A stretch of DNA of 64,000 nucleotides from a bacterium (lineage in GTDB: Bacteria; UBP18; UBA7526), in assembly GCA_030615855.1 (NCBI GenBank), contig JAUWYL010000001.1:139008-203007 (forward strand), read 5' to 3'. Both the position numbers and the translations under genes were made by a program. Numbering within the stretch: position 1 is the stretch's first letter; the number at the start of each line of letters is the position of its first letter. Shown one piece after another: positions 1 to 64,000 of the stretch. The notes beneath the pieces are model-generated. The model was not told the DNA's origin. It did no database searches and saw nothing but the letters and a program-made list of their open reading frames with translations.

Positions 1-149
1 GAAATTTGTTGCATTCATTGTCCGATCGGACACAAGTTGCAACATTTCTTTTAATTCCCTCTGTTCGTACTTAAATTTATCCGCAACAATCTGCGTTCAT
101 TATGCCCGGGCAGTATGCAATAAGAAAAAATCCGCGTCTAAAATTTTTC

Positions 150-178
150 TTGACATTACTAATTTTTAGTGCTTTAAT
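150..178 (+). promoter_or_regulatory. sigma70-like promoter (TTGACA-17-TTTAAT) upstream of the pdaD leader
   Basis: TTGACA at 150-155, 17-nt spacer, TTTAAT at 173-178. It is followed by a ~160-nt leader with nested inverted repeats. Confidence 0.45.
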
Positions 179-345
179 TATTCTGTAAAATTGATTCTTT
201 GACTTTTTTACTTTCCTACTTTCCTACTTTTTACCCCGTTAGAGATGATAGGCAGTTTAAACAGAGGTAACAGAAATGCTTTTAATAGGATAATCAGAAA
301 GAAGCATTTCCTATCTCTAACGGGGTTTACTTCTACTGGAGGTGG

Positions 346-984
346 GTGATGTATGTTCCAACCAAAGTATGCCTGACCAAGGGAGTGGGGAAGCATAAGG
401 AGAAACTGACCAGTTTCGAGCTTGCCCTGCGTAACGCTCAAATTGCAAAGTATAATATAGTAAATGTCTCGAGCATCATTCCTCCTGCCTGCCAGCTCAT
501 TCCCTTAGCAGAAGGACTGAAATATCTTGCTCCCGGACAGATCATCCACTGCGTAATGAGTAAGAACGCTACCAATGAGCCCCACCGTCTCATCGCTGCC
601 TCCATTGGGGTGGCCGTCCCCAAAGACCCTAACCAGTATGGCTATCTCTCAGAGCACCACTCTTGTGGAGAGACGGAACAGAAAGCCGGGGATTATGCCG
701 AAGATCTGGCGGCCTATATGCTGGCTACCATCTTAGGGGTAGAGTTTGAGATTGGGACGAGTTACGATGAGGAGAAGGAACTCTGGAAGATTAGTGGTCA
801 GACAGTGAAGACTACTAACATTACCCAGTCTGCTATTGGAGACAAGGATGGGCTCTGGACTACGGTCTTAACCGCTGCCATCCTCATTCCTCTGATGAAG
901 ATACCCGAGATAAAACCAGCAGAAGCAAAGGAGGAAGCCAAGATAGAAGTACCAGAGGTAAAGAAGGAGCCGGTAAAAGTTTGA
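346..984 (+). CDS. pdaD: pyruvoyl-dependent arginine decarboxylase with C-terminal hydrophobic/KE-rich extension
   Basis: N-terminal TKGVGKHKEKLTSFELAL and the NIVNVSSIIPP segment match the PdaD self-cleavage Ser-Ser region. It is translationally coupled to the agmatinase. Confidence 0.65.
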   Translation: MMYVPTKVCLTKGVGKHKEKLTSFELALRNAQIAKYNIVNVSSIIPPACQLIPLAEGLKYLAPGQIIHCVMSKNATNEPHRLIAASIGVAVPKDPNQYGYLSEHHSCGETEQKAGDYAEDLAAYMLATILGVEFEIGTSYDEEKELWKISGQTVKTTNITQSAIGDKDGLWTTVLTAAILIPLMKIPEIKPAEAKEEAKIEVPEVKKEPVKV

Positions 985-1871
985 CTTCTAATAACTTCGG
1001 AGATATCGAGAAGGAATTCTCTGATTTTGAAAAATCCAGAGTAATCATCCTTCCTGTTCCCTATGAAGCGACGACTACTTATCGGAAGGGGACAAAAAGA
1101 GGACCAAAAGCAATCATTAAAGCTTCTCAGAATATGGAACTCTATGATGAGGAGACAGATTCTGAACCCTATAAGATAGGTATTCATACCCTAAAAGAAT
1201 TTAAAGAAGGTTTTGATAATCCCCAAAAGATGATCAAGGCCCTGGCAGATAGAGTCCAGGGCCTTTTTTCTTCGGAGAAATTGGTCATCGCTTTAGGTGG
1301 AGAGCACACTATTGCCTTGGGAATGGTAGCGGGCTTAAGGAGAGAAGAAAGGAATTTCTCTCTCCTTATCTTAGATGCCCATGCTGACTTAAGGGATTCC
1401 TATGAGGAAACGAAGTATTCCCATGCCTGTGTGGCGCGGAGGCTAATAGAAGAAAACAGAATTTTTCAGGTGGGAATAAGAAGCCTCTGCCAGGAAGAAG
1501 CGGACTTTATCAAAAAGAAGAATTTGAAACTCTTCTATGCCAAGAATATTGTGGGCAGGGAAGACTGGATGAAAAAAGTCATCTCCCGCCTTTCGAACAA
1601 GATATATCTTTCTATTGATTTAGACTTCTTAGACCCTTCCATTATGCCTGCTGTAGGGACCCCGGAACCTGGCGGCCTAGGATGGTATGAAACCCTAAAG
1701 TTCCTGCGCTTATTAACAAAAGAGAAGGAAATCCTAGGCATTGATGTCGTAGAACTCTGCCCTACCCCTCTTGACATATCCGTGCCCATCCGTGTTTCTA
1801 ATTCGTGCCCATCCGTGTTTACTGCTGCAAAACTCATCTACAAACTCATCGCCTACCTCACCACTATCTAA
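981..1871 (+). CDS. speB: agmatinase (arginase/ureohydrolase family)
   Basis: Motifs GGEHTIALG, LDAHADLRDSYE and SIDLDFLDPSIMPAVGTPEPGGL are typical Mn-binding ureohydrolase signatures. The C-terminus reads into a short tandem repeat. Confidence 0.8.
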   Translation: MTSNNFGDIEKEFSDFEKSRVIILPVPYEATTTYRKGTKRGPKAIIKASQNMELYDEETDSEPYKIGIHTLKEFKEGFDNPQKMIKALADRVQGLFSSEKLVIALGGEHTIALGMVAGLRREERNFSLLILDAHADLRDSYEETKYSHACVARRLIEENRIFQVGIRSLCQEEADFIKKKNLKLFYAKNIVGREDWMKKVISRLSNKIYLSIDLDFLDPSIMPAVGTPEPGGLGWYETLKFLRLLTKEKEILGIDVVELCPTPLDISVPIRVSNSCPSVFTAAKLIYKLIAYLTTI

Positions 1872-1984
1872 CCTCAGCACATCTAAAACATTCCAAGAAA
1901 ATTCCGTTTTTATAACATTCCTCCTCGATTGGACCTTTCGCGCGAATGGGCGAACAGTTAAAGTAATACTTAACCCTGACTGTC

Positions 1985-2115
1985 TTCGTATCTTCGAAGA
2001 TTGGAAGACGAAAGTAAAAGGTTCGAGGCGCAACTCTTTCTTTGCCCCGGTTTATTTAGAACCTCCTTTCTTTATTTTTTTCTCTTTCTATTTTCAAATT
2101 CTTAAGAATTTGGAA
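1985..2115. repeat. dispersed ~125-nt intergenic repeat, copy 1 (second copy at 7291-7410)
   Basis: cttcgaagattggaagaYgaaagtaaaaggttcgagNcgcaac...aaattcttaag is shared between the two loci. Confidence 0.7.
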
Positions 2116-2365
2116 ATATACAACAAAGTGTCTATTAAACCTATAGTAGGCATTCGCTCGGCTAAAGACCCGCAAAGGTCTTTAGTAGATGAGCAGAGCG
2201 AAGCGCTCATCGCCATGCGAAAGTGAAAAGTCGGAAGAAATTGGCAACGATTTTTTGTTTGCATCCTGATGAAATCAAAATTTGTTTGTTTTTCGGCTCT
2301 GAATGTGGTAAAATTACTTGTGGAGGTGCGGGAATGAACCCCGCACCTTTAGACAGGGGTAAGAA

Positions 2366-3862
2366 ATGAATATAAAAAGGTGCGGGATAAAGAAGGCTTT
2401 GATTTTGGCCACACTTTCCATAACTCTTTTGGGTTCAGTTCTTCATGCTCGAGTTCAAAAGACCCAGGATACACCAAAGAAAGAGATCAGAAGACCAGCG
2501 GTAGCTGGAGCCTTCTATCCCGGGAATAGACTCTTTCTTCAGAGACAGGTGGATGGATTCTTGGCAAAGGCAAAGAAGGTAGAGTTAGCAGGGGAGTTAA
2601 TTGCTTTAATCTCTCCTCACGCTGGCTACATCTATTCCGGACCGGTAGCCGCCTATTCCTATAAACAGTTAAAAAGAGAAGATTTTGATACCGTGATCTT
2701 GATTGGTCCCAGCCATCGTGTTGGTTTTGCTGGGGCTTCTATTTATAATCAGGGCCCTTATCAAACGCCCTTGGGCTTGGTAGAAGTTGATTCTGATTTA
2801 GCAAATAAAATTATTGCTCAAGATAAGAACATTAGGTATATCCCTCAAGCGCATATCAGGGAACACTCCTTAGAGGTTCAACTGCCCTTTTTGCAGAGGA
2901 CATTGAAGGATTTTAAAATCATTCCCATTCTCGTTTCTGATTCCTCTTTAAAGAACTGTCAGACTTTGGCAGACGCTATTTTTAAGAGTATAGAAGGAAA
3001 GAAGGTCTTAATCATTGCCAGTACCGACCTATCCCATTACCATCCTTATAAGGAAGCCTGCCGGCTGGATAAGATAACCTTAGATGCTATCATGACCTTG
3101 AATCCAGAGGAGGTGGCTAAGAAGGGCGATATGTGTGGCAAGGCAGCGGTCTTAACCACCATCATGCTTGCTAAGAAATTGGAAGCAGATAAAGTAATTA
3201 TTTTAAAGTATGCCAATAGCGGAGATACCGCTGGGCCAAAGGATGGAGTGGTGGGTTATGGCGCGGTTGCCATTGTAAAGAAAGGAGAAAAAAAGATGAA
3301 GGGAGTCTATTTTAAAGAAGAGAGAGAAGAGTTATTAAAGATTGCCCGGGATTCTATTAAAAGTTTTCTTACTACCAGAAAGCCGCCCAGGATAGAGACC
3401 GAGAACCCGAAACTAAAGCAGAAGCGTGGAGCCTTCGTTACCCTGAGAAGGGGAGAGGTCTTGAGGGGCTGCATCGGTTTCATCGAACCCCTCTTCCCCC
3501 TTTATCACGCGATAAGCGAGTGCGCCATATCTGCGGCCACTAAGGATATCAGATTCCCGCCAGTAACTGTAGGGGAATTACCCAAGATCACTATTGAAAT
3601 CTCCGTTTTATCTCCAACAAAGAGAGTGGCCACTGTCGATGAGATTAAGATGGGGGTTCATGGGGTAGTGGTAAAGAAGGGATTAAATCAAGGGATATTC
3701 TTGCCTCAGGTGGCAACTGAGACTGGCTGGAGCAGGGAAGAATTCTTAAGCCACTTATGCAGCGGGAAGGCCGGGCTTCCTCCCGATGCTTGGAAAAATG
3801 AGGATATTGAAATCTATATCTTTACTGTAGAGAAATTTGAAGACGCGAATATCCGCGAATAA
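2366..3862 (+). CDS. AmmeMemoRadiSam system protein B (Memo-like) fused to an AMMECR1 domain, with N-terminal signal-peptide-like segment
   Basis: N-terminal half AGAFYPG...ISPHAGYIYSG...STDLSHYH is Memo-like. C-terminal half RGAFVTLRRGEVLRGCIGF is AMMECR1-like. A hydrophobic N-terminus precedes both. Confidence 0.65.
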   Translation: MNIKRCGIKKALILATLSITLLGSVLHARVQKTQDTPKKEIRRPAVAGAFYPGNRLFLQRQVDGFLAKAKKVELAGELIALISPHAGYIYSGPVAAYSYKQLKREDFDTVILIGPSHRVGFAGASIYNQGPYQTPLGLVEVDSDLANKIIAQDKNIRYIPQAHIREHSLEVQLPFLQRTLKDFKIIPILVSDSSLKNCQTLADAIFKSIEGKKVLIIASTDLSHYHPYKEACRLDKITLDAIMTLNPEEVAKKGDMCGKAAVLTTIMLAKKLEADKVIILKYANSGDTAGPKDGVVGYGAVAIVKKGEKKMKGVYFKEEREELLKIARDSIKSFLTTRKPPRIETENPKLKQKRGAFVTLRRGEVLRGCIGFIEPLFPLYHAISECAISAATKDIRFPPVTVGELPKITIEISVLSPTKRVATVDEIKMGVHGVVVKKGLNQGIFLPQVATETGWSREEFLSHLCSGKAGLPPDAWKNEDIEIYIFTVEKFEDANIRE

Positions 3863-3938
3863 TAATTGCATTTTTAATCTGTGATCTGTGAGGATCTGTA
3901 GTAAATCTGTGATTATCTGTGTATAAAAGGAGGCGGAG

Positions 3939-4268
3939 ATGGCTGAAGAGGAGAAGAAGGAAGAATTGAATTATCAGTTTGTGAGCCTCATCTTTTCCCT
4001 CCAACAAGCGGCCATGGCCCAAATGGGCAAGATAGCCAATCCGGCTACGGGCAAGATGGAGAAGAATCTCGTCCAGGCAAAGGCCACCATAGACATGCTT
4101 GAGATGCTGAAAGAGAAGAGTGAAAGCAACCTCACTGATACTGAGCAGAAAATAATATTAAATACCCTGGACAATCTCTATCTTAACTATGCCGATGAAG
4201 TGGAGAAGGAGGGCAAGAAAGAAGAGAAGCCCAAGGAAGAAAAGGAGAAAGGAGGTGAGAAGAAATGA
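3939..4268 (+). CDS. small acidic protein, DUF1844-like
   Basis: FVSLIFSLQQAAMAQMG core resembles DUF1844. The C-terminus is KE-rich. Confidence 0.4.
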   Translation: MAEEEKKEELNYQFVSLIFSLQQAAMAQMGKIANPATGKMEKNLVQAKATIDMLEMLKEKSESNLTDTEQKIILNTLDNLYLNYADEVEKEGKKEEKPKEEKEKGGEKK

Positions 4269-5038
4269 GACTAAGAATAGTCACTGCCTTGGTTTTGATT
4301 TCAGCCCTGGCTTTTATTCCCACCATAGCGAAGGCCCAGACCTCTGAGAGTAATGAAGAGGAACAGACTATCTCTGTAACCAGTGAAGGAAAGGTCAAGG
4401 TGACTCCAGACGTTGCCTATCTCCTGTTAGGGGTAAAAACCCAGGCCCTCTCTGTTCAAGAAGCCTTAAAAGAAAACAACCGCGTCATGACCTTGGTAAC
4501 AAAGGAGTTAAAAGCGAAAGGGATTAAGAATGAGAACATAAGAGTAATCGGACCAGTAATGAGCCGAGCAGGAAGGATTTATTTCCAAAGGGAGGCCCCT
4601 ACTGGATTTGAAGTATCTAAGAAGATCATCGTTACCTTGGATAAGATTGGCTCTGATCCGGATAAGATGGGAGAGAGGGTAGCGGAGATCATCGATGGAG
4701 CAACCAAAGCCGGAGCCAATATCTGGGGGAAAGAAAAAGGATATGATCCCAGGGAAAGGCCCTGTGTTCTCTTCTCTGTCAAGGAAGTAGAGAAATATAG
4801 GGAGCAGGCTTTAGAAAAGGCCCTTGCCGAAGCCCGACCTCAAGCAGAGAAGATTGCAGCCACCAAGGGATTGAAAATTAAGAAGATAAAGTCCATATCC
4901 AAGTGGAAACATGCCTCAGGACCTGATAGCTGGTGGGAAAGAGGATATGGAAAGGACTTACCTGAGGGACCGAAGGTTAATGCTCTGAAAGATATTGAGA
5001 TCTCTGTCTCCATCAGGGTGAGTTATACTGTGGAGTGA
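4265..5038 (+). CDS. SIMPL/DUF541 family secreted protein
   Basis: Signal peptide plus ISVTSEGKVKVTPDVAYLLLGV, the hallmark of SIMPL/BP26-like proteins. Confidence 0.65.
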   Translation: MRLRIVTALVLISALAFIPTIAKAQTSESNEEEQTISVTSEGKVKVTPDVAYLLLGVKTQALSVQEALKENNRVMTLVTKELKAKGIKNENIRVIGPVMSRAGRIYFQREAPTGFEVSKKIIVTLDKIGSDPDKMGERVAEIIDGATKAGANIWGKEKGYDPRERPCVLFSVKEVEKYREQALEKALAEARPQAEKIAATKGLKIKKIKSISKWKHASGPDSWWERGYGKDLPEGPKVNALKDIEISVSIRVSYTVE

Positions 5039-5084
5039 GCGATAGGGGGCCAGGGAATTTCCTGGCCCCTTCCAAAGTAAGAAG

Positions 5085-5819
5085 ATGAAAATAAAGATCG
5101 GTTTCGCATTTTTATTACTAATGGTGTCTTCTTTATCCCTTCTTGCTCAGGAGAAAACCATCTCCGTCATTGGTGAAGGAAGCATTAAAGTAAAGCCAGA
5201 TGTTGCCTATCTTCTCTTGGGAGTGGAGAATCAGAACTCCTCTGCCCAAGATGCTTTAAGAGAGAATAGGGCTATAGTTGAGAGGGTAATAAGGAGATTG
5301 GGCGAAGCTGGAGTTCGGCAGGAGTCTATTGTTATCCATAATCACACCCTTTCTCCCTTCTTCAAGTTCCAGTATTTTCCGCCCAAGATATCCTTAGCCG
5401 GTTTCCAAACCTTTAGAAGAATAGTGATAACCTTAGATGGGTTCGAAGGGACAGAGAGATATATTGACATTGCTACTAAAGCCGGTGCCAATGTCTGGGG
5501 AAGGAAAGGGCTCTCCAGTTTCATCTTGGAAGGAGAGAATACCTGCATCCTCTATTCTGTAAAGGATTACAAGAGATACGAATCCCAAGCATTGAAAAAG
5601 GCCCTAAAAGAGGCAAGGAAGAAGGCAGAAGAAATTGCAGTTAGTTCAGGGAAGAAGATAAAAGGAATGAAATCCTTCTCTGAAGAGACCTATGAATGGA
5701 GATCCGTTGACCTCTGGCTAAAGAAGTTCGAAGAAGGACTTCCTTCCGGGCCGAAGGTGGCAAACCTGAGAGATATTGAAATCTTAGTCACTGTAAGAGC
5801 CACCTATACTCTCGAGTAA
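5085..5819 (+). CDS. SIMPL/DUF541 family secreted protein (paralog)
   Basis: Signal peptide plus ISVIGEGSIKVKPDVAYLLLGV. It is a tandem paralog of the preceding gene. Confidence 0.65.
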   Translation: MKIKIGFAFLLLMVSSLSLLAQEKTISVIGEGSIKVKPDVAYLLLGVENQNSSAQDALRENRAIVERVIRRLGEAGVRQESIVIHNHTLSPFFKFQYFPPKISLAGFQTFRRIVITLDGFEGTERYIDIATKAGANVWGRKGLSSFILEGENTCILYSVKDYKRYESQALKKALKEARKKAEEIAVSSGKKIKGMKSFSEETYEWRSVDLWLKKFEEGLPSGPKVANLRDIEILVTVRATYTLE

Positions 5820-5826
5820 ATTAATT

Positions 5827-6975
5827 ATGAGATTGGATAGAAGAATAGCAAGGACCTTGGGAGCAACCCTCCTCCTTGCTTTTTTTATCATTATAGGAGC
5901 ACTTATCATGAATACTAGAAAACCACACAACCCCAGAACTGGTGCTACGCCCAAGAAAGGGGAGGTTAGACTCCATCCTGCGATGTACTGGGAGAAGTTA
6001 CCAGGGAAGAGAGTCAGGTGTAACCTATGTTTCAGGAAGTGCGTAACCAGGGATGGGGAGATCGGCTTCTGTAGGAACAAGATAAATAAGAATGGAGAAT
6101 ACTATACCCTGGTCTATGCCATCCCCTGTGCCGTCCAGATAGACCCCATTGAGAAGGAACCCCAGCATCATATGCTTGCCGGAAGCAGGATATTATGTAT
6201 TGGAACCGCCAGCTGTAACTTCAGATGTAAGTTCTGCCACAACTGGCATATGTCCCAGAGGAATATCTACCAAACATTAAACTATGACCTTCCACCAGAG
6301 AAAATTGTGGAACTGGCCATTGAGAATAAATGTCCCACCATCTCCTTTACCTATAACGAGCCCACCGTATTCTATGAGTATATGCTCGACATCGCAAAAC
6401 TTGCTCAGAAGAAAGGAATAAAGATACTCTTCCACTCCAATGGCTCCATGTCTCCCGGACCATTAAGAGAACTTCTGAAATATAGCGATGCGGTGACCAT
6501 CGACCTCAAGGGATTTACCAATAAATTTTATAGCGAGGCCTCATCAGCTAAACTGGAGCCGGTTCTTGAGACCCTAAAAATTATTAAGGAAGAGGGGAAG
6601 TGGCTTGAGGTCGTGAATCTCATCATTCCTACTCTGAATGATAATCCCAGAGATATCAGAAGGATGTGTGAATGGATAAAAGAGAACCTAGGGGATGGGG
6701 TTCCCATCCACTTCAACAGGTTCTCCCCTTCCTATAAACTGCAGAACCTTCCCCCCACGCCAATAAAGACCTTAGAAGGAGCAAGAGATATTGCTAAAGA
6801 GGTGGGCATAAAGTATATCTATATCGGGAACGTCCCGGGACACGAAGGGAACTCCACCTACTGCCCAAAATGCAAGAAGAGATTGGTGAGAAGGATCCAC
6901 TTCGCCATCTTAGAGAATAAGATAAAAGAGGGAAGATGCTCCTTCTGCGGAGAAAAGATCCCTGGCCTTTGGTAA
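5827..6975 (+). CDS. AmmeMemoRadiSam system radical SAM enzyme (PFL-activase-like); start possibly at internal Met
   Basis: CNFRCKFCHNW CxxxCxxC cluster and the upstream CNLCFRKC...GFC motif. The longest ORF adds a hydrophobic N-terminal segment. An internal AGGAG-ATG at MNTRKPH is an alternative start. Confidence 0.7.
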   Translation: MRLDRRIARTLGATLLLAFFIIIGALIMNTRKPHNPRTGATPKKGEVRLHPAMYWEKLPGKRVRCNLCFRKCVTRDGEIGFCRNKINKNGEYYTLVYAIPCAVQIDPIEKEPQHHMLAGSRILCIGTASCNFRCKFCHNWHMSQRNIYQTLNYDLPPEKIVELAIENKCPTISFTYNEPTVFYEYMLDIAKLAQKKGIKILFHSNGSMSPGPLRELLKYSDAVTIDLKGFTNKFYSEASSAKLEPVLETLKIIKEEGKWLEVVNLIIPTLNDNPRDIRRMCEWIKENLGDGVPIHFNRFSPSYKLQNLPPTPIKTLEGARDIAKEVGIKYIYIGNVPGHEGNSTYCPKCKKRLVRRIHFAILENKIKEGRCSFCGEKIPGLW

Positions 6976-7290
6976 AACGCAGATACTCAACGTATTTCAT
7001 TTGCCTTGAGGAATAGTCGCAGATATTGACGCAGACTGCCGCAGATATTTGAGACAGACGGGCACTAGTCAGTTTGGCGAAAATCTACATAGTTTTCCCT
7101 TCTCTTTCGTTTTTAAATTCCCGCCTTTTTGTCTAATTCCTTTGTTTCCCATTAAACCATTCGCGCGCCATGCCAGAGGCAGGTCCGCCAAACTAACGGC
7201 GGACAGGCGCCTTTTGAGCCAGAGGCTCATCCGCCTCAGGCGGAGGCGGAAATGGGCAAGTGTTCGAAGTAACGCTTAACTCTAACTATC

Positions 7291-7410
7291 TTTGAATCTT
7301 CGAAGATTGGAAGATGAAAGTAAAAGGTTCGAGTCGCAACTTCTTTTCTCACCAACCTGTTTAGAACCTTCTTTCTTTATTTCCCCCATATTTTTAAATT
7401 CTTAAGCCCC
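7291..7410. repeat. dispersed ~125-nt intergenic repeat, copy 2
   Basis: Near-identical to 1985-2115. Confidence 0.7.
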
Positions 7411-7463
7411 GAAGGAGAACAGAGTTCCCTTCGGGGTAAAAATTTGGAAACATCAAAAATCAC

Positions 7464-7492
7464 TTGACAGATTCCAAAATATAGGATATAAT
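7464..7492 (+). promoter_or_regulatory. sigma70-like promoter TTGACA-17-TATAAT
   Basis: TTGACA at 7464-7469 and TATAAT at 7487-7492. It sits ~40 nt upstream of the AbiEii-like gene. Confidence 0.55.
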
Positions 7493-7532
7493 CTATATTG
7501 ACTATAGTTTTTAAACTATAAAGGGGTAAAAG

Positions 7533-8243
7533 ATGGATGTGAAAATTCGTGAGGCACAGTTAAAAATATTAAAGATATTTTCTCATCTTTCTAAAAGTTT
7601 TGCCTTATCGGGCGGCTCAGCATTAGAACTCTACTATTTGAAGCACAGATTTTCCCGCGACCTGGACTTTTTTTCACCAAGATACGATTTGGAAGAAATA
7701 AAAAACCTGATTTCGGCATTCAGTAAAGGTATTGGAAAATCCATAGAATTGGAGAATGAATTTATTGCCAACAATCGGGCAAGAGTCCAATTCTACGTTG
7801 CACCAATTAAAGGCTCTAGATTCCCATTAAAAATTGATTTTATTGAAGATGTATTTTTCACCAAGCCAACTATTAGAAAATTTAAGAGCATTCCGGTATA
7901 TGATGTAAAGCATATCTATTTCCAAAAGATAGTTACTATTACTGGAACGCAACTTATAAAAGATAGCACTGGCCGGGAAGTGACTACTGGGAGAAGGGAA
8001 GTGCGGGATATGGTTGATATTTATTATCTTTCCCAAAAGGTAAAACCGCTGCATAGATTTTTGAGGACGCTTTCTAAGGAGCAACAGAGAGGGATGGTTC
8101 AGTGGTACCGCAGTTTTTCCCGGCAGGAATTCAAATTAGGATTTTTAGACCTGGATATTTATGATAAAAAATTGGATGCTTCAAAGGCAATTATCTATCT
8201 GGAAGACGAGATAAAGAAATTCGTAAGCGAGGTAGTGAAGTGA
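7533..8243 (+). CDS. AbiEii/AbiGii-type nucleotidyltransferase (type IV toxin-like)
   Basis: ALSGGSALELYYLKHRFSRDLDFFSP matches the GGTAL...HR.S.DLDF signature of the AbiEii NTase family. Confidence 0.55.
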   Translation: MDVKIREAQLKILKIFSHLSKSFALSGGSALELYYLKHRFSRDLDFFSPRYDLEEIKNLISAFSKGIGKSIELENEFIANNRARVQFYVAPIKGSRFPLKIDFIEDVFFTKPTIRKFKSIPVYDVKHIYFQKIVTITGTQLIKDSTGREVTTGRREVRDMVDIYYLSQKVKPLHRFLRTLSKEQQRGMVQWYRSFSRQEFKLGFLDLDIYDKKLDASKAIIYLEDEIKKFVSEVVK

Positions 8244-8746
8244 ACCTAAAAAAATATTACTGGGGATTAAGCGAGAAAGCCATTAAAGAGACCGAAGAAA
8301 TAATCAGAAATCCCCAACATCCCAAATTTCTCTCACGGATTTTTACCTTACTTTCCAGGTGCGACAAGCCGGAGGAATTATTTTCCCTGATAAGCAGAAA
8401 ACAATTTATAGAGGTATGGCCTAAAGTGCGGCGATACTGGATAAAAAGGTCTCAGGCAAAGGATTTTCGTTCCTGGTGGGAAACCATTTATGAGCAGCTT
8501 CTGGAAGAAGTTAAAGGGAGAAAGAGACCGAAAGGCGAACCAATGAAGATTTTTAAACATACTGGGGAAGTAATCAAAAAAGCAAGGATTGAAAAAGGTT
8601 GGAGTCAATCCGACTTTGCCCGAAGGGTGGGCATGAAACAGCCGGATATTTCAGCAATAGAGAAGGGTAAGAAAAATATTACTTTGGAAACCCTGGCTCG
8701 ATTATGTAAGATATTGGACATCAAAAATATACCAGTAAAGGAATAA
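8240..8746 (+). CDS. protein with C-terminal XRE-type HTH (putative partner of the NTase)
   Basis: 4-nt overlap with the upstream gene. C-terminal KGWSQSDFARRVGMKQPDISAIEKGKKNITLETLARLCKIL is a Cro/C1-type HTH. Confidence 0.5.
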   Translation: MNLKKYYWGLSEKAIKETEEIIRNPQHPKFLSRIFTLLSRCDKPEELFSLISRKQFIEVWPKVRRYWIKRSQAKDFRSWWETIYEQLLEEVKGRKRPKGEPMKIFKHTGEVIKKARIEKGWSQSDFARRVGMKQPDISAIEKGKKNITLETLARLCKILDIKNIPVKE

Positions 8747-8818
8747 AACTTTACCCGCCTGCCCTTATTTTTGAGCGTTAGCGAAAAAAGAGACAACTTG
8801 CTTGGCTCATTTTTAAAT

Positions 8819-8841
8819 GCCCGCCTCTTCGGCGGGTTTTT
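8819..8841 (+). terminator. intrinsic terminator (GCCCGCC-loop-GGCGGG-TTTTT) within a dispersed repeat
   Basis: GC hairpin followed by a T-run. The same module occurs at 22688-22730. Confidence 0.6.
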
Positions 8842-8949
8842 GCTTACAGCAAAAAACATAAGAATTTGGAAACAGTGGTAATGGGCTTGTTATACCTATA
8901 ATAAGCATTCGCGCGAATGCGAAAGTGAAAAGTTGGAAGAAATTGAGGG

Positions 8950-11256
8950 TTATCTCGTTTTGGGGGTGGAGGAAAGGAGGAAGAAGGTGGAGAGGTTGAA
9001 GAGGGAGACGATGAGGCAGGTTTGAATGATGCCCAGGATGGGGATTAAGAGGATGCTGGCCAGCAAGGCCCCCAGACAGGAGCCGAATAAATCCACGCCA
9101 TAGAGAAGTCCGGCGGTCTTTCCCACTTTCTGACCCTTTAGATAAATCTTGTTTGCTAAAGGGAATTCCAGGCCGACCAGAAGGCCGGTAAGGGCTACTA
9201 AAATAGGGAAGACTATCTGAGATAGGGGATAGAGGTAGACCCCTTTTACTTTAGAAAGAGCGATTAAGGAAAGGGGGAGAAGGAGAGCATAGATTGCTAC
9301 CGCTCCCTCCAATCGAGAAAGGACCAATAAATCTCTTTTTATTTTGGGCAGTTGCTTGATCATGAAGAGGGCACCAGCGGTCAGGCCCACCATGAATAAA
9401 GCCACGATCAATCCAATCCGGGAGTAAAGATAGCCATATAATACCTGAAAGGCAAGGATTAAGACTACCTCTAAGGTGATCCCGGCAAAACCAGTAGTAG
9501 CAATGGCTAAGGGAGTAAAGCTCCTTCTCATCCTGGGAGATCTTCTACTTAAGAAGATGAGAATAAAGACGAGCACTGCCAGAATGGTGGCGAAGTGCCA
9601 GACATTTAGTTTAGTAAATGAAGCAAATAGTTTTCTGGAGGCGGGATAGAAATAACTTGCCCAGAGAACGATATCGTAGTAGTAAGAGATGGGCTGGAAG
9701 TCGAAGTTCTTCTTTGTTCCTTTTGCCTCATCTAAGGCGCCAAGGAGATAGGAGATTTTTCTAGGCGTGAACTGATAGGAGATGTGATAGGGGGTCAGGA
9801 AGTCGGTCTTTATCTTTCTTTCAGAGAACCTTTTATTCAAGATTTGGTCATCATAGGTGAGAATTTTTTCGCTGGGTGAGGCAAATAAGAGGAGATACTC
9901 TCCCGGAACGGCCACTATATTGGGGAAAATATCTTTCAGGGTATAGTAGATAGAGGCGTTGAAATCCCCCATCTCTTCCCCTAAGTAGGCCTCCTTGGAG
10001 GAGATTCCCAGAGAGATTATACCTTCGGGTTTTAAAATATCTCTTACTTCTTTAAAAAACTCTCTAGTATAGCATCTATTGAGCTGTGCGGTACAGGGGT
10101 CGGGAAGGTTGACCATGACCAGGTCATACTTCTCTTTTACCCTCTTTACGAAGAGGCGGCCATCGAGATAATGGACCTTTACCCTTTCATCCACTAAGGC
10201 CTTTCGATCACTTGGAGGAAGATACTTCTTTGCTAATCGGATGAGCTCAGGATCGAGTTCTACATAGTCCACAGAATCCGGGTTATGCTTTAGAATCTCC
10301 TGTAAGCCCCCACTCACCCCGCCTCCGATGAGAAGAATCTTTTTTGGCTTGGGATGCTCCAGCATAGTGAGATGAGTGACATACTCATTGAACTCCCTAT
10401 CAGAGGTGGTGAAGGATAGGAGGCCGTTCTCATAGAAACTATATTGATCAGTCCTCTTTGTGGTTACCAGATTTCCGTAGATGGAGTTTTTTTCTTCAAC
10501 TAATTGATAACCCCTCCAACGCCACCTAGTAGATTGGTCCTGAAGATTATCTATCTTAGAGGAGCCGAAGAGATAGATACTTAAAGCAAGAAGAAGAGTT
10601 AGGATGGCAAGGGGCTTACGTGATGTGGGATGCCTGCCTGCTGGCGAGGCAGGTGGGATGTGGGATGTGGAACGTATTGTGGCAAGGAGGAAGGCGGCGA
10701 AGAGATTGAGGGAGCCGATTAAAAGGGCACAGTGGAAGGAATGGAGGAGATAGACCAAGAGGAAGGTGAAGATAATCCCCCCTGCCATATCCCCCAAGGC
10801 ATCGTAGATATAGACCCTTCCAATGGCCTTGGGCGCCTCTCTGATTATCTGATTGTAGACCCGGCAGCCCAGGGCAAACTGGAAGCCGATTACCAGACAT
10901 AAGGGAGCAAGGACCAGAAAGGAGAAGTAGAGCATGGGGAAAGGTCCAATGATCTCTCCCAGACCAACACCGATAATACTCTTGCTCGTCCTTACCAATA
11001 ATATCTCTAAGGGCAAGAAAAGCCAGATCAGGAATTGGGTGAGAATGAAGACCTCTATCCCTCTTTTTATCCTATCCGCCCTTCTTCCTAAGAACCAGCT
11101 TCCCATCCCCACCCAGAAGAGCCAGGAAGCAAGGATGAATCCGATGGAGAGCTCATTCCCATAGAAGGTAATGAGTAACTCCCTGACCAGAACTACCTGG
11201 CTGACCACGCTGCTGAAGCCTACCAGGATTAGGGCAAAGATTAGAATCTTCTTCAT
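8950..11256 (-). CDS. spermidine synthase-like aminopropyltransferase fused to a polytopic N-terminal membrane domain
   Basis: C-terminal LLIGGGVSGGLQEILKH...VDYVELDPELI...KYDLVMVNLPDP resembles SpeE. The N-terminal ~200 aa are multi-TM. Confidence 0.6.
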   Translation of the reverse strand: MKKILIFALILVGFSSVVSQVVLVRELLITFYGNELSIGFILASWLFWVGMGSWFLGRRADRIKRGIEVFILTQFLIWLFLPLEILLVRTSKSIIGVGLGEIIGPFPMLYFSFLVLAPLCLVIGFQFALGCRVYNQIIREAPKAIGRVYIYDALGDMAGGIIFTFLLVYLLHSFHCALLIGSLNLFAAFLLATIRSTSHIPPASPAGRHPTSRKPLAILTLLLALSIYLFGSSKIDNLQDQSTRWRWRGYQLVEEKNSIYGNLVTTKRTDQYSFYENGLLSFTTSDREFNEYVTHLTMLEHPKPKKILLIGGGVSGGLQEILKHNPDSVDYVELDPELIRLAKKYLPPSDRKALVDERVKVHYLDGRLFVKRVKEKYDLVMVNLPDPCTAQLNRCYTREFFKEVRDILKPEGIISLGISSKEAYLGEEMGDFNASIYYTLKDIFPNIVAVPGEYLLLFASPSEKILTYDDQILNKRFSERKIKTDFLTPYHISYQFTPRKISYLLGALDEAKGTKKNFDFQPISYYYDIVLWASYFYPASRKLFASFTKLNVWHFATILAVLVFILIFLSRRSPRMRRSFTPLAIATTGFAGITLEVVLILAFQVLYGYLYSRIGLIVALFMVGLTAGALFMIKQLPKIKRDLLVLSRLEGAVAIYALLLPLSLIALSKVKGVYLYPLSQIVFPILVALTGLLVGLEFPLANKIYLKGQKVGKTAGLLYGVDLFGSCLGALLASILLIPILGIIQTCLIVSLFNLSTFFLLSSTPKTR

Positions 11257-11475
11257 TCCTCCTCCTCACTTTCATCCTATCATACTAAGCCCAAGACTTC
11301 AACCCCGCACCTTTTATCCATTCAAAGTATTAAGATAAAAAATGAACCCCGCCCCTTCCTTGTCTGTGGTCGGGATTTGGGGAGAAGAAGGAGCGGGGTG
11401 AATATTGAGAAGGTGCGGGGTTAATTTGTTTCTAAGTAAAAGATGTGATACAATTGAAATGAAAGAGAGGTAGAG

Positions 11476-12165
11476 ATGGAAGAGGAAAAAAAGGTCCTGG
11501 AAGATTTTGGGGAGGTTCTTTCTCTGACGAAGAAGTATATTAAGCAGGAGAAGGAGAAGGGACTAAGAGAAATTAGCTACAAGCCACAGGCTACAAGCCA
11601 CAAGCTACAAAAAGAAACTTTAGAAAAATTGAGGAAGGAAGTGGGGGGATGTAAGAAGTGTCCTTTATGGAGGGAGAGGAATAACGTTGTCTTTGGTGAA
11701 GGAAGCCCCAATGCCAAGCTAATTCTGGTGGGAGAGGCACCGGGAAGGAATGAGGACCTGCAGGGAAAGCCCTTTGTGGGAGCCGCCGGGCAGTTACTAA
11801 CCAAGATATTAGCATCCATCGGTCTTAAAAGAGAGGATGTTTTTATCGGAAATATTTTGAAGTGCCGCCCACCGATGAATAGGAATCCCAAGCCAGAGGA
11901 GATTAAGGCCTGTTGGGGCTATCTGGATAGGCAGTTAAGAATAATAAGACCCAGGATCATTCTCGCTATGGGAACTTTTGCTGCCCAGACCCTGTTAAGA
12001 ACAGATGAGAGGATAGGTAGATTGAGAGGAGAGTTCCATCCTTTCGCTAAGGGTGTAAAACTGCTCGCTACCTATCATCCAGCAGCCCTACTGCGTAACC
12101 CAGGCTACAAAAGAGCGGTCTGGGAAGACATGAAACTCCTCAAAAAAGAATACGAAAAATTATAG
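11476..12165 (+). CDS. udg: uracil-DNA glycosylase, family 4
   Basis: GEGSPNAKLILVGEAPGRNED...GNILKCRPP.NRNP are family-4 UDG motifs. It contains an in-frame 7-nt-unit repeat (11581-11612). Confidence 0.8.
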   Translation: MEEEKKVLEDFGEVLSLTKKYIKQEKEKGLREISYKPQATSHKLQKETLEKLRKEVGGCKKCPLWRERNNVVFGEGSPNAKLILVGEAPGRNEDLQGKPFVGAAGQLLTKILASIGLKREDVFIGNILKCRPPMNRNPKPEEIKACWGYLDRQLRIIRPRIILAMGTFAAQTLLRTDERIGRLRGEFHPFAKGVKLLATYHPAALLRNPGYKRAVWEDMKLLKKEYEKL

Positions 12166-12190
12166 TAAGTTCAGTTATCCGTGATTATCC

Positions 12191-14722
12191 GTGAATAATC
12201 TGTGCCTATCCGTGTTTCAGGAGAGAGAAGTGAGTAAATATATTGAGGTGGCGGTGGGATTGCCCATAGATAGACTCTTCCACTATGCCGTTCCCCCCCG
12301 TCTGGGAGAAGAGGCGGCCCTGGGGAAGAGGGTCCTCATCCCCTTTGGCTCTCGCCAGATAACAGGATACATTGTGGGATCTATCGAAGAATCCCCTATG
12401 GATAGAATAAGAGAGATCATAGACGTCATTGATCGCGAACCGGTTCTCTCTTTCAAGATGTTAAAACTTACTAAATGGATTTCAGACTATTATCTTGCTC
12501 CCTGGGGACAGATGATTGAGGCCGCTCTGCCCATTGGGATGAAGATGGAGAGTAAGAGAGTCATCAAATTGAAAGAAATTGATTTAACTAAGGTTATTCC
12601 TGAGATAGAAAAGAGATCTCCTGACCAGGCACAGGTCTTGAGAATTCTGGAAGGGAAGAAGGAGATGAGCCTGGAAGGGATCATGCGCAAGATGAAGAAG
12701 AAAGGGGTCTACTCTGCGGTGAATGCCCTGGAGAAGAAAGGTCTGGTAGAGAGCAGGCTGGTATTAAAGGAGAGACTGGTCAAGCCCAAGACAATCCAAA
12801 TTGTGAAGGCCGTGCCTGCCTTGTCGGCAGACAGGCCTACCGGCAGGCAGGCAAAAGAAATCTCAGAGGAAGTGCTTAAGAAATTAACGAAAGGGGCTCC
12901 TAAACAGGCCCAGGCTTTGAAGATATTAAGAGAAACCAGAGAAGAAATGACCCCCCTTCAATTGGCAAAGAAGGTCAGAACATCAACTTCTACCATTAAG
13001 AGTCTAAAAGAAAAGGGGCTCTTGAATTATGTTCTTAGGGAAGTGAGGCGCAGGGTAAAAGAGATCAAAGAGTTAGAGAAAGAGATTGGGAAATTAAAGT
13101 TGACTGAGGAGCAGAGGAAGGCCTTGGGAGCAATAGAGAGAAGCATTGACCAAAAGAAAGGTGAGGTCATTCTATTACAGGGGCCCAGAGAGAGCGGAAA
13201 GGAGAGAATCTACTTAGAGGCCGTTACCCACTCTCTTTCACAAGGCAAAGGAGCCATCTTGCTCTATCCTGAGATCATATTCGCCTCAAGGGCCTTTGCC
13301 TGTTTCACATCCTATTTTGGCGACCGGGTAGCCATACTCCATAGCGAGTTATCGCCCGGGGTGCGCTATGATGAATGGCGGAGGATAAAGGAGGGGATGG
13401 CGGATGTAGTTATTGGCACCCGCCTGGCTATCTTTGCCCCCTTAAAAAACTTGGGTCTGATCATTATTGATGGTGAAGAAGAAACTTCTTATAAACAGGA
13501 AGAGGTTCCCAGATATCATACTCGGGAAGTAGCCTTGAGAAGAGCAAAAGAGTCTGGGGCCACAGTAATCTTAGCAAGCGGTTCTCCTACCTTAGAGTCC
13601 TATTATGAGGTTAAGAATGAAGATTATGGATTAGTGAGGTTATCTCAAACACTCGATAAGAAGGGACTTCCCGAGGTAAGACTAATCGATATGCGCCTGG
13701 AGCTGGTTCAGAAGAAGAACCGCTCCATCTTCTCCTTAGAGCTTCAGGAGGCCATGAGAAGGAGATTGGAGAGAAAGGGTCAGATCATTCTATTTCTGAA
13801 TAAAAGGGGATTTGCCTCCTTCATCCTTTGCCGGGAGTGTGGACATGTTCTACGCTGCCCCAACTGTAACCTGACTCTGACCTATCACTTTCCGGATCGC
13901 ATTCTGCGCTGCCATCACTGCAATTATTCTATAAGAACACCCAATATCTGCCCCAGATGTCGGGGATACTATATGAGGCCCTTCGGCATCGGGACCCAGA
14001 GAGTGGAAGAGGCGGCGAGGAAATTATTTCCCAAAGCAAGAGTGATGCGCATGGATATCGATACTACTAAAAAGAAAGGCTCCTATGAGAGAATAACCAA
14101 GGCTTTTGAAGAAGGAAGGGTGGATATTTTGGTGGGAACCCAGATGGTGCTTAAGGGAATAGAGTTTAAGGGCCGGGTTTTATTGGGAATGGTCTCTGCA
14201 GATACCGCCCTGAACCTTCCTGACTTCCGGGCAACGGAGAGGACCTTTGCCCTTCTTTCTCAGGTCGTGGGAAAGGCGGGAAGGGGGAGTCTCCCGGATG
14301 AGGTGATCATCCAGACCTATACCCCAGAACACTATGGCATAAGGGAGGTCTGTTTTGGAGACTACGACTCCTTCTATAACCGGGAGATAGAATATAGAAA
14401 GGAACTCTCCTATCCTCCCTTCAGCCATTTAATCAACATCTTGATAAGGAGCAATATAGAAAGCCAGGCCCAGAGGGTGGCCTCCAGCCTGGCGAGTGCT
14501 TTGATCAGAGCGAAGAAGAAAAAGCCCCTTCAGATACTTGGCCCCTCCCCTGCTCCTTTGACCCGGGTTAAGGGACAATACCGTTGGCAAGTGGCCCTGA
14601 AGGGGAAGGATATTGAAAACTTGAGGAGGGTCTTGCGCCCCATACTAAAGAGAGAAAAAACCCTCACACGCTATAGCAATGTCTTTATTAGCGTAGATGT
14701 CGATCCGGTAGCCTTACTTTAA
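12191..14722 (+). CDS. priA: primosomal protein N' (PriA helicase) with inserted winged-helix-like region
   Basis: Helicase motifs and a Cys-rich zinc-binding region CRECGH...CPNC...CHHC...CPRC. Confidence 0.85.
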   Translation: MNNLCLSVFQEREVSKYIEVAVGLPIDRLFHYAVPPRLGEEAALGKRVLIPFGSRQITGYIVGSIEESPMDRIREIIDVIDREPVLSFKMLKLTKWISDYYLAPWGQMIEAALPIGMKMESKRVIKLKEIDLTKVIPEIEKRSPDQAQVLRILEGKKEMSLEGIMRKMKKKGVYSAVNALEKKGLVESRLVLKERLVKPKTIQIVKAVPALSADRPTGRQAKEISEEVLKKLTKGAPKQAQALKILRETREEMTPLQLAKKVRTSTSTIKSLKEKGLLNYVLREVRRRVKEIKELEKEIGKLKLTEEQRKALGAIERSIDQKKGEVILLQGPRESGKERIYLEAVTHSLSQGKGAILLYPEIIFASRAFACFTSYFGDRVAILHSELSPGVRYDEWRRIKEGMADVVIGTRLAIFAPLKNLGLIIIDGEEETSYKQEEVPRYHTREVALRRAKESGATVILASGSPTLESYYEVKNEDYGLVRLSQTLDKKGLPEVRLIDMRLELVQKKNRSIFSLELQEAMRRRLERKGQIILFLNKRGFASFILCRECGHVLRCPNCNLTLTYHFPDRILRCHHCNYSIRTPNICPRCRGYYMRPFGIGTQRVEEAARKLFPKARVMRMDIDTTKKKGSYERITKAFEEGRVDILVGTQMVLKGIEFKGRVLLGMVSADTALNLPDFRATERTFALLSQVVGKAGRGSLPDEVIIQTYTPEHYGIREVCFGDYDSFYNREIEYRKELSYPPFSHLINILIRSNIESQAQRVASSLASALIRAKKKKPLQILGPSPAPLTRVKGQYRWQVALKGKDIENLRRVLRPILKREKTLTRYSNVFISVDVDPVALL

Positions 14723-15507
14723 TCCCTGATTAAAGGTGGTAAAGGCGACAGTTTCTTTCTTTTCCTCTTTTCCCGTACCCTTTTTTTTAAATACTTCTGG
14801 CACCTTTCTAAAAGATTATCCGGATATTTTTCAAAGGCTTCCCTTTCTATAATGTCTTTAAGTTCCTCAATCCAAGGGGTCCACTCTGTCTTCTTCGCTT
14901 CTTCATACATCTCTTCTGTAAATCCAAGGATCTCTCCCTTCCTGAAATCCATTACCTTGAAATGCTTAATGTCCAAGAGAGTGAAGACCGCCATCCTCAA
15001 CATATCCCCCCAATCCAACTCCCTCTTTGCCTTATACTTCTGATAAGGTGATGCTATTTTTCCTTTATAGACCGGGATTCTTTTATCCCACTTACTACAG
15101 GTTCTTAGGGTGGTATATCCCTGTCTTTCCACAATCATGGGGTAACCCGGCTCTTCTTCAATGCTCTTTACAATTTTAAGCATCTTATTAAAGGGAAACC
15201 AGTCGTAGAAGAACTTAACATGGAAGGAATCGGGAACAGAAGAAAAAAGGTGGGCATCCCCTAATTTGTGCTTCTTTTGCAATTCCTTTACCTCTCTTTT
15301 TACTTGCTTGATATACATCCTGTCATAATCAATGAACAAGGGATGAAGGTTAGTTCCCGGAACCTTTGAGATGATTCCGCCAGTGAGCATCTGCTCATGG
15401 ATGGGTCTGGTAGGATCCCTTCTTGCCCAGTAGAACTTCATCTGGATGGCGATTCCATCCCTCATATTTAGGGGTGGCAACTTGGCATGATAGATTTTCT
15501 TCTTCAT
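14719..15507 (-). CDS. hypothetical protein, basic C-terminus
   Basis: Long ORF convergent with priA. No recognisable motifs. It is flanked upstream by a 135-nt ACGGAT-type tandem repeat block. Confidence 0.35.
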   Translation of the reverse strand: MKKKIYHAKLPPLNMRDGIAIQMKFYWARRDPTRPIHEQMLTGGIISKVPGTNLHPLFIDYDRMYIKQVKREVKELQKKHKLGDAHLFSSVPDSFHVKFFYDWFPFNKMLKIVKSIEEEPGYPMIVERQGYTTLRTCSKWDKRIPVYKGKIASPYQKYKAKRELDWGDMLRMAVFTLLDIKHFKVMDFRKGEILGFTEEMYEEAKKTEWTPWIEELKDIIEREAFEKYPDNLLERCQKYLKKRVREKRKRKKLSPLPPLIRD

Positions 15508-15520
15508 TTTTCCCCTCCTG

Positions 15521-15655
15521 TGACACGGATTTCTTCTACTGCTTACTGCGTTAGCTTAAAAACACGGATAATCACGGATAAAATCTTGGACACGGATTTC
15601 TTTTTGCTGCTTACTATTTGGGCCCAATAACACGGATGAGCACGGATAAAGCAAC
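15521..15655. repeat. degenerate short tandem repeats (CACGGAT-type units; ~30-nt direct repeat)
   Basis: gacacggatttctt...gcttact occurs twice, with multiple cacggat units. Confidence 0.7.
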
Positions 15656-15853
15656 CATCTAAAGTATAGCAAAAGGTGAAAGAAAAGTCAACGATAATTT
15701 GATTTTTTTGAAGAAATGTGCTAATTTAATAACCCTAGGAGATACGGATGAACCCCGCCCCTCATAGAATTGGTAATCTTGAGTCTGAAAAACTTAGAGT
15801 GATGGAGTCTTTTTTATGAAAGTTATTTACTTAAATATGAAAGGAGGGGTGGG

Positions 15854-16804
15854 GTGAAAATAATCTTTATGGGGACTCCAGAGTTTGCCTGCCTCCCTCT
15901 TTTAGCTTTAATTAAGAGTAAACATGATATCATAGGAGTAGTCACTCAGCCGGATCGGAAGAAGGGAAGAGGGATGAAGATTTCTTTCTCTCCAGTTAAG
16001 GAGTTGGCCTTAAGGAATAATCTGAATATCTATCAACCATCAAATATAAATAACCCAGAGTTTATTAGAACCTTAAAAGAAATCTCTCCCGACCTAATTA
16101 CCATTGTGGCCTTTGGCCAGATTTTATCTAAAGAGATTCTAAGATTACCAAAGTATGAATGTATCAACCTTCACCCTTCTTTACTTCCCAAATATAGAGG
16201 CGCCTCACCCATTCCTGCTGCTATTCTCACTGGGGAAGGGAAGACCGGGGTGACCACCTTCTATCTGAGCGAGGAGGTGGATAGCGGAGATATCATATTG
16301 CAGAAAGAAGAAGGAATTAGGAAAGATGATACCACCGTCACATTAAGTAAGAGATTAGCCGAGACGGGAGCAAATTTATTGATAGAAACCATCGATAAGA
16401 TTGAGAGGAAAGAGGTACCGAGGATTCTTCAGGATAAAGAAAAAGCTACCTCTGCCCCGAGATTGAGGAAAGAAAACGGGCTCATAGATTGGAAGAAGTC
16501 CGCCCCTCAGATAGAAAGGCTCGTTCGGGCTATGGACCCCTGGCCCGGAGCCTATACTCATTTTGCAGGAAAATTATTGAAGATTTGGAAGGCAGAAATC
16601 GCATATCGCATATCGCATATCGCATATCGCAAATTACAACCAGGAGAAGTGGCAGATATTACAAAGGAGGGAATGGTCGTGGCCTGCGGAGAAGGGTTCT
16701 TATTAGTTAAGGAGGTTCAGCCTCCAGGCAAGAAGAGGATGAGTGCCTCTTCTTTTGCTTCAGGATATAGAATAAAGACAGGCAGTATCCTAGGAGGTGA
16801 ATGA
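15854..16804 (+). CDS. fmt: methionyl-tRNA formyltransferase
   Basis: Formyltransferase N-domain IIGVVTQPD...HPSLLPKYRG. It contains an in-frame heptamer tandem repeat (16598-16633). Confidence 0.85.
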   Translation: MKIIFMGTPEFACLPLLALIKSKHDIIGVVTQPDRKKGRGMKISFSPVKELALRNNLNIYQPSNINNPEFIRTLKEISPDLITIVAFGQILSKEILRLPKYECINLHPSLLPKYRGASPIPAAILTGEGKTGVTTFYLSEEVDSGDIILQKEEGIRKDDTTVTLSKRLAETGANLLIETIDKIERKEVPRILQDKEKATSAPRLRKENGLIDWKKSAPQIERLVRAMDPWPGAYTHFAGKLLKIWKAEIAYRISHIAYRKLQPGEVADITKEGMVVACGEGFLLVKEVQPPGKKRMSASSFASGYRIKTGSILGGE

Positions 16805-17478
16805 TGGGTTTCTATAGTTCTTATCTCATTCTCCTTCCTGCTCTTATTTTAGCTCTCTATGCCCAGAATAAGGTGAGAAGCACCTATCAGAAGTATTCTA
16901 AAGTCGCTTCCCGAAGAGGATTGACCGGAGCCCAGACGGCAAGAAGTCTTTTGGATGAGAACGGATTGAACAACATCAAGATTGAAAAAATTCCAGGAAA
17001 GTTGACCGACCATTATGACCCAAGAAGTAAGGTTTTACGCCTTTCTGCTCCCATCCACGATAGTGCTTCTCTATCTGCCTTGGGAATTGCGGCCCATGAG
17101 ACGGGCCATGCCATTCAGGATTCAAGGGATTATCTTCCTCTCAGGATTCGCCATGCCATCTTTCCTGCTACTGCCCTGGGAACAAATCTTGCCTTTCCTC
17201 TATTTTTCATCGGCTTCTTATTCGGTGGCCGTCTTTTGATGAACCTCGGTATTCTATTCTTTGCTGCTGCGGTTATCTTTCAGATTATCACCCTGCCCGT
17301 AGAGTTCAATGCCTCAAAGAGAGCATTAGTCTTGCTTGAAGAAGGGAACTATTTAGAAAAAGAGGAGATTTCTGGGGCGGACAAGGTCCTCTCTGCTGCT
17401 GCCTTAACTTACTTAGCTGCCACGGCTATGGCGGTAATGCAGCTCCTTCGCCTCTTGATTCTACGACAAAGCAGATGA
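16801..17478 (+). CDS. YugP-like membrane zinc metallopeptidase
   Basis: HETGHAIQ zinc motif in a membrane protein with the YugP-like N-terminus. Confidence 0.6.
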   Translation: MMGFYSSYLILLPALILALYAQNKVRSTYQKYSKVASRRGLTGAQTARSLLDENGLNNIKIEKIPGKLTDHYDPRSKVLRLSAPIHDSASLSALGIAAHETGHAIQDSRDYLPLRIRHAIFPATALGTNLAFPLFFIGFLFGGRLLMNLGILFFAAAVIFQIITLPVEFNASKRALVLLEEGNYLEKEEISGADKVLSAAALTYLAATAMAVMQLLRLLILRQSR

Positions 17479-18419
17479 AAATAAAGAAGATGCTCTTAAG
17501 GATAGCAGGAATAACCCTGGGGATTATACTATTTGTCTTCCTCCTCATGAGACTAATTACTGGGGGAAGGGAAGTTGCGGTACCGGATATCAGGGGAAAA
17601 GAAGTAACCTTTGCCCTGGAGGACTTGAGTAAAGCGGGATTGAATCTGAAACTCTTGGAGAGGCGCTTCGATGACTATATCCCAGAGGACCATATCATCT
17701 CTCAGGATCCCCGGCCGGGAATCGGGGTCAAGAAGGGGAAGGAGATCAAGGTCATCATCTCCAAGGGTTCTCAAAAAGTATTTGTTCCTGAGGTAAAAAG
17801 GAGAAGTCTTCGCTCTGCAGGGATCACCCTGCGCCAGAGAGGCCTAAAGATAGGGAAGGTTGCCAGAGCCCACTCTGATCTGATTGAAGAGGACACCATT
17901 ATGGCCCAGAGTCTGGAGTCGGAAGTGGAGGTGAGCAGGAACTCTGAGATAAACTTGCTGGTAAGCCTTGGCCCCTATCCTATCTATTTCTATATGCCAG
18001 ATCTGATTGGAAAATCCTTAGAGAGAGCATCGAGAATCATGGAATCTCTAAGACTCCAAACAGGCAGTATTACTTATGAGGTGGATCCGGAGTTGAGGGA
18101 GGGGGTGGTCCTCAATCAGGCACCGAGCTTTGGTTTCTCAGTAAAGGAGAAATCCCTGGTTAACCTGGTGATAAGTGTCAAGAGCCAAACCCGACCCACA
18201 GGTCTATTAAGATACTATATGCTCCATTACGTGGTCCCTTCCGGCCTATTTCCTAAGAGGATAAAGATTGTGGTCAGCGATGCTCAGGGTGAAAGAGAAG
18301 TCTATAACGCCCTCCTCTCCCCAGGCAAGGAGATCGATGAGGTCATCGCCATTATGGGAAGAGCGCGGGCCAAGATATATATTGATAGCGAATTAGAAAG
18401 GGAGATGACCCTTAGATAG
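17475..18419 (+). CDS. membrane-anchored PASTA-repeat protein
   Basis: N-terminal TM followed by repeated ~65-aa PASTA-like modules (PDIRGK..., VPEVKRRSLRSAG..., MPDLIGKSLERAS...). Confidence 0.5.
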   Translation: MKIKKMLLRIAGITLGIILFVFLLMRLITGGREVAVPDIRGKEVTFALEDLSKAGLNLKLLERRFDDYIPEDHIISQDPRPGIGVKKGKEIKVIISKGSQKVFVPEVKRRSLRSAGITLRQRGLKIGKVARAHSDLIEEDTIMAQSLESEVEVSRNSEINLLVSLGPYPIYFYMPDLIGKSLERASRIMESLRLQTGSITYEVDPELREGVVLNQAPSFGFSVKEKSLVNLVISVKSQTRPTGLLRYYMLHYVVPSGLFPKRIKIVVSDAQGEREVYNALLSPGKEIDEVIAIMGRARAKIYIDSELEREMTLR

Positions 18420-18482
18420 TAAATTGCAAAGTGCCTGCCTGTCGGCAGACAGGCAAAATTAGCAATGCAAAACGGGATAGTA

Positions 18483-18572
18483 AAATCAAAAATCAAAAAT
18501 GAAAATGTAAAATGACAAACCATAAAAAATCAAAGTGTAAAAATCAAAATGACAATGCAAAAATTAAAATCT
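18483..18572. repeat. degenerate 7-nt tandem repeat block (AATCAAA/AATGAAA units)
   Basis: Direct reading of the sequence. Confidence 0.7.
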
Positions 18573-18677
18573 TTGAATTTTGATACGTCGTTTTCATATT
18601 TAATATTTAATCTTTGATATTTTATTTTAGTATGATGTGTAATTTTAATATTTAATTTTTAATATTTGATTTTATAA

Positions 18678-19340
18678 GTGGAGGTTATTAATATGGTAAA
18701 GATAGCGCCTTCTATATTAGCAGCGAACCTCACTTCTTTGAGAGAAGAGATAAGGAGAGTAGAAGAGGCAGGAGCAGATCTGGTTCATATCGATATTATG
18801 GATGGGGCTTTTGCCCCCAACATTACCTTTGGACCGGAGATGGTTCGGGCAATAAGAAAAATAACAGAACTTCCCCTGGATGTCCATCTCATGATTAATA
18901 ATCCCCAGAAGTTCATAAAGCCCTTTCTCCAGGCAGGAAGCGATCTATTGACAGTACATATCGAAGCCAGTGGTAATATAGAAGAGGCGATAGGGTTGAT
19001 TAAAGAAGGAAAGAAGAAAGCCGGCATAGCTATCAATCCCAAAACCCCTCTTCTTGCCATCGAAGAGTTTCTGGAGAAGGTAGATATGATTACTGTGATG
19101 AGCGTCCATCCTGGCTTTGCTGGTCAGATATTCATCCCGGCAGTAATCCCCAAGATAAAAGAGTTGAAGGATCTAATAATTAAAAGGAATCTGAAGATAG
19201 ATATCGAGGTGGATGGAGGGATAAATACTACCACTGCCCCAGAAGTGATTAAAGCCGGGGCAGATATCTTAGCAAGCGGATTAGGAATCTTTGGTTCTAA
19301 AGATATCAAAAAGACGATTGAGAAATTGAAGGGAGGTTAA
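18678..19340 (+). CDS. rpe: ribulose-phosphate 3-epimerase
   Basis: IAPSILAA...HIDIMDG...VMSVHPGF.GQ.F are typical RPE motifs. Confidence 0.85.
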   Translation: MEVINMVKIAPSILAANLTSLREEIRRVEEAGADLVHIDIMDGAFAPNITFGPEMVRAIRKITELPLDVHLMINNPQKFIKPFLQAGSDLLTVHIEASGNIEEAIGLIKEGKKKAGIAINPKTPLLAIEEFLEKVDMITVMSVHPGFAGQIFIPAVIPKIKELKDLIIKRNLKIDIEVDGGINTTTAPEVIKAGADILASGLGIFGSKDIKKTIEKLKGG

Positions 19341-19455
19341 AAAGCTCTAACTGAGAGAATCGAAATATGAGAATCTCATAAATTAGATGGGGCAGTGTTG
19401 ATGGAACCTTTCGCGCGAAAGGTAGAATAGTTATGGGAGAAAGGAGGAAAGTGAG

Positions 19456-20001
19456 ATGAAGAGAAGAGTTAAGATTACTTTGGTATCTGTTGTCTGTATT
19501 TACCTTGTTACCTTTACCTCGGTAAATATCGCTGATTTAAAGGTGGGCTTTGACTATGACGATACCCTGATCTTCTCCACCCCAGCCTTCCGGGCAGGGG
19601 AGGGGAGCGGGAATCCTTACTATTCCCCGGAATACTGGAGAGTAGTCAACAATAGCTTTAACTTAGAAAAAGTAAAACTGGTACCCATGACCACTGCCTT
19701 ACTTTATAAGGCTCTGGGCTTCGATGTGGTAATTATTACCGCTCGTCAAGGGTATGGGGAAGAGGAGCTTCAAGAACACTGGAAGTGGCTGGCCAAGGAG
19801 TTCTACTTTGAAAGAAATAAATCGTCTATCTTAGAAAAGGGAAGATTCGTCGCCTTCTTCGGGGATAGCGATTCAGACATCACCGAGGCCTTGGAAGCCG
19901 GGGTCAAGCCAATAAGGGTGAAGAGAAGCAAAGAGAGTGATTATAAAGGAAAATACCATCCCGGCCAGTATAAGGAATGCATCCTCCCCTTCTCCGATTA
20001 A
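19456..20001 (+). CDS. secreted HAD-superfamily phosphatase-like protein
   Basis: Signal peptide plus the DYDDTL (DxDxT) motif. Confidence 0.4.
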   Translation: MKRRVKITLVSVVCIYLVTFTSVNIADLKVGFDYDDTLIFSTPAFRAGEGSGNPYYSPEYWRVVNNSFNLEKVKLVPMTTALLYKALGFDVVIITARQGYGEEELQEHWKWLAKEFYFERNKSSILEKGRFVAFFGDSDSDITEALEAGVKPIRVKRSKESDYKGKYHPGQYKECILPFSD

Positions 20002-20110
20002 AAATCTATTGCCAAAAATGCTTGCCCCGTTGATAGTGTAGCTTATCTACGGGGCTTGCCATTTTTCCCAGAATGTGCTAAGATTTTAAGTAGAAACTAG
20101 AGGAAAAAGC

Positions 20111-21559
20111 ATGACAATAAGAAATAATCCTGGTTTTAAAGGGTTTCTTATCAGGCTTGGGGCCACGGTGGTGGCGGTAGTTTTGGTGATGTACCTGGCT
20201 AAGGTCTGGTTCATTGACCCGCGACTTGCTGTTTTAACTGCACAGAGGCCGGTGAGCGAACAAGTAGCCACGACCGTTAAGGCAGAGGAAAAAGCACTTA
20301 AGTCCGTTGTTAAAGTAGAAAAGAAAGAGATTAAACCCGTTTCCAAACCTCAACCACCGGCAGGCAAGGTAATCTCCTGGAAGGATGCTGCGAAGCACTA
20401 TGGGAAGTATGCAACAGTAGAAGGCAAGATTGTCCAGGCCTCTATTTCGAAAACAGGAAAGGTATGCTTCCTTAATTTTGATCCAGATTGGAAGCATACC
20501 TTCACAGCCATTATCTTCTCTAAACATTTCAATAAATTTCCAGCGAATCTAACGGATTACTACCAGGGAAAAAAAGTTCGTGTGACCGGTTACATTAAAG
20601 AGTACCGGGGGAAGGGAGGAAAGTACCCACCAAAACCGGAGATTATTTTAGAGGATCCGAGTCAAATAGAAATCGTGAAAGGCAAAGCCACCGGTCCCCC
20701 GGTTACCTTCGCTCCCACTGCCCAGGCACCAACTGTTGCGGCTCCGGCTGCCGGAGTGGCTCCCATATCGAGCATCACCCAGGCCTCAGTTGGCCAGAAG
20801 GCGACCTTAAAAGGAACCATAACCCTTGTCCGGGTTTTCAAGGAGGCGAAGGGCCGCACCTTAAAGATTAGCGATGGGACGGGAACCATAGATGTCTTAA
20901 TCTGGAAGAAACTCTACGAACAAATCCCGCAGAGAGCGAGTCTTAATCCCGGAACGTCCCTCCAGGTGAGTGGGAAGATCAAAAGTTACCAGGATAAGTT
21001 CCAGATAGAACCAGGGAATTCCTCAGATATCCAGATCGCGGCAAAACCAGTTTACAAAAAGATAGATACTGACGGGGATGGAGTCCCGGATACTTTTATT
21101 CTCAAAGGAGAAGCTAAAGAGAGTTCCGTTTCTCCATCTACTCCAGAACCCAAGATACCATCCAATCTTCTTAAGGCCACCTGTACTCGTATAGCTGATG
21201 GCGATACTATCACAGTAGCACTCAGTGATGGCTCAATAAAGAAAGTGCGGCTGGTGGGAATAGATACCCCAGAATGTTGGAGGAAAGAAGGTGGGCGTTG
21301 GGTCTCCGATCCTGAACCAGGAGGAAAAGAGGCCAGTGATTTTACAGAAAAAGAAGTGCTGGGTAAGACAGTATATCTTGATGTGGATGATGAAGAACCC
21401 GCGGATCACTATGGGCGCACGCTGGCTTTAGTTTATACTAACCTGTCCGATGCAAAGAAAGGTCCTCGTTACTCACTGAACGCAAAACTTCTCCAGAAGG
21501 GCCTTGCCAAGGTACTGTTTATACCACCCTCGGAATTTGACCCCTATTCGTGGGAATAG
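20111..21559 (+). CDS. membrane-anchored extracellular nuclease: two OB-fold-like modules plus C-terminal SNase (thermonuclease) domain
   Basis: C-terminal TRIADGDTITV...VRLVGIDTPE is a staphylococcal-nuclease signature. It shares the IDTDGDGVPDTFILKGE linker motif with the next gene. Confidence 0.6.
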   Translation: MTIRNNPGFKGFLIRLGATVVAVVLVMYLAKVWFIDPRLAVLTAQRPVSEQVATTVKAEEKALKSVVKVEKKEIKPVSKPQPPAGKVISWKDAAKHYGKYATVEGKIVQASISKTGKVCFLNFDPDWKHTFTAIIFSKHFNKFPANLTDYYQGKKVRVTGYIKEYRGKGGKYPPKPEIILEDPSQIEIVKGKATGPPVTFAPTAQAPTVAAPAAGVAPISSITQASVGQKATLKGTITLVRVFKEAKGRTLKISDGTGTIDVLIWKKLYEQIPQRASLNPGTSLQVSGKIKSYQDKFQIEPGNSSDIQIAAKPVYKKIDTDGDGVPDTFILKGEAKESSVSPSTPEPKIPSNLLKATCTRIADGDTITVALSDGSIKKVRLVGIDTPECWRKEGGRWVSDPEPGGKEASDFTEKEVLGKTVYLDVDDEEPADHYGRTLALVYTNLSDAKKGPRYSLNAKLLQKGLAKVLFIPPSEFDPYSWE

Positions 21560-21682
21560 CATGATAAGGTTGAAAGAGTGGAATATCGAGTAAAGGCTAC
21601 GTTATTATGAGTTCGGAGTTAACAGTTCGGGGTTCGGAGTTGTTGGGAGAGAAAAATAAATAACAAAAGCTACAATTCTTAT

Positions 21683-21716
21683 CGCAGGAGTCTTAAAAAG
21701 CTCTTGTTTTTATTTT
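21683..21716 (+). terminator. intrinsic terminator, degenerate member of the island-associated terminator repeat
   Basis: cgcaggagtcttaaaaagctcttgtttttatttt, preceded by agctacaattctt. Compare with 34931, 36298 and 40989. Confidence 0.5.
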
Positions 21717-21755
21717 AGGGCAGGATAGAAGAGAGTAATAAGACTTTTTTGGAGT

Positions 21756-22541
21756 TTGACGATGCAATTCTTACGTGATCGATTCTTAATATTAGCCGTG
21801 GTAGTTACGGCAACTGTCATTTCGGGAATGTTTATACTCCATAGACAGGTAAACAGGGGAATACAGCCCGATACAACTTCGGAAAGTGCTCCACCAGTGG
21901 CTCAGGTCCCTGCCCCTTCCCAAGAGCCGGTTCCCGTAAAATCTCCAGTAGTAGAAGAAAAATCGGTAGAGGTCGAGGTAGAGGAGATTGCTCCACCGTC
22001 CAAGACCCCCTCTTTGGTGATGGAGAAGATAGATACCGATGGGGATGGCATTCCCGATACCTTTGTTATTAAGGGAGAACCCAGAAAGAAACCTGTTTCT
22101 TTGACAAAGACTAAAACCAAAAAGCCCGATCTGCCTTCCAATCTGATAGAAGCCACCTGCATCAGGGTATCTGATGGGGATACCATTAAGGTGCGATTAG
22201 ATGACGACTCAGTGGAGAGTGTAAGGCTCTATGGAGTAGACTGCCCTGAGAAGCGACAGCCTTTCGGAAGAAGGGCAACGCAATTTACTAAAGATATGAT
22301 CTTGGGAGAAACAGTTAATATTAGCCCGGTCACTACTGACAAATACGGTAGGACTATTGCCTGGGTTTATGTTGATGGAGAATGCCTGGACAAAGAACTT
22401 CTTAAAGCCGGTTTAGCCTGGCACTACAAGAAGTATTCCCAGGAGAAAGAATTGGCCATACTTGAAGAGGAAGCGAGAGCGAAAAAGATTGGGTTATGGC
22501 AAGAACCCAATCCAACTCCACCCTGGGAATGGAGACATTAA
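21756..22541 (+). CDS. thermonuclease (SNase-like) secreted nuclease, paralog of upstream gene
   Basis: IRVSDGDTIKVRL...VRLYGVDCPE...YGRTIAWVYVDG. Confidence 0.7.
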   Translation: MTMQFLRDRFLILAVVVTATVISGMFILHRQVNRGIQPDTTSESAPPVAQVPAPSQEPVPVKSPVVEEKSVEVEVEEIAPPSKTPSLVMEKIDTDGDGIPDTFVIKGEPRKKPVSLTKTKTKKPDLPSNLIEATCIRVSDGDTIKVRLDDDSVESVRLYGVDCPEKRQPFGRRATQFTKDMILGETVNISPVTTDKYGRTIAWVYVDGECLDKELLKAGLAWHYKKYSQEKELAILEEEARAKKIGLWQEPNPTPPWEWRH

Positions 22542-22687
22542 AGATAAAGAAGATAAAAGGCTCTTTCTTTGCCCCCTAAAATTTCTGAACCGACTTATTT
22601 TCATTCTTCTTTTTATTACGTCCTAACCAAAGTTTTGCCCACAGAGTAACAAGGTTCTGCCCGTAGGGCAGGTTCTTATTTTTAAAT

Positions 22688-22730
22688 GCCCGCCTCTTCG
22701 CCTGCCTGTCGGCAGACAGGGCGGGTTTTT
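22688..22730 (+). terminator. intrinsic terminator containing the GCCTGCCTGTCGGCAGACAGGC palindrome
   Basis: gcccgcc...ggcgggttttt. This is a repeat module shared with 8810-8880. Confidence 0.6.
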
Positions 22731-22874
22731 GCTATAAGCAAAAAACATAAGAATTTGGAAATATGATGTTGAAATTTGCTATAAGGAAATAAAAGGAATC
22801 AAACGTAATTTTCCTTGACTTTTAGAGAGAAGTAGATTATACTGTAAAGTGAATTAACTTGACAGGGGAAAGAA

Positions 22875-23108
22875 ATGGAACTTTCTCAAAGGGTGAGGAC
22901 AAATCTTTTATTCGATTTCTATGGATCGCTATTGACTGAGAGACAGAAGAAGTTTGTCAAATTATACTTCTGTGAAGACCTTTCTTTGGGTGAGATCGCC
23001 CAGAGGTTTAGGATCTCTCGTCAGGCGGTCTATGATACCCTAAAGAAGGCCAGAGAGTCTTTAGAGAAGTATGAGAAGAAGTTGCACTTAACCCAGGAGG
23101 TAAGATAA
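22875..23108 (+). CDS. ylxM: YlxM/UPF0122 family putative DNA-binding protein
   Basis: [13 protein letters not shown]...[19 protein letters not shown] is sigma70-region4-like. ffh is absent between this gene and rpsP. Confidence 0.6.
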
Positions 23109-23416
23109 TGGCAACGGTAATTAGATTGAAGAGGATGGGAACCAAGAAGAAGCCCTTCTATAGATTGGTGGTCACCGATTCCCGGAAGGCGGTGGTTGGA
23201 AAGTACATCGAGGCCCTGGGATACTATGACCCCAGGAAAGAGCCGGCAATAGTCAATATCAATGAAGAGAAGGCATTGGAGTGGTTGAAGAAGGGAGCAA
23301 AACCCTCGGATACTGTGAGGAGTCTCTTTCAAAGAGAGGGGATCTTGCCACGGAGAAGAGGGGAAAGTGGGAAAGTGAGAAAGTGGGAAAAAGAGATCAA
23401 TGCAAATGCAAAATAA
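23108..23416 (+). CDS. rpsP: 30S ribosomal protein S16
   Basis: [22 protein letters not shown]...EALGYYDP. Confidence 0.85.
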
Positions 23417-23553
23417 AAAGAGTATCAGATTACCAGAATACCAGATGGAGAGGGTCAGTTATCAGAGGGTCAGATTGAATCTGAAATCTGATTTCTGAAT
23501 TCTCATTCTGATACTCTGATGTTCTGATAATCTATGATTGAAGGAGGAGCGGG

Positions 23554-23787
23554 ATGAAGGAATTGATTGAGTATATTGCCAAGTCTTTGGTTGATGAAAA
23601 GGATAAGGTAGAGGTGAGTGAGATAGAAGAGGAAGGGGGGGTAACTGTCTTAGAGCTGCGCACTGCGCCTGAGGAACTGGGGAAGGTGATTGGAAAAAGG
23701 GGAAAGATAGCAAATGCCCTGCGCATCCTCCTGAATGCTGCAGCAGCCAAAGCGGACAAGAGGGCCATTCTGAAGATTACAGAATGA
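23554..23787 (+). CDS. KH-domain RNA-binding protein (YlqC-like)
   Basis: GKVIGKRGKIANALR is a KH GxxG motif. Its position between rpsP and rimM is conserved. Confidence 0.75.
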   Translation: MKELIEYIAKSLVDEKDKVEVSEIEEEGGVTVLELRTAPEELGKVIGKRGKIANALRILLNAAAAKADKRAILKITE

Positions 23788-23878
23788 AAGCCTAAATCTC
23801 ACGGGATTTAATTTCCAATACCCAATTTCTAATTTCCAATAAAAACTCAAATGTCAAATTAACAACCAGTGGGAAGGG

Positions 23879-24397
23879 ATGGTACAAAAAGAAAGTTTAG
23901 TAAATATTGGAAGGGTGGTTGCCACTCAGGGGAACAGGGGCGAGGTGAGGGTTATTTCCTTAACCGATTTTCCAGGTAGATTCCAAAATCTGAAGAAGGT
24001 CTATTTGATTCAAGAGGGGAAAGAACCCATTACCACAGAGGTAGAGAGGACCTGGCATCATAAGGGATTTATCATTTTAAAGATCAAAGGTTATGATAGT
24101 ATCAGCCTGGCAAAGGAACTAAAAGGTTCCTTCATTGCCATTCCCAAAGAAGAGAGAATAAAGCTAAAGAGGGACGAGTACTATATCGATGATCTTATCG
24201 GCCTGGAGGTAGAGAGTGATAAGGGGAAGAGATTGGGAAAGATTATTGATGTCATAAAAAATCCAGGCAACGACATCTACGTTGTGAGGAATGATAAGGA
24301 GCTATGGATTCCAGCAACAAAGGAAGTAATCAAAAGGATCGATTTAGAGAATAAGAAGATGACTATTCACATGATGGAGGGATTGGAGAGCCTGTGA
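23879..24397 (+). CDS. rimM: 16S rRNA processing protein RimM
   Basis: [17 protein letters not shown]-terminus and a PRC barrel at the C-terminus. Confidence 0.8.
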
Positions 24398-25164
24398 GAA
24401 TCGACATCTTAACCCTCTTTCCCAACATGGTAAAAGGGCCTCTGAAAGAGAGCATATTGAAGAGGGCCCAGGAAAAGGGTTTGGTGAAGATAAACGTTTT
24501 AGATATTCGCTCCTTTACTCATGATAGACATAGGACAGCAGACGATGCTCCCTATGGTGGGGGAGCGGGAATGGTTTTGAAGCCAGAGCCCATATTTGAG
24601 GCCATGGAATCCATTAAATCAAAAATCAAAAATCAAAAATCAAAAATCAAAGTGATACTGATGACTCCTCAGGGGAAGAGGTTTGATCAGGGGATGGCAA
24701 AGGGATTAGCAAGAGAGAAACATCTGGTCTTTATCTGCGGCCACTATGAGGGAATAGACGAGAGAATAAAGAGAATGGTAACGGATGAGATATCCATCGG
24801 CGATTATGTCCTCACTGGCGGGGAATTAGCCGCCTTAGTAGTCATCGATGCCTTGGTTCGTCTCATTCCCGGGGTCTTGGGGAAGGAAGAGTCTATAATC
24901 TGTGACTCTTTCTATTCTGGTCTCCTGGACTATCCCCACTATACTAGGCCAGGGAAGTATCGGGGAATGAGAGTTCCCAAGGTACTTTTGAGCGGGGATC
25001 ATAAAAGAATCGCCAGATGGAGGAGAAAGGAAGCCCTGAGAAGGACACTAGAGAGGAGGCCGGACCTGTTAAAAGAAATCAAATTATCTAATGAGGATAA
25101 GAGGTTACTAAGAGAGATTAAAGGTCTCCGACCCAGAGGGGTCTCTGACCTGGAGGGAGAATAG
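24394..25164 (+). CDS. trmD: tRNA (guanine37-N1)-methyltransferase
   Basis: RIDILTLFP...YGGGAGMV...GDYVLTGGE. It contains an in-frame AAATCAA heptamer repeat (24616-24651). Confidence 0.85.
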
Positions 25165-25168
25165 ATCT

Positions 25169-25432
25169 ATGGAGAAAGATTTCAGGCCTGGGGATAAGAT
25201 CAGGGTATATGTTAAGATTAAAGAGAAGGATAAAGAAAGGATCTCAGCCTTTGAGGGAGTAGTGATCAGGAAGAAGAGAGGGCTCCAGGGCTCTTTCACT
25301 GTGAGGAAGGTTTCCTACGGGATAGGGGTGGAGAGGACCTTTCCCCTCAATTCTCCGAGAATAGATAGGATCGAAGTTAAGAAAGAGGGCAAGGGGAGAA
25401 GGGCCCGGCTCTATTACCTGCGTAAAAAATAA
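25169..25432 (+). CDS. rplS: 50S ribosomal protein L19 (start may lie further upstream)
   Basis: [29 protein letters not shown]...YLRKK. Confidence 0.75.
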
Positions 25433-25435
25433 AAA

Positions 25436-26071
25436 ATGAGAAGAAAAAAATCTGTTTTAAAAGAATGGATAGAGGTAATCCTCACTGCCGTCTTCTTCTA
25501 TCTGGTTATTGTGACCTTTGTCATTCAGAGTTTTCATATCCCTTCTTCCAGCATGGAGCCTACCCTGAAGATAAAGGACAGGCTATTTGCCTGTAAATTC
25601 AGTTATGGGCTCTCCCTTCCCCTTACGGATAAGAAGGTCTTCCAGCGCCATCCCAAAAGGGGAGATGTCATCGTCTTTCGCTTTCCTGGGGATTCCTACC
25701 GCAGGCTCTCTATCAGGCTGATTGCTCCCGCCATTCGCATTCTGACCTTCAAGAGAATAAGCCCCGATCCTCACAAGGACTATATTAAAAGGGTCATCGG
25801 ACTTCCTGGGGAAATACTTGAGATTCGGGAAGGAAAGGTCTATATTGACGATAGACCCTTGAACGAGCCCTATGCCTTCCATACGGTAGAAGACCTCTCC
25901 TTAAATCATTATGGACCAGTAACAGTTCCTTTCGATTCCTACTTTATGATGGGAGATAATCGGGAACATTCAAGCGATTCTCGGGTCTGGGGATCCTTGG
26001 AAAGAAAATATATCAAGGGAAAGGCCCTATTCATCTACTGGCCACCCAATAGGATGGGGATAATTAGATGA
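25436..26071 (+). CDS. lepB: signal peptidase I
   Basis: SSMEPTL catalytic Ser region, GDVIVF, and the GDNREHSSDSR box. Confidence 0.8.
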   Translation: MRRKKSVLKEWIEVILTAVFFYLVIVTFVIQSFHIPSSSMEPTLKIKDRLFACKFSYGLSLPLTDKKVFQRHPKRGDVIVFRFPGDSYRRLSIRLIAPAIRILTFKRISPDPHKDYIKRVIGLPGEILEIREGKVYIDDRPLNEPYAFHTVEDLSLNHYGPVTVPFDSYFMMGDNREHSSDSRVWGSLERKYIKGKALFIYWPPNRMGIIR

Positions 26072-26667
26072 GAGACATGAGAAGATATGAGAGGAGGATG
26101 GGGAAGAAGGGCTATCGATTGATCGCTGGGGTGGATGAGGTAGGTCGGGGACCATTGGCTGGGCCAGTGGTGGCCTGTGTCCTCATTTTTCCTCCAGGAT
26201 GCCAGATCAGGGGTCTGGATAGTTCGAAGAGATTGAGCCCCAAGAAGAGGGAGGAGCTCTATCCCATAATTAGAGAGAAGGCCCTGGCCATCGGATTAGG
26301 CAGGGTGGGGGAGAGAAAGGTAGACGGAATAAATATCCTGAAAGCAACCCATCTTGCCATGAAGAGGGCCATCTCCCATCTGGGAGTCAAGCCGGACCTA
26401 TTACTGGTGGATGGGTTTGAAATTCCAGGAGTAAAGATTCCTCAAAAGGCAATAGTAAGAGGGGACGAGAAGAGCGCCTCCATCGCTGCTGCTTCAATTA
26501 TTGCCAAAGTCACCAGAGATAAATTGCTGCTAAAATACCATGAGAGGCATCCAGAGTATGGCTTCCACCGTCACAAAGGCTATGGAACCAAAAGACACCT
26601 AAAAGCCCTGAAGGAGCATGGTCCTTCTCGAATCCATAGAAAGACCTTCGCAAGGGTAAAAGCGTGA
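26068..26667 (+). CDS. rnhB: ribonuclease HII
   Basis: AGVDEVGRGPLAGPVV...DSK. Confidence 0.85.
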   Translation: MRDMRRYERRMGKKGYRLIAGVDEVGRGPLAGPVVACVLIFPPGCQIRGLDSSKRLSPKKREELYPIIREKALAIGLGRVGERKVDGINILKATHLAMKRAISHLGVKPDLLLVDGFEIPGVKIPQKAIVRGDEKSASIAAASIIAKVTRDKLLLKYHERHPEYGFHRHKGYGTKRHLKALKEHGPSRIHRKTFARVKA

Positions 26668-27047
26668 CCAGAGAGAGACAAATACTTGGTGAGTTAGGGG
26701 AAGAGGCAGCCTTCGAGTTCTTAAGGAAGAAAGGATACCGTATATTAGAGAGAAATTACAAGACCCCTTTGGGTGAGATAGATATCATTGCCCAAGACAG
26801 GGAACAGTTGGTCTTTGTTGAGGTGAAGTCTCTATCCGACACCAGTTACATCCTTCCCCAGGAGATGGTGAATAAAAAAAAGCAGGAGCAGATAATAAGA
26901 GTTGCCCTATCCTATCTCAAGGCAAAGGGCCTCAAGAGTGCCGACTGCCGGTTTGACTGCGTGGCGGTCGTCTTCTCATTAGGCAATGAGCCAGAGATAG
27001 AACTCATCAAGGATGCCTTTCAATCAGACGATAGATACCTCTATTGA
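26664..27047 (+). CDS. yraN: YraN/UPF0102 family endonuclease
   Basis: GEIDIIAQDREQLVFVEVK motif. The rnhB-yraN-comM synteny is conserved. Confidence 0.7.
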   Translation: MTRERQILGELGEEAAFEFLRKKGYRILERNYKTPLGEIDIIAQDREQLVFVEVKSLSDTSYILPQEMVNKKKQEQIIRVALSYLKAKGLKSADCRFDCVAVVFSLGNEPEIELIKDAFQSDDRYLY

Positions 27048-27075
27048 GAATAGTAACCAGTATTCTGTGATAATT

Positions 27076-27117
27076 GGTTTACGGTTAACGGTGTACGGTG
27101 TACGGTAAACGGTCAAC
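27076..27117. repeat. 6 x 7-nt tandem repeat GGTNNAC
   Basis: ggtttac ggttaac ggtgtac ggtgtac ggtaaac ggtcaac. Confidence 0.85.
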
Positions 27118-27134
27118 AACCGAAGGGAGGATAG

Positions 27135-27998
27135 ATGATGGGATTAGCCAAGGTCTATAGTAGTGCAGTACTGGGAATAGATGCCTATTCCGTAGAGGTG
27201 GAGGTAGATATTGCCAAAGGACTTCCCTCATTCAATACCGTGGGTCTCCCCGATGTGGCAGTGAAGGAGTCCAAAGACAGGGTGAAGGCAGCAATAAAGA
27301 ACTCAGACTTTAAATTCCCGACAAAGAGAATCACTGTCAACCTTGCTCCGGCGGATGTTAAGAAAGAAGGCTCTTTATTCGATCTACCCATTGCTTTGGG
27401 AATCTTAGCGGCCACTGGGCAGATTGAGAAGGCGGAATTCAAAAAATATGTTATCTTGGGAGAATTATCCCTGGATGGAGGGATACGCTCCATCCCTGGT
27501 GCCCTGCCCATTGCTCTGGCCGGTCAAAAAGAAGGGAGAGAGGGAATTATTCTTCCTCTGGATAATAGGGCAGAGGCAGCGGTAGTAAAGGGTCTAAATG
27601 TCTATCCTGTGGAGAACCTCTCCCAGACAGTAGATTTCTTAGCGGGAAAGACAGAGATTGAACCCTTCTCCTTAGATTTAGAAGGAGTCTTTGAGAGAGG
27701 GAGAGAATATAAGGTGGATTTTACAGATGTCAAGGGACAGGAACATGCCAAGCGGGCCCTGGAGGTGGCGGCAGCCGGAGGGCACAATGTAATCATGATC
27801 GGTCCTCCGGGCTCAGGGAAGACCATGCTTGCCCGGAGATTTCCTACCATTCTTCCTGATATGACTCTGGAAGAAGCCCTGGAGACAACAAAGATTCATT
27901 CCATCGCTGGCCTTGTGCCTCCTCAGACAGCACTCATCGCCACCCGCCCCTTCAGGAGCCCCCATCATACGGCATCAGATATTGCACTGTTACAATAG
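27135..27998 (+). pseudogene. comM: comM/yifB (Mg-chelatase-like competence ATPase), 5' portion truncated by element insertion
   Basis: N-terminus LAKVYSSAVLGIDAY.VEVEVD...GLPDVAVKESKDRV and the GPPGSGKT Walker A box are present. The ORF ends at ...RSPHHTASDIALLQ-stop, where intact ComM continues LIGGG...IPRPGE. Confidence 0.8.
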
Positions 27999-28002
27999 GG
28001 GG
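27994..28002. repeat. left junction copy of AATAGGGGG (candidate att core / flanking direct repeat)
   Basis: Identical 9-mer at 46477-46485. Splicing the flanks restores the comM reading frame D-I-A-L-I-G-G-G. Confidence 0.5.
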
Positions 28003-28055
28003 TAAGGTAGAAAAGGTAGAATATCGCATAGAAGCTACATTCTGATGGCGCTTAT
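27998..28055. repeat. island repeat unit copy 1 (GGGGTAAGGTAGAAAAGGTAGAATATCGCATAGAAGCTACATT), abutting the left junction
   Basis: Related copies at 34872-34966, 36246-36336 and 40932-41024. Confidence 0.6.
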
Positions 28056-28246
28056 TGTTACTATATGGTTAGTCAGCACAAAAACTTGACAAAATAGCAA
28101 AAGTGTATTATAATATAAATAACAAATAAAACTTGACAAAGTGTAAAAACCGTGATATGTTATAGGCCACGGGAGTAATTTCCAATAAAACAAGGATTGA
28201 AACTAGGAAAATCTACATTAATAATTATGGTAAGTAGAGGAAAAAC

Positions 28247-29104
28247 ATGAGGCGAGATATACTCTATTTTGGTGCCCCTGATAGTTTCACGCATATAGCT
28301 GCACTGAAAAGATTTGGTCCAAAGTATGACTATAAATCTTACTGGGCTATAGAAAAACTATTTGATGTTATTTTGGCAAATCCTACTAATATAATGGTAG
28401 TGCCTATTGAAAATAGTACTGGTGGAACAGTTCAACGTACTGCTGACGAATTAGTAAGTGATAAATTCGGAAATAGTGATTTGCGTATTCATGAACAACT
28501 GGAATCAAACATAGTTTTGAATTTAATAGGCCGCGAAAAGAATTTATCAAGTCTTAGAAAGATATACTCACATTCATATGCACTTAGATATTGTGAAGAC
28601 TGGTTAAAGGAGACTTTGCCAAACGCAGAAATGATTTTAGTAAATAGTACTTCGGAAGCGGCTATACGTGCAAAAAATAACCGAAAATCTGGTGCAATTA
28701 GTAGCACAAAAGCAGCAAAAACGTATAATTTGAAAATAATAAAAAGGAATATTAGCAAAAACAAAGCAGTTAATGTTACAAAGTTTTATGTTATAAAGAA
28801 AACAGGTAAGAATATTCTAAAACAAAGCAACAGGACTTCCGTTGCTTTTTCCTTGAAAGATAGAATTGGTGCCCTATGCGATGTCCTTGGGATATTGGCC
28901 AATAAAAAAATTAATTTAACTCGAATCATATCTTGTCTCAAATATGACAGTTCAAATAGGAATAAAAAATTAGATAAATATGCATTTCTTATAGAACTCG
29001 AAGGTAATATAGCCCAACAGAAAGTAAAAATAGCTCTTGATGAGTTACAAAGAGCTACCTTGGCTATGCATATTTTAGGTTCCTACCCCACAAGAAAACT
29101 TTAA
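28247..29104 (+). CDS. prephenate dehydratase-like protein (PDT domain + ACT domain), divergent
   Basis: YFGAPDSFTHIAALKRFG...VVPIENSTGGTV and IYSHSYALRYC are PDT-like. VAFSLKDRIGALCDVLGILANKKINLTRI is ACT-like. The TRF motif reads TKF and ESRP is not conserved. Very AT-rich. Confidence 0.55.
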   Translation: MRRDILYFGAPDSFTHIAALKRFGPKYDYKSYWAIEKLFDVILANPTNIMVVPIENSTGGTVQRTADELVSDKFGNSDLRIHEQLESNIVLNLIGREKNLSSLRKIYSHSYALRYCEDWLKETLPNAEMILVNSTSEAAIRAKNNRKSGAISSTKAAKTYNLKIIKRNISKNKAVNVTKFYVIKKTGKNILKQSNRTSVAFSLKDRIGALCDVLGILANKKINLTRIISCLKYDSSNRNKKLDKYAFLIELEGNIAQQKVKIALDELQRATLAMHILGSYPTRKL

Positions 29105-29325
29105 CTGAAAAACAATAATGTAGATGTGGTTACATCTTGACAGCTTTGGCAAGAATATAAATTTTCTTAAAGATATACCTCTCCAAAAATCAGAAGCCCC
29201 TACTCTTCAGAGGGTTCTTTTTATGCCAAAAATCTTTAATAATCCCCGCCAACTCAGGTGGGTTATTTTTTTGTTGAAATGAAATCTTTTTCAATTTACC
29301 GACGAAGAAGGCACAGAAAAAAGTC

Positions 29326-29354
29326 TTGACAAATCAAATATCGTAGTTTATACT
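29326..29354 (+). promoter_or_regulatory. sigma70-like promoter TTGACA-17-TATACT for the 204-aa orphan gene
   Basis: TTGACA at 29326-29331 and TATACT at 29349-29354, followed by SD AAGGAGG and ATG at 29376. Confidence 0.55.
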
Positions 29355-29375
29355 ATAATCAAAAGGAGGCAAAAG

Positions 29376-29990
29376 ATGGCTAAGTTGCCGTTTCCACAAT
29401 TTCTAAGTCGTTATGGAATCAAACTTCTCTTTACTGCTACTCCGGACGTGGTGCCGGGTACGATCATAGACAAGAGAAAGAAAGGGTTCTTCGGCATTGG
29501 AACCCTTAAACAAGTTCTGGGAGGAGGCCCGGCAAAGTGGGCGACCAAACTTCAACCGGGAAATTTGGTCTATGGCACAATAGAACGGGCTCTTAGTCTT
29601 AAAGGCAAAGCGAGCCTAAACGAGTTCGGTGTGGCAATCAGCGGTGGTCTCAGACGCGCACGGTCTGTTACTTTTGAAATCACGGGCGTCAAAGTTCGAA
29701 CATTCAAAACGCAGAGTATGATTACGATATCACCTGCACTCCACAAGCTTCGCAAGTCGAACAAGCAACTTTGGAAAATGGTAAATAATAATTGGATTGC
29801 GGATTATGTTTATTATGCCAGCGAAGCAACGGTGAAGTTCTTCGTTAACGGGGGAGTGAACCTCAAAGCGGATATCCAGAATCGTTTGAAAGTGTCGGGA
29901 GAGGCAGGGGTTCAATGGAAATCCAATCGCAGCTTCACGATAACAAATAACCAAGAAGTACCTTTCGGTTTTAGCGGCTGGAAAGTTTAA
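29376..29990 (+). CDS. hypothetical beta-rich protein, compositionally distinct (GC ~47%, CGN Arg codons)
   Basis: Own promoter and own terminator. Segments with alternating hydrophobic/polar residues (SVTFEITGVKVRTFK, ATVKFFVNGGVNLKAD) suggest amphipathic beta-hairpins. No family recognised. Confidence 0.4.
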   Translation: MAKLPFPQFLSRYGIKLLFTATPDVVPGTIIDKRKKGFFGIGTLKQVLGGGPAKWATKLQPGNLVYGTIERALSLKGKASLNEFGVAISGGLRRARSVTFEITGVKVRTFKTQSMITISPALHKLRKSNKQLWKMVNNNWIADYVYYASEATVKFFVNGGVNLKADIQNRLKVSGEAGVQWKSNRSFTITNNQEVPFGFSGWKV

Positions 29991-30100
29991 GGTTGGTTGC
30001 ACACCTTATCGTCATTCGTTTGTCGGTTACGGTTTTTGACGAACTACGTAACCCCTAAACGAAACGGGCGTCCTGACCGTATTGCGTATAACGAGCAATG

Positions 30101-30133
30101 CAGGAGCCTTTAATGGCTCCTCTTTTTTTGTTT
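30101..30133 (+). terminator. intrinsic terminator GGAGCC-TTTAAT-GGCTCC + T-run
   Basis: Perfect 6-bp stem followed by T9. Confidence 0.7.
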
Positions 30134-30237
30134 TAGAAGCAGGGCGAAGGAGAGATAAAAGGCTTGTTACACTTCCCTGAGTATGCTACAATGTAATTAA
30201 CATCACGAACGAAAATCCACCTGAGAACGGAGGACTA

Positions 30238-30918
30238 ATGACTCGAGTAATGAACAAGCAAAAAAAGATCGATGCATATAATTTTCCTTATACTTTTAAT
30301 CCTTATACTGGATGCCCCTATTGCTGTCACTACTGCTACACCATTAAATCTGCTCTCTGGAGTGCACGATTGAAAAACTGGGGAATAAAACCTAATATAG
30401 CAAAACCGAAACTTGGTGTAGTTCAGAAACTGCAGCGTGATTTACAGGACCTAAAGAATATACAAACCAGATATAAAGAAGTCCAGATAGGAAATTTCTT
30501 TGATCCCTATCCTCCAATAGAACCTAAATTAAAAATTACCAGACAATGTTTGGATGTATTTCGACAATATCCAGACTGGAAAGTCCATCTAGAAACCAAG
30601 TCTCCTCTCATCTTGAATGATATGGACATCATTAAGCAGATGCCGCGTTTTGAAGCGGAAATTACAATCACCACGCTCACACACGATAAGCAATTTGAGC
30701 CGAATGCTCCATCTACAAAAGAACGATTCAACTTAATCAAAGAGCTAAATAATAATGGAATATTTACAAGGGTTATGATTATGCCTATCCTGGAAGGATA
30801 TACCGATGTAAGGGCGATAATACAAAAAGCCACTAGATATGGAGCTAAATCATGGAAATCCAAAGAATTACATTACTTTACTATTAAAGATTTAAAAACT
30901 AGATATAATATTAAGTGA
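30238..30918 (+). CDS. small radical SAM protein, SplB/COG1533-like (DNA photolyase-like radical SAM family)
   Basis: N-terminal NPYTGCPYCCHYCY provides a CxxxCxxC cluster in the context typical of COG1533 proteins. At 226 aa it is short for the family. Confidence 0.5.
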   Translation: MTRVMNKQKKIDAYNFPYTFNPYTGCPYCCHYCYTIKSALWSARLKNWGIKPNIAKPKLGVVQKLQRDLQDLKNIQTRYKEVQIGNFFDPYPPIEPKLKITRQCLDVFRQYPDWKVHLETKSPLILNDMDIIKQMPRFEAEITITTLTHDKQFEPNAPSTKERFNLIKELNNNGIFTRVMIMPILEGYTDVRAIIQKATRYGAKSWKSKELHYFTIKDLKTRYNIK

Positions 30919-31017
30919 TAAGAGTGACGAAGAAAAAAAGCTAAAGGAAATTACACCTGAAATAAATAAAAAAAGCAGGAGCTATTTTGCCCCTGCTTTT
31001 TTATTGCCTGGATAAAT

Positions 31018-31326
31018 CTATTTGAAAATGATAGATACGATTTTAGAAAGCTTCTCTATATCTTTGGTTGATTTGTTCTTAAGAAGTTTGACTATTTCAT
31101 TTCTCGCTTGCTCTTTTTTATTCGTAAAAAGTTCACTGATATCAACCTTTAGACCTTTGGCTATTTTCTCAATATTCTTAAGAGAGGGATTACACTGCCC
31201 TCTTTCTATTAATCCAATATGAGTATAGTGTAAATTAGCCCTTTCCCCGAGTTCCTCCTGTGATAACTTTCGCTCCTTCCTTAAATCCCTTACCCTATTC
31301 CCGAAAATACGATATAGATTACTCAT
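31018..31326 (-). CDS. XRE-family HTH transcriptional regulator
   Basis: LSQEELGERANLHYTHIGLIERGQCNPSLKNIEKIAKGL. It is divergent from the lipoprotein operon. Confidence 0.7.
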   Translation of the reverse strand: MSNLYRIFGNRVRDLRKERKLSQEELGERANLHYTHIGLIERGQCNPSLKNIEKIAKGLKVDISELFTNKKEQARNEIVKLLKNKSTKDIEKLSKIVSIIFK

Positions 31327-31459
31327 TTTTCACCTTCCTTCAACATTATTTTAAAGGTAAAAGGCGAGAATAACCACAGAATAAATTATTTATTTTTCTT
31401 GATTTTAATGAAGATACATAGTATAATAAAAGTAATTGTATTATATGAGGAGGGACACA

Positions 31460-32998
31460 ATGAAAAAGACTATTCTTTTAATAACAGCGTTGATTCTAAT
31501 CTTCTCGTTATGCAGAACTGGCGACTCCTACGCAGTCAGCGATAAAAAATTGGCAAAACTTGCCAAGAAAGCAGGAGGGACAATTACTGAAGCACAAGAA
31601 TCTCTTACCCGATGGAAGACCGCTGACCTTATTGTACCTCCCGAAGCTGAGAAAATCCTGGAAAAAGCTCGTAAGGCCCATAAGGCGGGTAGCTACAAAG
31701 AGGCTCGTAAGCTGGCCGAAGAGTCTCTTAAAACTAGTAGCGATAAAGGAGCATGGAAACTTGCCCAGAAGACGAAAGAAATAATCACTCAGGCACAGGG
31801 CTACATTAACCTCTGGGAAAAGGAAGACCTTACTCCTCCACCCCAAGCCAAGGAAATTTTGAAGAAAGCCAAAGCAGCTTACCAGTCATACAATAATGAA
31901 GAGGCTTGCCAGCTCGCCAGCCAATCCCTTAAAATAACCACCGATGAAGGACTGAAAAAAGAGGCCCGGAAAGCAAGGGGGGCAATTACTGAAGCAGAAG
32001 CCAGTATCACCAGATGTGAATCTGCAGGATACACTGTTCCTCAAGCCAAAGAGATCCTGAGAAAAGCTCGCCAAGCAAATGAAGCGTGTAATTATAAAGA
32101 AGCACGTAAGTTAGCTAAAAACTCTCTCGAAGTAAGTAGCAAAAAAAAGATAGCCGGGCCCGCTGAAATTAAACCTAAAAAGGTAGAGAAAACAATTAAA
32201 AAGGTAGAAAAAAAGATCTCCAAGTGGGAATCTGAAATACAAATTCCTATTCCCCAAGCAAAAAAATTTATAGAAGAAGCTAACACGTTCTACCAGTCAG
32301 GTAATTATAAAGAGGCGCGCAATCTGGCCGGAAAAGCATATAATTCCTGGCAGCATGCGGTGATGGCAGAAAGGTATATCAAAGGAATGGAAGCCCACGC
32401 TACCAAATGGGAGTCTGCGGGCTACGATGTTCCCCTCACGAAGAAAATTCTTCGTGAGGCTCGCCAAGCACAAAAAGATGGAGAACAAGAAAAAGCCCAC
32501 CATTTAGGTGCAACAGCTGTCATTGTACTAAAACGAGAAGTAGCAGGAAGCTTTGAACCAAAAATAGAATTTCAGATTAATCCCCAGCATGGCTTGACCA
32601 AGTACAAAAAAATCGTTGTTTTAAAGATTGGTGATGCACCTCAAACCTTAGGTTCCGGGGAAATAGTGACAAACCTCGTATCCCATACTCTGGCAAAAAG
32701 AAAATATCAGATAGTGCAAAATAAAGAAGAGGCTGATGCCATCATCTCTGGATCCCTAACCCGGTATGAGGCCCAAGAATCTAGTTATCGCCTGCATTCA
32801 AAAGCCTTCATTTACAAATCCCGCGTAGAATCCTACTTCCTCGCCACCGTAGAGTTAACACTTAATATGAAAGATGCTAAAACGAACACTACTGTTTGGC
32901 AAGTTAAGGGTAAACAAGAGATGGCTTCTAAAGAAATAAAACCCGTAGCCCAATCAGTCATTAACGCCATCTTAGACCAGGTTCCGCAGAGTAAGTAA
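31460..32998 (+). CDS. lipoprotein with five tandem ~45-aa helical repeats and C-terminal LpoB/CsgG/TolB-N-like alpha/beta domain
   Basis: Signal peptide with lipobox FSLC. Repeats of the form ...TRWKTADLIVPPEAEKILEKARKAHKAGSYKEARKLAEESL. C-terminal YKKIVVLKIGDAPQ...IISGSLTRY. The longest ORF starts with TTG at 31436; SD plus ATG are at 31460. Confidence 0.5.
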   Translation: MKKTILLITALILIFSLCRTGDSYAVSDKKLAKLAKKAGGTITEAQESLTRWKTADLIVPPEAEKILEKARKAHKAGSYKEARKLAEESLKTSSDKGAWKLAQKTKEIITQAQGYINLWEKEDLTPPPQAKEILKKAKAAYQSYNNEEACQLASQSLKITTDEGLKKEARKARGAITEAEASITRCESAGYTVPQAKEILRKARQANEACNYKEARKLAKNSLEVSSKKKIAGPAEIKPKKVEKTIKKVEKKISKWESEIQIPIPQAKKFIEEANTFYQSGNYKEARNLAGKAYNSWQHAVMAERYIKGMEAHATKWESAGYDVPLTKKILREARQAQKDGEQEKAHHLGATAVIVLKREVAGSFEPKIEFQINPQHGLTKYKKIVVLKIGDAPQTLGSGEIVTNLVSHTLAKRKYQIVQNKEEADAIISGSLTRYEAQESSYRLHSKAFIYKSRVESYFLATVELTLNMKDAKTNTTVWQVKGKQEMASKEIKPVAQSVINAILDQVPQSK

Positions 32999-33014
32999 TA
33001 AGGAGGTAAGGGCA

Positions 33015-34034
33015 ATGAAAAAGGTTTCTTTTGTAATAGTAACGGGGCTAATGCTACTATTCTTGTTATATGGAACTAGCGAGTCCTGCACAGCTAACGC
33101 CCAGCAAGCATATCTAGAAATTACCGGAGCTCGGATGATGATTGCCAAGAAAGAATCTCAAGGGTATGCTGTTCCTGGAGCAAAGAAGATCCTGGAAAAA
33201 GCCCGACGGGCTTATCAAGACGGTAAATATAAAAAAACCCGAAAACTGGTAGAGAAAGCCCTTGACATACTACGCAAAGAAACAGCGCCTAAAAAATCTC
33301 TGGGCCGAAAGATAGCAGAAAAGACTATCACTGGCGATACTCACATAGGAATACTAACTCGAACACTTACTACCGGTTCTAAACATACTACGATAAAAGA
33401 CAAAATAGACGAGGTGAGAGTGAGGCATGAACCCTTAGTAGAAGTTCGCCAAGAAAAACCAGGGGTCAATCTGGCTGAATACCAAAAGATAGCTGTCTTA
33501 AAATTTAAGGACGCTCCTGGAACCCCGGGTTCGGGAAGCATAGTGGCTGATCTGGTAGCAAAAGAGTTAGCAGAAAGAAAGCATAATGTCGTTGGCCCAG
33601 AAGAGCTAGAGAGGGCAGCCAGGGAAGAGAAGGACAAAGAACCAGAAATAGGCAAAGAGGTCCCAGCCTTTACTATTAGCCGGTCCGATGTCGTTGTTTC
33701 GGGGAATTTACCGGATGAAATGGTTGATTCAATATTGGCCGAGATACAAGAAGACGCTAAGCGAAAAAAAGAACGGGTTGAGGACCTAAGCTACTCCCAG
33801 ATAAAGGAAGTGTTTGGCGCTGATGTTGTTATTACGGGAATTGTTTACAAGTATGCGTCTGCAGATACAGGAGGCGTAGTCAATGTAACGATTAAAATAA
33901 TTGACATTAAAGCTGACGACATTATCTGGGAGGGCAATGGAGTATACACTCCTTCGGAGAAAGATGCTTCTTCTATAACCCAGGCGGTTGTCAAGGCCAT
34001 TCTGGATGCAGTTTCACAGGAGGAGACTCAATAA
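33015..34034 (+). CDS. lipoprotein paralog (one helical repeat + LpoB/CsgG-like C-terminal domain)
   Basis: Signal peptide, ESQGYAVPGAKKILEKARRAYQDGKYKKTRKLVEKAL, and YQKIAVLKFKDAPGTPGSGSIVADLVA...ITGIVYKY. Confidence 0.5.
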   Translation: MKKVSFVIVTGLMLLFLLYGTSESCTANAQQAYLEITGARMMIAKKESQGYAVPGAKKILEKARRAYQDGKYKKTRKLVEKALDILRKETAPKKSLGRKIAEKTITGDTHIGILTRTLTTGSKHTTIKDKIDEVRVRHEPLVEVRQEKPGVNLAEYQKIAVLKFKDAPGTPGSGSIVADLVAKELAERKHNVVGPEELERAAREEKDKEPEIGKEVPAFTISRSDVVVSGNLPDEMVDSILAEIQEDAKRKKERVEDLSYSQIKEVFGADVVITGIVYKYASADTGGVVNVTIKIIDIKADDIIWEGNGVYTPSEKDASSITQAVVKAILDAVSQEETQ

Positions 34035-34146
34035 TAGAAACTCCCCTATAGTTTATCCCACCATCACGAACAAAGGTTCGGATAAAAAGAATTCAGGTCG
34101 CCTAAAAGAAAACGGCTAAATAAACTTTTGGAAGGAAGGAGGCAGT

Positions 34147-34863
34147 ATGAGAAAGATTCTTTTGTTAGTGGTTTGTTCGCTGGCTATCTTTTTAGTGGGA
34201 TGCCAAACTTTCGACCGCTGGTTAGCTCCTTCAAAACCAGTGGTGAAAATAGTAAAAATTACTAGTAATCCTAGTGGGGCTACAATTTATATAGACAAAA
34301 AGTACAACGGAACTATGAAATGTGGAGTTACCCCATTAACATTTTATCTAAAGTTCGTTGGGGAACTTCGTGGGGGAGAATTTACAAAACCTGGCGTTTG
34401 GCTCAAAGACCAAGGAGACCAAAAGAACTTTGGATGGCTCAAAAGAACACATCCTCAGGGGTATGAGTTTGAGGTTACGGTAAAAAAAATAAGATACAAA
34501 GAGGGGAAAATAAGAATAGACCTCGAACCACGCGACAAGACAGACTACCATATTGACCTAGAAGAAATAGAGACTATTTCTGTAGATGAGGTAGGTAAAC
34601 ATATAGGAGAGACGAAGATCGTAAGATGCCGGATAGTCTATACCGATAATGTAAGGGGGCGAGTATTTCTATTTACGGGCAAAGATTATAGGAAAGACTT
34701 TGCGGTAGAGATCTACTATCTGAGTAACTTTTCTTTCAACCCCGCTGCTTACTATCTGGGAAAGGAAATCGAGGTTCTGGGGCTTATACAAGGGGGCTGG
34801 CGCGAGGGCTTGCCCCCGTTTATCAGTGTTACCAGTCCCGACGAAATAAGAGTGATAGAGTAG
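34147..34863 (+). CDS. lipoprotein (lipobox LVGC), unknown function
   Basis: The MRKILLLVVCSLAIFLVGCQ signal is a lipoprotein signal. Confidence 0.45.
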   Translation: MRKILLLVVCSLAIFLVGCQTFDRWLAPSKPVVKIVKITSNPSGATIYIDKKYNGTMKCGVTPLTFYLKFVGELRGGEFTKPGVWLKDQGDQKNFGWLKRTHPQGYEFEVTVKKIRYKEGKIRIDLEPRDKTDYHIDLEEIETISVDEVGKHIGETKIVRCRIVYTDNVRGRVFLFTGKDYRKDFAVEIYYLSNFSFNPAAYYLGKEIEVLGLIQGGWREGLPPFISVTSPDEIRVIE

Positions 34864-34871
34864 AAAAGAAA

Positions 34872-34966
34872 AAGGGGGATTTTAGGAAAGAATAGAATAT
34901 CGGGTAGAAGTTATGTTATAATGTTCACCGCAGGAGTCTTAAAAGGCTCCTCTTTTTTTGTTTTAG
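34872..34966. repeat. island repeat unit copy 2 (includes terminator)
   Basis: aaagggggattttaggaaagaatagaatatcgggtagaagttatgttataatg...cgcaggagtcttaaaaggctcctcttttttt. Confidence 0.7.
34931..34962 (+). terminator. intrinsic terminator (AGGAGT-loop-GCTCCT + T-run)
   Basis: Hairpin plus T9. Identical module at 40989. Confidence 0.65.
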
Positions 34967-36245
34967 AAGAGGGGAAGAGATATCTAAAAACCGATTCAGA
35001 ATCAATCAAGGAGAAGCCAGGCCGTGCTCAATCTTTAAGTGCAAGTTTAATTCCTGCTCAACAATATCCATTTTGGAACCAATCCGAAAACCCCTCATGA
35101 ATTTATTCAGGAAATGTGGGTTGCCTCATTCCCAGAATAAAAATCTAAAGTTCATCAGCGGTTTTCTCTTCCAAAATGAATTGACCAGGAATTAAACCCC
35201 CTTCTCTTCAAGATGACCGAGCTGAGAATTAGAACCAAGATATCTTAGTTCATTCCAGTCCAGAGATGTAGGGATGCCTCATCTCTTCCCTTCCACTCAT
35301 AAGATAATACCCTTCTATCTTCCAGCGAGCCTGTTAGGGTCTTGGACCTAATTCTCACATTTTAAAGAGAAGGGTCATCATCTACCCCAGCGAGATAGAT
35401 GATGTTTCCACTCAAAGATTACTGGCTTCTCCTCCTGAATCTATTATGGATGACCCCCAAATTCTGCCAGGCAAGAAAGATTGTGTGGGTGGTGGTGGAC
35501 AGGCTCACTCCTCCTGGGGTGGTGGCAACCTTTCCCCTCGCATAGCATCGAAGCTGGGCGGGAAAGCCACGCCCTTCCCCTTTAGCGGGGAATTGGGCAG
35601 ATAATGCGCATTATCTGCCCTTGCTCACTATGGATGTTGGGTCGTCTTTTCGGGCTAAAACCTCAACATAAAATTTATTTTATGTTAACCTGCCACCACG
35701 CAAGAGGGATATGTCATTTGGCCCACCATCCCTTTCTGAGGGACGACCAATAAAGATGTTTCACCCTTAAGGTCGCCCTCATACTCCCACCCGTTATCCC
35801 ACCAACAGGTTCTCATACCATTAACCACTACAGGAGAGGGCATCAGGCTTCATAAAAGGAGCATCTATCCTTTGGGGAGGGGCTATCAGCAGGAAGCATA
35901 TATCTGGGGGAGCACCTATGGAATGGACAGAGAAGCTTCGAAGCAAAGCAGGAAGAAAGTAGCAGGCAGGAACGAACCGGGGGAGTCCGGGTAGATGTAT
36001 CCTCCCAGCGGCTCTTTGCTCCCGTAGCAGACTATTCCGCATGTCCGGAACAGGCAAGAAGAATCTCTGAATTTTATGGAAAAAGTCTGTAAGCCCCCGT
36101 CGCTATTGAACTTAGGGGAATTTCGGGTATTCCGTCTGAACGGAACAGCCTTTAAGAAGCAGGGATCTATCACCCCACACTTTAAAAATGCGATATAGGA
36201 CGGATACGGAGCTCCCAGGGGCATTCCAGGGAAGTATCTAATGGC
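34967..36245. other. ORF-free ~1.3 kb block, GC ~50%, rich in perfect palindromes (candidate cis-acting ori/oriT/att region or large ncRNA)
   Basis: No ORF longer than 102 aa on either strand. Loop-less palindromes GGGCAGATAATGCGCATTATCTGCCC (35595-35620) and AACATAAAATTTATTTTATGTT (35666-35687), plus a 9-bp-stem hairpin at 35376-35404. Bounded by repeat copies 2 and 3. Confidence 0.35.
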
Positions 36246-36336
36246 AAAAGGGTGAAAGGATAAAATATCGGGGGGAAGCTACATTATAATGCTTACCGCA
36301 GGAGTCATAAAGTGAATCCTGTCTTTTTGTTTTAAA
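36246..36336. repeat. island repeat unit copy 3 (diverged; includes terminator 36298-36334)
   Basis: aaagggtgaaaggataaaatatcggggggaagctacattataatg...cgcaggagtcataaagtgaatcctgtcttttt. Confidence 0.6.
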
Positions 36337-36424
36337 ACAGAGTAAAGGAGAGTAAAAAAATGCTTGCAATTTCCACCGAAATATGATAAGATTTTAAGTA
36401 GAAATTGAGGTAGAGAGAAAAATA

Positions 36425-37567
36425 ATGAAGAATGGCTACGTAAAGAAGGCAAGAACCAAAGCTCAGGTATGGATCAAGGAAAATCTTTCTGATTATTTAG
36501 ATGTAGTGTCCATCGGTCTACCAGAATATGATGACAGATACAATATTTGGAGAGTACCGTTAAATCTCGAAAATGGTAAGGATAGATTAGTCGGTGAAAT
36601 CAAATACGATAAATCTATTGAAAAAATGGTAGGTCGTACAAAAACCAAGATTATAACAGAAAGAATTGAAAAGTATCGTAACGAAAAGCCAAAAAAAGCG
36701 AAACAGAAAAGTGGATTATTCTATCCTGCTCCTATCCCAAACAAAGTTATACTAGGAGATGCAATTAAAGTTCTTGAGGATTTTCCACCCGATACAGCAC
36801 AACTTATGATTACATCCCCACCATATTTTAATGCCAAACCAGAATACTCTGAATATGTTGACTATCAAGAATATCTGGACTTTTTAAGGAAGGCTATTGC
36901 CAGAGTTCATAATGTCTTATCGGATGGGAGATTCTTGGTTATGAATGTCTCCCCCGTATTGATTAGGAGAACATCCCGTAAAACATCAAGTAAGCGCATA
37001 CCAATACCGTTTGATGTACATAAAGTAATAGAGAGTGTTGGTTTTGAGTTTATGGATGACATAATATGGGTTAAACCGGAAGGAGCTGGATGGAATTTGG
37101 GTAGAGGTAGAAGATTTAGAGCGGATCGGCAACCTTTGCAGTACAAGCCAGTTCCAGTAACGGAACATGTTTTGGTCTATCGGAAGAAAACTGATAAGCT
37201 GATTGACTGGAATATCCGAAGGCATTATGACCAAAAACTTGTAAAGAGATCAAAAATACGCGGAAAATATGAAGTTACAAATGTGTGGCACATTCATCCG
37301 GCATTTAGCAAACACCACCCAGCAGTATTCCCGAGAGAACTTGTTCGCAGGATAATAAGATACTATTCATTCAAGGATGATCTCGTTTTAGACCCATTTG
37401 CTGGTTCGGGTACAGTGGGTCATGTGGCTTATGAGATGGGCAGACGCTTTCTACTCATCGACAACGACCCCAAGTATTTCAAACTAATGAAGAGAGCGCT
37501 GAATGAGAGAATTAAAAATAAAATAAGAATCGATTACGAAATTCATGAAACATTTAAGGGGGTGTAA
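36425..37567 (+). CDS. DNA methyltransferase, beta-class, SPPY motif (probable N4-cytosine; N6-adenine not excluded)
   Basis: Motif IV ITSPPYFN precedes motif I DPFAGSGTVGHVA. S-P-P-Y/F is characteristic of m4C methyltransferases. Confidence 0.75.
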   Translation: MKNGYVKKARTKAQVWIKENLSDYLDVVSIGLPEYDDRYNIWRVPLNLENGKDRLVGEIKYDKSIEKMVGRTKTKIITERIEKYRNEKPKKAKQKSGLFYPAPIPNKVILGDAIKVLEDFPPDTAQLMITSPPYFNAKPEYSEYVDYQEYLDFLRKAIARVHNVLSDGRFLVMNVSPVLIRRTSRKTSSKRIPIPFDVHKVIESVGFEFMDDIIWVKPEGAGWNLGRGRRFRADRQPLQYKPVPVTEHVLVYRKKTDKLIDWNIRRHYDQKLVKRSKIRGKYEVTNVWHIHPAFSKHHPAVFPRELVRRIIRYYSFKDDLVLDPFAGSGTVGHVAYEMGRRFLLIDNDPKYFKLMKRALNERIKNKIRIDYEIHETFKGV

Positions 37568-38519
37568 GATAAATATTCAATTTGATGTAGATAAATATAG
37601 AGGGTGGCTGAGAAAGAACGTAACATTAAGTGATCCATTATCTCCTGAATCACTAAAGACTCTTGTTTATCATCTTCTTTTGGGTAAAAATTATCGTCTT
37701 CTGACGGAGAGAAACACCAAAGAAAAACTGTTTGCTACCTATATATGGTTGACAGATGTATACAACAAAGCAAAAGAAGAATACGGCAATGACTGGCGAG
37801 AAAAAATGCTTGGTGAACTTTTAGGTGAAGAAAGACCAAAAAAAGAGCAGAAGGATTTAACGTTTTGGTTGTTGGGACTTACACAAAAAGGAGCGGTAAA
37901 TCTTGGCATAGCCAAAAATGACTATCCTACGGTACTAAATGAGGTGATTGGATATTGTAGAAAACTATTCTCAGAGATGGGTGTTGATGGAAGGGAGGAT
38001 AATACTTGGCTCCTAATGATGGCTGGATCGGCCACTCTAAATATACGTGGTTCACAAAAAGCAAAGATAGGTAAAACCCTTGAGAAAGTTTTTTTGAGAG
38101 CTATGCTTACTATACTTGGTCTAGAAGAAAATGAAACCTTCTGGATGAATATTGGAAGAGACATAGAAGTTGAGAGAGAAGCTGATGCGGAAGTAAGAAC
38201 GAGGAGGGGGAGGATTAGAATCGAAGTTGGGTTGATTGCCCCAGGGAACCAAGAAGTAATAGAGGATAAAATCTCAAGAGTAGGAAGGAATGGAATTGTT
38301 ATATTTGATAAACTTGGTCCCCGTTCCAGAGTGTACGAAACAGCAGAACGCAATCATGTAAAATTAATCCAGATAAGAAACAATCAGCCTCTAATCGAGA
38401 TATATCGACATCTAAAACCATTAGTAGATATAGAACTAAGGAAGCCATCACAAACCGAAAAAGAACTCAAAAAATTAATAAACAAATTATCAGATGAAAC
38501 ACTACGACCAGCCACTTAA
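37545..38519 (+). CDS. hypothetical protein overlapping the MTase stop (candidate cognate restriction endonuclease or specificity partner)
   Basis: 23-nt overlap implies co-translation. Acidic cluster IGRDIEVEREADAEV...IRIEVGLI is a possible PD-(D/E)xK-like motif. No confident family assignment. Confidence 0.35.
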   Translation: MKHLRGCKINIQFDVDKYRGWLRKNVTLSDPLSPESLKTLVYHLLLGKNYRLLTERNTKEKLFATYIWLTDVYNKAKEEYGNDWREKMLGELLGEERPKKEQKDLTFWLLGLTQKGAVNLGIAKNDYPTVLNEVIGYCRKLFSEMGVDGREDNTWLLMMAGSATLNIRGSQKAKIGKTLEKVFLRAMLTILGLEENETFWMNIGRDIEVEREADAEVRTRRGRIRIEVGLIAPGNQEVIEDKISRVGRNGIVIFDKLGPRSRVYETAERNHVKLIQIRNNQPLIEIYRHLKPLVDIELRKPSQTEKELKKLINKLSDETLRPAT

Positions 38520-38541
38520 CGAAAAATTCTGTACGATTTGT

Positions 38542-38673
38542 ATGCTACCGCTTTTGATTATGCTGGTAGTTGTGGAACACCCTGATATTGGGCTTTTCAA
38601 GACTATCCTCTGGGTGGTCTTTTTGGAGGCGGTTTGTTATGCTGGGCTGAAGTGGGGGTATAGAAAAAACTAA
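38542..38673 (+). CDS. 43-aa hydrophobic peptide (below ORF-track threshold)
   Basis: ATG at 38542. Single TM segment. Stop overlaps the next start (TAATG). Confidence 0.25.
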   Translation: MLPLLIMLVVVEHPDIGLFKTILWVVFLEAVCYAGLKWGYRKN

Positions 38674-38852
38674 TGACCAAAACCTACCTTGAAAAAATAT
38701 TAGCCCACTTGCGGATATGCCCAAATTGTCGCAAGGGCGTTATGTGGTATGATGTTATAGGAAACATTGAGAAGACAATGTTCCTTTTAGGTCTACTTCT
38801 TGGCGCAATATTATTTGTGCTGTATTTGATTGGGGCTTTTCAGAATATTTAG
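38673..38852 (+). CDS. 59-aa zinc-ribbon plus TM peptide starting MTKTYLEKI
   Basis: CPNCRKG motif and a C-terminal TM. The N-terminus MTKTYLEKI parallels MTKTYFEEI of the ORF at 40636. Confidence 0.3.
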   Translation: MTKTYLEKILAHLRICPNCRKGVMWYDVIGNIEKTMFLLGLLLGAILFVLYLIGAFQNI

Positions 38853-38891
38853 GCCGTATAAGACATGTTAGGGTAAAAGAATAAATTAAAA

Positions 38892-40511
38892 ATGACAAAA
38901 CACAAGAAGAAACGTTCACAGAAAAAAAGAAAAAATCAATTTACCCCCATCAACAAACACAAAAGAGATGGTTCAAAGCTGGCCTCAAAATTGTCTAGTC
39001 TGAATCTTCAAATGATAGATTGGGAAAGAGATTTAATTCCTGAGCATCTTTGGATAGATTTATTAGCTGAGGAATATAAAGATGTTCTTTGGTTTAAAAT
39101 TTATAACGAATTTCTAGATAAGTTAGAAGAATGCTTGACAGAACAACCCAAAACTCCACTGTTTGGCTTTATTTCAGATTTTGCCATTCCTTCAGATGAA
39201 GAAAAAGAAAAATTTATAAATAACAATAAAGATTTAATCTTTAATGCTTTTTTTAAACCTATTGGTAAAATTTTATCTTTATATCCAGAAAGTCCAGCAA
39301 GTTGGTTGGTATTAAAAGAGTGGCTAGATAGCGAAAAGGTTGATTTTGAAGAAGAATTAAATAAACTTTCTCAATCTGTATCTCGCCTGATGAAAGCAAA
39401 AGATCTATATGCAGGGCACATACGCGCCTTGCCTTTAAATAGGCTATTTAAGCACAATAAAATCTTTTTAGCACAGGGAAAAATGGATGAATTAGCTGAG
39501 CTACTTCCAAAATATCCTGAAAAATGTACTAAAGAAGAAAAATATCATGTTCAATCATTTGCCAGAACAACAATAAATCAGAATTTTATGACAGAAGAAA
39601 GATATAAGGATATGGTTTGGTCAAAATATTTTTGGCGACACAATTATGATTTAGTACCATGCGCTCCCCTTAATGAATCTCTTGAAGATGGCGACATTGA
39701 AATGCATGATGAAAAAGTAAAAGAAATACAAAAAAAGACCTGGGAAAATTCTATCAAGTTAATGAAATATCTTGATAAAATTGCAATGCAATATAAATAC
39801 GATTTATACAATCCTATGATAGATCAGATAAAACTAGGACTATTCTCAAGGATTGTTAGATTATATATTTCATTTGTATCAAATCCATTTTTATGGACTA
39901 GGGATCTTTCCTGCATAATGCTAAGATGCTTAGGTGAAACGACTATTATATTTCACTATTTAATACTTCATGGAACAAATGAAGATTTTAAAAACTTCCA
40001 TGACTATGCGGTTGGGAAGGAAAAATTATTAATGTTGCACATCCAGGACACCTACCAAGAGTTTCTTTCTTTAGAAGGTAAAGACACAGAAAAGATTGCC
40101 AAAGATATTGGTGGTGATTTTCACGCAGAAATAACAGCTGTAGAATTAAAGGGCTGGATAAAAAAAGATATCCGCACAATGGCTGATAACACAGGATTAC
40201 AGAAAATTTATAAAATCATAGTTGATCCGTCTAATGCAGATATTCATGGATCATGGTCCAGTATTCGTAAGTCAAATTTAGTAATTTGCCGTCAGATTCT
40301 ACATAGATTCCATAGAATACCGAAATTTTATGAGCCTCCTGTTTATTTAGGAGCTTTGGTAGCAGCAGATTCAATTTATTTAACGGCAAAAGAAATAGCC
40401 GTTCAAAAGTTAGGATTTCCTGAACCTGATGAAACTTTATCAGAAATATCAGAGGTGAAAAAGGCAATTCAAGAAAGATCGAAAGAAATAATTAAGAAAT
40501 TTAAACCCTAA
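38892..40511 (+). CDS. hypothetical 539-aa protein, AT-rich, basic N-terminus
   Basis: No recognisable motif. It follows the MTase pair. Confidence 0.4.
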   Translation: MTKHKKKRSQKKRKNQFTPINKHKRDGSKLASKLSSLNLQMIDWERDLIPEHLWIDLLAEEYKDVLWFKIYNEFLDKLEECLTEQPKTPLFGFISDFAIPSDEEKEKFINNNKDLIFNAFFKPIGKILSLYPESPASWLVLKEWLDSEKVDFEEELNKLSQSVSRLMKAKDLYAGHIRALPLNRLFKHNKIFLAQGKMDELAELLPKYPEKCTKEEKYHVQSFARTTINQNFMTEERYKDMVWSKYFWRHNYDLVPCAPLNESLEDGDIEMHDEKVKEIQKKTWENSIKLMKYLDKIAMQYKYDLYNPMIDQIKLGLFSRIVRLYISFVSNPFLWTRDLSCIMLRCLGETTIIFHYLILHGTNEDFKNFHDYAVGKEKLLMLHIQDTYQEFLSLEGKDTEKIAKDIGGDFHAEITAVELKGWIKKDIRTMADNTGLQKIYKIIVDPSNADIHGSWSSIRKSNLVICRQILHRFHRIPKFYEPPVYLGALVAADSIYLTAKEIAVQKLGFPEPDETLSEISEVKKAIQERSKEIIKKFKP

Positions 40512-40635
40512 CAAGGCATTGCAGCGGACAAAAAACGCAGTTTTTTGCCGCTGAATTTCAATGTTATGTAGAGCCTTCAGAAGAAGCAGAAAATCTTGGT
40601 TTTCGTCGTGCTTGGAGATGGCACGGGGAGAAATA

Positions 40636-40953
40636 ATGACTAAAACCTACTTTGAAGAAATCTCAACTCAAACTATGGAGCATATCAAGAAGGCCATATT
40701 AGAATACCGACAAGGCAAATATAGCGACCCTATGGTACTGCCTAACGCTATTGCCGCAATTCTGGAGACAGAGATAGAGGATCCGGAATATCAGAAATTT
40801 GCGGTAGAAAATTATAGTCAAATTGTCGGAATTGTCATTAATAAAAATCCAAAGTATTTAGCCATTAAGAGTAATATTGAAAGAGATTTTTACTTTCAGG
40901 TCGATGACGAAATAGTAGAGGCTTATCAAAAAGGAGTAAGGTTAAAAGGATAG
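40636..40953 (+). CDS. hypothetical small protein (start at SD-ATG MTKTYFEE; longest ORF from 40561)
   Basis: SD GGGGAG precedes the ATG at 40636. The C-terminus reads into repeat copy 4. Confidence 0.35.
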   Translation: MTKTYFEEISTQTMEHIKKAILEYRQGKYSDPMVLPNAIAAILETEIEDPEYQKFAVENYSQIVGIVINKNPKYLAIKSNIERDFYFQVDDEIVEAYQKGVRLKG

Positions 40954-41024
40954 AATATCGGGTAGAAGTTATGTTATAGCGCTTCTCGCAGGAGTCTTAA
41001 AAGGCTCCTCTTTTTTTGTTTTGG
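40932..41024. repeat. island repeat unit copy 4, closest to the attL-adjacent copy (includes terminator 40989-41022)
   Basis: aaaaaggagtaaggttaaaaggatagaatatcgggtagaagttatgttatagcg...cgcaggagtcttaaaaggctcctcttttttt. Confidence 0.7.
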
Positions 41025-41049
41025 AGCAAAATAAAGAAGGATAAAAGAG

Positions 41050-41172
41050 GCGATAAAAAATATTTTTCGGGAGCAAACCAAAAAAGGACTTGACTTTTTC
41101 TATAAAATATGGTATATTATAAGTAGTAGTGGTTGAGGGGTTAACTTTAATTTTCAGGAGGGAATAGACGGG
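41050..41172 (+). repeat. duplicated promoter/leader block, copy A (promoter TTGACT 41090-41095, TATATT 41113-41118)
   Basis: ~85% identical to 41489-41612 and includes a diverged copy of the first codons of the MerR-like gene. Confidence 0.7.
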
Positions 41173-41222
41173 GGGCAACTTCTTTAAAATCTGATGGGGC
41201 TGGATGAGATGGGAGATGAGAA

Positions 41223-41438
41223 ATGAAGAATCATGATCCTTGCCTGCGTTCTCTCTTCCAGTGCTTCCTTGAAAAACTGGGGAATATGGAAAAGGAAGAT
41301 TTCTTTGCCGTTGTTCGGGAACATTACCCCGGCGAGGAGGCCTTTGAAGAATTCATTAGCTACTTCAAAAGCGAAGAGGGAATTGACAGGTTTACAACCA
41401 TTCTGTCCGAAGAAGCAAGAAAAATAAGAATTGACTGA
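41223..41438 (+). CDS. small acidic protein (71 aa), likely born from partial duplication
   Basis: Driven by promoter copy A. Confidence 0.3.
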   Translation: MKNHDPCLRSLFQCFLEKLGNMEKEDFFAVVREHYPGEEAFEEFISYFKSEEGIDRFTTILSEEARKIRID

Positions 41439-41488
41439 AAAGAAAGTAGGGATGGGGAGGAAACCGGCCAAGAAGAGGAGAAGGGGGG

Positions 41489-41612
41489 CAATAAAAAATA
41501 TTTTTCGGGAGCAAACCAAAAAAGTACTTGACTTTTTCAGTAAGATATGGTATAATATAAAGTAAGGTGGTAGAAAGACTAACTTTAATCTTTCAGGAGG
41601 GAACAGATGGAG
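41489..41612 (+). promoter_or_regulatory. duplicated promoter/leader block, copy B (TTGACT 41528-41533, TATAAT 41551-41556) driving the MerR-like gene
   Basis: Consensus -35/-10 with 17-nt spacer. SD CAGGAGGGAACAG followed by ATG at 41607. Confidence 0.6.
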
Positions 41613-42401
41613 AATAACTTCTTTAAGATCGGTGAAGCTGTCCGTATCCTTAAAAAGGAGTATGAAAACTTGACAGCGAGCATGCTGAGATACTGGGACC
41701 AGAAAGGAGTCGTCGAGGCTTCAGAGAAGACAGAAGGGGGGCAGAGAGTATATAGAGTCGAGGATCTGGACTTAATCAGATATGCCAGGGAATTGTCAAT
41801 ATCCGGTTGTTCGCTCGGTATAATCAGAAAGGCAATCAAGGAAACTAAACTCGTTGCGAAAACTCCCAAATACTCTGCCGAATCATTCAGAAAGGCCCTT
41901 ATCAAACTAATCCGGGCTCTGCGAGCATTTAATAAACTCGAAAGACGACTAGAGGTACACAATCAGCAATCTCTTGGGGAACGATTTGAACCGATATACG
42001 ACAGAGAGGCACTGGTAAAATTATCAGGGGATCCGGCCTCTGAAAAGATTATAGATAAAGCAGAGAAATATAACTTAATATTTCCTGGAAAATCGGGTAA
42101 AAAGAAGAGATACAGCCGGGCTGACGAAGTGATCTTAAGATATTTGTTACTGATGGGAATATCTGAAATCAAAAAATTCAAAAACCTTTATGATATTATT
42201 AAGTACTTAGAAGAAGAGGTGGGCGTTACTGTAACAGTTAAGCCAGGAAAGAACTTTGCATATTTTCTGCTCCCTGGAGTTCGTTCACAATCCTTTACAG
42301 AGCGCATTGCGACACCTCAAGATCGTCTATTTCAGTTGCTGCACGATCATTACGATTATATTTACGGAGCTGTGAAGATGCTGGCGGAGCCCCATGTCTA
42401 A
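41607..42401 (+). CDS. MerR-family HTH regulator with long C-terminal domain (possible excision/regulatory factor of the element)
   Basis: N-terminal FKIGEAVRIL...SMLRYWDQKGVV...GQRVYRVEDLDLIRYAREL is a MerR-type HTH. Confidence 0.55.
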   Translation: MENNFFKIGEAVRILKKEYENLTASMLRYWDQKGVVEASEKTEGGQRVYRVEDLDLIRYARELSISGCSLGIIRKAIKETKLVAKTPKYSAESFRKALIKLIRALRAFNKLERRLEVHNQQSLGERFEPIYDREALVKLSGDPASEKIIDKAEKYNLIFPGKSGKKKRYSRADEVILRYLLLMGISEIKKFKNLYDIIKYLEEEVGVTVTVKPGKNFAYFLLPGVRSQSFTERIATPQDRLFQLLHDHYDYIYGAVKMLAEPHV

Positions 42402-42647
42402 AATAAGGCAACAAAAATACCGTGATTATGGGAGTAAATTTTTTCCCAATAACTCAATATCAATACTTCAGCCACTTTCACTATTTTTCTTAAGAAAAGT
42501 GGAAGGCCCGGTGAATGATGTCTGACATCCGGATTACCTCCGTTAAGTGCGTACCGACTCCTGATGCCAAGGAGCGTTTCAAAAAAATCGTCGTGATGCT
42601 GTTTTCGAAAGCAAAATATCAACAGGGCCGGAAGGAGGTGAGGAAAA

Positions 42648-42857
42648 ATGAAGGAAAAAGAACTAACTGATAAGGAGATAAGGAAGATACTTGAATATAA
42701 CCGAAGATTACTTAAAGAAATGCGTAAGGAGTTTTTAAGAAATCAAGAGGAGTATAGAGAAATAGCGATTCTGTTTAGTGAAGAAACGGAAATGATAGAA
42801 GCAAAGAAAAAAACTATAGAATCAATCAAAAAACTTATAAGTATGCTTCCCAAATAG
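42648..42857 (+). CDS. small coiled-coil protein (69 aa)
   Basis: KE-rich heptad-like sequence. Weak support. Confidence 0.25.
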   Translation: MKEKELTDKEIRKILEYNRRLLKEMRKEFLRNQEEYREIAILFSEETEMIEAKKKTIESIKKLISMLPK

Positions 42858-42993
42858 ATAAAAAAATAGAGAGGAAACTAGAGAAACCGGGAAAGAAGGA
42901 GGAAAAAAGACACCGTCCGAAAGTTTAAGGACCATTAAAAAACAGGGAATCAAAACTGAAACTCCGATTCCTAACCTGTCAAGGAGGCGAAAT

Positions 42994-43980
42994 ATGGAGA
43001 GGTGTAAGATGAAACGTTTACCCAGTGTATCAGTCAAGCTCGCTAGTATAATCTGTATAGCAGGTTTCATCCTTCTGTGGTATGTTTTAATTGCGGCCCA
43101 CACTACAGGACTTGTTAAGAGTTGTTTTATCATCTATAGCATAGGTTTGATGGTGGTTACTTCTTATTGGAGCTATAGAATTGCAGAATGGGTCCGAATA
43201 AGGAATACGCAATCTGTAAAAAACATATTTGCTTTTTTCTTCGGCAAATTATTTAGCCCTCGCGCACTTAAAATATTCGAGAAGATAAGGACTGAGCACC
43301 AGGATACCATCGACAAAATCCGGGGTTCTCTATTCCGTGAAGCTTCTCCGGAAGACGAACTTGTTATATCCTTGATAAATCGTCTCTTATCTGCTCTTTT
43401 TGATTTACCCGATTTTAAATACGGACAGAAGAGTCTTTTTTCCTACTCTTTACTGGTAGCCGTTCACTCCTTAGAAGATTTTGAAACGAGAGTCTGGCGG
43501 ATGGAGACCCCGGAAGGAACGCGCGACGGCGTTAAAACAATTATGATGAGGGATAAATGGAAGTTAGGAGTTTGTATCTCTGCCCTGGCGAGTAACCTAG
43601 GCAGGGTTTACGAAGCGGAAGTATCTAGCCGTAAAGCATCTGCAGAAGTTTGGAACCCAGGGCGTGAAGAACTTTATACCTTCGCCCTTCGCCATAAGGA
43701 GTATGGTATTAAGTTGAAACCTACTCAAGAAAATTTCCACAAAATCCCCACCAATTATCTCCTTCATTATATTGTGAATAGCGATGTGGCTGAAGAATTG
43801 GGAGAAGAAGTGTTCTTTGAGGTGCTGGATTCCCTGTCTCCTGCTCCTAATTCCAAGAATCGTATCTTCCCTGTGGTGGAAGAAGGAAACAAGCTAACTG
43901 TTGAAGAAATCTCTAAATCCAAAGAGGCAGTGAGAGGAGGTCGGTATTGTCCACCAGAGAAGAAAACAAAAGAAAACTAA
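42994..43980 (+). CDS. membrane protein (two N-terminal TM helices) with a cytoplasmic domain
   Basis: Hydrophobic segments SIICIAGFILLWYVLIAA and IIYSIGLMVVTSYW. Confidence 0.4.
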   Translation: MERCKMKRLPSVSVKLASIICIAGFILLWYVLIAAHTTGLVKSCFIIYSIGLMVVTSYWSYRIAEWVRIRNTQSVKNIFAFFFGKLFSPRALKIFEKIRTEHQDTIDKIRGSLFREASPEDELVISLINRLLSALFDLPDFKYGQKSLFSYSLLVAVHSLEDFETRVWRMETPEGTRDGVKTIMMRDKWKLGVCISALASNLGRVYEAEVSSRKASAEVWNPGREELYTFALRHKEYGIKLKPTQENFHKIPTNYLLHYIVNSDVAEELGEEVFFEVLDSLSPAPNSKNRIFPVVEEGNKLTVEEISKSKEAVRGGRYCPPEKKTKEN

Positions 43981-44879
43981 TTCAGGCAGTTGCAAAACGT
44001 GAATCTTTAATGCGTGTGCTTTTTGTTCTAGACTGGTTTGGTTGGGCTACCATCAGACAAGCAGCAGGATACCTGCATCTGTCAACGCGACGGGTGAACT
44101 GCATCTTAGACGAATTATTTGAATCCAGGATGGTGAAGTACAAACGGACACACGCTCTCTTCGGAAAAGGACGACGATATTGGTATCTGCTCCGTAAAGG
44201 AATATCTGTCCTTAGGGTTAGAGACCCTCATGTTTTTTCCTCGCCAATCCGCAGGGGCCAAATCCCGGATACCCCCTTTAGCCATCATCATGGTGTTGTA
44301 GATGCCATTATTGAATTACGGGAAAAAGGATTCAAATGCACTTCTTGCCGTCACTCTTTATGGCCTAGTTTAATGCAGCAATATGGCAAGCAATACCATA
44401 ATATACCCGATTTCTGGGTAAAGAAGGAAAAAGAAACCTTTATAGCCGCCGAGGTGGAGCGAACGGTCCGTGGTAAGAGGTATTATGCCCCTAAAATGAA
44501 TAACCAGCAAAAAAGATATTTTGAACGGTTTATCCCCACTCTCTACATTCCCATGACTAAAAAAGTAGAAAAAAATCTTCATAAGATAATCAAACAGATA
44601 AAACAAACTGGTGAATACACTATGAAGAAGGGAAAGCCGGATCACCTGAAGACTATGGCAGAATTTGACTATAGATACCGGAGTGGGGAAAAAGTAGGCG
44701 CCGTGGATGGCGGAATCGGATTTATGTTCAGCAATACAGAAATGACTAAATTTACTGCCCCGATTGCTTCAACCGGTGAGTGGATCGAGAGTCCTTTTAC
44801 AGAGTTGGCGGATAAGGCTAAAAAGATATCTGAGACGCTCTTCAAGAGAGAGGAGGGCGAAGTTCTGAAAAGATTTTGA
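43947..44879 (+). CDS. winged-helix protein, possibly replication-relaxation-like
   Basis: N-terminal wHTH-like LMRVLFVLDWFGWATIRQAAGYLHLSTRRVNCILDEL. Family assignment is tentative. Confidence 0.35.
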   Translation: MSTREENKRKLIQAVAKRESLMRVLFVLDWFGWATIRQAAGYLHLSTRRVNCILDELFESRMVKYKRTHALFGKGRRYWYLLRKGISVLRVRDPHVFSSPIRRGQIPDTPFSHHHGVVDAIIELREKGFKCTSCRHSLWPSLMQQYGKQYHNIPDFWVKKEKETFIAAEVERTVRGKRYYAPKMNNQQKRYFERFIPTLYIPMTKKVEKNLHKIIKQIKQTGEYTMKKGKPDHLKTMAEFDYRYRSGEKVGAVDGGIGFMFSNTEMTKFTAPIASTGEWIESPFTELADKAKKISETLFKREEGEVLKRF

Positions 44880-44943
44880 AAAGTCCTTGTCTTTTTCGTA
44901 GAGAGGGTTTATAATTAATAAAACTAGAAGTCAGGAGGTCAAA

Positions 44944-46548
44944 ATGAAGTGTGCTATTTATATCCGGGTATCAACTACTGAACAGGCAGAAAAAGGAACG
45001 AGTTTAAAAACCCAAGAAGAAGCCTTGAAGAAGTATTGCCAAGAGAACAATTATCAGATTTATAACATCTACAAAGATGATGGTTATAGTGGTGGCACTC
45101 TTGACAGGCCAGGGATTCAAAGGCTGTTAGAAGATATTAAGGAAGGCAAATTTCAGGCTGTTATAGTTTATAAGACAGACCGCTTGAGCAGATCTATTAG
45201 AAACATAGTTAATCTCGTGCTTGGTGATTTTGAAAAATATGGCATAATCTTTAAGTCTATTACTGAGCCTTATGATACTTCTATGCCTGCCGGCAGGATG
45301 TTCTTTGTTCAATTAAGTAGTTTCGCAGAATTTGAAAGAGAGACGATCAAAGAAAGAAGTAAAGAAGGCAAGTTAAGAAGGACCTTAGAAGGCAAATATA
45401 TGCTGAGCGTTCCACCTTTTGGCTATAGAAAAGATAAAAACAAAAGGCTAATTATAGACCGAGAAGAAAAGAAAGTTTATCTCCAAATAGTAAGATGGTG
45501 TTTAGATGGTGTAGGTAGTAATACTATTGCCCGGAGGCTCAATGAGCGAAACATCCCAACTAAAAAGGCTAAACTCTATAATAAACCATATAGATGGAAG
45601 CAGGGAACAGTCCTTGATTTTTTAAAACACCCTCGTTATAAAGGAGAGTTTATCTATAAAGGACATAAAGTAAAGATTCCAGCTCTGATTACAGAGGGGC
45701 GGTGGGAGCAAGTCCAGAGGCAATTAGAGAGCAACTATAACAATGCTTTAAGACATACAAGGCGGTTTTATCTTTTGAGGAATCTCTTATACTGCAAGAA
45801 ATGTGGAAGAAGGCTCTTTGGTTTGATAAAGCCCAAGAAGGGGATGAGACTCTATTGTTGTCTCAGTAAAAGGCCAGACCCAGAACCCAGATTTTGTGGC
45901 CTCAAAAATGTTAATATAGATAAAACGAATATTATTGTCTGGAATAAAATCAAAGAGATAGTCAAGAACTCTCAAAAATTAAAAGAGGCCATAGAGGAGC
46001 AAAAGGGTAGCCATTATGTTAAAGGTTACATATCCGAAATAGAGGTAAAGAATATTAACCAAATTATTCAAAGCAAAGAGAGGGAAATTGATAGGATTTT
46101 AGAACTTTATAGTCGGTCAAAAGCATTATCTATCGCAGAGTTAGATAGAAAAGTAGATGGCATTAAAAAACAAAAAGATAACTTAGTGCAGGAAAGAGAG
46201 AAAATATCAGAGGAAATAAATCGGGCCAGACAGGCAAAAGAGACTTTAAAACATCTTGAAAACTATATGGCAAAGATAAGCAAAAGAATAGATAATTTTA
46301 CTAATGAAGAAAAGTATGAATTTATCCATTTGATTGTAAGTAAGATTATAGTTGATTATGACAGAGATTTAAGGTATCATAGTATAGAGATAGAGGGAGC
46401 AATACCAATATTTAGAGAGGAAGACAGGATTCCTAAATATACCCCCCTATTACAACAAGACAATAGATATTTCCCTAATAGGGGGAGGGAGAATCCCCCG
46501 TCCAGGCGAGGTGAGCCTCTCTCACCATGGGGTTTTATTCTTAGATGA
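44944..46548 (+). CDS. large serine recombinase (integrase) of the element
   Basis: The YIRVSTTEQ catalytic Ser motif and VYKTDRLSR resolvase motifs, a recombinase domain, and a Cys-rich zinc ribbon CKKCGRRL...CC. The 3' end reads through the right junction into host sequence. Confidence 0.85.
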
Positions 46549-47164
46549 ACTACCAGAGTTTAAGAGGAACGTCTTAGAAGTCCTGCGCCAGCCTTTAGAG
46601 GATGGGGGGGTCACCATATCAAGGGCGGTCACTTCTTTATCCTATCCCGCACGGTTCATGCTCACTGCGGCCATGAACCCCTGTCCCTGTGGCTTCTTCG
46701 GTGATCCAGTAAATGAGTGCACCTGTACTCCTCCCAAGATCCAGAAGTATAGATCGAGGATATCCGGACCTTTGCTTGACAGGATCGATCTCCACTTAGA
46801 GGTTCCCCGGGTGAAGTATAAGGAGCTCGCCTCTCAGGAGACGGGAGAGAGATCAGAGGTGATAAGGAAGAGGGTGAACAAGGCAAGGATCATTCAGCAG
46901 AAGAGGTTCCAAGGCCGGAAGGGAATCTTCTGCAATGCCCATATGGAGGCCAAAGAGATTAAGGAATTCTGTAAGATTGGTGAAGAGTCTCAGGATCTCA
47001 TTAAGTTGGCCATTACCCAGTTAGGTCTATCTGCCCGGGCTTACGATAGGATACTGAAAGTCTCCCGAACCATCGCAGATTTAGAGGAAAAACCTGATAT
47101 CGAACCGGCCCATGTCTCAGAGGCCATTGGCTATCGGAGCCTGGACCGCACTCTCTGGATGTGA
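46460..47164 (+). pseudogene. comM: comM/yifB 3' portion (resumes at [32 protein letters not shown])
   Basis: The in-frame translation upstream of the GTG at 46511 continues the ComM consensus [23 protein letters not shown]. The C-terminus reads [15 protein letters not shown]. Confidence 0.8.
46477..46485. repeat. right junction copy of AATAGGGGG
   Basis: See 27994-28002. Confidence 0.5.
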
Positions 47165-47261
47165 ATACACGGATGAGCACAGATTTTAATAACGGATTAC
47201 AGGATGCGCTTCGCTGGCATCCTAGAGAGCATAAATAATTAAGCATTGGCACGGATAAAAC

Positions 47262-47915
47262 ATGGTAAGAAAAGGTTTAGTTACATCTTTTTTAGTAGTA
47301 CTGGTTACTGGTTACTGGTTACTGGTTACCATTGGTAATGCTTGGGCAGGAATCTATGTCTATACAGATGAGAAGGGACAGATCTATGCTATCTACCAAG
47401 AGGAGGGATTGGCGATTGAGACTAAGGAGGATGGCTTTGACTTATTTATAAAAAGATTAGCTGAGAAACATAACCTTGATCCCTTACTGGTTAAGGCGGT
47501 CATCAAGGTGGAGAGTGACTTTGAAGTTGAAGCTCTTTCCCGAAAGGGAGCACAAGGCTTAATGCAACTTATGCCCCAGACCGCAGCCCACTTAGGAGTA
47601 AAGGATGTCTGGGACCCCCATCACAACATTGAGGGGGGAGTGAAGTATCTACGCAAAATGCTCAATAAGTTTAACAACAATTTGTCTTTGGCTTTGGCAG
47701 CCTACAATGCTGGCCCCAATAAGGTTAAGCAGTATGGAAGGATGCCACCCTATCCTGAAACACAACGATTTGTCTGGAAGGTAATAAAGTATTATCAATA
47801 CTATAAGGCTCAAAGTAATGCCCTCTATGTTTATACTGATGAAGGTGGGGATCGCTGTTATACCAATATCTTTTCTAATATCCCCAAAGGAGTATCCTGG
47901 AAAAGAATTGATTGA
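47262..47915 (+). CDS. lytic transglycosylase (Slt domain) with signal peptide
   Basis: ESDFEVEALSRKGAQGLMQLMPQTA...AYNAG. The N-terminus contains a 4 x CTGGTTA repeat. Confidence 0.7.
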   Translation: MVRKGLVTSFLVVLVTGYWLLVTIGNAWAGIYVYTDEKGQIYAIYQEEGLAIETKEDGFDLFIKRLAEKHNLDPLLVKAVIKVESDFEVEALSRKGAQGLMQLMPQTAAHLGVKDVWDPHHNIEGGVKYLRKMLNKFNNNLSLALAAYNAGPNKVKQYGRMPPYPETQRFVWKVIKYYQYYKAQSNALYVYTDEGGDRCYTNIFSNIPKGVSWKRID

Positions 47916-48457
47916 GGAGGGGCGGGGTGAATATCGGTATATGTGGAAAAGCCGGGACGGGAAAGACAGCGGTCGCTGACCATTTAGTCAACAAGTATGG
48001 CTATAAGAGGTATTCCATTGCGGACGAGGTAAAAAGGATTGCCGTAAGGCTTTTCAAAATGAAGGAAAAGGATAGGAAACTTTTACAAGATATTGGGTTT
48101 AAGATGAGGGAAATCAGGCCCAGCGTCTGGATCGATTTTCTTATTGCCCAGATAAAAGGAAAGGACAAGGTCGTGGTAGATGATATACGCTATCCCAATG
48201 AATATGAAGCACTAAAGAAGGAGGATCTTAAGATAATAAAGGTGGTTGCTAATAGGGAAATCTGCATCAAGAGACTAACTGAAAGGGATGGGACGGCCGC
48301 CATTGAGAGATTGGATGACGAGAGCGAGACGGCCATGGATGATGTTAAGATAGAGAATATCCTGGATGGCAATCTTCCCTTAGAAAAGATGCTTAATCAG
48401 CTCGATAAGCTCCTGAAATCTCTAAACGCAGATGACCGCAGATCAAAACGCAGATGA
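47912..48457 (+). CDS. P-loop NTPase/kinase-like protein
   Basis: GICGKAGTGKT is a Walker A motif. Confidence 0.45.
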   Translation: MRRGGVNIGICGKAGTGKTAVADHLVNKYGYKRYSIADEVKRIAVRLFKMKEKDRKLLQDIGFKMREIRPSVWIDFLIAQIKGKDKVVVDDIRYPNEYEALKKEDLKIIKVVANREICIKRLTERDGTAAIERLDDESETAMDDVKIENILDGNLPLEKMLNQLDKLLKSLNADDRRSKRR

Positions 48458-48554
48458 CCGCAGATCATCAGCGATAATCGGCGTAATATATCAGCGGCTA
48501 ACGCCTCAAGGTAAACGAAGTGCGTTGAGTGCCAGCGTTTAAAGGAGGAATGAG

Positions 48555-48908
48555 ATGGCTTTGACCAGTGAAGAGAAGGAGAGAATCTTAGAGGAGGAGA
48601 GGATAAGGCGCTCCCTCAAGGACCCGGGACTGGCCGGTATTTACTCTTTTCTATGGACCGGACTGGGTCAGATTTATAATGGCCAGATAAATAAAGGGCT
48701 AATCCAGATGACTCTCTCCGCTTTGGGAATGATCCTGGTCATCCTGGGTGCTATCCTCATTTACTTTAGCTGCCTGGAGGCAAGGGTCTCTATTCCAGGG
48801 ATTATCCTATTAGTGGTGGGCATCCTGGGGATTGCTCTTCTAGGAATTCATTCCATCAGGGATGCCAAGGAGAATGCTCAGAGAATCAATGTTAAAAGAA
48901 TAGAGTGA
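48555..48908 (+). CDS. small membrane protein (TM2-like)
   Basis: Two hydrophobic helices and a GLGQIYNGQ motif. Confidence 0.35.
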   Translation: MALTSEEKERILEEERIRRSLKDPGLAGIYSFLWTGLGQIYNGQINKGLIQMTLSALGMILVILGAILIYFSCLEARVSIPGIILLVVGILGIALLGIHSIRDAKENAQRINVKRIE

Positions 48909-48988
48909 GATTGGCTCCGCCCCTTTCAAGAAGGAACGGGGTTGACTTCTTTCGGGGGATGTGGTATAAAAGGAAAAGGGGATTTAAG

Positions 48989-49585
48989 ATGAGAGAGACG
49001 TTATTGATTCTATTGGCTGGGATATTAGTTGCCGGCTGTGCCCAAGGAGGTGAGAAGTTGGAAAGAATCGAAGGGAAGAAGGTCTTAATGATTATCGCCT
49101 CGAGTAATTTCAGGGATGAGGAGTACAAACATCCCAGGGAGATCCTGGAGGCTCAGGGCGCGAAGGTGACCGTTGCCTCTTCTACCTTGAAGGGTTGTCG
49201 GGGGATGCTGGGCCTCTTCGCTCAACCCGATGTCCTTCTCAGTCAAGTTAAGGTAGAGGATTATGACGCTATTCTCTTCATCGGTGGCTCGGGAGCAAGC
49301 GAATACTGGGATAGCAAGATAGCCCATGGCGTTGCTCAAGAAGCAGTGAAGCAGGATAAGGTCCTGGGCGCCATATGCATCGCTCCCGTTGCCCTGGCTA
49401 ACGCGGGAGTATTGAAGGGGAAGAAAGCAACCGTCTGGCCCTCAGAGGGGATAAAGATACGCAACCTGGGAGTGCAATACATCCCCTCCAGTGTTCAGGT
49501 CGATGGGAAGATTATTACTGCCGATGGTCCGAAATCAGCAAAAGCATTTGGGGAGGCGGTAGTAAAGGCCCTCTCCGCTGAATAA
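48989..49585 (+). CDS. DJ-1/PfpI family lipoprotein (class I glutamine amidotransferase-like)
   Basis: Lipobox LVAGC, then KKVLMIIASSNFRDEE...GAICIAP with a nucleophile-elbow Cys. The longest ORF starts at 48905; RBS plus ATG are at 48989. Confidence 0.6.
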   Translation: MRETLLILLAGILVAGCAQGGEKLERIEGKKVLMIIASSNFRDEEYKHPREILEAQGAKVTVASSTLKGCRGMLGLFAQPDVLLSQVKVEDYDAILFIGGSGASEYWDSKIAHGVAQEAVKQDKVLGAICIAPVALANAGVLKGKKATVWPSEGIKIRNLGVQYIPSSVQVDGKIITADGPKSAKAFGEAVVKALSAE

Positions 49586-49624
49586 AAAGATTGAAGATGG
49601 AAGGAGCCCATCCTATCAAACAGG

Positions 49625-50101
49625 ATGGGCTTTTTCTATTGGGGAAAGAGTATGAAAGAATTCCTTAAGATTCTTCTGATCTTGATTTTAATTGTAGCTG
49701 CCTACCGAGCCTTTAATTACTTTACCTCAGAAGAGAGAAGATTAAAGATTATTATTAATCGGGGGCAAGAGGCCATTGAAAGAGAAGACTTAGAGGAATG
49801 CATGAGATATATTTCACAAGACTATTCTGATGAATATGACCAGACCTATCAATCGATAGAAGAGGATGCTAAGAAGGCATTCGAAAAATATGATGAGATT
49901 AACATCTGGATAAGAAAGAGAGAGATTGTTCTAAGGGATTCAGAGGCGGAGGTAAACTTAGGAATCATTATTTCTCTCTCCAGCAAGGAGACCGGCCTCA
50001 TCAAAGGCCAGGAGAAACTCACCTTATACTTTAGAAAAGAGAATGGCTACTGGAGAATCATAAAAGCCTCTCCCCTGAAAATTTTTGTTGACATCCCCTA
50101 A
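49625..50101 (+). CDS. hypothetical membrane-anchored protein (NTF2/SnoaL-like fold guess)
   Basis: N-terminal TM. No firm motif. Confidence 0.3.
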   Translation: MGFFYWGKSMKEFLKILLILILIVAAYRAFNYFTSEERRLKIIINRGQEAIEREDLEECMRYISQDYSDEYDQTYQSIEEDAKKAFEKYDEINIWIRKREIVLRDSEAEVNLGIIISLSSKETGLIKGQEKLTLYFRKENGYWRIIKASPLKIFVDIP

Positions 50102-50149
50102 AGAGATATGATAAAGTAAAACATCAAGCAATAAGCTCAGGAGATATAG

Positions 50150-50521
50150 ATGGTTCTTCATGCTACATTCATTAAAGCGGTTAAGGAGGCCCTGAAGAAG
50201 AAGGGCTGGAGCATGAGAAGGGCAGCCCGGGAGGCGGGTCTTGACTCCAGTTTCCTTTCCAAGGTATTGAGCGGAAAGCGCAACCCCCCCTCAGATGAGA
50301 GAGTAATTATCAGGTTAGCCCAGAAGTTGGACATCGATCCGGATAGTCTGGTTATCTATGCGGGAAGGATTCCCGCAAAGTATCAGAAGGATTTAGAGAA
50401 ACCGGGAGCAATAAGACTGTTAAGCAGAGTTCGTGCCATGCCCGAGGTAGAGGCAGCGCGCGAGAGAGTGAGGAAGGTTAAGAAGGTAGTTAAAGAAGAG
50501 ATGCCGGATGAGCTCCTTTGA
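50150..50521 (+). CDS. small HTH protein
   Basis: GWSMRRAAREAGLDSSFLSKVLSGKRNP is an XRE-like HTH. Confidence 0.45.
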   Translation: MVLHATFIKAVKEALKKKGWSMRRAAREAGLDSSFLSKVLSGKRNPPSDERVIIRLAQKLDIDPDSLVIYAGRIPAKYQKDLEKPGAIRLLSRVRAMPEVEAARERVRKVKKVVKEEMPDELL

Positions 50522-50617
50522 ACACGGATGAGCACGGATAACGATACGGATAGACACAGATAAAGCAAAATGGATGGGTGCCCTGAGGGGCATTTTTTAT
50601 TAGAGGAGGAATGAAAG

Positions 50618-50902
50618 ATGATTAGGTATACTTGTGATATGTGTGGGAGGGAGATAAAGCCTCATACCCTGAGATATAAGGTGAATATTGATGTTATTGC
50701 CGCCTATGATACCTTAGTTATCACTAAGGAGGATTTGAAGAGGGATTTTCAGAAAGAGATTAAGAGACTTCTGGAGAGAATGAAGGATATGGATGAAGAG
50801 GAACTAATGGAAGATATCTGGAAGAACTTCTCCTTTGATCTCTGCAAGAAGTGTCGGGACATCTATCTTAGAAGCCCCTTGGGTCTGGTAAACCCCGTTT
50901 AG
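50618..50902 (+). CDS. small zinc-ribbon protein (CxxC...CxxC)
   Basis: CDMCGRE...CKKCRD. Confidence 0.35.
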   Translation: MIRYTCDMCGREIKPHTLRYKVNIDVIAAYDTLVITKEDLKRDFQKEIKRLLERMKDMDEEELMEDIWKNFSFDLCKKCRDIYLRSPLGLVNPV

Positions 50903-51506
50903 ACTTTTCAACGAAATTATTGTCAATTCATAGGGTTTGATGGAGTAGATAATAATTGTATAACCGACTAAAAAAGTTTTTGCTCGAAAGTCTAACGGGG
51001 TAAGCACTGAGGAACTTTGACTTTCCTTCTTATATATGATATTATATTGTAATTACAAGCGTAAGAGTCCCCTAAAGCGGGTCCTACCTCGGCATTTTCT
51101 CTTCGCGGGCCCCTCCGCCCGGTGTAGATCCTCCCACTCATAGAAATCTGCCGAGTCACCCGCATCTTTTAACCAGCATAAAAGTATCACCATGATTATC
51201 TGGGTAATCCGTTGTTTTATCCGTGTAATCTGTGTACCAGGAGGAATAAATGATTAAGAAAAGACCCAAGAGTCCGGAAGAAGAGTATATGAAGGAAGTC
51301 CACGATGAAGAGATAAAAGCAGAGCATGAAGAGTGGCGGGAAGAAGGGGAGATAGAGAAGGAGAAAGAGAAAGAGAAGTTTAAGGATTATCAGAAGGAGA
51401 GAATAAAGAAGGACTATCTTATTAAGAGGCACAGAAAGGAGAAATTTCTGGGTGGAGTGAGGGGGAAGCCCACCCGGGGACCGAGGGGAACCCATAAGTA
51501 AACAGT

Positions 51507-51558
51507 GCAAAATGCAAAATGAAAAATGCAAAATGCAAAATGAAAAATTGAAAAATTT
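51507..51558. repeat. 7-nt tandem repeat GCAAAAT/GAAAAAT, forming the 5' end of the annotated dprA ORF
   Basis: Direct reading of the sequence. Confidence 0.8.
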
Positions 51559-52648
51559 AGAGATAAAAGATTGGCTCACACTAAAAGCGATACCTGACAT
51601 CACCGATAATCTATATAAGAGGTTGATTGAGGAGTTCGATTCACCAAAAAGGGTCTTAAAAGCAGAAGAGAAGGATTTAGCTAAAGTTCCCGAGATAAAG
51701 AGGAATGTTGTCCGGGCCATTGTAGGGAAAAGGGCTGATGTCACCGACGAATGGGAACTGATTAAAAGGCATAAGATAGACATTATTACCTTAAATGATG
51801 AATCCTATCCGAAAAGTCTAAAAGAAATCTATGACCCTCCACCTTTATTATATGTTAAAGGAGAGATAAAGAGAGAAGATAAGAACGCCATTGCCATCGT
51901 GGGTTCCAGGAGGGCCACCACCTACGGCAAATTGACCGCCCAGAGGCTCGCGGCCCAACTGGCGGCCCAGGGAATAACCATAGTAAGCGGTATGGCCCGG
52001 GGGATTGACTCTGAGGCCCACAAGGGCGCCTTAGCCGTGGGAGGGAGGACCATTGCTGTTTTGGGATGTGGAATAGACGTTGTCTATCCTCCAGAGAATA
52101 GGGCGCTCGAGGACAGAATTGCCTCATCTGGAGCAGTGATTACTGAATTCCCTTTCGGCACCAGACCTTTTGCGGGAAACTTTCCTAAGAGGAATAGGAT
52201 AATAAGCGGCCTCTCCTTAGGAGTAATAATCGTTGAGGCCGCCCAGAAGAGTGGGGCACTCATCACCGCTCGTCTAGCATTAGAGCAGGGAAGGGAGGTC
52301 TTTGCTGTTCCCGGTTCCACCACCTCTCCCTATAGCAGGGGAACCCATAACCTGATAAAAGAAGGGGCAAAGTTAGTAGAGAATACCGAAGATATCTTGG
52401 AGGAACTGGAACCTTTAATTGAGATTCGCAAGAAAAAAAAGAAAGGAACTAAAGGATTCCCCAGGCCTGTCTTATCAAAGGAGGAGGAGATTATTTATAA
52501 TCTAATTACTCAGGAGCCGAAGTATATCGATCTCCTTATTCAGGAGAGTAGGCTACCCGCCCAGAAGGCAATGGTCGTCTTAACCAATCTTCAGATAAAG
52601 AGCCTCATTAAGGAACTCGCCGGAAAAAATTTTATCAGAAAGGAATAG
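51512..52648 (+). CDS. dprA: DNA processing protein A (true start probably downstream of the repeat-encoded N-terminus)
   Basis: IAIVGSRRATTYG...VSGMARGIDSEAHKGAL...VLGCGIDVVYPPEN is the Rossmann-like DprA core. Confidence 0.8.
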   Translation: MQNEKCKMQNEKLKNLEIKDWLTLKAIPDITDNLYKRLIEEFDSPKRVLKAEEKDLAKVPEIKRNVVRAIVGKRADVTDEWELIKRHKIDIITLNDESYPKSLKEIYDPPPLLYVKGEIKREDKNAIAIVGSRRATTYGKLTAQRLAAQLAAQGITIVSGMARGIDSEAHKGALAVGGRTIAVLGCGIDVVYPPENRALEDRIASSGAVITEFPFGTRPFAGNFPKRNRIISGLSLGVIIVEAAQKSGALITARLALEQGREVFAVPGSTTSPYSRGTHNLIKEGAKLVENTEDILEELEPLIEIRKKKKKGTKGFPRPVLSKEEEIIYNLITQEPKYIDLLIQESRLPAQKAMVVLTNLQIKSLIKELAGKNFIRKE

Positions 52649-52651
52649 GCC

Positions 52652-53080
52652 ATGCGCAGCCGAATAATGGATATCATAAGTTTCATCATTAAAGAGGTCT
52701 TGGATGGAAAGGACCTCTTGGAGACCGAGACTGAGATCGTGGAGAGTCTAATGGATCAGGGATACAGTCTGGAGGAGATTAACTCTGCCTTTGATTGGTT
52801 ATTCTCTTTGATTACTAAGGGAATGGTCAAGAAGGGGATTAAGCCCACTACCTCCAAGAGGATTCTCCATCATTTGGAGAGGCTGAAGTTATCCTCCCAG
52901 GCCTATGGACTCCTTATCAAGATGCAGGAATCAGGGCTCATCACCTTCGCCCAGCAAGAAGAGATCATAGAGCAGGCCTTAACTTCTGGCGAGGAGGTGG
53001 GCCCAGAGGAGATAAAGAGGATCGCTGGCCAGGTGGTCTTTGGGAACTCCTATCATAAGTGGGAAGGAGACTTGGATTGA
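52652..53080 (+). CDS. smg: Smg/DUF494-like protein
   Basis: Conserved position between dprA and topA. Acidic ~140-aa protein. Confidence 0.5.
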   Translation: MRSRIMDIISFIIKEVLDGKDLLETETEIVESLMDQGYSLEEINSAFDWLFSLITKGMVKKGIKPTTSKRILHHLERLKLSSQAYGLLIKMQESGLITFAQQEEIIEQALTSGEEVGPEEIKRIAGQVVFGNSYHKWEGDLD

Positions 53081-55161
53081 TGGTCAAGGCCTTAGTCATC
53101 GTTGAATCACCAGCCAAGGCAAGGACTATAAATAAATTTCTGGGGAAGGAATACCTGGTTAAATCCTCTATGGGGCATATTAAAGACCTGCCCAGGAAGG
53201 GGCTGGGAGTAGATGTCTATAAGAACTTTCAGCCTCACTACCATATCATTCCCAAGAAAGCAAAGACCTTAGAGAAGTTGAAAGAGGTAGCGGATAATAT
53301 GCAGAGGATCTACCTCGCCCCTGACCCGGATAGGGAGGGAGAGGCCATCTCCTGGCACCTCTATAGTGAATTGAAAAAAACCACTAACGACGTAAAAAGG
53401 ATCATCTTTCACGAGATTACCAAAGAAGCTATAGATAAGGCCCTCACCCATCCCAGGGAGATCGATCTAAAATTGGTGAATGCCCAGCAGGCGAGAAGGA
53501 TCTTAGATAGGATCGTGGGCTATAAGATAAGCCCCCTGCTCTGGAGGAAGGTGAGAGGAGGGCTTAGCGCCGGGAGGGTGCAGTCTGTAGCCTTGAGGCT
53601 CATCTGCGAGAGGGAGAAGAAGATTAACTCCTTCAAGCCAGAGGAGTACTGGTCAATTCATACAAAACTTCAGGGGAAGAGTAAAGAAATCTTTGGAGCC
53701 GACTTAGAAAAAATTGAGGATAAAAGGATAAAGATTTTTGATAGACTAAAGGCCCAGGAGATCTCTTCCCAATTAGAGAGGGAGGAATTCTTTCTGAAGA
53801 AGATCGCTAAGAGAGAGAAGAAGAGATTTCCCCTCCCCCCCTTTATCACTGCTACCCTTCAACAGGTGGCAGCAAGGAGGTTTCATTTTTCGGCGAAGAG
53901 GACCATGAGGATTGCCCAACAACTCTACGAAGGCTTAGATATCGGGGGCGGGGAGATGATAGGCCTTATTACCTATATGAGAACTGACTCCTTTAGAGTG
54001 GCTCAGAGTGCTATCCAAGAGGCAAGAGGGTATATCAGGAAGGAGTTTAGTCAGGAGTGCCTTCCTTCCAAGCCGAGGTATTATAGGAGTAGGAAAGGGG
54101 CCCAGGAGGCGCATGAGGCCATCCGTCCCACATCTCTTTATCGCACTCCAGAAAGATTGAAAGAGCACCTGACTATTGAACAGCAGAGGCTCTATAGTCT
54201 AATCTGGAATAGGTTTCTTGCCTCCCAGATGAGAGAGGCCCTATTGGAGAAGAGGACCTTCAATATTAGAGCAGGAGAGTTTTCTCTATCCTCTTCTGAT
54301 TCCCAGGTGAGATTTAAAGGATTCCTTTCTCTCTATCCAGAAGATAGGATTTTTAAGGAAAAGCTCCTGCCCGCCCTGGAAGAGAAGGAGACCTTAAAAT
54401 TATTAGAGGTTCTTCCTAGCCAGCACTTCACTCAGCCTCCTCCCCGCTACTCAGAGGCCAGCCTCATCAAGGCCCTGGAGGAGGAAGGGATCGGTCGCCC
54501 CTCAACCTATGCCTCAATCATGGAGACCATCAGGAGCCGGGACTATGTTGAGAGCCATAAGGGAAACTTCCATCCCACTTCCTTAGGGGAGACGGTTATT
54601 GAACTACTGGTCAAGAGCTTTCCCGATATCTTAAATGTCCGGTTCACCTCCCAGATGGAGGATAGGTTAGATAAAGTAGAGGAAGGAAGGGAGAACTGGA
54701 TAGACCTCTTGCACTCCTTCTATGGCCCCTTCGCCTCTGACCTCTCCCGAGCCCAGAGGGAGATGAGATATGTAAAGAAGGAACTTGAAGAGAAGACAGA
54801 TAAGATCTGTGAGAAATGTGGCTCGCCCATGGTCATAAAACATGGCCGTTTTGGAAAATTCTTAGCCTGTTCCAACTTCCCTAAATGCAAGAATTCCCGA
54901 CCACTCACTCTGGAAATAAGATGTCCTGGGAAGGATTGTAATGGAGAAATAGTCCAGAGAAGGACCAAGAAGAGAAGGACCTTCTATGGCTGCAGTAACT
55001 ATCCAGAGTGCGACTTCTTTTCCTGGGATAGACCAGCAGGTAAAGGTTGCCCGGAATGCGGCTCTTTTTTAGTTGAAAAATATAGTAAGAGTAAAGGAAG
55101 ATATCTTAAGTGTGCCAATAAAGAATGTTCTTACAGTGAACAAGTAACAGTGAACAAGTAA
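53059..55161 (+). CDS. topA: DNA topoisomerase I with C-terminal zinc ribbons
   Basis: TOPRIM LVIVESPAKA, an active-site Tyr region, and C4 zinc ribbons CEKCGSP...C, CPGKDC, CPECGS. Confidence 0.9.
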   Translation: MGRRLGLMVKALVIVESPAKARTINKFLGKEYLVKSSMGHIKDLPRKGLGVDVYKNFQPHYHIIPKKAKTLEKLKEVADNMQRIYLAPDPDREGEAISWHLYSELKKTTNDVKRIIFHEITKEAIDKALTHPREIDLKLVNAQQARRILDRIVGYKISPLLWRKVRGGLSAGRVQSVALRLICEREKKINSFKPEEYWSIHTKLQGKSKEIFGADLEKIEDKRIKIFDRLKAQEISSQLEREEFFLKKIAKREKKRFPLPPFITATLQQVAARRFHFSAKRTMRIAQQLYEGLDIGGGEMIGLITYMRTDSFRVAQSAIQEARGYIRKEFSQECLPSKPRYYRSRKGAQEAHEAIRPTSLYRTPERLKEHLTIEQQRLYSLIWNRFLASQMREALLEKRTFNIRAGEFSLSSSDSQVRFKGFLSLYPEDRIFKEKLLPALEEKETLKLLEVLPSQHFTQPPPRYSEASLIKALEEEGIGRPSTYASIMETIRSRDYVESHKGNFHPTSLGETVIELLVKSFPDILNVRFTSQMEDRLDKVEEGRENWIDLLHSFYGPFASDLSRAQREMRYVKKELEEKTDKICEKCGSPMVIKHGRFGKFLACSNFPKCKNSRPLTLEIRCPGKDCNGEIVQRRTKKRRTFYGCSNYPECDFFSWDRPAGKGCPECGSFLVEKYSKSKGRYLKCANKECSYSEQVTVNK

Positions 55162-55217
55162 CAATTGTTCAATGTTCATTGTTCAATGCTACTTAATATC
55201 ACCTTACAGGAGATTAA

Positions 55218-56105
55218 ATGGAAGAGGAGATTGCAAAGTTTAATCAATATCTAAAAGGAGAGAAGAACGTCTCTCCCCATACCCTGAAGAGTTACTCTGC
55301 TGACCTCAATGACTTCTTGAATTTTTTGAAGAAAGAAAAAATACCTCTTAAGGTGAAATATATCGACCACTTGACTATCAGGCGCTTCTTAGCTTCCTTG
55401 CAGAGGAGGGAGCTCTCCCATACCACCATGGCCAGAAAGCTGGCTACCTTGCGCTCCTTCTTTAGATTCCTCTGTAGGGAGGAGTATCTGGAGATCAACC
55501 CTGTCCTGGGAACGAGGACCCCCAAAATCGCCAAAAAACTTCCCAAATTCCTGGCACTTTCGGAGGTATTTAGCCTTCTTGAAACTCCAGATGAGAAGCG
55601 CATCCTGGGCCTGCGCGACCGGGCCATCTTAGAGCTCTTGTATGCTACCGGAATGAGGGTGAGTGAACTGGTGGGCCTGAATGTGAATGATGTCGATCTC
55701 TTGGGAGGGGTGACCAAGGTATGGGGTAAGGGAGGGAAGGAACGTCTGGCCCCCTTTGGCACAGAGGCTACCCGAGCCCTCCATAATTATTTAAGGAGAA
55801 GAGAGACCCTTCATCCAGGAGAAGGGGAGAGAGGACTCTTTTTAAATAAATCCGGCGCTCGAATATCGGCAAGGAGTATCAGGAGGCTTCTAGATAAGTA
55901 TATCAAGAAAGCCTCCCTCTCCCAGAAGATAAGCCCCCATACCCTGAGGCACTCCTTCGCCACCCACCTACTCGATGCTGGGGCGGATTTGCGAAGTATT
56001 CAGGAATTACTGGGCCATGCCTCTCTATCTACTACCCAGGTCTATACCCATCTCACAACTGAGAGACTGAAGAGGGTATATGATAAAACTCATCCCAGAG
56101 CCTAA
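55218..56105 (+). CDS. xerC: tyrosine recombinase XerC/XerD
   Basis: HTLRHSFATHLLDAGADLRSIQELLGHASLSTTQVYTHL. Confidence 0.8.
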   Translation: MEEEIAKFNQYLKGEKNVSPHTLKSYSADLNDFLNFLKKEKIPLKVKYIDHLTIRRFLASLQRRELSHTTMARKLATLRSFFRFLCREEYLEINPVLGTRTPKIAKKLPKFLALSEVFSLLETPDEKRILGLRDRAILELLYATGMRVSELVGLNVNDVDLLGGVTKVWGKGGKERLAPFGTEATRALHNYLRRRETLHPGEGERGLFLNKSGARISARSIRRLLDKYIKKASLSQKISPHTLRHSFATHLLDAGADLRSIQELLGHASLSTTQVYTHLTTERLKRVYDKTHPRA

Positions 56106-56313
56106 AGAGAGTAAGAGAGTAAAAAAGTAAGAAAGTAAAAAAGTAGTTGCAGAAAAGTAAAGAAGGATGATATACTATCGTAAATAGAAATGGATAAGGA
56201 CTACGTCAATCGGTTGCGGTTGCGCTACTCGTATCGTTTTACGTGATACGGCTACGTCTTGTTACGAACAACGATAGACAATAGCCGAAACGAGCTGCGT
56301 AACCTTTCAACGT

Positions 56314-57204
56314 ATGACGATTAAAAGGGGGTGTAACTTGACAGTTGTCTCTATGAAAGATCTCTTGGAGGCTGGGATGCACTTTGGCCATCAGACCAAG
56401 AGGTGGAATCCCAGGATGAAGGAATATATCTTTGGGGCGAGGAATGGCATTCATATCATCGATCTTCAAAAGACTCTGAGGAAGTTAGAAGAGGCCTATA
56501 AGTTCGTTAAGGAATTAGCAAAGGAAGGAGGAACCTGCCTCTTTGTGGGGACCAAAAGGCAGGCTAAGGATGCCATCCTTAGCCAGACAAAGCGCTGCGG
56601 GATGCCCTATGTCACGGAAAGATGGCTGGGGGGAACACTCACCAATTTTCAGACCATAAAGAAGAATATCGAATACCTGAAGAGATTAGAGGCTCAAGAG
56701 AAGGAAGGAGGGTTCTCTTCCCTGACCAAGAAGGAAACCCTTAAGAAATTAAGAGAGAAGGAGAAGTTAGGGCGTGCTCTGGGAGGAATAAAGGGGATGG
56801 ATGGTCTGCCCAGCGCTCTAATCCTGATCGATGTCTATAAGGAGAGAATCGCTCTTAAGGAAGCCAACAAGTTAAAGATACCGGTCGTTGCCTTAGTAGA
56901 TACTAATTGTGATCCTACGGGGGTGGATTACATCATCCCGGGGAATGATGACGCCATTCGGGCCATTACCCTGGTGTGCATCAAGATGGCAGATGCTATC
57001 CTGGAGGGAAGGCCTGAAGTTTTGAAAGAAGCAGAGGAGGAGGAAGTCGAAGAAAAGGTGGAAGAGATACCCAAACCTGAGGAGAAAGTTGCTAAACCTG
57101 CGAAAAAGGCGAAGCCCAAAGAGGCGAAGCCAAAGAAGATAACGAAGAAAAGGATTAAGGAAAGTGAACCCCGCCCCTTTAAGCAAGGAGAAGGCATTGA
57201 ATAG
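56314..57204 (+). CDS. rpsB: 30S ribosomal protein S2 (probable true start TTG at 56338) with KE-rich C-terminal extension
   Basis: [25 protein letters not shown]. Confidence 0.85.
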
Positions 57205-57217
57205 CAAAAGGGGCGGG

Positions 57218-57811
57218 GTGAAGATTAATGCTGCCCAAGTTAAGAAGCTAAGAGAGGCCACCTTGGCTCCCATCATGGATTGTAAGGCGGCCTTACAGGA
57301 GACAAGGGGAAATTTAGAAAAGGCGAAGGAGCTATTGCGCAAGAAGGGCCTGGCCCACGCCAAAGGATTGGCGGGTAAGGAAACGAAGGAGGGCCTCATC
57401 TACTCCTACATCCATGCTGGAGGCAAGATCGGCGTCTTATTAGAGATAAACTCTCAGACAGATTTCGTGGCCCGGATGGATGAGTTCAAAGATCTGGCCA
57501 AGGATATCGCCATGCAGATCGCTGCTATGAGCCCGGCTTATATTACCCGAGAAGAAGTGCCCCAAGAGGCAACCAAGAAGGAGGAAGAGATCTATAGGGA
57601 AGGGGTAAAGGGGAAACCGAAAGGAGTAATAGACAAGATTGTTAAGGGAAAGATGGAGAAGTTTTACAGAGAGGTCTGTCTCTTAGAACAGCCCTTCATA
57701 AGGAATGAGAAGATAACGGTTGAGGAATACCTGGATTCCGTCATGGCCAAGTTCAAGGAGAATATTGTAATAAGAAAATTTGTAAGATACCGACTAGGAG
57801 AAGAGTTATGA
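57218..57811 (+). CDS. tsf: elongation factor Ts (GTG start; ORF track begins at 57164)
   Basis: KINAAQVKKLREATLAPIMDCKAAL. Confidence 0.8.
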   Translation: MKINAAQVKKLREATLAPIMDCKAALQETRGNLEKAKELLRKKGLAHAKGLAGKETKEGLIYSYIHAGGKIGVLLEINSQTDFVARMDEFKDLAKDIAMQIAAMSPAYITREEVPQEATKKEEEIYREGVKGKPKGVIDKIVKGKMEKFYREVCLLEQPFIRNEKITVEEYLDSVMAKFKENIVIRKFVRYRLGEEL

Positions 57812-58365
57812 TGGAGGAGATCTATCGTCAAACGGAAGAGAGGATGGAGAGATCGATTGAGGCCCTCAAAGGAGATTTGGCGACCATGCGCACCGGCCGG
57901 GCCTCAACCAGTATTCTGGAGGGAATCAAAGTGGACTATTATGGAACCCTCACCCCCCTGAATCATCTGGCCACCATCTCTACTCCCCAGCCCACCCTCA
58001 TCGTCATCCAGCCCTGGGATAAATCGATTCTCCCCGCAGTTAATAAGGCCATTCTGGCCTCAGATCTCGGTCTCACTCCCCAGGTTTCAGAAGGAATAAT
58101 TCGCATCGCTCTCCCACCCCTTACTCAGGAGAGGAGGGAAGAACTGGTCAAGATAGTTAAGAAGAGGGCAGAAGGGGGGAGGGTATCCATTAGGGAAGCA
58201 AGAAGGGGAGCGAATGAGGAATTAAAGAACAAAGAGAAGAAGAAAGAGATCCCAGAGGACGATTATCATAAAGGATTGAAAAAAATCCAAGAACTTACTG
58301 ATAAGTATATTAAAAAGATCGATCAGATTCTGAAGGAGAAGGAGAAGGAAATCCTATCATTTTAA
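57808..58365 (+). CDS. frr: ribosome recycling factor
   Basis: Typical RRF sequence. It follows tsf directly, with no pyrH in between. Confidence 0.85.
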   Translation: MMEEIYRQTEERMERSIEALKGDLATMRTGRASTSILEGIKVDYYGTLTPLNHLATISTPQPTLIVIQPWDKSILPAVNKAILASDLGLTPQVSEGIIRIALPPLTQERREELVKIVKKRAEGGRVSIREARRGANEELKNKEKKKEIPEDDYHKGLKKIQELTDKYIKKIDQILKEKEKEILSF

Positions 58366-58539
58366 ACCACAGTGACCAGTGAACGGTGAACTGTGTTACT
58401 TAAGGTTAACGGTTTACCCGTCCCTCATTTTATTCGGGACTGTCTACCATTTACCGTTTTTCACCGTACACCGTAAACCGTAAACTAATTATTGCTAATT
58501 ACTGATCACCGATTACTCCGACTGAAAGGAGGGACAAAG

Positions 58540-58710
58540 ATGGCTTTTAAAATCACTGAGGATTGTGTGGGCTGTGGCACATGTGTCGATGAATGCCCAG
58601 TGGGAGCCATTAAGGAAGTAGATGGAAAGTATACTATCGATCAGGAGACCTGTACCCAGTGTGGGGCCTGTAAGGAGAGCTGCCCGGTAGAGGCCATTGT
58701 AGAAGAATAA
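58540..58710 (+). CDS. 2x[4Fe-4S] ferredoxin (56 aa)
   Basis: CVGCGTCVDECP and CTQCGACKESCP. Confidence 0.65.
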   Translation: MAFKITEDCVGCGTCVDECPVGAIKEVDGKYTIDQETCTQCGACKESCPVEAIVEE

Positions 58711-58713
58711 AGT

Positions 58714-58820
58714 CATCCGTCAGTCTGTCTCTCCGTCAGCCCGTCCATTTAGCGACGGAATATACGGATTCGGTGGAATAGACGGAATAGACGGAATAGA
58801 CGGATGCGACGGATTAGCGG
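58714..58820. repeat. degenerate tandem repeats (CCGTCAG / GGAATAGAC units)
   Basis: Direct reading of the sequence. Confidence 0.7.
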
Positions 58821-58826
58821 AGTAGG

Positions 58827-59555
58827 ATGACCAGAAGAGAGAAAAAATTACTATCAAAGTTAGATAAGAGCAGGATACCGGAGCATGTGGCCATCATCAT
58901 GGATGGTAATGGCCGCTGGGCAAAGCGGAGGGGTCTTCCTCGGATGGCCGGCCATCGTAGAGGAATAGCGAGGTTAAGAAAAATTGTTCCAGCGGCTAAG
59001 GATTATGGAATAAAAATCCTTTCCCTTTTTGCTTTTTCTACCGAGAACTGGAACCGGCCAAAGAGAGAGATCAGGGGTCTTTTCAAAACACTGGAGAGAT
59101 ACCTTAAAGATGAGGTAGAGGAATTAATGAGAAATGATACCTACTTACATCCCATCGGCAGATTGGAGAGGCTCCCTTCTTCTTTACAGAAAGAGCTATC
59201 CCGGGTGGAAAGAATCACCAGAAATAACAAAGGAATCATCCTCAACCTGGCCCTCAATTATGGAGGAAGAAGCGATATTGTGAATGCAGTAAAGAAAATA
59301 ATTGCCAATCGGCCAAAGAAAATAGATGAGGAAACTTTCTCAAAATATCTCTACACCTCTGGTCAATCGGACCCCGATCTTCTAATCAGAACAAGTGGGG
59401 AGATGAGAATCTCCAACTTCCTCCTCTGGCAATTGGCTTATACTGAAATTTATGTAACTCCTATTCTCTGGCCGGATTTCAAAAGGGAAGATCTTCTTCA
59501 GGCTGTTCTAGACTACCAGAAGAGGGAGAGGAGGTTCGGAAGGATTGAGGAATGA
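58827..59555 (+). CDS. uppS: undecaprenyl-diphosphate synthase
   Basis: HVAIIMDGNGRWA... Confidence 0.85.
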   Translation: MTRREKKLLSKLDKSRIPEHVAIIMDGNGRWAKRRGLPRMAGHRRGIARLRKIVPAAKDYGIKILSLFAFSTENWNRPKREIRGLFKTLERYLKDEVEELMRNDTYLHPIGRLERLPSSLQKELSRVERITRNNKGIILNLALNYGGRSDIVNAVKKIIANRPKKIDEETFSKYLYTSGQSDPDLLIRTSGEMRISNFLLWQLAYTEIYVTPILWPDFKREDLLQAVLDYQKRERRFGRIEE

Positions 59556-60399
59556 TATGTTAAGGACAAGGATCTTAAGCACCTTAGTTGCTGCACCCAT
59601 CCTGGCCTGGCTTATCTGGTATGGCTCCTGGCCCTTTTTAATTTTAATCATCGCTGCAATCCTCCTGGGCCTCTTCGAGTTCTACAATATGCCCAAGGTC
59701 AAGGGATTGAGGATCCTGCGCATTACAGGTATGGTCTGCAGCGTTCTTCTAGCCCTCTGTGCCTACTGGGGGAATGTCTACTATCTTGGTATACTCTTAA
59801 CCGCTTCTATTCTCTTACTCTTGATCATGCAGTTATTTGGGAAGAGGCCCTTAGAGACTATCACCAACCTCTCCTATACCATCCTGGGCCTCATCTATGT
59901 GGGCTGGCTCCTCTCCCATCAGTTACTCTTAAGGAGGGCCGTCTTTGGGGGGGAATATATTCTGCTTTTATTCTGGATTACCTGGTCCGGTGATATTGGA
60001 GCCTACACCTTTGGTACTACCTTAGGGAAGCATAAGCTCATTCCCAGGATAAGCCCGAAGAAGAGCATAGAGGGGGCGATAGGTGGTCTTCTCTTTAGCA
60101 TAGCGAGTGGCCTCTTGGCCTATTTCCTTCTTGAAGCAAGTCCTTTTCTTGGGAAATGGCTCTCAAGCCCTGGTCTCTCCCTGGTTCATTACTTCATTCT
60201 GGGATTAATTTTGGGGATTGTCGGGCAGTTCGGTGACCTCTGCGAATCCTTATTGAAACGGGGAGCGGAGATTAAGGATGCCGGTGGAATCATTCCCGGG
60301 CACGGGGGCCTCCTGGATGTTATGGATAGCCTCCTATTTACCTCTCCCGTGATGTACTATTACGTGATTCATGTGGTGGGAAGACTGAGGTTCTTTTGA
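59545..60399 (+). CDS. cdsA: phosphatidate cytidylyltransferase
   Basis: Polytopic membrane protein. C-terminal signature region. Confidence 0.8.
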   Translation: MRNDMLRTRILSTLVAAPILAWLIWYGSWPFLILIIAAILLGLFEFYNMPKVKGLRILRITGMVCSVLLALCAYWGNVYYLGILLTASILLLLIMQLFGKRPLETITNLSYTILGLIYVGWLLSHQLLLRRAVFGGEYILLLFWITWSGDIGAYTFGTTLGKHKLIPRISPKKSIEGAIGGLLFSIASGLLAYFLLEASPFLGKWLSSPGLSLVHYFILGLILGIVGQFGDLCESLLKRGAEIKDAGGIIPGHGGLLDVMDSLLFTSPVMYYYVIHVVGRLRFF

Positions 60400-60651
60400 A
60401 GGCGCGAATTAACGCGAACTGTAAAGCAAAAATGGAAGCAATTAAGACACGAATAGACACGAATAATGCAACCGCAAAAACGCCTGTCCGCCGTAATAGT
60501 ATTACTATGGAAGGCGGGCAAAATTTTCCGCCGAAGGCGGATCAGCCTCAGGCTGAAACTGAAAAAACGCAAAAAGAAAAGACGCGCCTGTCCCGTAGGA
60601 GCCCCGCTTTTCGCGGGATAAACTCCGCGACTTTACGGGGAATGGTCGCGA

Positions 60652-61794
60652 ATGATTAAGAGAAAAATTGTTGTGCTGGGCTCCACCGGCTCAGTGGGAA
60701 TAAATACCCTAAGGGTCGTTGAGAGTTTAGGGGATAGGTTTCAAGTCATTGGCCTGACAGCAAGGAAGAATATCAATCTCTTAGAGAAGCAGATAAGGAA
60801 GTTTCATCCTAAGATAGTGGCCTTAGTAGATAAAAAAAGCGCCCGAGAATTAAGAGGGCGCTTTAAAAGTATGAGGGTCATGAGCGGCCAAGAGGGAGTA
60901 ATCGAAGTCGCCCGATTAAAGGAAGCGGACCTGGTCGTCTCGGCCATTGTTGGCACCAGCGGTTTAATGCCCACCTTAGAAGCCATTAACGCAATAAAGA
61001 AAATCGCCTTGGCCAATAAGGAAGCCCTGGTCATGGCTGGGGAGATCGTGATGCAAGAGGCCCATAAGAGGGGAGTAGAAATTCTTCCCGTGGACAGCGA
61101 ACACTCGGCCATCTTCCAGTGTCTGAAGAAAGAAGGAAGGGGAAAGGTTTCGCGCATCATCCTCACCGCCTCTGGTGGACCATTCCTGGACTGGAGCCTC
61201 TCGAGATTAAAGTCGGTTACCCCCCAGGAAGCTCTCAAGCATCCCACCTGGGAGATGGGAAAGAAAATTACTATTGACTCTGCTACATTGATGAATAAGG
61301 GTTTGGAGGTGATCGAGGCCTATCATCTGTTTGGAATCGATATCGATAGGATAGAGGTAGTTATTCATCAGGAAGCGATTATCCATTCCCTGGTAGAATT
61401 CGTTGATGGAACGATGCTTGCCCATTTAGGAACCCCGGATATGCGTCTCCCCATTCAGTACGCTTTGACCTATCCAGAGAGGCTTCCCACCCCCCTAAAG
61501 AAACTGGATCTTACTAAAATTAGAAGACTCACCTTTCAGAAGCCAGATACCAAGAGATTTCCTTGTCTAAAATTGGCCTATGAATCAGCCAGAATAGGGG
61601 GAACGGCACCAGCGGTTCTGAATGCTACCAATGAGATTGCCGTCTCCCTATTCCTGAAGAAAAAGATCGGGTTCATGGAGATTCCGAGAATGATTAAGAA
61701 GGTATTGAATAGGCATAAGCCCATCAAGAACCCCACCCTAAGTAAAATTCTGAAGGCAGATGCCTGGGCAAGAGAGGAAGCCTTAAGATGTTAA
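60652..61794 (+). CDS. dxr: 1-deoxy-D-xylulose 5-phosphate reductoisomerase
   Basis: IVVLGSTGSVG... Confidence 0.9.
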   Translation: MIKRKIVVLGSTGSVGINTLRVVESLGDRFQVIGLTARKNINLLEKQIRKFHPKIVALVDKKSARELRGRFKSMRVMSGQEGVIEVARLKEADLVVSAIVGTSGLMPTLEAINAIKKIALANKEALVMAGEIVMQEAHKRGVEILPVDSEHSAIFQCLKKEGRGKVSRIILTASGGPFLDWSLSRLKSVTPQEALKHPTWEMGKKITIDSATLMNKGLEVIEAYHLFGIDIDRIEVVIHQEAIIHSLVEFVDGTMLAHLGTPDMRLPIQYALTYPERLPTPLKKLDLTKIRRLTFQKPDTKRFPCLKLAYESARIGGTAPAVLNATNEIAVSLFLKKKIGFMEIPRMIKKVLNRHKPIKNPTLSKILKADAWAREEALRC

Positions 61795-62906
61795 CTACAA
61801 TTATTGCCACCCTTATTCTTCTCGGCCCTACCATATTCTTCCATGAATTGGGCCATTTTCTTCTGGCCAAGAAGGCCGGCATTCGAGTAGAAACCTTTGC
61901 CTTGGGCTATGGCCGCAAGCTCTTTGGTTTTAAAAAGGGAGAAACGGAGTATATCATTCCCTGGTTCCCATTAATAGGGGGATATGTTAAATTAGCGGGC
62001 ATGGATCCTGGTGAAATAACCGGTGCTCTCTGGGAGTTCAACTCCAAATCTATTCTTCAGAGACTATCTGTCTTAGTATCTGGCCCTCTGATGCATTGGC
62101 TTTTGGCTTTCCTGGTTTTTACCACTATGTTTCTCTCCGGGGTTCCAGAATATCTTATTTCTCTTGAAGTAAGAGAAGTCTTAAAGGCTTCTCCTGCCCA
62201 AGAGATAGGGCTACAACCAGGCGATAGAATCTTCAAGATAAATGGAGTGGTAAAAAAAGATTTCTCCGAATTACGCACTCTCATTACTGAGCATCCAAGA
62301 GAAAAGATAATATTATCCATTATTCATGAAGGGAAAGAAATAACTAAAGAAGTTATACCCAGGCTCAATCCCAAGACAGGCAAAGGAGAAATTGGGATAG
62401 CCATAACACCCTTCCCAGAAAAAGAGATAGGAGTTAAAAAATACAATATTTTTCAGGCAATAGAAAGAGGGGTAAGACAGACAATCAATGTAACTCTTTT
62501 AATCCTCATCACCTTCTGGAAACTTATCACTCTTAAGATATCGGTTAGAAATCTAGCCGGCCCCCTATGGATCCCCCATATGGCAGGAGAGGCTGCCCGC
62601 CTGGGCCCATCATCCTTCCTTCTCTTCTTCGCCTTCTTAAATATTAATGTGGGAATAATCAACCTTCTTCCCATTCCCCTTCTGGATGGCGGTCATGTCC
62701 TCCTTTTAGGCATTGAGAAGATCAAGGGTTCCCCCTTAAATGACAGGGGAAGAGAGATTGCTCAGAAAATAGGAATATTCATTGTCGCTATGCTGGCAGC
62801 CCTTGTTTTCTCTAACGATATCAACAGATGGGTTCAGTTAAAGAAAATAGAAAAAGAAAAGTCTATTATAGAGAGAGTTCTTCCTCATGAAGAGAAGGCG
62901 AAGTAG
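61788..62906 (+). CDS. rseP: RIP zinc metalloprotease RseP-like (site-2 protease)
   Basis: HELGHFLLAKK HExxH motif, PDZ, and the LDGG motif. Confidence 0.8.
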   Translation: MLTTIIATLILLGPTIFFHELGHFLLAKKAGIRVETFALGYGRKLFGFKKGETEYIIPWFPLIGGYVKLAGMDPGEITGALWEFNSKSILQRLSVLVSGPLMHWLLAFLVFTTMFLSGVPEYLISLEVREVLKASPAQEIGLQPGDRIFKINGVVKKDFSELRTLITEHPREKIILSIIHEGKEITKEVIPRLNPKTGKGEIGIAITPFPEKEIGVKKYNIFQAIERGVRQTINVTLLILITFWKLITLKISVRNLAGPLWIPHMAGEAARLGPSSFLLFFAFLNINVGIINLLPIPLLDGGHVLLLGIEKIKGSPLNDRGREIAQKIGIFIVAMLAALVFSNDINRWVQLKKIEKEKSIIERVLPHEEKAK

Positions 62907-63945
62907 AAGAGTCAAGATAGGCAAAGTAGCTGTTGGTGGTGGGGCACCAGTCTCTGTCCAGTCCATGACCAAGACGGATACCAGCGATATAAAAGCAACG
63001 GTCAAACAGATTAAAGAGTTGGAAAGAGAGGGCTGTGAGATCATAAGGGTTGCCATTCCAGATAAAGAGGCAGCAAAAGCGATCCCCAAGATAAAGAAGA
63101 GAATAAAGATTCCCTTAATTGCCGATATTCACTTCGATTATCGGTTGGCCCTGGAAGCCCTGGAAAATGGAGCGGATGGCATAAGGATAAACCCCGGGAA
63201 TATCAGAGACAAAAAGAGAATTATCCAGATTGTAAGGAAAGCAAAAAAGAAGAGAATTCCCATAAGGATCGGAGTAAACTCCGGCTCTCTAGATAGAAAG
63301 AGATATAAAGGACCCTTAGCCCAAGCCATGGTGAGGAGCGCACAAGACTCTATAAAGATATTTGAGAAGCAAAAATTCTACGATATTATTATCTCTTTGA
63401 AAGCATCAGATGTTCTAACTACAATAAAAGCCTATAAATTAATGGCTAAGAGATGTAACTACCCCTTTCATCTGGGAATAACGGCCACCGGCCTTCCTCC
63501 CTTAGGAATAATTAAATCTGCTCTGGGCATTGGAAGCCTATTGCTTGAGGGAATTGGGGATACTATCAGGGTCTCCCTCACTGGCCCACCCCAAGAAGAG
63601 GTGAGGGTAGGCTATGAGATATTAAGAACTTTAGAGTTACGAAAAGGGATGGAGATACTTGCCTGCCCCACCTGTGGTCGCTGCGAAATAGACCTGATCA
63701 AGATAGCAAAAGAAGTTGCAAAAAAGGTTTACGGTGAACGGTTTACGGTTAACGGTAAACGGCCACTGAAAGTGGCCATCATGGGCTGTGTAGTGAATGG
63801 CCCGGGAGAGGCCAGGGAAGCAGATATCGGCATAGCAGGAGGAGAGAAGATAGGAGTAATCTTCAGAAAAGGCAGAGTAATAAAGAAGGTAAAAGAGAAA
63901 GATTTAGTCTCTACACTCTTGGCTGAGATAGAAAATATGATGTAA
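62887..63945 (+). CDS. ispG: 4-hydroxy-3-methylbut-2-enyl diphosphate synthase with in-frame heptamer-repeat insertion
   Basis: GcpE motifs, including C-terminal CPTCGRC. The repeat ggtttac ggtgaac ggtttac ggttaac ggtaaac lies at 63726-63762. Confidence 0.85.
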   Translation: MKRRRSRRVKIGKVAVGGGAPVSVQSMTKTDTSDIKATVKQIKELEREGCEIIRVAIPDKEAAKAIPKIKKRIKIPLIADIHFDYRLALEALENGADGIRINPGNIRDKKRIIQIVRKAKKKRIPIRIGVNSGSLDRKRYKGPLAQAMVRSAQDSIKIFEKQKFYDIIISLKASDVLTTIKAYKLMAKRCNYPFHLGITATGLPPLGIIKSALGIGSLLLEGIGDTIRVSLTGPPQEEVRVGYEILRTLELRKGMEILACPTCGRCEIDLIKIAKEVAKKVYGERFTVNGKRPLKVAIMGCVVNGPGEAREADIGIAGGEKIGVIFRKGRVIKKVKEKDLVSTLLAEIENMM

Positions 63946-64000
63946 ATTACATTATGTGTGACGCATTACTCTCGTCAGTCCGTCCATCCGTCAGTCCGTC

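Follow-up and report, generated by a model that had tools for sequence, protein, structure and literature searches.

An Island Interrupts comM

The DNA analyzed here, a window of 64 kb, contains an island of 18.5 kb (approximately 27984–46471) that splits comM and is a large-serine-recombinase element. When the window was compared by blastn with the empty site of an island-free relative (L006), overlapping alignments stopped at 27983 and resumed at 46466. The empty site places the crossover in the sequence GATATT, and comparison of attB, attL, and attR identifies the copy at 27979–27984, inside comM, as the true left end of the island and the copy at 46467–46472 as its right end. The recombinase gene (44944–46548, plus strand) encodes Resolvase, Recombinase, and Zn_ribbon_recom domains, and its open reading frame crosses attR into comM DNA. 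It is the single recombinase that Pfam detects in the island. Its closest relative, 55% identical, lies beside the C-terminal part of comM in an element that does not carry the repeat described below. The attP dyad is formed by CCCCCTATT and AATAGGGGG.

The island appears to be foreign, with a low GC content, and it contains no phage genes. A small KH-like protein is encoded at 42648–42857 (weak Pfam match), and direct repeats flank the non-coding block. Among the cargo genes, DUF5677 alone has close relatives elsewhere (92.8% identity). The homology stops at the gene borders, indicating that this gene moved without repeat or promoter flanks.

Architecture of the Repeat Unit

A composite repeat, found in the window on the plus strand only, consists of an A module and a C/D module. 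The A module is a purine-rich stretch of about 50 nt with a consensus containing ..TAAGGTTGAAAGGATAGAATATCGGGTAGAAGYTAYRTTATAATG, in which AATATCG does not vary among the five copies. The C/D module is a predicted intrinsic terminator followed by a purine-rich tail. A modules start at 21560, 27998, 34874, 36242, and 40932, and C/D modules start at 21668, 30084, 34914, 36282, and 40972. Searching the 64 kb with nhmmer profiles recovered these five A modules (each E ≤ 3e-11) and five C/D modules (each E ≤ 2e-17), with no further significant match to either, and a covariance model with its filters off returned the identical set of five C/D copies and none further. The four copies reported in the initial annotation are all present, both by nhmmer and by matches to a 21-nt core, TAGAATATCGGGTAGAAGYTA, at 28017, 34893, 36261, and 40951 (at most 3 mismatches; chance expectation 0.01). 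The modules occur as A only (c1), C/D only (30084), A plus C/D (c2–c4), and A plus B plus C/D (c0), so that six loci of the family are known here, five of them within the one island. The same arrangement, at 100% identity, is seen in independent Logan contigs from one run.

Copy c1 (27998–28050; E = 7e-13) is an A module without a terminator, and its first bases overlap the attP P′ arm, AATAGGGGG. It does lie at the island edge, but rather than abutting the left junction, as had been proposed, it begins about 15–20 bp inside the GATATT crossover. The C/D-only copy (30084–30157; E = 4.5e-19; 80.2 bits), which the initial annotation had missed, follows an open reading frame of 204 amino acids and comprises the terminator AGGAGCCTTTAATGGCTCCT, a T-run, and the purine tail. 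Full unit c2 (34874–34986) is situated 10 nt past the stop codon of a PEGA-domain lipoprotein gene (34147–34863). Full unit c3 (36242–36355), whose C/D module is diverged, forms the 3′ end of an ORF-free structured block. In full unit c4 (40932–41044), the A module contains the stop codon (40951–40953) of a small ORF upstream, for which L012 has a gene call.

The remaining copy, c0, is in host DNA, 6.4 kb from the island insertion site. Its A module (21560–21612; E = 6e-12; 60–68% identity to the island copies) directly follows the SNase1 stop codon (gene at 20111–21559). A 55-nt B insert (21613–21667), recognized by alignment and made up of heptamer-like GTTCGGR repeats and an A-rich stretch, parts it from the C/D module (21668–21738; E = 2e-17; 75.1 bits by covariance model). 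A family member after the SNase gene had been noted before; the A core is also there, and the finding now extends to two island-free relatives.

Identities among the A modules are star-like, at 60–77%. The longest invariant block is 7 nt, which exceeds column permutation (P = 0.016). Although the island makes up 29% of the window, it holds four of the five A copies (binomial P = 0.027), and this enrichment agrees better with an element tied to the island than with a repeat spread over the genome. The A module also contains TRRAA direct repeats at spacings of 9 and 12 nt, and runs that are SD-like or GGA-rich are visible in the alignments. Copies c2 and c4 share perfect blocks of 29 and 36 nt with an unrelated 8-mer between them. 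The likeness once seen between c4 and the junction-proximal part of c1 reduces to GTAAGG(T), a score that 116 of 300 shuffles reach.

Predicted Terminators at the Ends of Transcription Units

All copies are co-oriented with transcription units. Each either follows a plus-strand ORF, no more than 10 nt from a stop codon, or stands at the 3′ end of the non-coding block. A terminator scan revealed a GC hairpin with a T-run at 30102–30121, 34932–34951, and 40990–41009, and the same arrangement of a GC-rich hairpin directly followed by a U/T tract, as in an intrinsic terminator, was found in c3 by folding and in c0 and L006 by sequence. The stem has the normal length of 7–8 bp. Although the sequence has changed in c3, c0, and L006, with U-G replaced by C-G or U-A among other changes, the hairpin is retained in all three. 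A terminator 24-mer is exact at 34929 and 40987 and has 3 mismatches at 21683. The initial annotation had copies 2–4 joined to an identical terminator ending in T9; a terminator is indeed present in all three, but the version in copy 3 has diverged to about 72% identity, and the run reads T7-G-T4. Its division of the island into modules by the repeats agrees with the evidence in that the units mark transcription-unit 3′ ends, but terminators and promoters without units subdivide the first of these modules.

Just before the terminator is a small hairpin. Of the 8 positions in its right arm, 6 are different in c2 and c4, yet the arm remains complementary to AGAAG. Outside the terminator, RNAalifold found no compensatory pairs in the units, and single-sequence folds gave unremarkable z-scores (−0.2 to −1.9); an interpretation of A as a structured RNA was dropped as unproven on these grounds. 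Rfam gave no family at gathering thresholds for the whole window and none on the units at E values up to 5.

Two other interpretations of A were discarded. Promoter-like elements seen on inspection (an extended −10 in c2, TGTTATAAT, a sigma-28-like CCGATAT on the minus strand, and an ECF-type element) lack conservation among the copies, and transcription starting from them would yield only a hairpin RNA of about 30 nt, so A was rejected as a promoter. As a small ORF, A has neither a consistent frame nor a consistent start codon.

A Promoter Family Shared with the SNase Locus

The units are usually followed by strong predicted sigma-70 promoters, and consensus-like examples directly after units occur at 28086 (12/12), 30164, 36364, 41090, and 41528. 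Several of these belong to a promoter/5′UTR family on the plus strand. The member directly after c3 (36360–36427; TTGCAA-17-TAAGAT; nhmmer E = 8e-12) serves the methyltransferase operon and is homologous to the host SNase promoters. Two more, assigned to repeat family D6, are located after c4 (41086–41165) and before a MerR-like gene (41524–41603), and a host member lies upstream of SNase1 (20052–20113; E = 4e-12). The family is common to the SNase locus and the three island promoters and occurs nowhere else in the DNA searched. The A module resembles the −10/5′UTR part of this family only marginally (z = 1.9; 21 of 500 shuffles), and a kinship between the two may be taken as a lead only.

The Host Locus in Relatives and Wider Searches

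Both island-free relatives (L006 and L008) carry a degenerate orthologous copy after SNase1, with inserts differing from B at the B position. In two relatives, the right half of A at this locus is broken by a 32-nt palindromic insert. Between strains of 92–96% identity, host intergenic DNA changes rapidly. About 55 kb of DNA from the host lineage contains a single host locus with the repeat family.

A degenerate form of the core, AAARRNTRRAATATCGNNNRRARGYTAYNTT, run against collections that do not include the source genome, gave only chance matches: one in genome contigs (a Gammaproteobacteria CDS), one in metagenome contigs (fish-like DNA), and none in viral contigs. The terminator pattern likewise had zero matches in viral contigs, and unit c4 did not match phages or plasmids by blastn in distant mode. 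Look-ups by exact protein sequence gave no record for either the recombinase or the topoisomerase.

The units had also been described as possibly MITE-like, and a terminator-bearing repeat is the form of that proposal nearest the evidence. Consistent terminal inverted repeats were not found among the copies (c2 has a low-complexity A-run/T-run of 17 nt at 76%, c3 has none), no target-site duplication flanks the units, and the host locus is occupied in both island-free relatives, with no empty site. Mobility of the units is thus only putative.

Origin and Function of the Repeat

The initial annotation proposed that the units could be sub-sites recognized by the recombinase or scars of tandem accretion at one att site, and the position of c1 beside attL speaks for this. 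Composite islands of the SCCmec type, made by serine recombinases, contain direct repeats (integration site sequences) whose att core comes from the target gene. The island resembles them in its recombinase and in internal direct repeats that seem to delimit modules; four units would split the circular form into four segments, and GTAAGG(T) is common to c4 and the junction-proximal part of c1. Unlike SCC repeats, however, the units have no such core. They lack both GATATT and the CCCCCTATT/AATAGGGGG dyad. Local alignment of the internal units to the reconstructed 65-bp attP is within chance (the score is matched by 50 to 167 of 300 shuffles). A blastn search with the intact comM locus of L006 aligned the two flanks only, with no comM or attB sequence inside the island. 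With attP likeness at chance, no comM remnants, and no extra recombinase, neither accretion nor recombinase sub-sites are supported. A related island, that of the closest recombinase, is also at comM and has no repeat, and a family member is present in relatives without the island. The units are neither att sites nor tandem-accretion scars, and an origin as pseudo-att sites or SCC-like scars is highly improbable.

The A module shows position-specific conservation. Its star-like identities and 7-nt invariant block hint at selection on a specific motif, for which models of a pure junk repeat fail to account. A might be a selected cis-element, either an RNA motif of the 3′-UTR acting in protein binding, stability, or processing, or the DNA site of a regulator. 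It would then co-regulate the transcription units of the island and the host SNase locus, and the repeat would be kept by function rather than by shared junk ancestry, with C/D still able to act as the terminator. The invariant AATATCG, the star-like divergence where host intergenic DNA changes fast, the TRRAA repeats and SD-like or GGA-rich runs, the complementarity retained in the pre-terminator hairpin, the promoter family shared with the SNase locus, and the KH-like protein of the island are all in favor of such selection. The ordinary folding scores, the absence of compensatory changes outside the terminator, and the lack of an Rfam match argue against it, as does the interrupted right half of A in two relatives, where it is not strongly conserved; moreover, five copies are too few for statistics. 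We regard this explanation as rather unlikely. If the A motif is functional, it would be a new cis-element.

The units and the promoter family could instead act as homologous flanks that allow homologous recombination to swap expression cassettes among the chromosome, the island, and other elements, in parallel with the boundary sequences proposed for mosaic phages. A promoter member and an A unit enclose SNase1 (20052 … 21560) and the stretch from the methyltransferase to the small ORF (36360 … 40932), and, once the circle is excised, c1 would close the regulatory/recombinase unit (41086/41524 … 27998). The shared blocks of c2 and c4 around an unrelated 8-mer look like a gene-conversion mosaic, and the direct repeats around the non-coding block are as expected of a Campbell-type insertion. 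However, no variant with an exchanged module was found, DUF5677 moved without such flanks, and identical stretches of 29–36 nt are short substrates for RecA-type recombination. We consider cassette swapping unlikely. Still less credible is a combined version, in which the promoter family and A-terminator form exchangeable cassettes, A (AATATCG with TRRAA flanks) is a recombination or RNA-binding site, and the island and the nuclease locus share a cassette pool; such a pool would constitute an integron-like modular system lacking an integron integrase. Like integron attC sites, the repeated element is at the 3′ end of each cassette. Unlike in integrons, we found no IntI tyrosine integrase and no attC-type imperfect palindrome, and the cassettes have their own promoters rather than being promoterless.

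We consider it slightly more probable than not (about 0.55) that the repeat is a transcription-unit boundary element, in which A, a 3′-UTR module, is joined to the Rho-independent terminator C/D, shortly after the last gene of a transcription unit. The C/D hairpin and U-tract would end transcription at each unit and so insulate each transcription unit from the strong sigma-70 promoter downstream. The shared sequence would stem from boundary DNA of common ancestry, duplicated or exchanged through recombination. As judged from sequence, the best description is a lineage-specific 3′UTR-terminator repeat, of the SPRITE/BOX or moron type, with a predicted role in termination.

The pneumococcal repeat SPRITE occurs in 30 copies per 2.2 Mb near CDS 3′ ends, its terminal repeats are AAAA/TTTT only, and a target-site duplication is undetectable (PMC3049150). 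The units described here are similarly short (<200 bp), lineage-restricted, and co-oriented near CDS 3′ ends, with a terminator-like stem-loop and a U-rich tract; their terminal repeats are only an A-run and a T-run, with no detectable target-site duplication, and, like BOX A/B/C, they are modular, with modules absent or parted by inserts (PMC3049150). In contrast to SPRITE/BOX, with which they have no sequence kinship, they belong to another, uncultivated lineage and are known from a 64-kb window, in which five of six loci are in one island. A 7–8-bp stem preceded by the conserved non-palindromic A module also differs from the 18-bp duplex of SPRITE.

The morons of phages and prophages are autonomous units of promoter, gene, and terminator. 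The island cargo is comparably organized: its units are self-contained, and each has a factor-independent terminator as well as a strong sigma-70 promoter. Unlike morons, the promoters and terminators here are homologous among units and to one host locus, and phage genes are absent.

If the repeat is a transcription-unit boundary element, the module boundaries of the island would be ordinary ends of transcription units, assembled from terminator and promoter sequences in repeated use. Since none of these boundaries is a recombination site, tandem accretion is not an appropriate reading of the island. By sharing its promoter and 3′UTR-terminator families with a single host locus, the island may provide a modest case, in an uncultivated lineage, of a mobile element and its host exchanging regulatory sequences. 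An unrelated terminator-repeat family is present at 8806, 22675, and 7106, indicating that reuse of terminator sequences occurs elsewhere in this genome.

Copies and module composition of the repeat

The repeat that the initial annotation placed at four sites in the island is present at each of them. Its core, TAGAATATCGGGTAGAAGYTA, has four matches on the plus strand with at most three mismatches, at positions 28017, 34893, 36261, and 40951, against a chance expectation of 0.01. The 24-nt terminator CGCAGGAGTCTTAAAAGGCTCCTC occurs exactly at 34929 and 40987 and with three mismatches at 21683. Its T-run, previously given as T9, reads T7-G-T4, and the terminator said to be common to the second, third, and fourth copies has diverged in the third.

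The unit was divided into a purine-rich A module (~50 nt) and a C/D module (~73 nt) containing an intrinsic terminator and a purine-rich tail, and a separate profile was built for each part. The A module is found in five copies (21560, 27998, 34874, 36242, and 40932; E ≤ 3e-11), as is C/D (21668, 30084, 34914, 36282, and 40972; E ≤ 2e-17). Scanning the 64 kb with both profiles gave no further significant match, and a C/D covariance model run with filters off returned the identical five copies. The total is six loci of differing make-up. Copy c1, beside the left end of the island, consists of A only; c2, c3, and c4 contain A and C/D; the host copy c0 carries a 55-nt insert, B, between A and C/D; and a copy at 30084, overlooked at first reading, is C/D only. 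The island makes up 29% of the window yet holds four of the five A copies (P = 0.027).

The A copies are 60–77% identical in a star-like pattern, and AATATCG is invariant among them, a run longer than under column permutation (P = 0.016); both features would favor A as a constrained motif. Copies c2 and c4 have perfect blocks of 29 and 36 nt in common, flanking an unrelated 8-mer, an arrangement that looks like conversion patches. Three Logan contigs of run SRR14872660 reproduce positions 27954–41016 at 100% identity, and therefore the arrangement is not confined to one assembly. These contigs break within sequence that is identical between c2 and c4.

Units at the ends of transcription units

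Each copy occupies the 3' end of a transcription unit and lies on the coding strand. Copy c0 begins at the stop codon of SNase1 (20111–21559), c2 begins 10 nt past a stop codon, the stop codon preceding c4 falls within its A module, and c3 ends the non-coding block. Judging from the reading frame, circularization of the excised island would bring c1 to the end of the recombinase operon, immediately past attP. By its sequence features C/D is a canonical intrinsic terminator in the correct place and orientation, and its stem persists in c3, the 30084 copy, c0, and the L006 locus of an island-free relative even though bases have changed on one side. Strong promoters are situated downstream of the units, at 28086 (TTGACA-17-TATAAT), 30164, 36364, 41090, and 41528. 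The initial annotation correctly placed the repeat at unit boundaries. Within the first of the proposed modules, however, further terminators and promoters, of unrelated sequence, lie at 29245, 29326, 30969, and 31399, and therefore the units mark some operon ends and not all.

The promoter and 5'UTR downstream of c3 (36360–36427; TTGCAA-17-TAAGAT-TTTAAGTAGAAATTGAGG) belong to a second shared family, which came to light during alignment of the SNase-locus spacers. Homologous sequences are the host SNase1 promoter (20052–20113), the SNase2 promoter of relatives (L006 2944–3010), and the island promoters at 41086–41165 and 41524–41603, with the pattern CTTGC/A..-17-TAAGAT/TATAAT-..TAAGTAG..TTGAGG. 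A profile of this family has no other match in the window or the fetched loci, and evidence for a possible kinship of A with its 5'UTR part is marginal.

The host SNase locus

Occurrence of the repeat in host DNA, which had also been claimed, is borne out by c0 and by degenerate orthologous copies in L006 and L008, two loci of island-free relatives. In both, the orthologous spacer keeps the left half of A (AAGGTTGAAAGAGTAGA) and a related terminator, GGAGTCTTAGAAGACTCC (covariance model score 43–46 bits), and the right half of A is degenerate, with a palindromic insert of 32 nt dividing it. In the window strain, the family is therefore either older than the island or independent of it. Disruption of the motif at this locus would argue against strong constraint on A, in opposition to its pattern among the copies in the window. 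Host intergenic spacers diverge strongly between close strains. Across ~55 kb of non-redundant host-lineage DNA (the window flanks and the fetched loci L009 and L010), neither family was found outside the SNase locus. The host is an uncultivated bacterium; relatives of its IspG are 78–88% identical, and the nearest named ones, from Nitrospirota MAGs, reach only ~64%.

The island and its attachment site

The island (18.5 kb; GC 0.34–0.44, compared with ~0.45 in the surroundings) interrupts comM within the AAA+ domain, leaving an N-terminal part at 27135–27998 and a C-terminal part at 46511–47164. In L006 (GCA_030619985.1) comM is intact (513 aa, L006 8574–10115), and its flanks are 92–96% identical to the window. 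Alignments of this locus to the window stop at 27983 and restart at 46466, and GATATT is common to attB, attL, and attR, which places the crossover at 27979–27984 / 46467–46472. The reconstructed attP arms end in CCCCCTATT and AATAGGGGG. Copy c1 had been described as abutting the left junction; its actual start is the outer end of the P' arm.

The large serine recombinase gene (44944–46548) lies at the right end of the island; its reading frame crosses attR, so that the last 26 codons are comM DNA, and in the excised circle it would run via attP and c1 to a TGA at 28041–28043. Logan contig L011 (SRR14872660) starts at 27954, 30 nt before the crossover. Such a start would result if the k = 31 graph branched at the attachment site, and this suggests that comM junctions that are empty or of another form are also present in the sample. 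A second branch is found a short distance before the terminator-only copy at 30084, where L011 and contig L007 overlap (30040–30067).

The cargo comprises prephenate dehydratase, a radical SAM protein, lipoproteins, a CfrBI-type restriction-modification pair, a DUF5677 protein, and a MerR-like regulator; a putative KH-like protein of 69 aa is encoded in the island as well. The CfrBI-type pair is complete (N6_N4 methyltransferase and RE_CfrBI endonuclease, 36425–38519) and lies directly downstream of c3. The DUF5677 gene (38867–40514) shares 92.8% identity with a gene found in an unrelated context (fetched loci L004 9976–11623 and L005 3552–5199), adjoining an Ea47-like gene and a YoeB/Phd toxin-antitoxin pair. 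The homology extends from 25 bp before the start codon to 3 bp past the stop codon, a pattern that indicates a recent gene-sized transfer.

Nature of the repeat

From its sequence and placement, the repeat is best described as a boundary (3'UTR-terminator) family and not as an att-related structure. The units would terminate and insulate the transcription units of the island, and their similarity would stem from boundary DNA that was duplicated, or exchanged by recombination, between the island units and the SNase locus. The initial annotation had also raised the possibility that the internal copies are sub-sites recognized by the recombinase. When the 65-bp attP was aligned to every internal unit on both strands, scores were 9–12, compared with means of 8.9–10.3 for 300 shuffles, and 50–167 of the 300 shuffles reached the observed value; the units are not att sites. 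Sequential tandem accretion at one att site is not supported: the intact comM locus matches the two island flanks only, and a single recombinase is present. The closest recombinase among ~5.8 billion proteins (55% identical) is from an Elusimicrobia MAG, beside a comM C-terminal part, and the repeat is absent from the 12-kb contig that carries it; the repeat is not tied to this recombinase family.

A classical MITE is rejected as well, the sole inverted repeat being the complementarity of the A-run and T-run. On the features tested, the units fall outside the MITE, att/SCC-repeat, and attC classes. No known RNA family matched them, and structured RNA beyond the terminator hairpin is unsupported, with fold z-scores of −0.2 to −1.9 and no compensatory pairs. 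That the island takes its expression cassettes from a common pool, each flanked by conserved promoter and A-terminator sequences, appears improbable. Its promoter-cargo-terminator organization recalls prophage morons, which are autonomous units of promoter, gene, and terminator. The boundary family is lineage-specific, known here from the window and the fetched loci, and of an already described kind of boundary/terminator repeat. The closest described kind is that of the pneumococcal SPRITE and BOX repeats, a likeness drawn from the six loci in the window. The pneumococcal repeats are terminator-like, lineage-specific, and located near the 3' ends of coding sequences; they have AAAA/TTTT ends and undetectable target-site duplication, and BOX is modular in build (PMC3049150).

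Other repeats and structured DNA

An unrelated second terminator-repeat family, ATTTTTAAATGCCCGCCTCTTCGGCGGGTTTTTGC...AGCAAAAAACATAAGAATTTGGAAA, occurs in the host DNA at 8806–8872 and 22675–22761 and, degenerate, at 7106–7131. Its copies are 93–96% identical, and the 22675 copy has a 20-nt palindromic insert within the hairpin loop. Many host spacers contain heptamer-like short tandem repeats (GGTTTAC/GGTGTAC..., AAAATCA..., GTTCGGR...; 18482–18552, 21613–21650, 24622–24655, 27076–27115, 51510–51556, and 63712–63765), and these spacers show indel differences between strains that are 92–96% identical.

Just inside the left end of the island, a solitary CRISPR-like repeat, GCCACGGGAGTAATTTCCAATAAAACAAGGATTGAAAC, is found at 28167–28203 on the plus strand, preceded by two consensus sigma-70 promoters and followed by the prephenate dehydratase gene. 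Its full length is covered by a match to Rfam CRISPR-DR7 at 32.9 bits, below the gathering score of 37 (E = 0.0046). The window contains no CRISPR array or cas genes. Possible readings are a lone repeat unit or a decoy resembling an RNA anti-CRISPR.

The ORF-free block between c2 and c3 (34990–36240) has no Rfam match. Possible identities are a large non-coding RNA, an origin-like element, and palindromic inserts resembling MITEs. The block is strongly structured, with a GC content above the rest of the island, and contains nested long inverted repeats (35045–35197 and 35199–35374) and a third pair of inverted arms (35509–35709) with a perfect 26-nt palindrome (35595–35620) between them. RNA fold z-scores are −7.7 for 35030–35390 and −3.7 for 35480–35740.

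Follow-up and report, generated by a model that had tools for sequence, protein, structure and literature searches.

The window analysed here, a stretch of 64,000 nucleotides of bacterial DNA, contains three adjacent genes on the same strand, encoding a divergent protein of the prephenate dehydratase (PDT)-ACT type, a 204-aa protein and a small radical SAM (rSAM) protein, and their arrangement raises the question of whether they form one system. The initial annotation, made from the letters alone, had described them as an unusual cargo trio, and the three ORFs are indeed present where it placed them, all on the forward strand (Table 1). Since each one has many conserved homologues, they are real genes, and chance ORFs are ruled out. 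The analysis indicates that they are probably independent, separately transcribed accessory cassettes of an island of ~18.5 kb, namely a short gasdermin homologue, a rare PDT paralogue and a minimal rSAM protein, rather than one system.

Table 1. Features of the island and its borders (positions are those of the window).
Feature	Position	Strand	Size	Details
comM/yifB 5' fragment (Mg-chelatase-like AAA+)	27135-27998	+		Pfam ChlI 1.5e-50; Mg_chelatase profile 1-91 of 207 only
Left junction attL	27994-28002			9-bp AATAGGGGG, recurs at right junction
Partial island-repeat copy directly inside attL	28004-28047	+		Repeat family D4; alignment A6
Tandem sigma-70-like promoters before PDT gene	28086-28161	+		28086-28114 (12/12); 28133-28161 (10/12 + TG)
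Solitary CRISPR-repeat-like sequence in PDT leader	28167-28203	+		Ends in ATTGAAAC
PDT-ACT gene	28247-29104	+	285 aa	Divergent, stand-alone; TKF for TRF, ISCL for ESRP
Terminator-like hairpin and T-run behind PDT gene	29245-29272	+		Hairpin 29245-29262
Near-consensus promoter of gasdermin-like gene	29326-29354	+		TTGACA-17-TATACT, 11/12
Gasdermin homologue gene (predicted)	29376-29990	+	204 aa	Pore-forming domain only, no inhibitory tail
Island repeat element copy	30057-30160	+		Holds terminator hairpin 30102-30121 behind gasdermin-like gene
Promoter-like site before rSAM gene	30164-30192	+		TTGTTA-17-TACAAT, 9/12 + TG
rSAM gene	30238-30918	+	226 aa	Minimal, SPL/COG1533-like
Hairpin terminator between convergent rSAM and HTH genes	30969-31002
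XRE-type HTH regulator	31018-31326	-		Pfam HTH_3 4e-15
Type II restriction-modification pair	36425-38519	+		N6_N4 methyltransferase and CfrBI-family endonuclease
DUF5677 protein	38892-40511	+		PADLOC DitA model 1e-31; Pfam DUF5677
Weak MobH-like relaxase match	42994-43980	+		NCBIfam MobH 1.6e-12, 47 bits, cut-off 200
Large serine recombinase, island right end, abutting attR	44944-46548	+		Pfam Resolvase, Recombinase, Zn_ribbon_recom; PHROG 95 integrase 1e-116
Right junction attR	46477-46485			AATAGGGGG
comM 3' part	46511-47164	+		Mg_chelatase profile 103-206 of 207 and Mg_chelatase_C; motif scan

The three genes are foreign cargo, as had been claimed for them, within a mobile element of ~18.5 kb that interrupts the host gene comM, and they are located at its attL-proximal (left) end. 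The hallmarks of an integrative element are present, i.e., a split target gene, a recombinase at one end and a short repeat at both junctions, and a ComM ORF of 510-515 aa is restored by in-frame joins (about 27976-27992 to 46465-46481). The GC content is 0.389 in the island and 0.451 outside. The large serine recombinase would have put this integrative and possibly mobilizable element into comM.

comM is an insertion target of genomic islands, such as the Acinetobacter resistance islands. The element described here shares this target gene, interrupted within the AAA+ domain, although its integration is attributed to a CcrB/XisF-like large serine recombinase, whereas the Acinetobacter islands rely on transposition by a Tn7-like module. 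In its cargo, too, the element differs, with restriction-modification, DitA-like, gasdermin-like, PDT and rSAM genes.

The compositional contrast initially ascribed to the middle gene was borne out, with GC and GC3 values of 0.460 and 0.473 for the gasdermin-like gene, against 0.329 and 0.245 for the PDT gene and 0.352 and 0.326 for the rSAM gene (flanking host genes, GC around 0.45-0.50; host-gene GC3, about 0.5). The promoter and terminator that had been assigned to the 204-aa gene were also recovered, at the site preceding it and in the hairpin of the repeat element behind it. The two tandem promoters of the PDT gene make up, in addition, the direct repeat D1. Taking into account that the PDT and gasdermin-like genes together lie between two copies of the island repeat, these two genes may have arrived as one module. 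The leader of the PDT gene also carries a CRISPR-repeat-like sequence that matches Rfam CRISPR-DR7 from end to end, albeit below the gathering score (32.9 vs 37 bits, E 3.7e-5 to 0.0034). Solitary repeat units or RNA anti-CRISPRs (Racr) are single CRISPR-repeat mimics that are carried on mobile elements and match the host CRISPR-Cas system; the sequence reported here occurs once in the window and is not part of an array, and the window holds neither a host array nor cas genes.

It could be argued that the three genes constitute one functional module, in which the PDT-like enzyme would make or sense an aromatic metabolite, the rSAM protein would modify this metabolite and the gasdermin-like protein would be the effector, the whole being a new system of defence or biosynthesis linked to a metabolite. 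Their adjacency on one strand of a defence-rich island is consistent with this idea, but their separate promoters and terminators and their differing GC argue against it, as does their distribution elsewhere. In tblastn searches, neither a PDT nor an rSAM relative similar to spore photoproduct lyase (SPL) was found in 25 other gasdermin-like loci (up to 10 kb), and neither a PDT nor a gasdermin relative was found in 20 loci with a short rSAM gene. Locus L025, on another mobile-looking contig, is the only other one in which a gene of the PDT clade occurs together with an SPL-like rSAM gene. This pairing would favour the module; however, the two genes are about 2.7 kb apart with four unrelated genes between them, the rSAM protein is a distant, longer form (30% identical), and a further PDT-clade gene, in locus L023, has no rSAM gene nearby. 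Given this pairing, and with three PDT-clade contexts available, a loose association of PDT and rSAM genes may exist. An rSAM gene also follows the closest gasdermin homologue (L047), but it encodes an unrelated protein of the SPASM type beside a 59-aa peptide, and gave no tblastn match to the rSAM protein of the window. The co-occurrence that the initial annotation had proposed to look for is confined to L025, where the PDT-clade gene is paired with a distant rSAM gene; as regards co-occurrence, this is the outcome that the annotation itself had named as refuting its view. The term "trio" is not supported, in view of the separate promoters and terminators and of the lack of co-occurrence in the 25 gasdermin and 20 short-rSAM loci. 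Overall, a single module is very unlikely, and independent cassettes are the preferred explanation.

Considered individually, the PDT protein matches the Pfam PDT family strongly (1.3e-42) and ACT weakly (2.5e-5, 24.4 bits, cut-off 27), and the profile of its clade aligns over the full length with the solved PDTs 4lub and 2qmx. It belongs to a rare clade of six members in which the chorismate mutase domain is missing and the catalytic and regulatory motifs are altered. The TRF motif is reported to be critical for PDT catalysis, and GALV and ESRP to be phenylalanine-regulatory motifs (PMC13217925). The earlier claims that TRF had changed to TKF and that ESRP was absent were substantiated by comparison with the 120 nearest homologues, of which 111 have TRF (NVTKF in this protein) and 108 have ESRP. 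The arginine of TRF is replaced by K, H or Q across the clade (TKF here, THF or TQF in the five relatives), the ESRP site reads ISCL with a 6-residue insertion (ISRP in clade relatives), and GALC is found at the GALV motif, while T178, N176, F180 and E55-N56-S57 do not vary among the aligned sequences. Like PheA, or P-protein (solved PDTs 4lub, 2qmx and 2qmw), the island protein has a full PDT catalytic domain with ACT, the catalytic Thr, IENS and GAL; unlike PheA, it lacks a chorismate mutase domain, carries TKF, ISCL and a 5-residue insertion after DELVS, and is encoded on a mobile island.

Could this simply be the ordinary phenylalanine-pathway enzyme of the organism, and the rSAM protein a housekeeping enzyme, with nothing accessory about either? 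The PDT-ACT architecture is complete and alignable to solved PDTs, and the score for the NCBIfam prephenate dehydratase model NF008865 (192.5 bits) is fairly near the equivalog cut-off of 219, albeit below it. However, both genes are located within the element that interrupts comM, with GC3 values far from those of host genes (0.245 and 0.326 vs about 0.5), and the homologues of the rSAM gene adjoin integrases and phage-like genes. Moreover, the closest ordinary PDTs (identity 36-42%; where a source is named, it is Omnitrophota, Elusimicrobiota or Nitrospirota) mostly bear a chorismate mutase domain, and TRF and ESRP, both missing from the clade, occur in nearly all of them. An ordinary role for both proteins is thus highly improbable, and the view that this is no ordinary pheA, on account of the missing mutase domain, TKF, the loss of ESRP and the score under the cut-off, has been strengthened. 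As an accessory cassette, the gene would encode a rare stand-alone paralogue that retains the IENS substrate motif and the catalytic Thr with its flanking Asn and Phe. Its product is most likely a dehydratase of the prephenate or arogenate type, which would escape phenylalanine feedback and whose substrate or rate is possibly altered.

The rSAM protein matches Pfam Radical_SAM (6.8e-10, 39.8 bits, above the 29.5 cut-off), and its cluster cysteines C26, C30 and C33 (GCPYCCHYCY) are invariant across its family. The closest NCBIfam models are of the COG1533 type (PA0069, Rv2578c), all scoring under their cut-offs (107.5, 79.9 and 69.9 bits vs 360, 410 and 430), and the protein covers about the first 200 positions of these profiles of 285-348 positions. 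Its predicted model (pLDDT 91.8) has SPL as top structural match (TM 0.68-0.71). Because the whole family measures 220-236 aa, the short length of the protein is a family trait and not a truncation; the early description of an SPL/COG1533-like but short protein agrees with the NCBIfam models, this family length and the SPL match. Its homologues adjoin integrases, an HNH nuclease and ArdC, and it matches PHROG 13321 (1e-28). It would represent a minimal SPL-like radical SAM core typical of phage-like or mobile DNA, whose substrate is probably DNA or nucleotides. The CxxxCxxC motif in a PYxGC context and the association with mobile DNA are shared with the SPL/COG1533 group (PA0069, Rv2578c and "radical SAM mobile pair protein B"), although the protein is about 110 residues shorter than SPL (340 aa), with 15-16% identity, and has no "pair A" partner here. 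Some relatives are instead accompanied by a stand-alone MgsA_C-like neighbour, of which there is none at this locus. The divergent PDT and the minimal rSAM protein are smaller curiosities, as rare or mobile-element-associated enzyme variants.

The 204-aa protein is of broader significance. It had been regarded as a beta-rich orphan, but it has 47 relatives in a word-indexed search and 197 in an exhaustive profile search, and both sequence profiles and structural modelling point to it being a short bacterial gasdermin homologue that consists of the pore-forming domain alone. The PADLOC bGSDM model matches residues 5-200 (E 5.7e-10); the NCBIfam prok_gasdermin match is weak (19.8, cut-off 100), and Pfam Bact_GSDM weakly matches a 75%-identical homologue. 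In the AlphaFold model (pLDDT 91.1, pTM 0.85), the beta-alpha-beta insertions that correspond to membrane hairpins in gasdermins are present, and the top seven PDB matches obtained with Foldseek are all bacterial gasdermins (7n51, 7n52, 7n50, 8sl0; probability 1.0, best E 3e-7), with a moderate TM of 0.62 and identities to solved gasdermins of only 11-18%. The family profile, in turn, matches the 7n51 and 8sl0 sequences over the full length (E 4e-5), and its positions 9-204 align to residues 11-220 of the 266 of the Vitiosangium bGSDM. The last core strand is the end of the protein and, since this end is equivalent to Vitiosangium residue 220, neither a cleavage loop nor a C-terminal inhibitory peptide is found in this alignment. 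This format of ~200-230 aa is common to ~200 clusters (50% identity): the near-full-length representatives (n=113, 194-249 aa) extend a median of 2 residues beyond the last core strand, and a Cys within the first 10 residues occurs in 1/160 family members. The protein itself has no Cys, with 31 K+R vs 10 D+E. No protease domain was detected in the scanned ORFs of the island or adjoining the homologues in the other loci examined.

Known bGSDMs have been described as protease-gated, the C-terminal peptide silencing the pore domain until a neighbouring protease cuts it off, and removal of the peptide from canonical bGSDMs leads to toxicity (bioRxiv 10.1101/2021.06.07.447441). How, then, would a large family without peptide, protease or palmitoylated Cys be kept harmless, and what would turn such a protein on? 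It is proposed that the strongly basic, cysteine-free protein would bind to the inner membrane, that its two beta-alpha-beta insertions would refold to hairpins and that, once oligomerised, it would make a pore killing or lysing the cell. Given the lack of both inhibitory peptide and partner protease, the trigger would have to be non-proteolytic, possible candidates being regulation at the level of transcription, a protein of a phage or of the host, or the membrane state. No control element was identified for the gasdermin-like gene, and the presence of a near-consensus promoter before an uninhibited predicted pore-former looks hazardous to the cell.

These considerations bring up another explanation, according to which the protein, despite its gasdermin fold, would not be a death effector that forms pores under regulation, but would act in housekeeping, in membrane remodelling, or as a pore, for lysis or export, that serves a partner (e.g., a cell-wall amidase). 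The neighbours of the gene are conserved within lineages only, and it is usually solitary in an ordinary chromosomal setting; the Bacteroidales homologue holds a stable syntenic position between SusCD and a GH18 gene, outside any defence island, a setting less expected of a regulated suicide effector. All known control elements (tail, protease, palmitoylated Cys) are missing and, in two loci (L048 and L049), the gene immediately upstream, on the same strand, encodes an Amidase_3 protein in which no N-terminal signal sequence is recognisable by eye, an arrangement resembling an endolysin-holin pair. However, this amidase neighbour is limited to one lineage, the closest structures are all pore-forming gasdermins in the inactive state, the model keeps the beta-alpha-beta insertions, the net positive charge is strong, and the copy in the window shares its mobile island with restriction-modification and DitA-like genes. 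Such a non-effector role is thus rather unlikely.

A further, tentative proposal, somewhat less likely than not, is that the 204-aa protein belongs to a widespread class (the ~200 clusters mentioned above) of pore-domain-only bacterial gasdermins, which would be switched on without proteolysis and would act as solitary effectors of cell death or lysis. They would be the counterpart, perhaps even in ancestral form, of the gasdermins of Trichoplax and fungi that are activated without cleavage. If this were true, a bacterial domain-only set would make the origin of cleavage-free control testable, and defence-system finders demanding a gasdermin-protease pair would overlook most such genes.

The comparison with known gasdermins delimits this proposal. 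With the bGSDMs of Runella, Bradyrhizobium and Vitiosangium (Johnson et al. 2022), the protein has in common the N-terminal pore-forming fold in its inactive conformation, with its N-terminal helix and its last core strand (VPFGFSGWKV, which aligns to LVFGFKCFEI), and a location on a mobile island with defence genes. In contrast, bGSDMs have a short autoinhibitory C-terminal peptide (17-67 aa) after a cleavage loop, and a palmitoylated N-terminal Cys, all of them absent here, and 43/50 canonical bGSDM genes have an adjacent protease (caspase-like C14/CHAT, subtilase, etc.), whereas none lies beside the 204-aa gene. In the literature searched, domain-only, cleavage-free gasdermins have been reported for eukaryotes only. 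According to PMC12547243, TrichoGSDM (Trichoplax) and RCD-1-1/RCD-1-2 (Neurospora) are domain-only proteins with cleavage-free activation (Li et al. 2024), for which tail removal is impossible as a means of activation, since they lack an inhibitory C-terminal region. TrichoGSDM is kept inactive by disulfide-linked dimers, whereas the 204-aa protein has no cysteine, and RCD-1 requires two incompatible alleles, whereas one copy per locus is found here. The structural match of the 204-aa protein to these eukaryotic gasdermins (probability 0.89 for 8jyw and 0.41 for 8jyv) is weaker than to bGSDMs; what it shares with TrichoGSDM and RCD-1 is its format, a single pore-forming domain without an inhibitory C-terminal region.

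The 204-aa protein encoded by the middle gene of the trio, which the initial annotation had called an orphan, is a gasdermin, with 47 relatives in a word-indexed search. Its residues 5-200 match the PADLOC model of bacterial gasdermins (bGSDMs; E 5.7e-10), whereas the NCBIfam prok_gasdermin match is weak, as is a precomputed match to Pfam Bact_GSDM on a homologue 75% identical to it. AlphaFold, run on 27 family members, gives a confident model (pLDDT 91.1, pTM 0.85), whose best seven PDB matches are bacterial gasdermins only (7n51, 7n52, 7n50 and 8sl0; probability 1.0, best E 3e-7, TM 0.62), followed, among gasdermins, by the pores of Vitiosangium and Trichoplax. Positions 9-204 of the family profile align to residues 11-220 of the 266-residue Vitiosangium bGSDM, the conserved C-terminus VPFGFSGWKV falling onto LVFGFKCFEI. 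The protein is strongly basic (31 K+R vs 10 D+E). No structural match was found among viral proteins, and no match among 72,556 plasmids.

The three genes lie in an insert of about 18.5 kb that splits comM, with a GC content of 0.389 vs 0.451 outside. When the two comM parts are joined in frame, a few bases at most from the AATAGGGGG junctions, a ComM of 510-515 aa is restored; the uninterrupted gene is predicted to read ...GCACTGTTAGGGGGAGGG... or similar. Besides the trio and a large serine recombinase, the island carries an XRE regulator, three lipoprotein genes, a CfrBI-type restriction-modification pair, a MerR regulator, a DUF5677 protein matching PADLOC DitA, and a weak match to a MobH-like relaxase. 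Taking into account the split comM, its AATAGGGGG junctions, the recombinase and the defence genes, the trio is therefore the attL-proximal (left-junction) cargo of an integrative element that carries such genes. In the window, no tRNAs were found and no Rfam match reached the gathering threshold.

Features of the comM island and of related loci (window positions unless another locus is named)
Feature	Positions	Strand	Details
comM/yifB 5' half	27135-27998		ChlI; Mg_chelatase profile positions 1-91 of 207; just upstream of PDT gene
AATAGGGGG, left junction	27994-28002
CRISPR-like repeat	28167-28203	+	PDT leader
PDT-ACT gene	28247-29104	+	285 aa; Pfam PDT 1.3e-42, weak ACT match
Gasdermin-like gene	29376-29990	+	204 aa; no Pfam match
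rSAM gene	30238-30918	+	226 aa; Pfam Radical_SAM 6.8e-10
Lipoprotein run	31436-34863
Stretch without long + strand ORF	35000-36250		~1.25 kb
117-nt direct repeat	41038-41154, 41476-41592		81% identical, 438 nt apart
Island repeat, inside island	28004-28047, 30057-30160, 34880-34990, 36248-36359, 40938-41048
Island repeat, outside island	21572-21733		68-nt insert between two parts
Large serine recombinase	44944-46548		534 aa; Resolvase, Recombinase, Zn-ribbon domains; PHROG integrase 1e-116; abuts right junction
AATAGGGGG, right junction	46477-46485
comM/yifB remainder	46511-47164		GVLFLDE and PCPCG motifs; Mg_chelatase positions 103-206; Mg_chelatase_C
Amidase_3 gene, locus L048	7368-7919		adjoins homologue 66% identical to gasdermin-like gene
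Amidase_3 gene, locus L049	2739-3290		as in L048
MgsA_C-like gene overlapping short rSAM gene, locus L027	8663-9232		MgsA_C-like proteins of L027 and L032 ~40% identical
MgsA_C-like gene overlapping short rSAM gene, locus L032	7291-8001		as in L027

Within the island, the three predicted lipoproteins form an operon-like run, transcribed away from the XRE regulator: DUF4136 and internal repeats of about 201 nt mark the first, similarity to GNA1162 the second and a PEGA domain the third. A stretch of GC ~0.47, flanked by two copies of the island repeat, holds no + strand ORF of at least 90 aa and no Rfam match, and might represent the remains of a gene or encode an RNA not yet characterised. A 117-nt direct repeat is located upstream of the MerR-type regulator gene.

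Each gene of the trio has transcription signals of its own: a consensus-like promoter is placed 5' of the PDT (prephenate dehydratase) gene (12/12), of the gasdermin-like gene (11/12) and of the radical SAM (rSAM) gene (9/12 plus TG), and all three are followed by a hairpin/T-run terminator. Their GC contents are 0.329 (with a GC3 of 0.245), 0.460 and 0.352, respectively, vs about 0.45-0.50 in neighbouring host genes. Since the three + strand ORFs, the altered PDT motifs, the short CxxxCxxC rSAM protein, the distinct composition of the middle gene and its own promoter and terminator were all confirmed, the initial annotation was accurate in its description except for the term orphan.

The terminator of the gasdermin-like gene belongs to one copy of a direct repeat of 80-115 nt, five copies of which are present in the island, each ahead of a + strand module, and one outside it. 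This repeat pairs an extended -10 element of the TGTTATAAT type with a hairpin/T-run terminator that lies no more than about 10 nt downstream. It may serve as a terminated leader under antitermination control, be a very small gene for a hairpin RNA, or be what is left of a recombination site. The reading of these repeats as relic attachment sites from tandem accretion is uncertain because one copy lies outside the island.

The PDT leader contains, 3' of two strong promoter-like sites, a CRISPR-repeat-like sequence, CCACGGGAGTAATTTCCAATAAAACAAGGATTGAAAC, which ends in ATTGAAAC and reads ...TTTCCAATAAAACAAGGATTGAAAC; it matches Rfam CRISPR-DR7 over its full length slightly below threshold (32.9 bits, the gathering score being 37). 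The window holds no second copy and no array; the exact repeat has no match in IMG/VR, and no similar element was found in the related loci. Solitary repeat units of the RNA anti-CRISPR kind have been described (PMC10651486), and by analogy this sequence could be a candidate for such a unit or RNA anti-CRISPR.

The PDT-ACT protein aligns over its full length to solved PDTs; the IENS motif, the catalytic Thr and the Asn and Phe that flank it are all conserved. The arginine of the TRF motif, present in 111 of the 120 nearest homologues, is changed (NVTKF), and ISCL occupies the position of the Phe-sensing ESRP motif, found in 108 of them; the roles of both motifs are those reported in PMC13217925. 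Only five close relatives were found (44-48% identity), all without a chorismate mutase domain and all with THF or TQF and ISRP; one of them lies in a chromosomal-looking context (L023). The clade formed by the window protein and these relatives is absent from IMG/VR, and PDT matches in phage records look like ordinary pheA, which may lie on host-derived sequence. As the most economical reading, we infer a dehydratase that would escape phenylalanine feedback and whose kinetics or substrate may differ.

The rSAM protein has about 17 relatives of 220-236 aa (47-64% identity), with an invariant cluster, C26/C30/C33, within GCPYCCHYCY. Spore photoproduct lyase (SPL; TM 0.68-0.71, 15-16% identity) comes nearest to its structure model (pLDDT 91.8), but the window protein is about 110 residues shorter; its scores for the families PA0069, Rv2578c and mobile-pair-B fall far under their cut-offs. 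Phage matches are only 25-30% identical, and the one IMG/VR match is distant. In 20 loci, its relatives are found among integrases, HNH nuclease, ArdC and many small ORFs; that the window protein might act on DNA is only a guess, from these relatives and this context. In two lineages, a stand-alone MgsA_C-like gene (189-236 aa) overlaps, end to end, with the short SPL-like rSAM gene, and on phage-like DNA the two genes may form a conserved module. An MgsA_C-like partner was also considered for the window rSAM, and no counterpart is present in the window.

The interpretation as a trio was not confirmed, and a conserved system of the three genes was rejected. None of 25 other loci fetched for the gasdermin-like gene, with as much as 10 kb of flank if the contig was long enough (those titled being Bacteroidota, Fibrobacterota and Thermoanaerobaculia), encodes a relative of the PDT or of the SPL-like rSAM, and no PDT or gasdermin relative is present in the 20 short-rSAM loci. 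When all island proteins were compared by tblastn with 48 fetched loci, co-occurrence was seen in L025 only, a mobile-looking contig where a PDT-clade gene lies about 2.7 kb, and four unrelated genes, from a 275-aa SPL-like rSAM 30% identical to that of the window; this is the sole hint of linkage. A universal partner of the gasdermin-like gene was likewise discarded: all-against-all clustering of its neighbours gave lineage-specific synteny only, such as SusCD and GH18 in Bacteroidales, and the rSAM adjacent to its closest homologue (L047) is an unrelated SPASM-type enzyme adjoining a 59-aa peptide. Since co-occurrence is near-absent and the three genes contrast in composition and have transcription signals of their own, our conclusion is that they are independent cassettes and not one system.

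In two of the gasdermin-like loci, an Amidase_3 gene placed directly upstream on the same strand encodes a protein of 183 aa in which no signal peptide is obvious, and the arrangement is reminiscent of an endolysin-holin pair.

Canonical bGSDMs extend beyond the last core strand, first with a cleavage loop and then with an inhibitory peptide, about 20-30 residues long, whose removal is toxic (bioRxiv 10.1101/2021.06.07.447441); a protease gene adjoins 43 of 50 canonical genes, and the N-terminal cysteine is palmitoylated. The window protein, in contrast, ends at the last core strand, with neither loop nor peptide, and has no cysteine at all. No protease domain was found in the scanned ORFs of the island, nor, by Pfam, among the neighbours of its homologues elsewhere, which are ordinary genes. 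The 47 relatives are nearly all of 204-211 aa, and when 1.84 billion cluster representatives were searched exhaustively with the profile, 197 matched at E <= 1e-3 (124 at E <= 1e-10); the 113 near-full-length ones measure 194-249 aa (median 213) and extend a median of 2 residues past the profile end, and only 1 of 160 family members has a Cys within the first ten residues. The tail-less format is a property of the gasdermin-like family. In the literature searched, domain-only, cleavage-independent gasdermins are described from Trichoplax and Neurospora, with no bacterial ones among them. The main result of value is this family of tail-less, protease-less and putatively pore-forming gasdermins.

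Follow-up and report, generated by a model that had tools for sequence, protein, structure and literature searches.

In the f1/M13 intergenic region, an ORF-free stretch of roughly 500 nt, hairpins in single-stranded DNA (ssDNA) join the nick site and complementary-strand priming. Among integrative elements, the nicking of the transferred strand, its priming and its conversion to duplex are known for very few. Single-strand origins (sso) have been functionally defined only in Firmicutes plasmids and in ICEBs1 (PMC4595007). The known sso's are 168-340 nt in length, are orientation-specific and contain about three stem-loops, the structure of which outweighs the sequence, and they are active only when single-stranded (PMC4595007). 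At the prototype origin of transfer (oriT) of the MOBH systems, a stable 32-nt inverted-repeat hairpin is needed beside nic, and it is structure, not sequence, that counts (PMC6736028). Characterised oriTs are AT-rich, and in MOBH systems the oriT does not necessarily adjoin the relaxase gene (PMC5587640). In the leading regions of plasmids, Frpo/ssi sequences, which are ssDNA promoters, form long hairpins on the transferred strand (PMC11541004).

The locus investigated here is a non-coding block of 1.3 kb in the genome of an uncultivated bacterial lineage, located within a window of 64 kb, the whole stretch of DNA that was analysed. The block lies inside an island of 18.5 kb that interrupts comM, and in which mobilization genes of MobH-like and MobC-like type are found together with genes for a large serine recombinase and for defence functions (Table 1). 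This gene content makes the island a putative mobilizable element. The recombinase gene overlaps the beginning of the C-terminal half of comM, and relatives of this recombinase are likewise inserted in comM. The MobH match of the island protein scores 47 bits, under the curated cut-off of 200, and the protein sequence lacks an HD dipeptide; the protein may therefore be inactive as a relaxase. The only homologue found for it is distant and lies on a contig of 1.3 kb. Among the island ORFs, none was recognised as a Rep gene. The island also encodes MerR-like and HTH proteins. Apart from the block, no large stretch of the island is non-coding and rich in repeats. The block is separated from the mob genes by 7 kb and from both comM junctions by 7-10 kb.

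Table 1. Coordinates of the island genes, bounding repeats and structural features of the block within the window.
Feature	Position	Strand	Evidence and description
comM N-terminal half	27135-27998	+	Pfam ChlI and Mg_chelatase positions 1-91; left island border
Left bounding repeat (module A+B)	34887-34967	+	Repeat family D1, alignment, terminator scan, fold
Block	34968-36254		Non-coding, 1287 bp; between two repeat copies
Domain 1	35009-35433	-	Four-way junction: three hairpins and closing stem, 0-1 nt linkers; GC 41%
Domain 1 closing stem	35009-35044 / 35406-35433		87-100% complementary
Hairpin A	35045-35197	-	153 nt, imperfect, ~60 bp; inverted repeats I2, I15, I3, I5, arm alignments
Hairpin B	35199-35374	-	176 nt, long, branched; inverted repeats I6, I4
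Hairpin C	35376-35404	-	Perfect 9-bp stem; 13 bp with G.U pairs, minus strand only
Domain 2	35438-35765		Multi-hairpin, both palindromes; inverted repeat I8; GC 50.6%
Domain 2 closing stem	35509-35527 / 35691-35709		GGTGGTGG/CCACCAC
26-bp perfect palindrome	35595-35620		GGGCAGATAATGC followed by GCATTATCTGCCC, 13+13
AT-rich dyad	35665-35686		AACATAAAAT-TT-ATTTTATGTT, 10-bp arms
Domain 3	35766-36254		~490 nt, purine-skewed, unstructured; GC 50.4%; no coding signal
31-nt direct repeat, copy 1	36033-36063	+	D3; dyad TTCCG-N6-CGGAA at 36035-36050
31-nt direct repeat, copy 2	36128-36158	+	D3; dyad TTCCG-N6-CGGAA at 36130-36145
Right bounding repeat (module A+B)	36255-36335	+	Repeat family D1, alignment
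Sigma-70-like promoter	36364-36392	+	TTGCAA-17-TAAGAT, after right repeat, for methylase gene
MobH-like putative relaxase	42994-43980	+	NCBIfam MobH E = 1.6e-12; Pfam TraI_2 E = 0.0044
MobC-family 'replication-relaxation' protein	43947-44879	+	NCBIfam E = 2e-6
Large serine recombinase	44944-46548	+	Pfam Resolvase, Recombinase and Zn_ribbon_recom; right island end
comM C-terminal half	46511-47164		Pfam

The original prediction, made from the sequence of this stretch, of a block free of ORFs is borne out. From start to stop, no ORF exceeds 102 aa (35916-36224, minus strand), and frames that are open between two stops extend to at most 109-112 codons; all three stop codons are present in each of the six frames, and codon log-odds revealed no codon-usage signal in any frame. 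The GC content was also correctly described as elevated, however the difference of about 50% against 35% that had been given is somewhat overstated, because the block as a whole is at 47.1-47.2%, against 38.4% elsewhere in the island, and only 35441-36254 reaches 50.5%; 34968-35440 is at 41%. The 5 kb to the left of the block are at 40.6%, the 5 kb to the right at 35.6% and the whole window at 43.3%. G-rich tracts are concentrated in the block, and three of the five copies of GGTGGTGG in the window fall within it (35488, 35491 and 35518), in agreement with the repeated tracts noted there previously. An assembly artefact is unlikely to be the source of the block, since independent Logan contigs match it at 100% identity and the arms of its repeats are imperfect.

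As had been claimed, the block is bounded on both sides by copies of one repeat, which is about 80 nt long and carries a terminator. The left copy comprises a conserved 5′ element, a TATAAT box in the loop of a small hairpin, and a GC hairpin with a T-run; the scan placed its intrinsic terminator, on the plus strand, at 34932-34951. The TATAAT of the repeat module, a palindrome, can be read on the minus strand too, as a -10 box (36288-36283). Scans of the block found no convincing promoter or terminator delimiting an RNA. Promoter-like sites are no more frequent than expected by chance (3 observed, 3.3 expected), among them CTGGCA-16-CATAAT on the minus strand (35470-35443), and downstream of domain 1 on this strand there is only a weak AU/GU hairpin followed by U5. 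Integron attC sites were considered for the bounding repeats and rejected, as the GTTRRRY core of the attC R″/R′ sites (RYYYAAC ... GTTRRRY) was not seen in them by eye; Pfam, PHROGs and NCBIfam scans of the island ORFs of at least 110 aa and of two smaller ones revealed no tyrosine integrase.

The main feature of the block, absent from the original prediction, is a 425-nt four-way junction of nested long inverted repeats. This domain 1 is built from inverted repeats I2-I6, I9, I14 and I15, is more structured than any other part of the island and, as a single strand, is extraordinarily stable. With RNA parameters it folds at -148 kcal/mol (z = -9.5) on the plus strand and at -187 kcal/mol (z = -11.2) on the minus strand; with DNA parameters, the z-scores are -10.4 and -13.3, respectively. 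Usable wobble (G.U) pairs number 15 on the minus strand and 3 on the plus strand (p = 0.0075), and 25 and 11 for domains 1 and 2 together. This asymmetry in domain 1 points to folding as a single strand, whether ssDNA or RNA, rather than to a symmetric double-stranded protein site. The 9-bp stem described previously, that of hairpin C, is exact. Hairpins A and B are not duplicates of each other (alignment z = 1.1).

Domain 2 is folded less strongly (RNA parameters, z = -3.9 on the plus and -4.6 on the minus strand; DNA parameters, z = -3.7 and -3.0). Its larger palindrome was correctly identified as a perfect 13+13 dyad with no loop; it occurs once in the window and is the longest perfect short-loop hairpin there, and a 12-bp stem was reached once in 20 shuffles. 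No exact copy of the 26-mer was found in genome or metagenome collections. It had been argued that dyads without loops indicate protein-binding DNA rather than RNA hairpins. That argument is unsound, because the palindrome can still fold as an 11-bp hairpin with a 4-nt loop; the DNA-level interpretation it was meant to support, in the form of an oriT, still stands as the most plausible. The second, AT-rich dyad is present, one base away from the position originally assigned to it, and it is not loop-less, because a 2-nt TT spacer separates its 10-bp arms. A Xer/dif site, defined by the XerD arm TTATGTTAAAT, a partner arm and a spacer of 6-8 bp, was considered at this dyad and rejected: there is a 9/11 match to the XerD arm at 35680-35690, and 30 such matches occur in the window against 29.6 expected.

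Domain 3 does not fold (z = +2.1 on the plus and +0.06 on the minus strand). The operator-like dyad TTCCG-N6-CGGAA occurs twice in the 64 kb, against 0.18 expected, and both occurrences are in this domain, 95 bp apart within the direct repeats. AGCAGGAAG-like repeats are also present.

Relatives of the block were sought widely. There was no DNA homologue in blastn searches of phages and of 72,556 plasmids, two 21-mers of domain 1 were not found in viral contigs, and the pattern of the repeat module gave only chance matches in coding DNA in viral and metagenome collections. A recombinase search of a genome contig collection gave no match. No homologue of the block is present in the islands with related recombinases (L003-L010) or in 80 viral loci; the related islands carry entirely different cargo.

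A DNA-level cis-acting site, and especially an origin of transfer, is the most plausible reading of the block. If the island is mobilizable, as the split comM, the recombinase and the MobH-like and MobC-like genes suggest, an oriT would be required, for which the block is the sole large candidate stretch. It is tentatively proposed that the block acts in cis when single-stranded, combining an oriT hairpin with an sso-like priming fold. The island would excise and a relaxosome would nick beside a stable hairpin, the candidate for which is the 26-bp palindrome of domain 2. The minus strand, displaced or transferred, would fold domain 1 into three stem-loops, which would act as a single-strand origin (sso/ssi) by recruiting RNA polymerase or primase, and complementary-strand synthesis would start from this fold. 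The TTCCG-N6-CGGAA dyads may bind an accessory or regulatory protein, and the flanking terminators may shield the block from read-through transcription.

In common with the sso's of rolling-circle plasmids and sso1 of ICEBs1, which is likewise located on an integrative element with an ssDNA stage, the block is non-coding and, by fold prediction, contains about three stem-loops in which structure would matter more than sequence; the same restriction to one strand or orientation of ssDNA is proposed for it (PMC4595007). The extensive, strand-specific ssDNA structure expected of an sso/ssi is found here, in both the DNA-parameter z-scores and the wobble pairs. In contrast to the sso's, domain 1 is larger, at 425 nt, is a closed four-way junction, and is not beside a relaxase gene; no sso sequence similarity or CS-6/RSB motif was found by blastn against the 72,556 plasmids. 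The likeness to the MOBH oriTs of the gonococcal genetic island TraI system (PMC6736028) and of IncA/C (PMC5587640) lies in the candidate nick-adjacent hairpin, in the multiple inverted and direct repeats and in the distance from the relaxase gene, which can be large in MOBH systems as it would be here. However, known oriTs are short (50-150 bp) and AT-rich, whereas the block has 1287 bp at 47% GC in an island of 38%, is much larger than known oriT or sso regions, and has as its sole locally AT-rich part the 22-bp AT dyad; the MobH-like protein of the island is also divergent. Frpo/ssi regions resemble the block in their long ssDNA hairpins and in their typical downstream cargo of methylase genes (PMC11541004), and the best-folding strand would template all of the island genes. 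They differ in that their -35 and -10 hexamers arise in the hairpin stem, immediately before an ORF, whereas the stems of domain 1 contain no -35/-10 pair (no site of at least 9/12) and the methylase gene, the next ORF, is ~1 kb downstream, past a terminator, and a Frpo-type promoter was therefore rejected. The f1/M13 intergenic region serves as an analogy only, as the block has neither phage replication genes nor sequence similarity to it.

The strand bias that supports a single-stranded cis-acting region would also fit a transcript. It is possible, if rather unlikely, that the block specifies one or two large structured non-coding RNAs (ncRNAs) from the minus strand, with the ends of domain 1 paired and domain 2 as a second fold, carried as cargo of a defence-rich island. 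The excess of G.U pairs on the minus strand, in domain 1 and in domains 1 and 2 together, and the lower folding energy of this strand are consistent with such RNAs; an RNA initiated from the promoter-like site at 35470-35443 would begin exactly with the 5′ arm of the closing stem, and the module TATAAT offers a further minus-strand -10 box. Large ornate RNAs are found in mobile elements. GOLLD, ROOL, OLE and HEARO, like the block, are non-coding, large and composed of several domains, with an elevated GC content and a location in mobile elements, and the terminator-flanked position in a 'cassette' place recalls them; however, the helices of the block are much longer and more perfect than theirs. 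Uninterrupted helices of 13-19 bp are present in the folded block, and helices of this length are atypical of stable bacterial RNAs. Long near-perfect RNA helices would also be substrates of RNase III. There are no Rfam matches at gathering thresholds in the whole window, and the best on the block up to E = 10 is at 18 bits and not credible, including for GOLLD, ROOL, OLE, group I/II introns, 6S and RNase P. In addition, promoter-like sites are at chance frequency, there is no credible minus-strand terminator past domain 1, and the GC elevation does not track structure, domain 1 being at 41% and the unstructured domain 3 at 50%.

This same step in GC content, from 41% to 50.5% at the border of domain 1, would be expected were the block a non-functional mosaic, in which a foldback (MITE-like) element of ~425 bp, domain 1, lies in leftover foreign DNA of higher GC, domains 2 and 3, between cargo cassettes. 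This is unlikely. As in foldback/MITE elements, the outer stem resembles terminal inverted repeats (roughly 30 bp, 87-100% complementary) around a hairpin-forming interior, with a possible short flanking duplication: the flanks GAATCAAT and GAATCTAT form a 7/8 direct repeat (p about 0.012-0.016), which is a weak signal. The block is missing from related islands with their different cargo, and the related element L006 carries an ORF-free foldback of its own, unrelated to this one. However, domain 1 is single copy in the available data, no second copy of it or of any part of it being found in the window or in fetched loci. It is also hard to obtain three abutting helices in an ordered junction within a closing stem by random insertion, and the asymmetry in wobble pairs suggests selection on one strand.

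Function as double-stranded DNA is improbable. Under this explanation, the block would be a regulatory or replication region, with operators or iterons for the MerR-like, HTH or MobC-like proteins, or a ColE1-like RNA-primed origin. The paired TTCCG-N6-CGGAA dyads confined to domain 3, the two palindromes, the concentration of G-rich tracts and the AGCAGGAAG-like repeats would fit it, but symmetric sites explain neither the strand-biased wobble pairs nor the 425-nt fold. Regularly phased iterons are absent, and by eye no sequence comes closer to a DnaA box than 6/9. Half-sites of the 26-bp palindrome occur elsewhere in the island at chance level and are absent near island promoters, and a Rep gene was not recognised. 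Two further functions suggested originally fare no better: an attP-like site is unsupported, as the att junctions of the recombinase coincide with the breaks in comM (27998 and 46511), away from the block, and partition-type sites would require iterated centromere-like repeats, of which the block has none.

It is also doubtful that domains 1 and 2 (~760 nt) represent an undescribed class of large structured nucleic acid, a minus-strand RNA or an ssDNA 'landing' fold, carried as a self-contained cassette, insulated by terminators, in mobilizable islands with defence cargo in Elusimicrobia-like uncultivated bacteria and with a function unrelated to oriT or sso. Were this so, the function might be, for example, to counter or to trigger host defence upon entry.

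A decayed protein-coding cassette, to which the cassette-like slot between the repeats and the purine skew of domain 3 (like that of plus-strand genes, with one frame having 3 stops in 171 codons) might point, is very improbable, given that the six-frame search found no protein homologue at E <= 0.01 among 5.8 billion proteins, that tblastx against the window and the related loci gave no match, and that every frame is broken by all three stops and lacks a codon-usage signal.

The block is a single orphan sequence and is therefore a lead rather than a result. If the proposed single-stranded cis-acting region is real, an oriT/sso defined by its structure, on an island that targets comM through a serine recombinase in an uncultivated lineage, would add to the present picture and provide a clonable test object; if it is instead an RNA, this would represent a new large structured RNA tied to defence cargo.

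Two short resemblances were noted by eye. One is a group II intron D5-like GAGCCG...CGGUUC on the minus strand, which was rejected as the rest of the intron is absent; the other, the only one seen to the sso motifs, is a 5/6 match to TAGCGG in one loop.

Judged from its predicted folds, the ORF-free block at 34968-36254 is a real and unusual feature, non-coding and folded in a strand-specific manner, within a putative mobilizable island. Its longest ORF is 102 aa, and the original prediction of an ORF-free stretch is correct in substance; all three stop codons occur in all six frames, and in no frame of the block was codon usage found like that of the genes in the window. GC content is indeed elevated (47.2% in the block; 38.4% in the island outside it; 43.3% over the window), although not uniformly, the elevation being confined to 35441-36254 (50.5%), with 41% in the first 470 nt. 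As reported, the block lies between two repeat copies and contains recurrent GGTGGTGG tracts (three of the five occurrences in the window). The repeat copies are ~80 nt long, each with a plus-strand intrinsic terminator at its end.

No perfect short-loop hairpin in the 64 kb is longer than the perfect 26-bp palindrome at 35595-35620; in 20 shuffled windows, a 12-bp stem was reached only once. The 9-bp stem is confirmed exactly at 35376-35404. The AT dyad is present, at 35665-35686, although it has a 2-nt spacer and is therefore not loop-less. The absence of loops had been used to argue against hairpins; this does not hold, because either perfect palindrome, folded as an ordinary hairpin, would have a 4-nt loop. 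On the choice between single strand and duplex, both palindromes are uninformative. The 26-bp palindrome has a half-site (CATTATCTGCC) that matches the hairpin C stem (CATCATCTACC) at 9 of 11 positions, which is chance level for a region of this size.

Structural domains of the block, and features of the interrupted comM locus.
Feature	Coordinates	Description
Domain 1	35009-35433	nested long inverted repeats, predicted four-way junction
Domain 1 closing stem	35009-35044 / 35406-35433	
Domain 1 hairpin A		153 nt
Domain 1 hairpin B		176 nt, branched
Domain 1 hairpin C	35376-35404	29 nt
Domain 2	35438-35765	short-hairpin cluster closed by GGTGGTGG/CCACCAC stem; both palindromes inside
Domain 3	35766-36254	unstructured; z = +2.1 and +0.06
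comM N-terminal half	27135-27998	
comM C-terminal half	46511-47164	
Large serine recombinase	44944-46548	island right end, overlaps restart of comM

The block has a three-part build, which had been missed. Domain 1 ranks as the most structured stretch of the island and its stability is extreme: folded as RNA, it reaches -148 kcal/mol on the plus strand (fold energy score z = -9.5) and -187 kcal/mol on the minus strand (z = -11.2), and as DNA z = -10.4 and -13.3, respectively, with linkers of only 0-1 nt between its helices. The folds of domain 2 have z of -3 to -4.6. Domain 3 contains a pair of 31-nt direct repeats, each with the dyad TTCCG-N6-CGGAA, which is found nowhere else in the window (0.18 occurrences expected).

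Fifteen pairs of the domain 1 fold are G.U when the minus strand is read and A-C mismatches at those positions on the plus strand, whereas the converse holds for only three (binomial p = 0.0075). No such bias should be expected from a symmetric double-stranded binding site or from neutrally decaying inverted repeats, and its direction opposes the general plus-strand G-over-C skew of the window. Since the G.U pairs favour the minus strand by 15 to 3, they are taken as evidence that this strand of domain 1 folds on its own, as RNA or ssDNA.

The surrounding window is a bacterial chromosome segment (rpe ... rimM-trmD-lepB-rnhB-yraN-comM) in which an 18.5 kb island has been inserted between the comM halves. 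The closest relatives of its recombinase share 42-55% identity, one being annotated from an Elusimicrobia MAG. In four of seven fetched relatives' contigs (L003, L004, L007, and L008; recombinases 43-55% identical) the recombinase adjoins a comM fragment, and the cargo is wholly unlike that of the island, which points to a comM-targeting recombinase lineage. Just upstream of the island recombinase are a 'replication-relaxation' protein of the MobC family (E = 2e-6) and a MobH-family relaxase-like protein (E = 1.6e-12, under the curated cut-off). With these genes and the recombinase, and no type IV secretion genes, the island best fits the description of a putative integrative mobilizable element. 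Almost all of its genes have plus-strand orientation, and among the cargo are a bacterial gasdermin homologue, a CfrBI-type restriction-modification pair, a DitA-like protein, a radical SAM enzyme, and three lipoproteins.

Most probably, the block is a transfer or single-strand origin region, and so an element of a known kind, although it resembles none of the known examples in sequence. A mobilizable island goes through a stage as a single strand and must have an oriT. No other sizeable region of this island is non-coding and repeat-rich. For the prototype MOBH relaxase, a stable 32-nt inverted-repeat hairpin is required 3 nt from nic, its structure and not its sequence being what counts (PMC6736028), and oriTs of this type may be distant from the relaxase gene (PMC5587640). 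Single-strand origins (168-340 nt) are specific in orientation and defined by structure, with about three stem-loops (PMC4595007). On these grounds, it is tentatively proposed that the block is the oriT or single-strand origin region of the island. The hairpin next to the nick would be the domain 2 palindrome, the minus-strand fold of domain 1 would prime complementary-strand synthesis, the domain 3 dyads may be bound by an accessory protein, and the flanking terminators would insulate the block from transcription. Against this, the block is GC-elevated and far larger than known regions of these kinds, the mob genes are 7 kb away, and the MobH-like protein is divergent, without the HD dipeptide.

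The wobble bias also supports a large minus-strand ncRNA, which is possible, if somewhat doubtful. A promoter-like site would begin transcription exactly at the 5′ arm of the domain 1 closing stem, however sites of this kind are no more frequent than chance, a credible terminator is lacking, GC elevation does not track structure, and the length of the helices is unusual. A foldback element inserted into foreign higher-GC DNA would fit the change in composition at the edge of domain 1 and a weak flanking direct repeat (7/8 match, p ~0.015), however no second copy is visible and this origin is unlikely. Less likely still are a duplex regulatory or replication region, which is improbable, and a pseudogene, for which the chances are very slim; the decayed gene allowed for in the original prediction is not recognisable in the block. 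The attP-like site also suggested there fails because the att junctions of the recombinase are at the comM break. The block matches no Rfam family, an integron attC was rejected, resemblance to a Xer site is at chance level, and it is not a Frpo-type single-strand promoter, since its stems have no -35/-10 pair.

Searches for homologues of the block found none, whether by blastn (50,697 phage and 72,556 plasmid records) or by nhmmer and blastn in 1.2 Mb of related-recombinase loci. The 26-bp palindrome has no exact match in 596 Gb of genomes or in JGI metagenomes, 21-mers of domain 1 are unmatched in viral contigs, and a degenerate pattern of the bounding repeat has no match in viral or metagenome collections. 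Elsewhere, the sequence occurs only in Logan assemblies of SRR14872660, which represent the same genome (100% identity). By these exact-word or BLAST-level searches, which a diverged homologue could escape, the block currently appears to be an orphan sequence. In a related phage-like contig, L006 (recombinase 47% identical), the 1.3 kb immediately upstream of the recombinase (8680-10000) are also free of ORFs and contain a foldback of 360 nt (9322-9683; z = -7.6 minus, -5.7 plus). This stretch matches no Rfam family, is dissimilar to the block in sequence, and may or may not be analogous to it.

The bounding repeats belong to a family with sites at 21566-21734, 28004-28047, 30057-30137, 34887-34967, 36255-36335, and 40945-41025, one copy being outside the island. 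Each repeat consists of module A (GGTAAGGTTGAAAGGATAGAATATCGGGTAGAAG...) and module B (TATAAT and a terminator hairpin), adjacent in three copies and split by inserted DNA in two cases, by 61 nt (21610-21670) and by ~2 kb with two genes (28047 to 30057). In three copies, the TAAGG that opens module A provides the stop codon for the gene upstream, one of these genes being the truncated comM N-terminal half. Tandem motifs also recur in the window, some short and A-rich with units of 6-7 nt (AAAATCA / AAAATGC) and others of the GGTTTACGGT type (18482-18552, 24622-24655, 51510-51556; 27076-27115, 63712-63765), the copy at 27076-27115 lying in the inter-ORF gap just upstream of comM. Of two further dispersed pairs (8806-8872 and 22675-22761; 1940-2035 and 7246-7341), one is a terminator-like ~70-nt unit, 93-96% identical, and the other a 96-nt unit, 81% identical.

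The gasdermin-like ORF (29376-29990, 204 aa; PADLOC bGSDM E = 5.7e-10, NCBIfam E = 5.5e-4) has no obvious protease gene next to it and a prephenate dehydratase upstream. Also upstream of it, 73 nt at 29260-29332 are 93% identical to L006 585-657, comprising a T-run, a conserved upstream element, and a TTGACA -35 box; the island and L006 otherwise have only the recombinase gene in common. At 41038-41630, a ~155-nt promoter-plus-leader segment occurs twice, 438 nt apart (117 nt at 81% and 40 nt at 83% identity), once before a 71-aa ORF and once before a MerR-like gene. The gene for a 520-aa DUF4136/TPR lipoprotein contains three 201-nt tandem repeats (31537-32016; 62-71% identical) and a 12-bp perfect hairpin (32434-32459).
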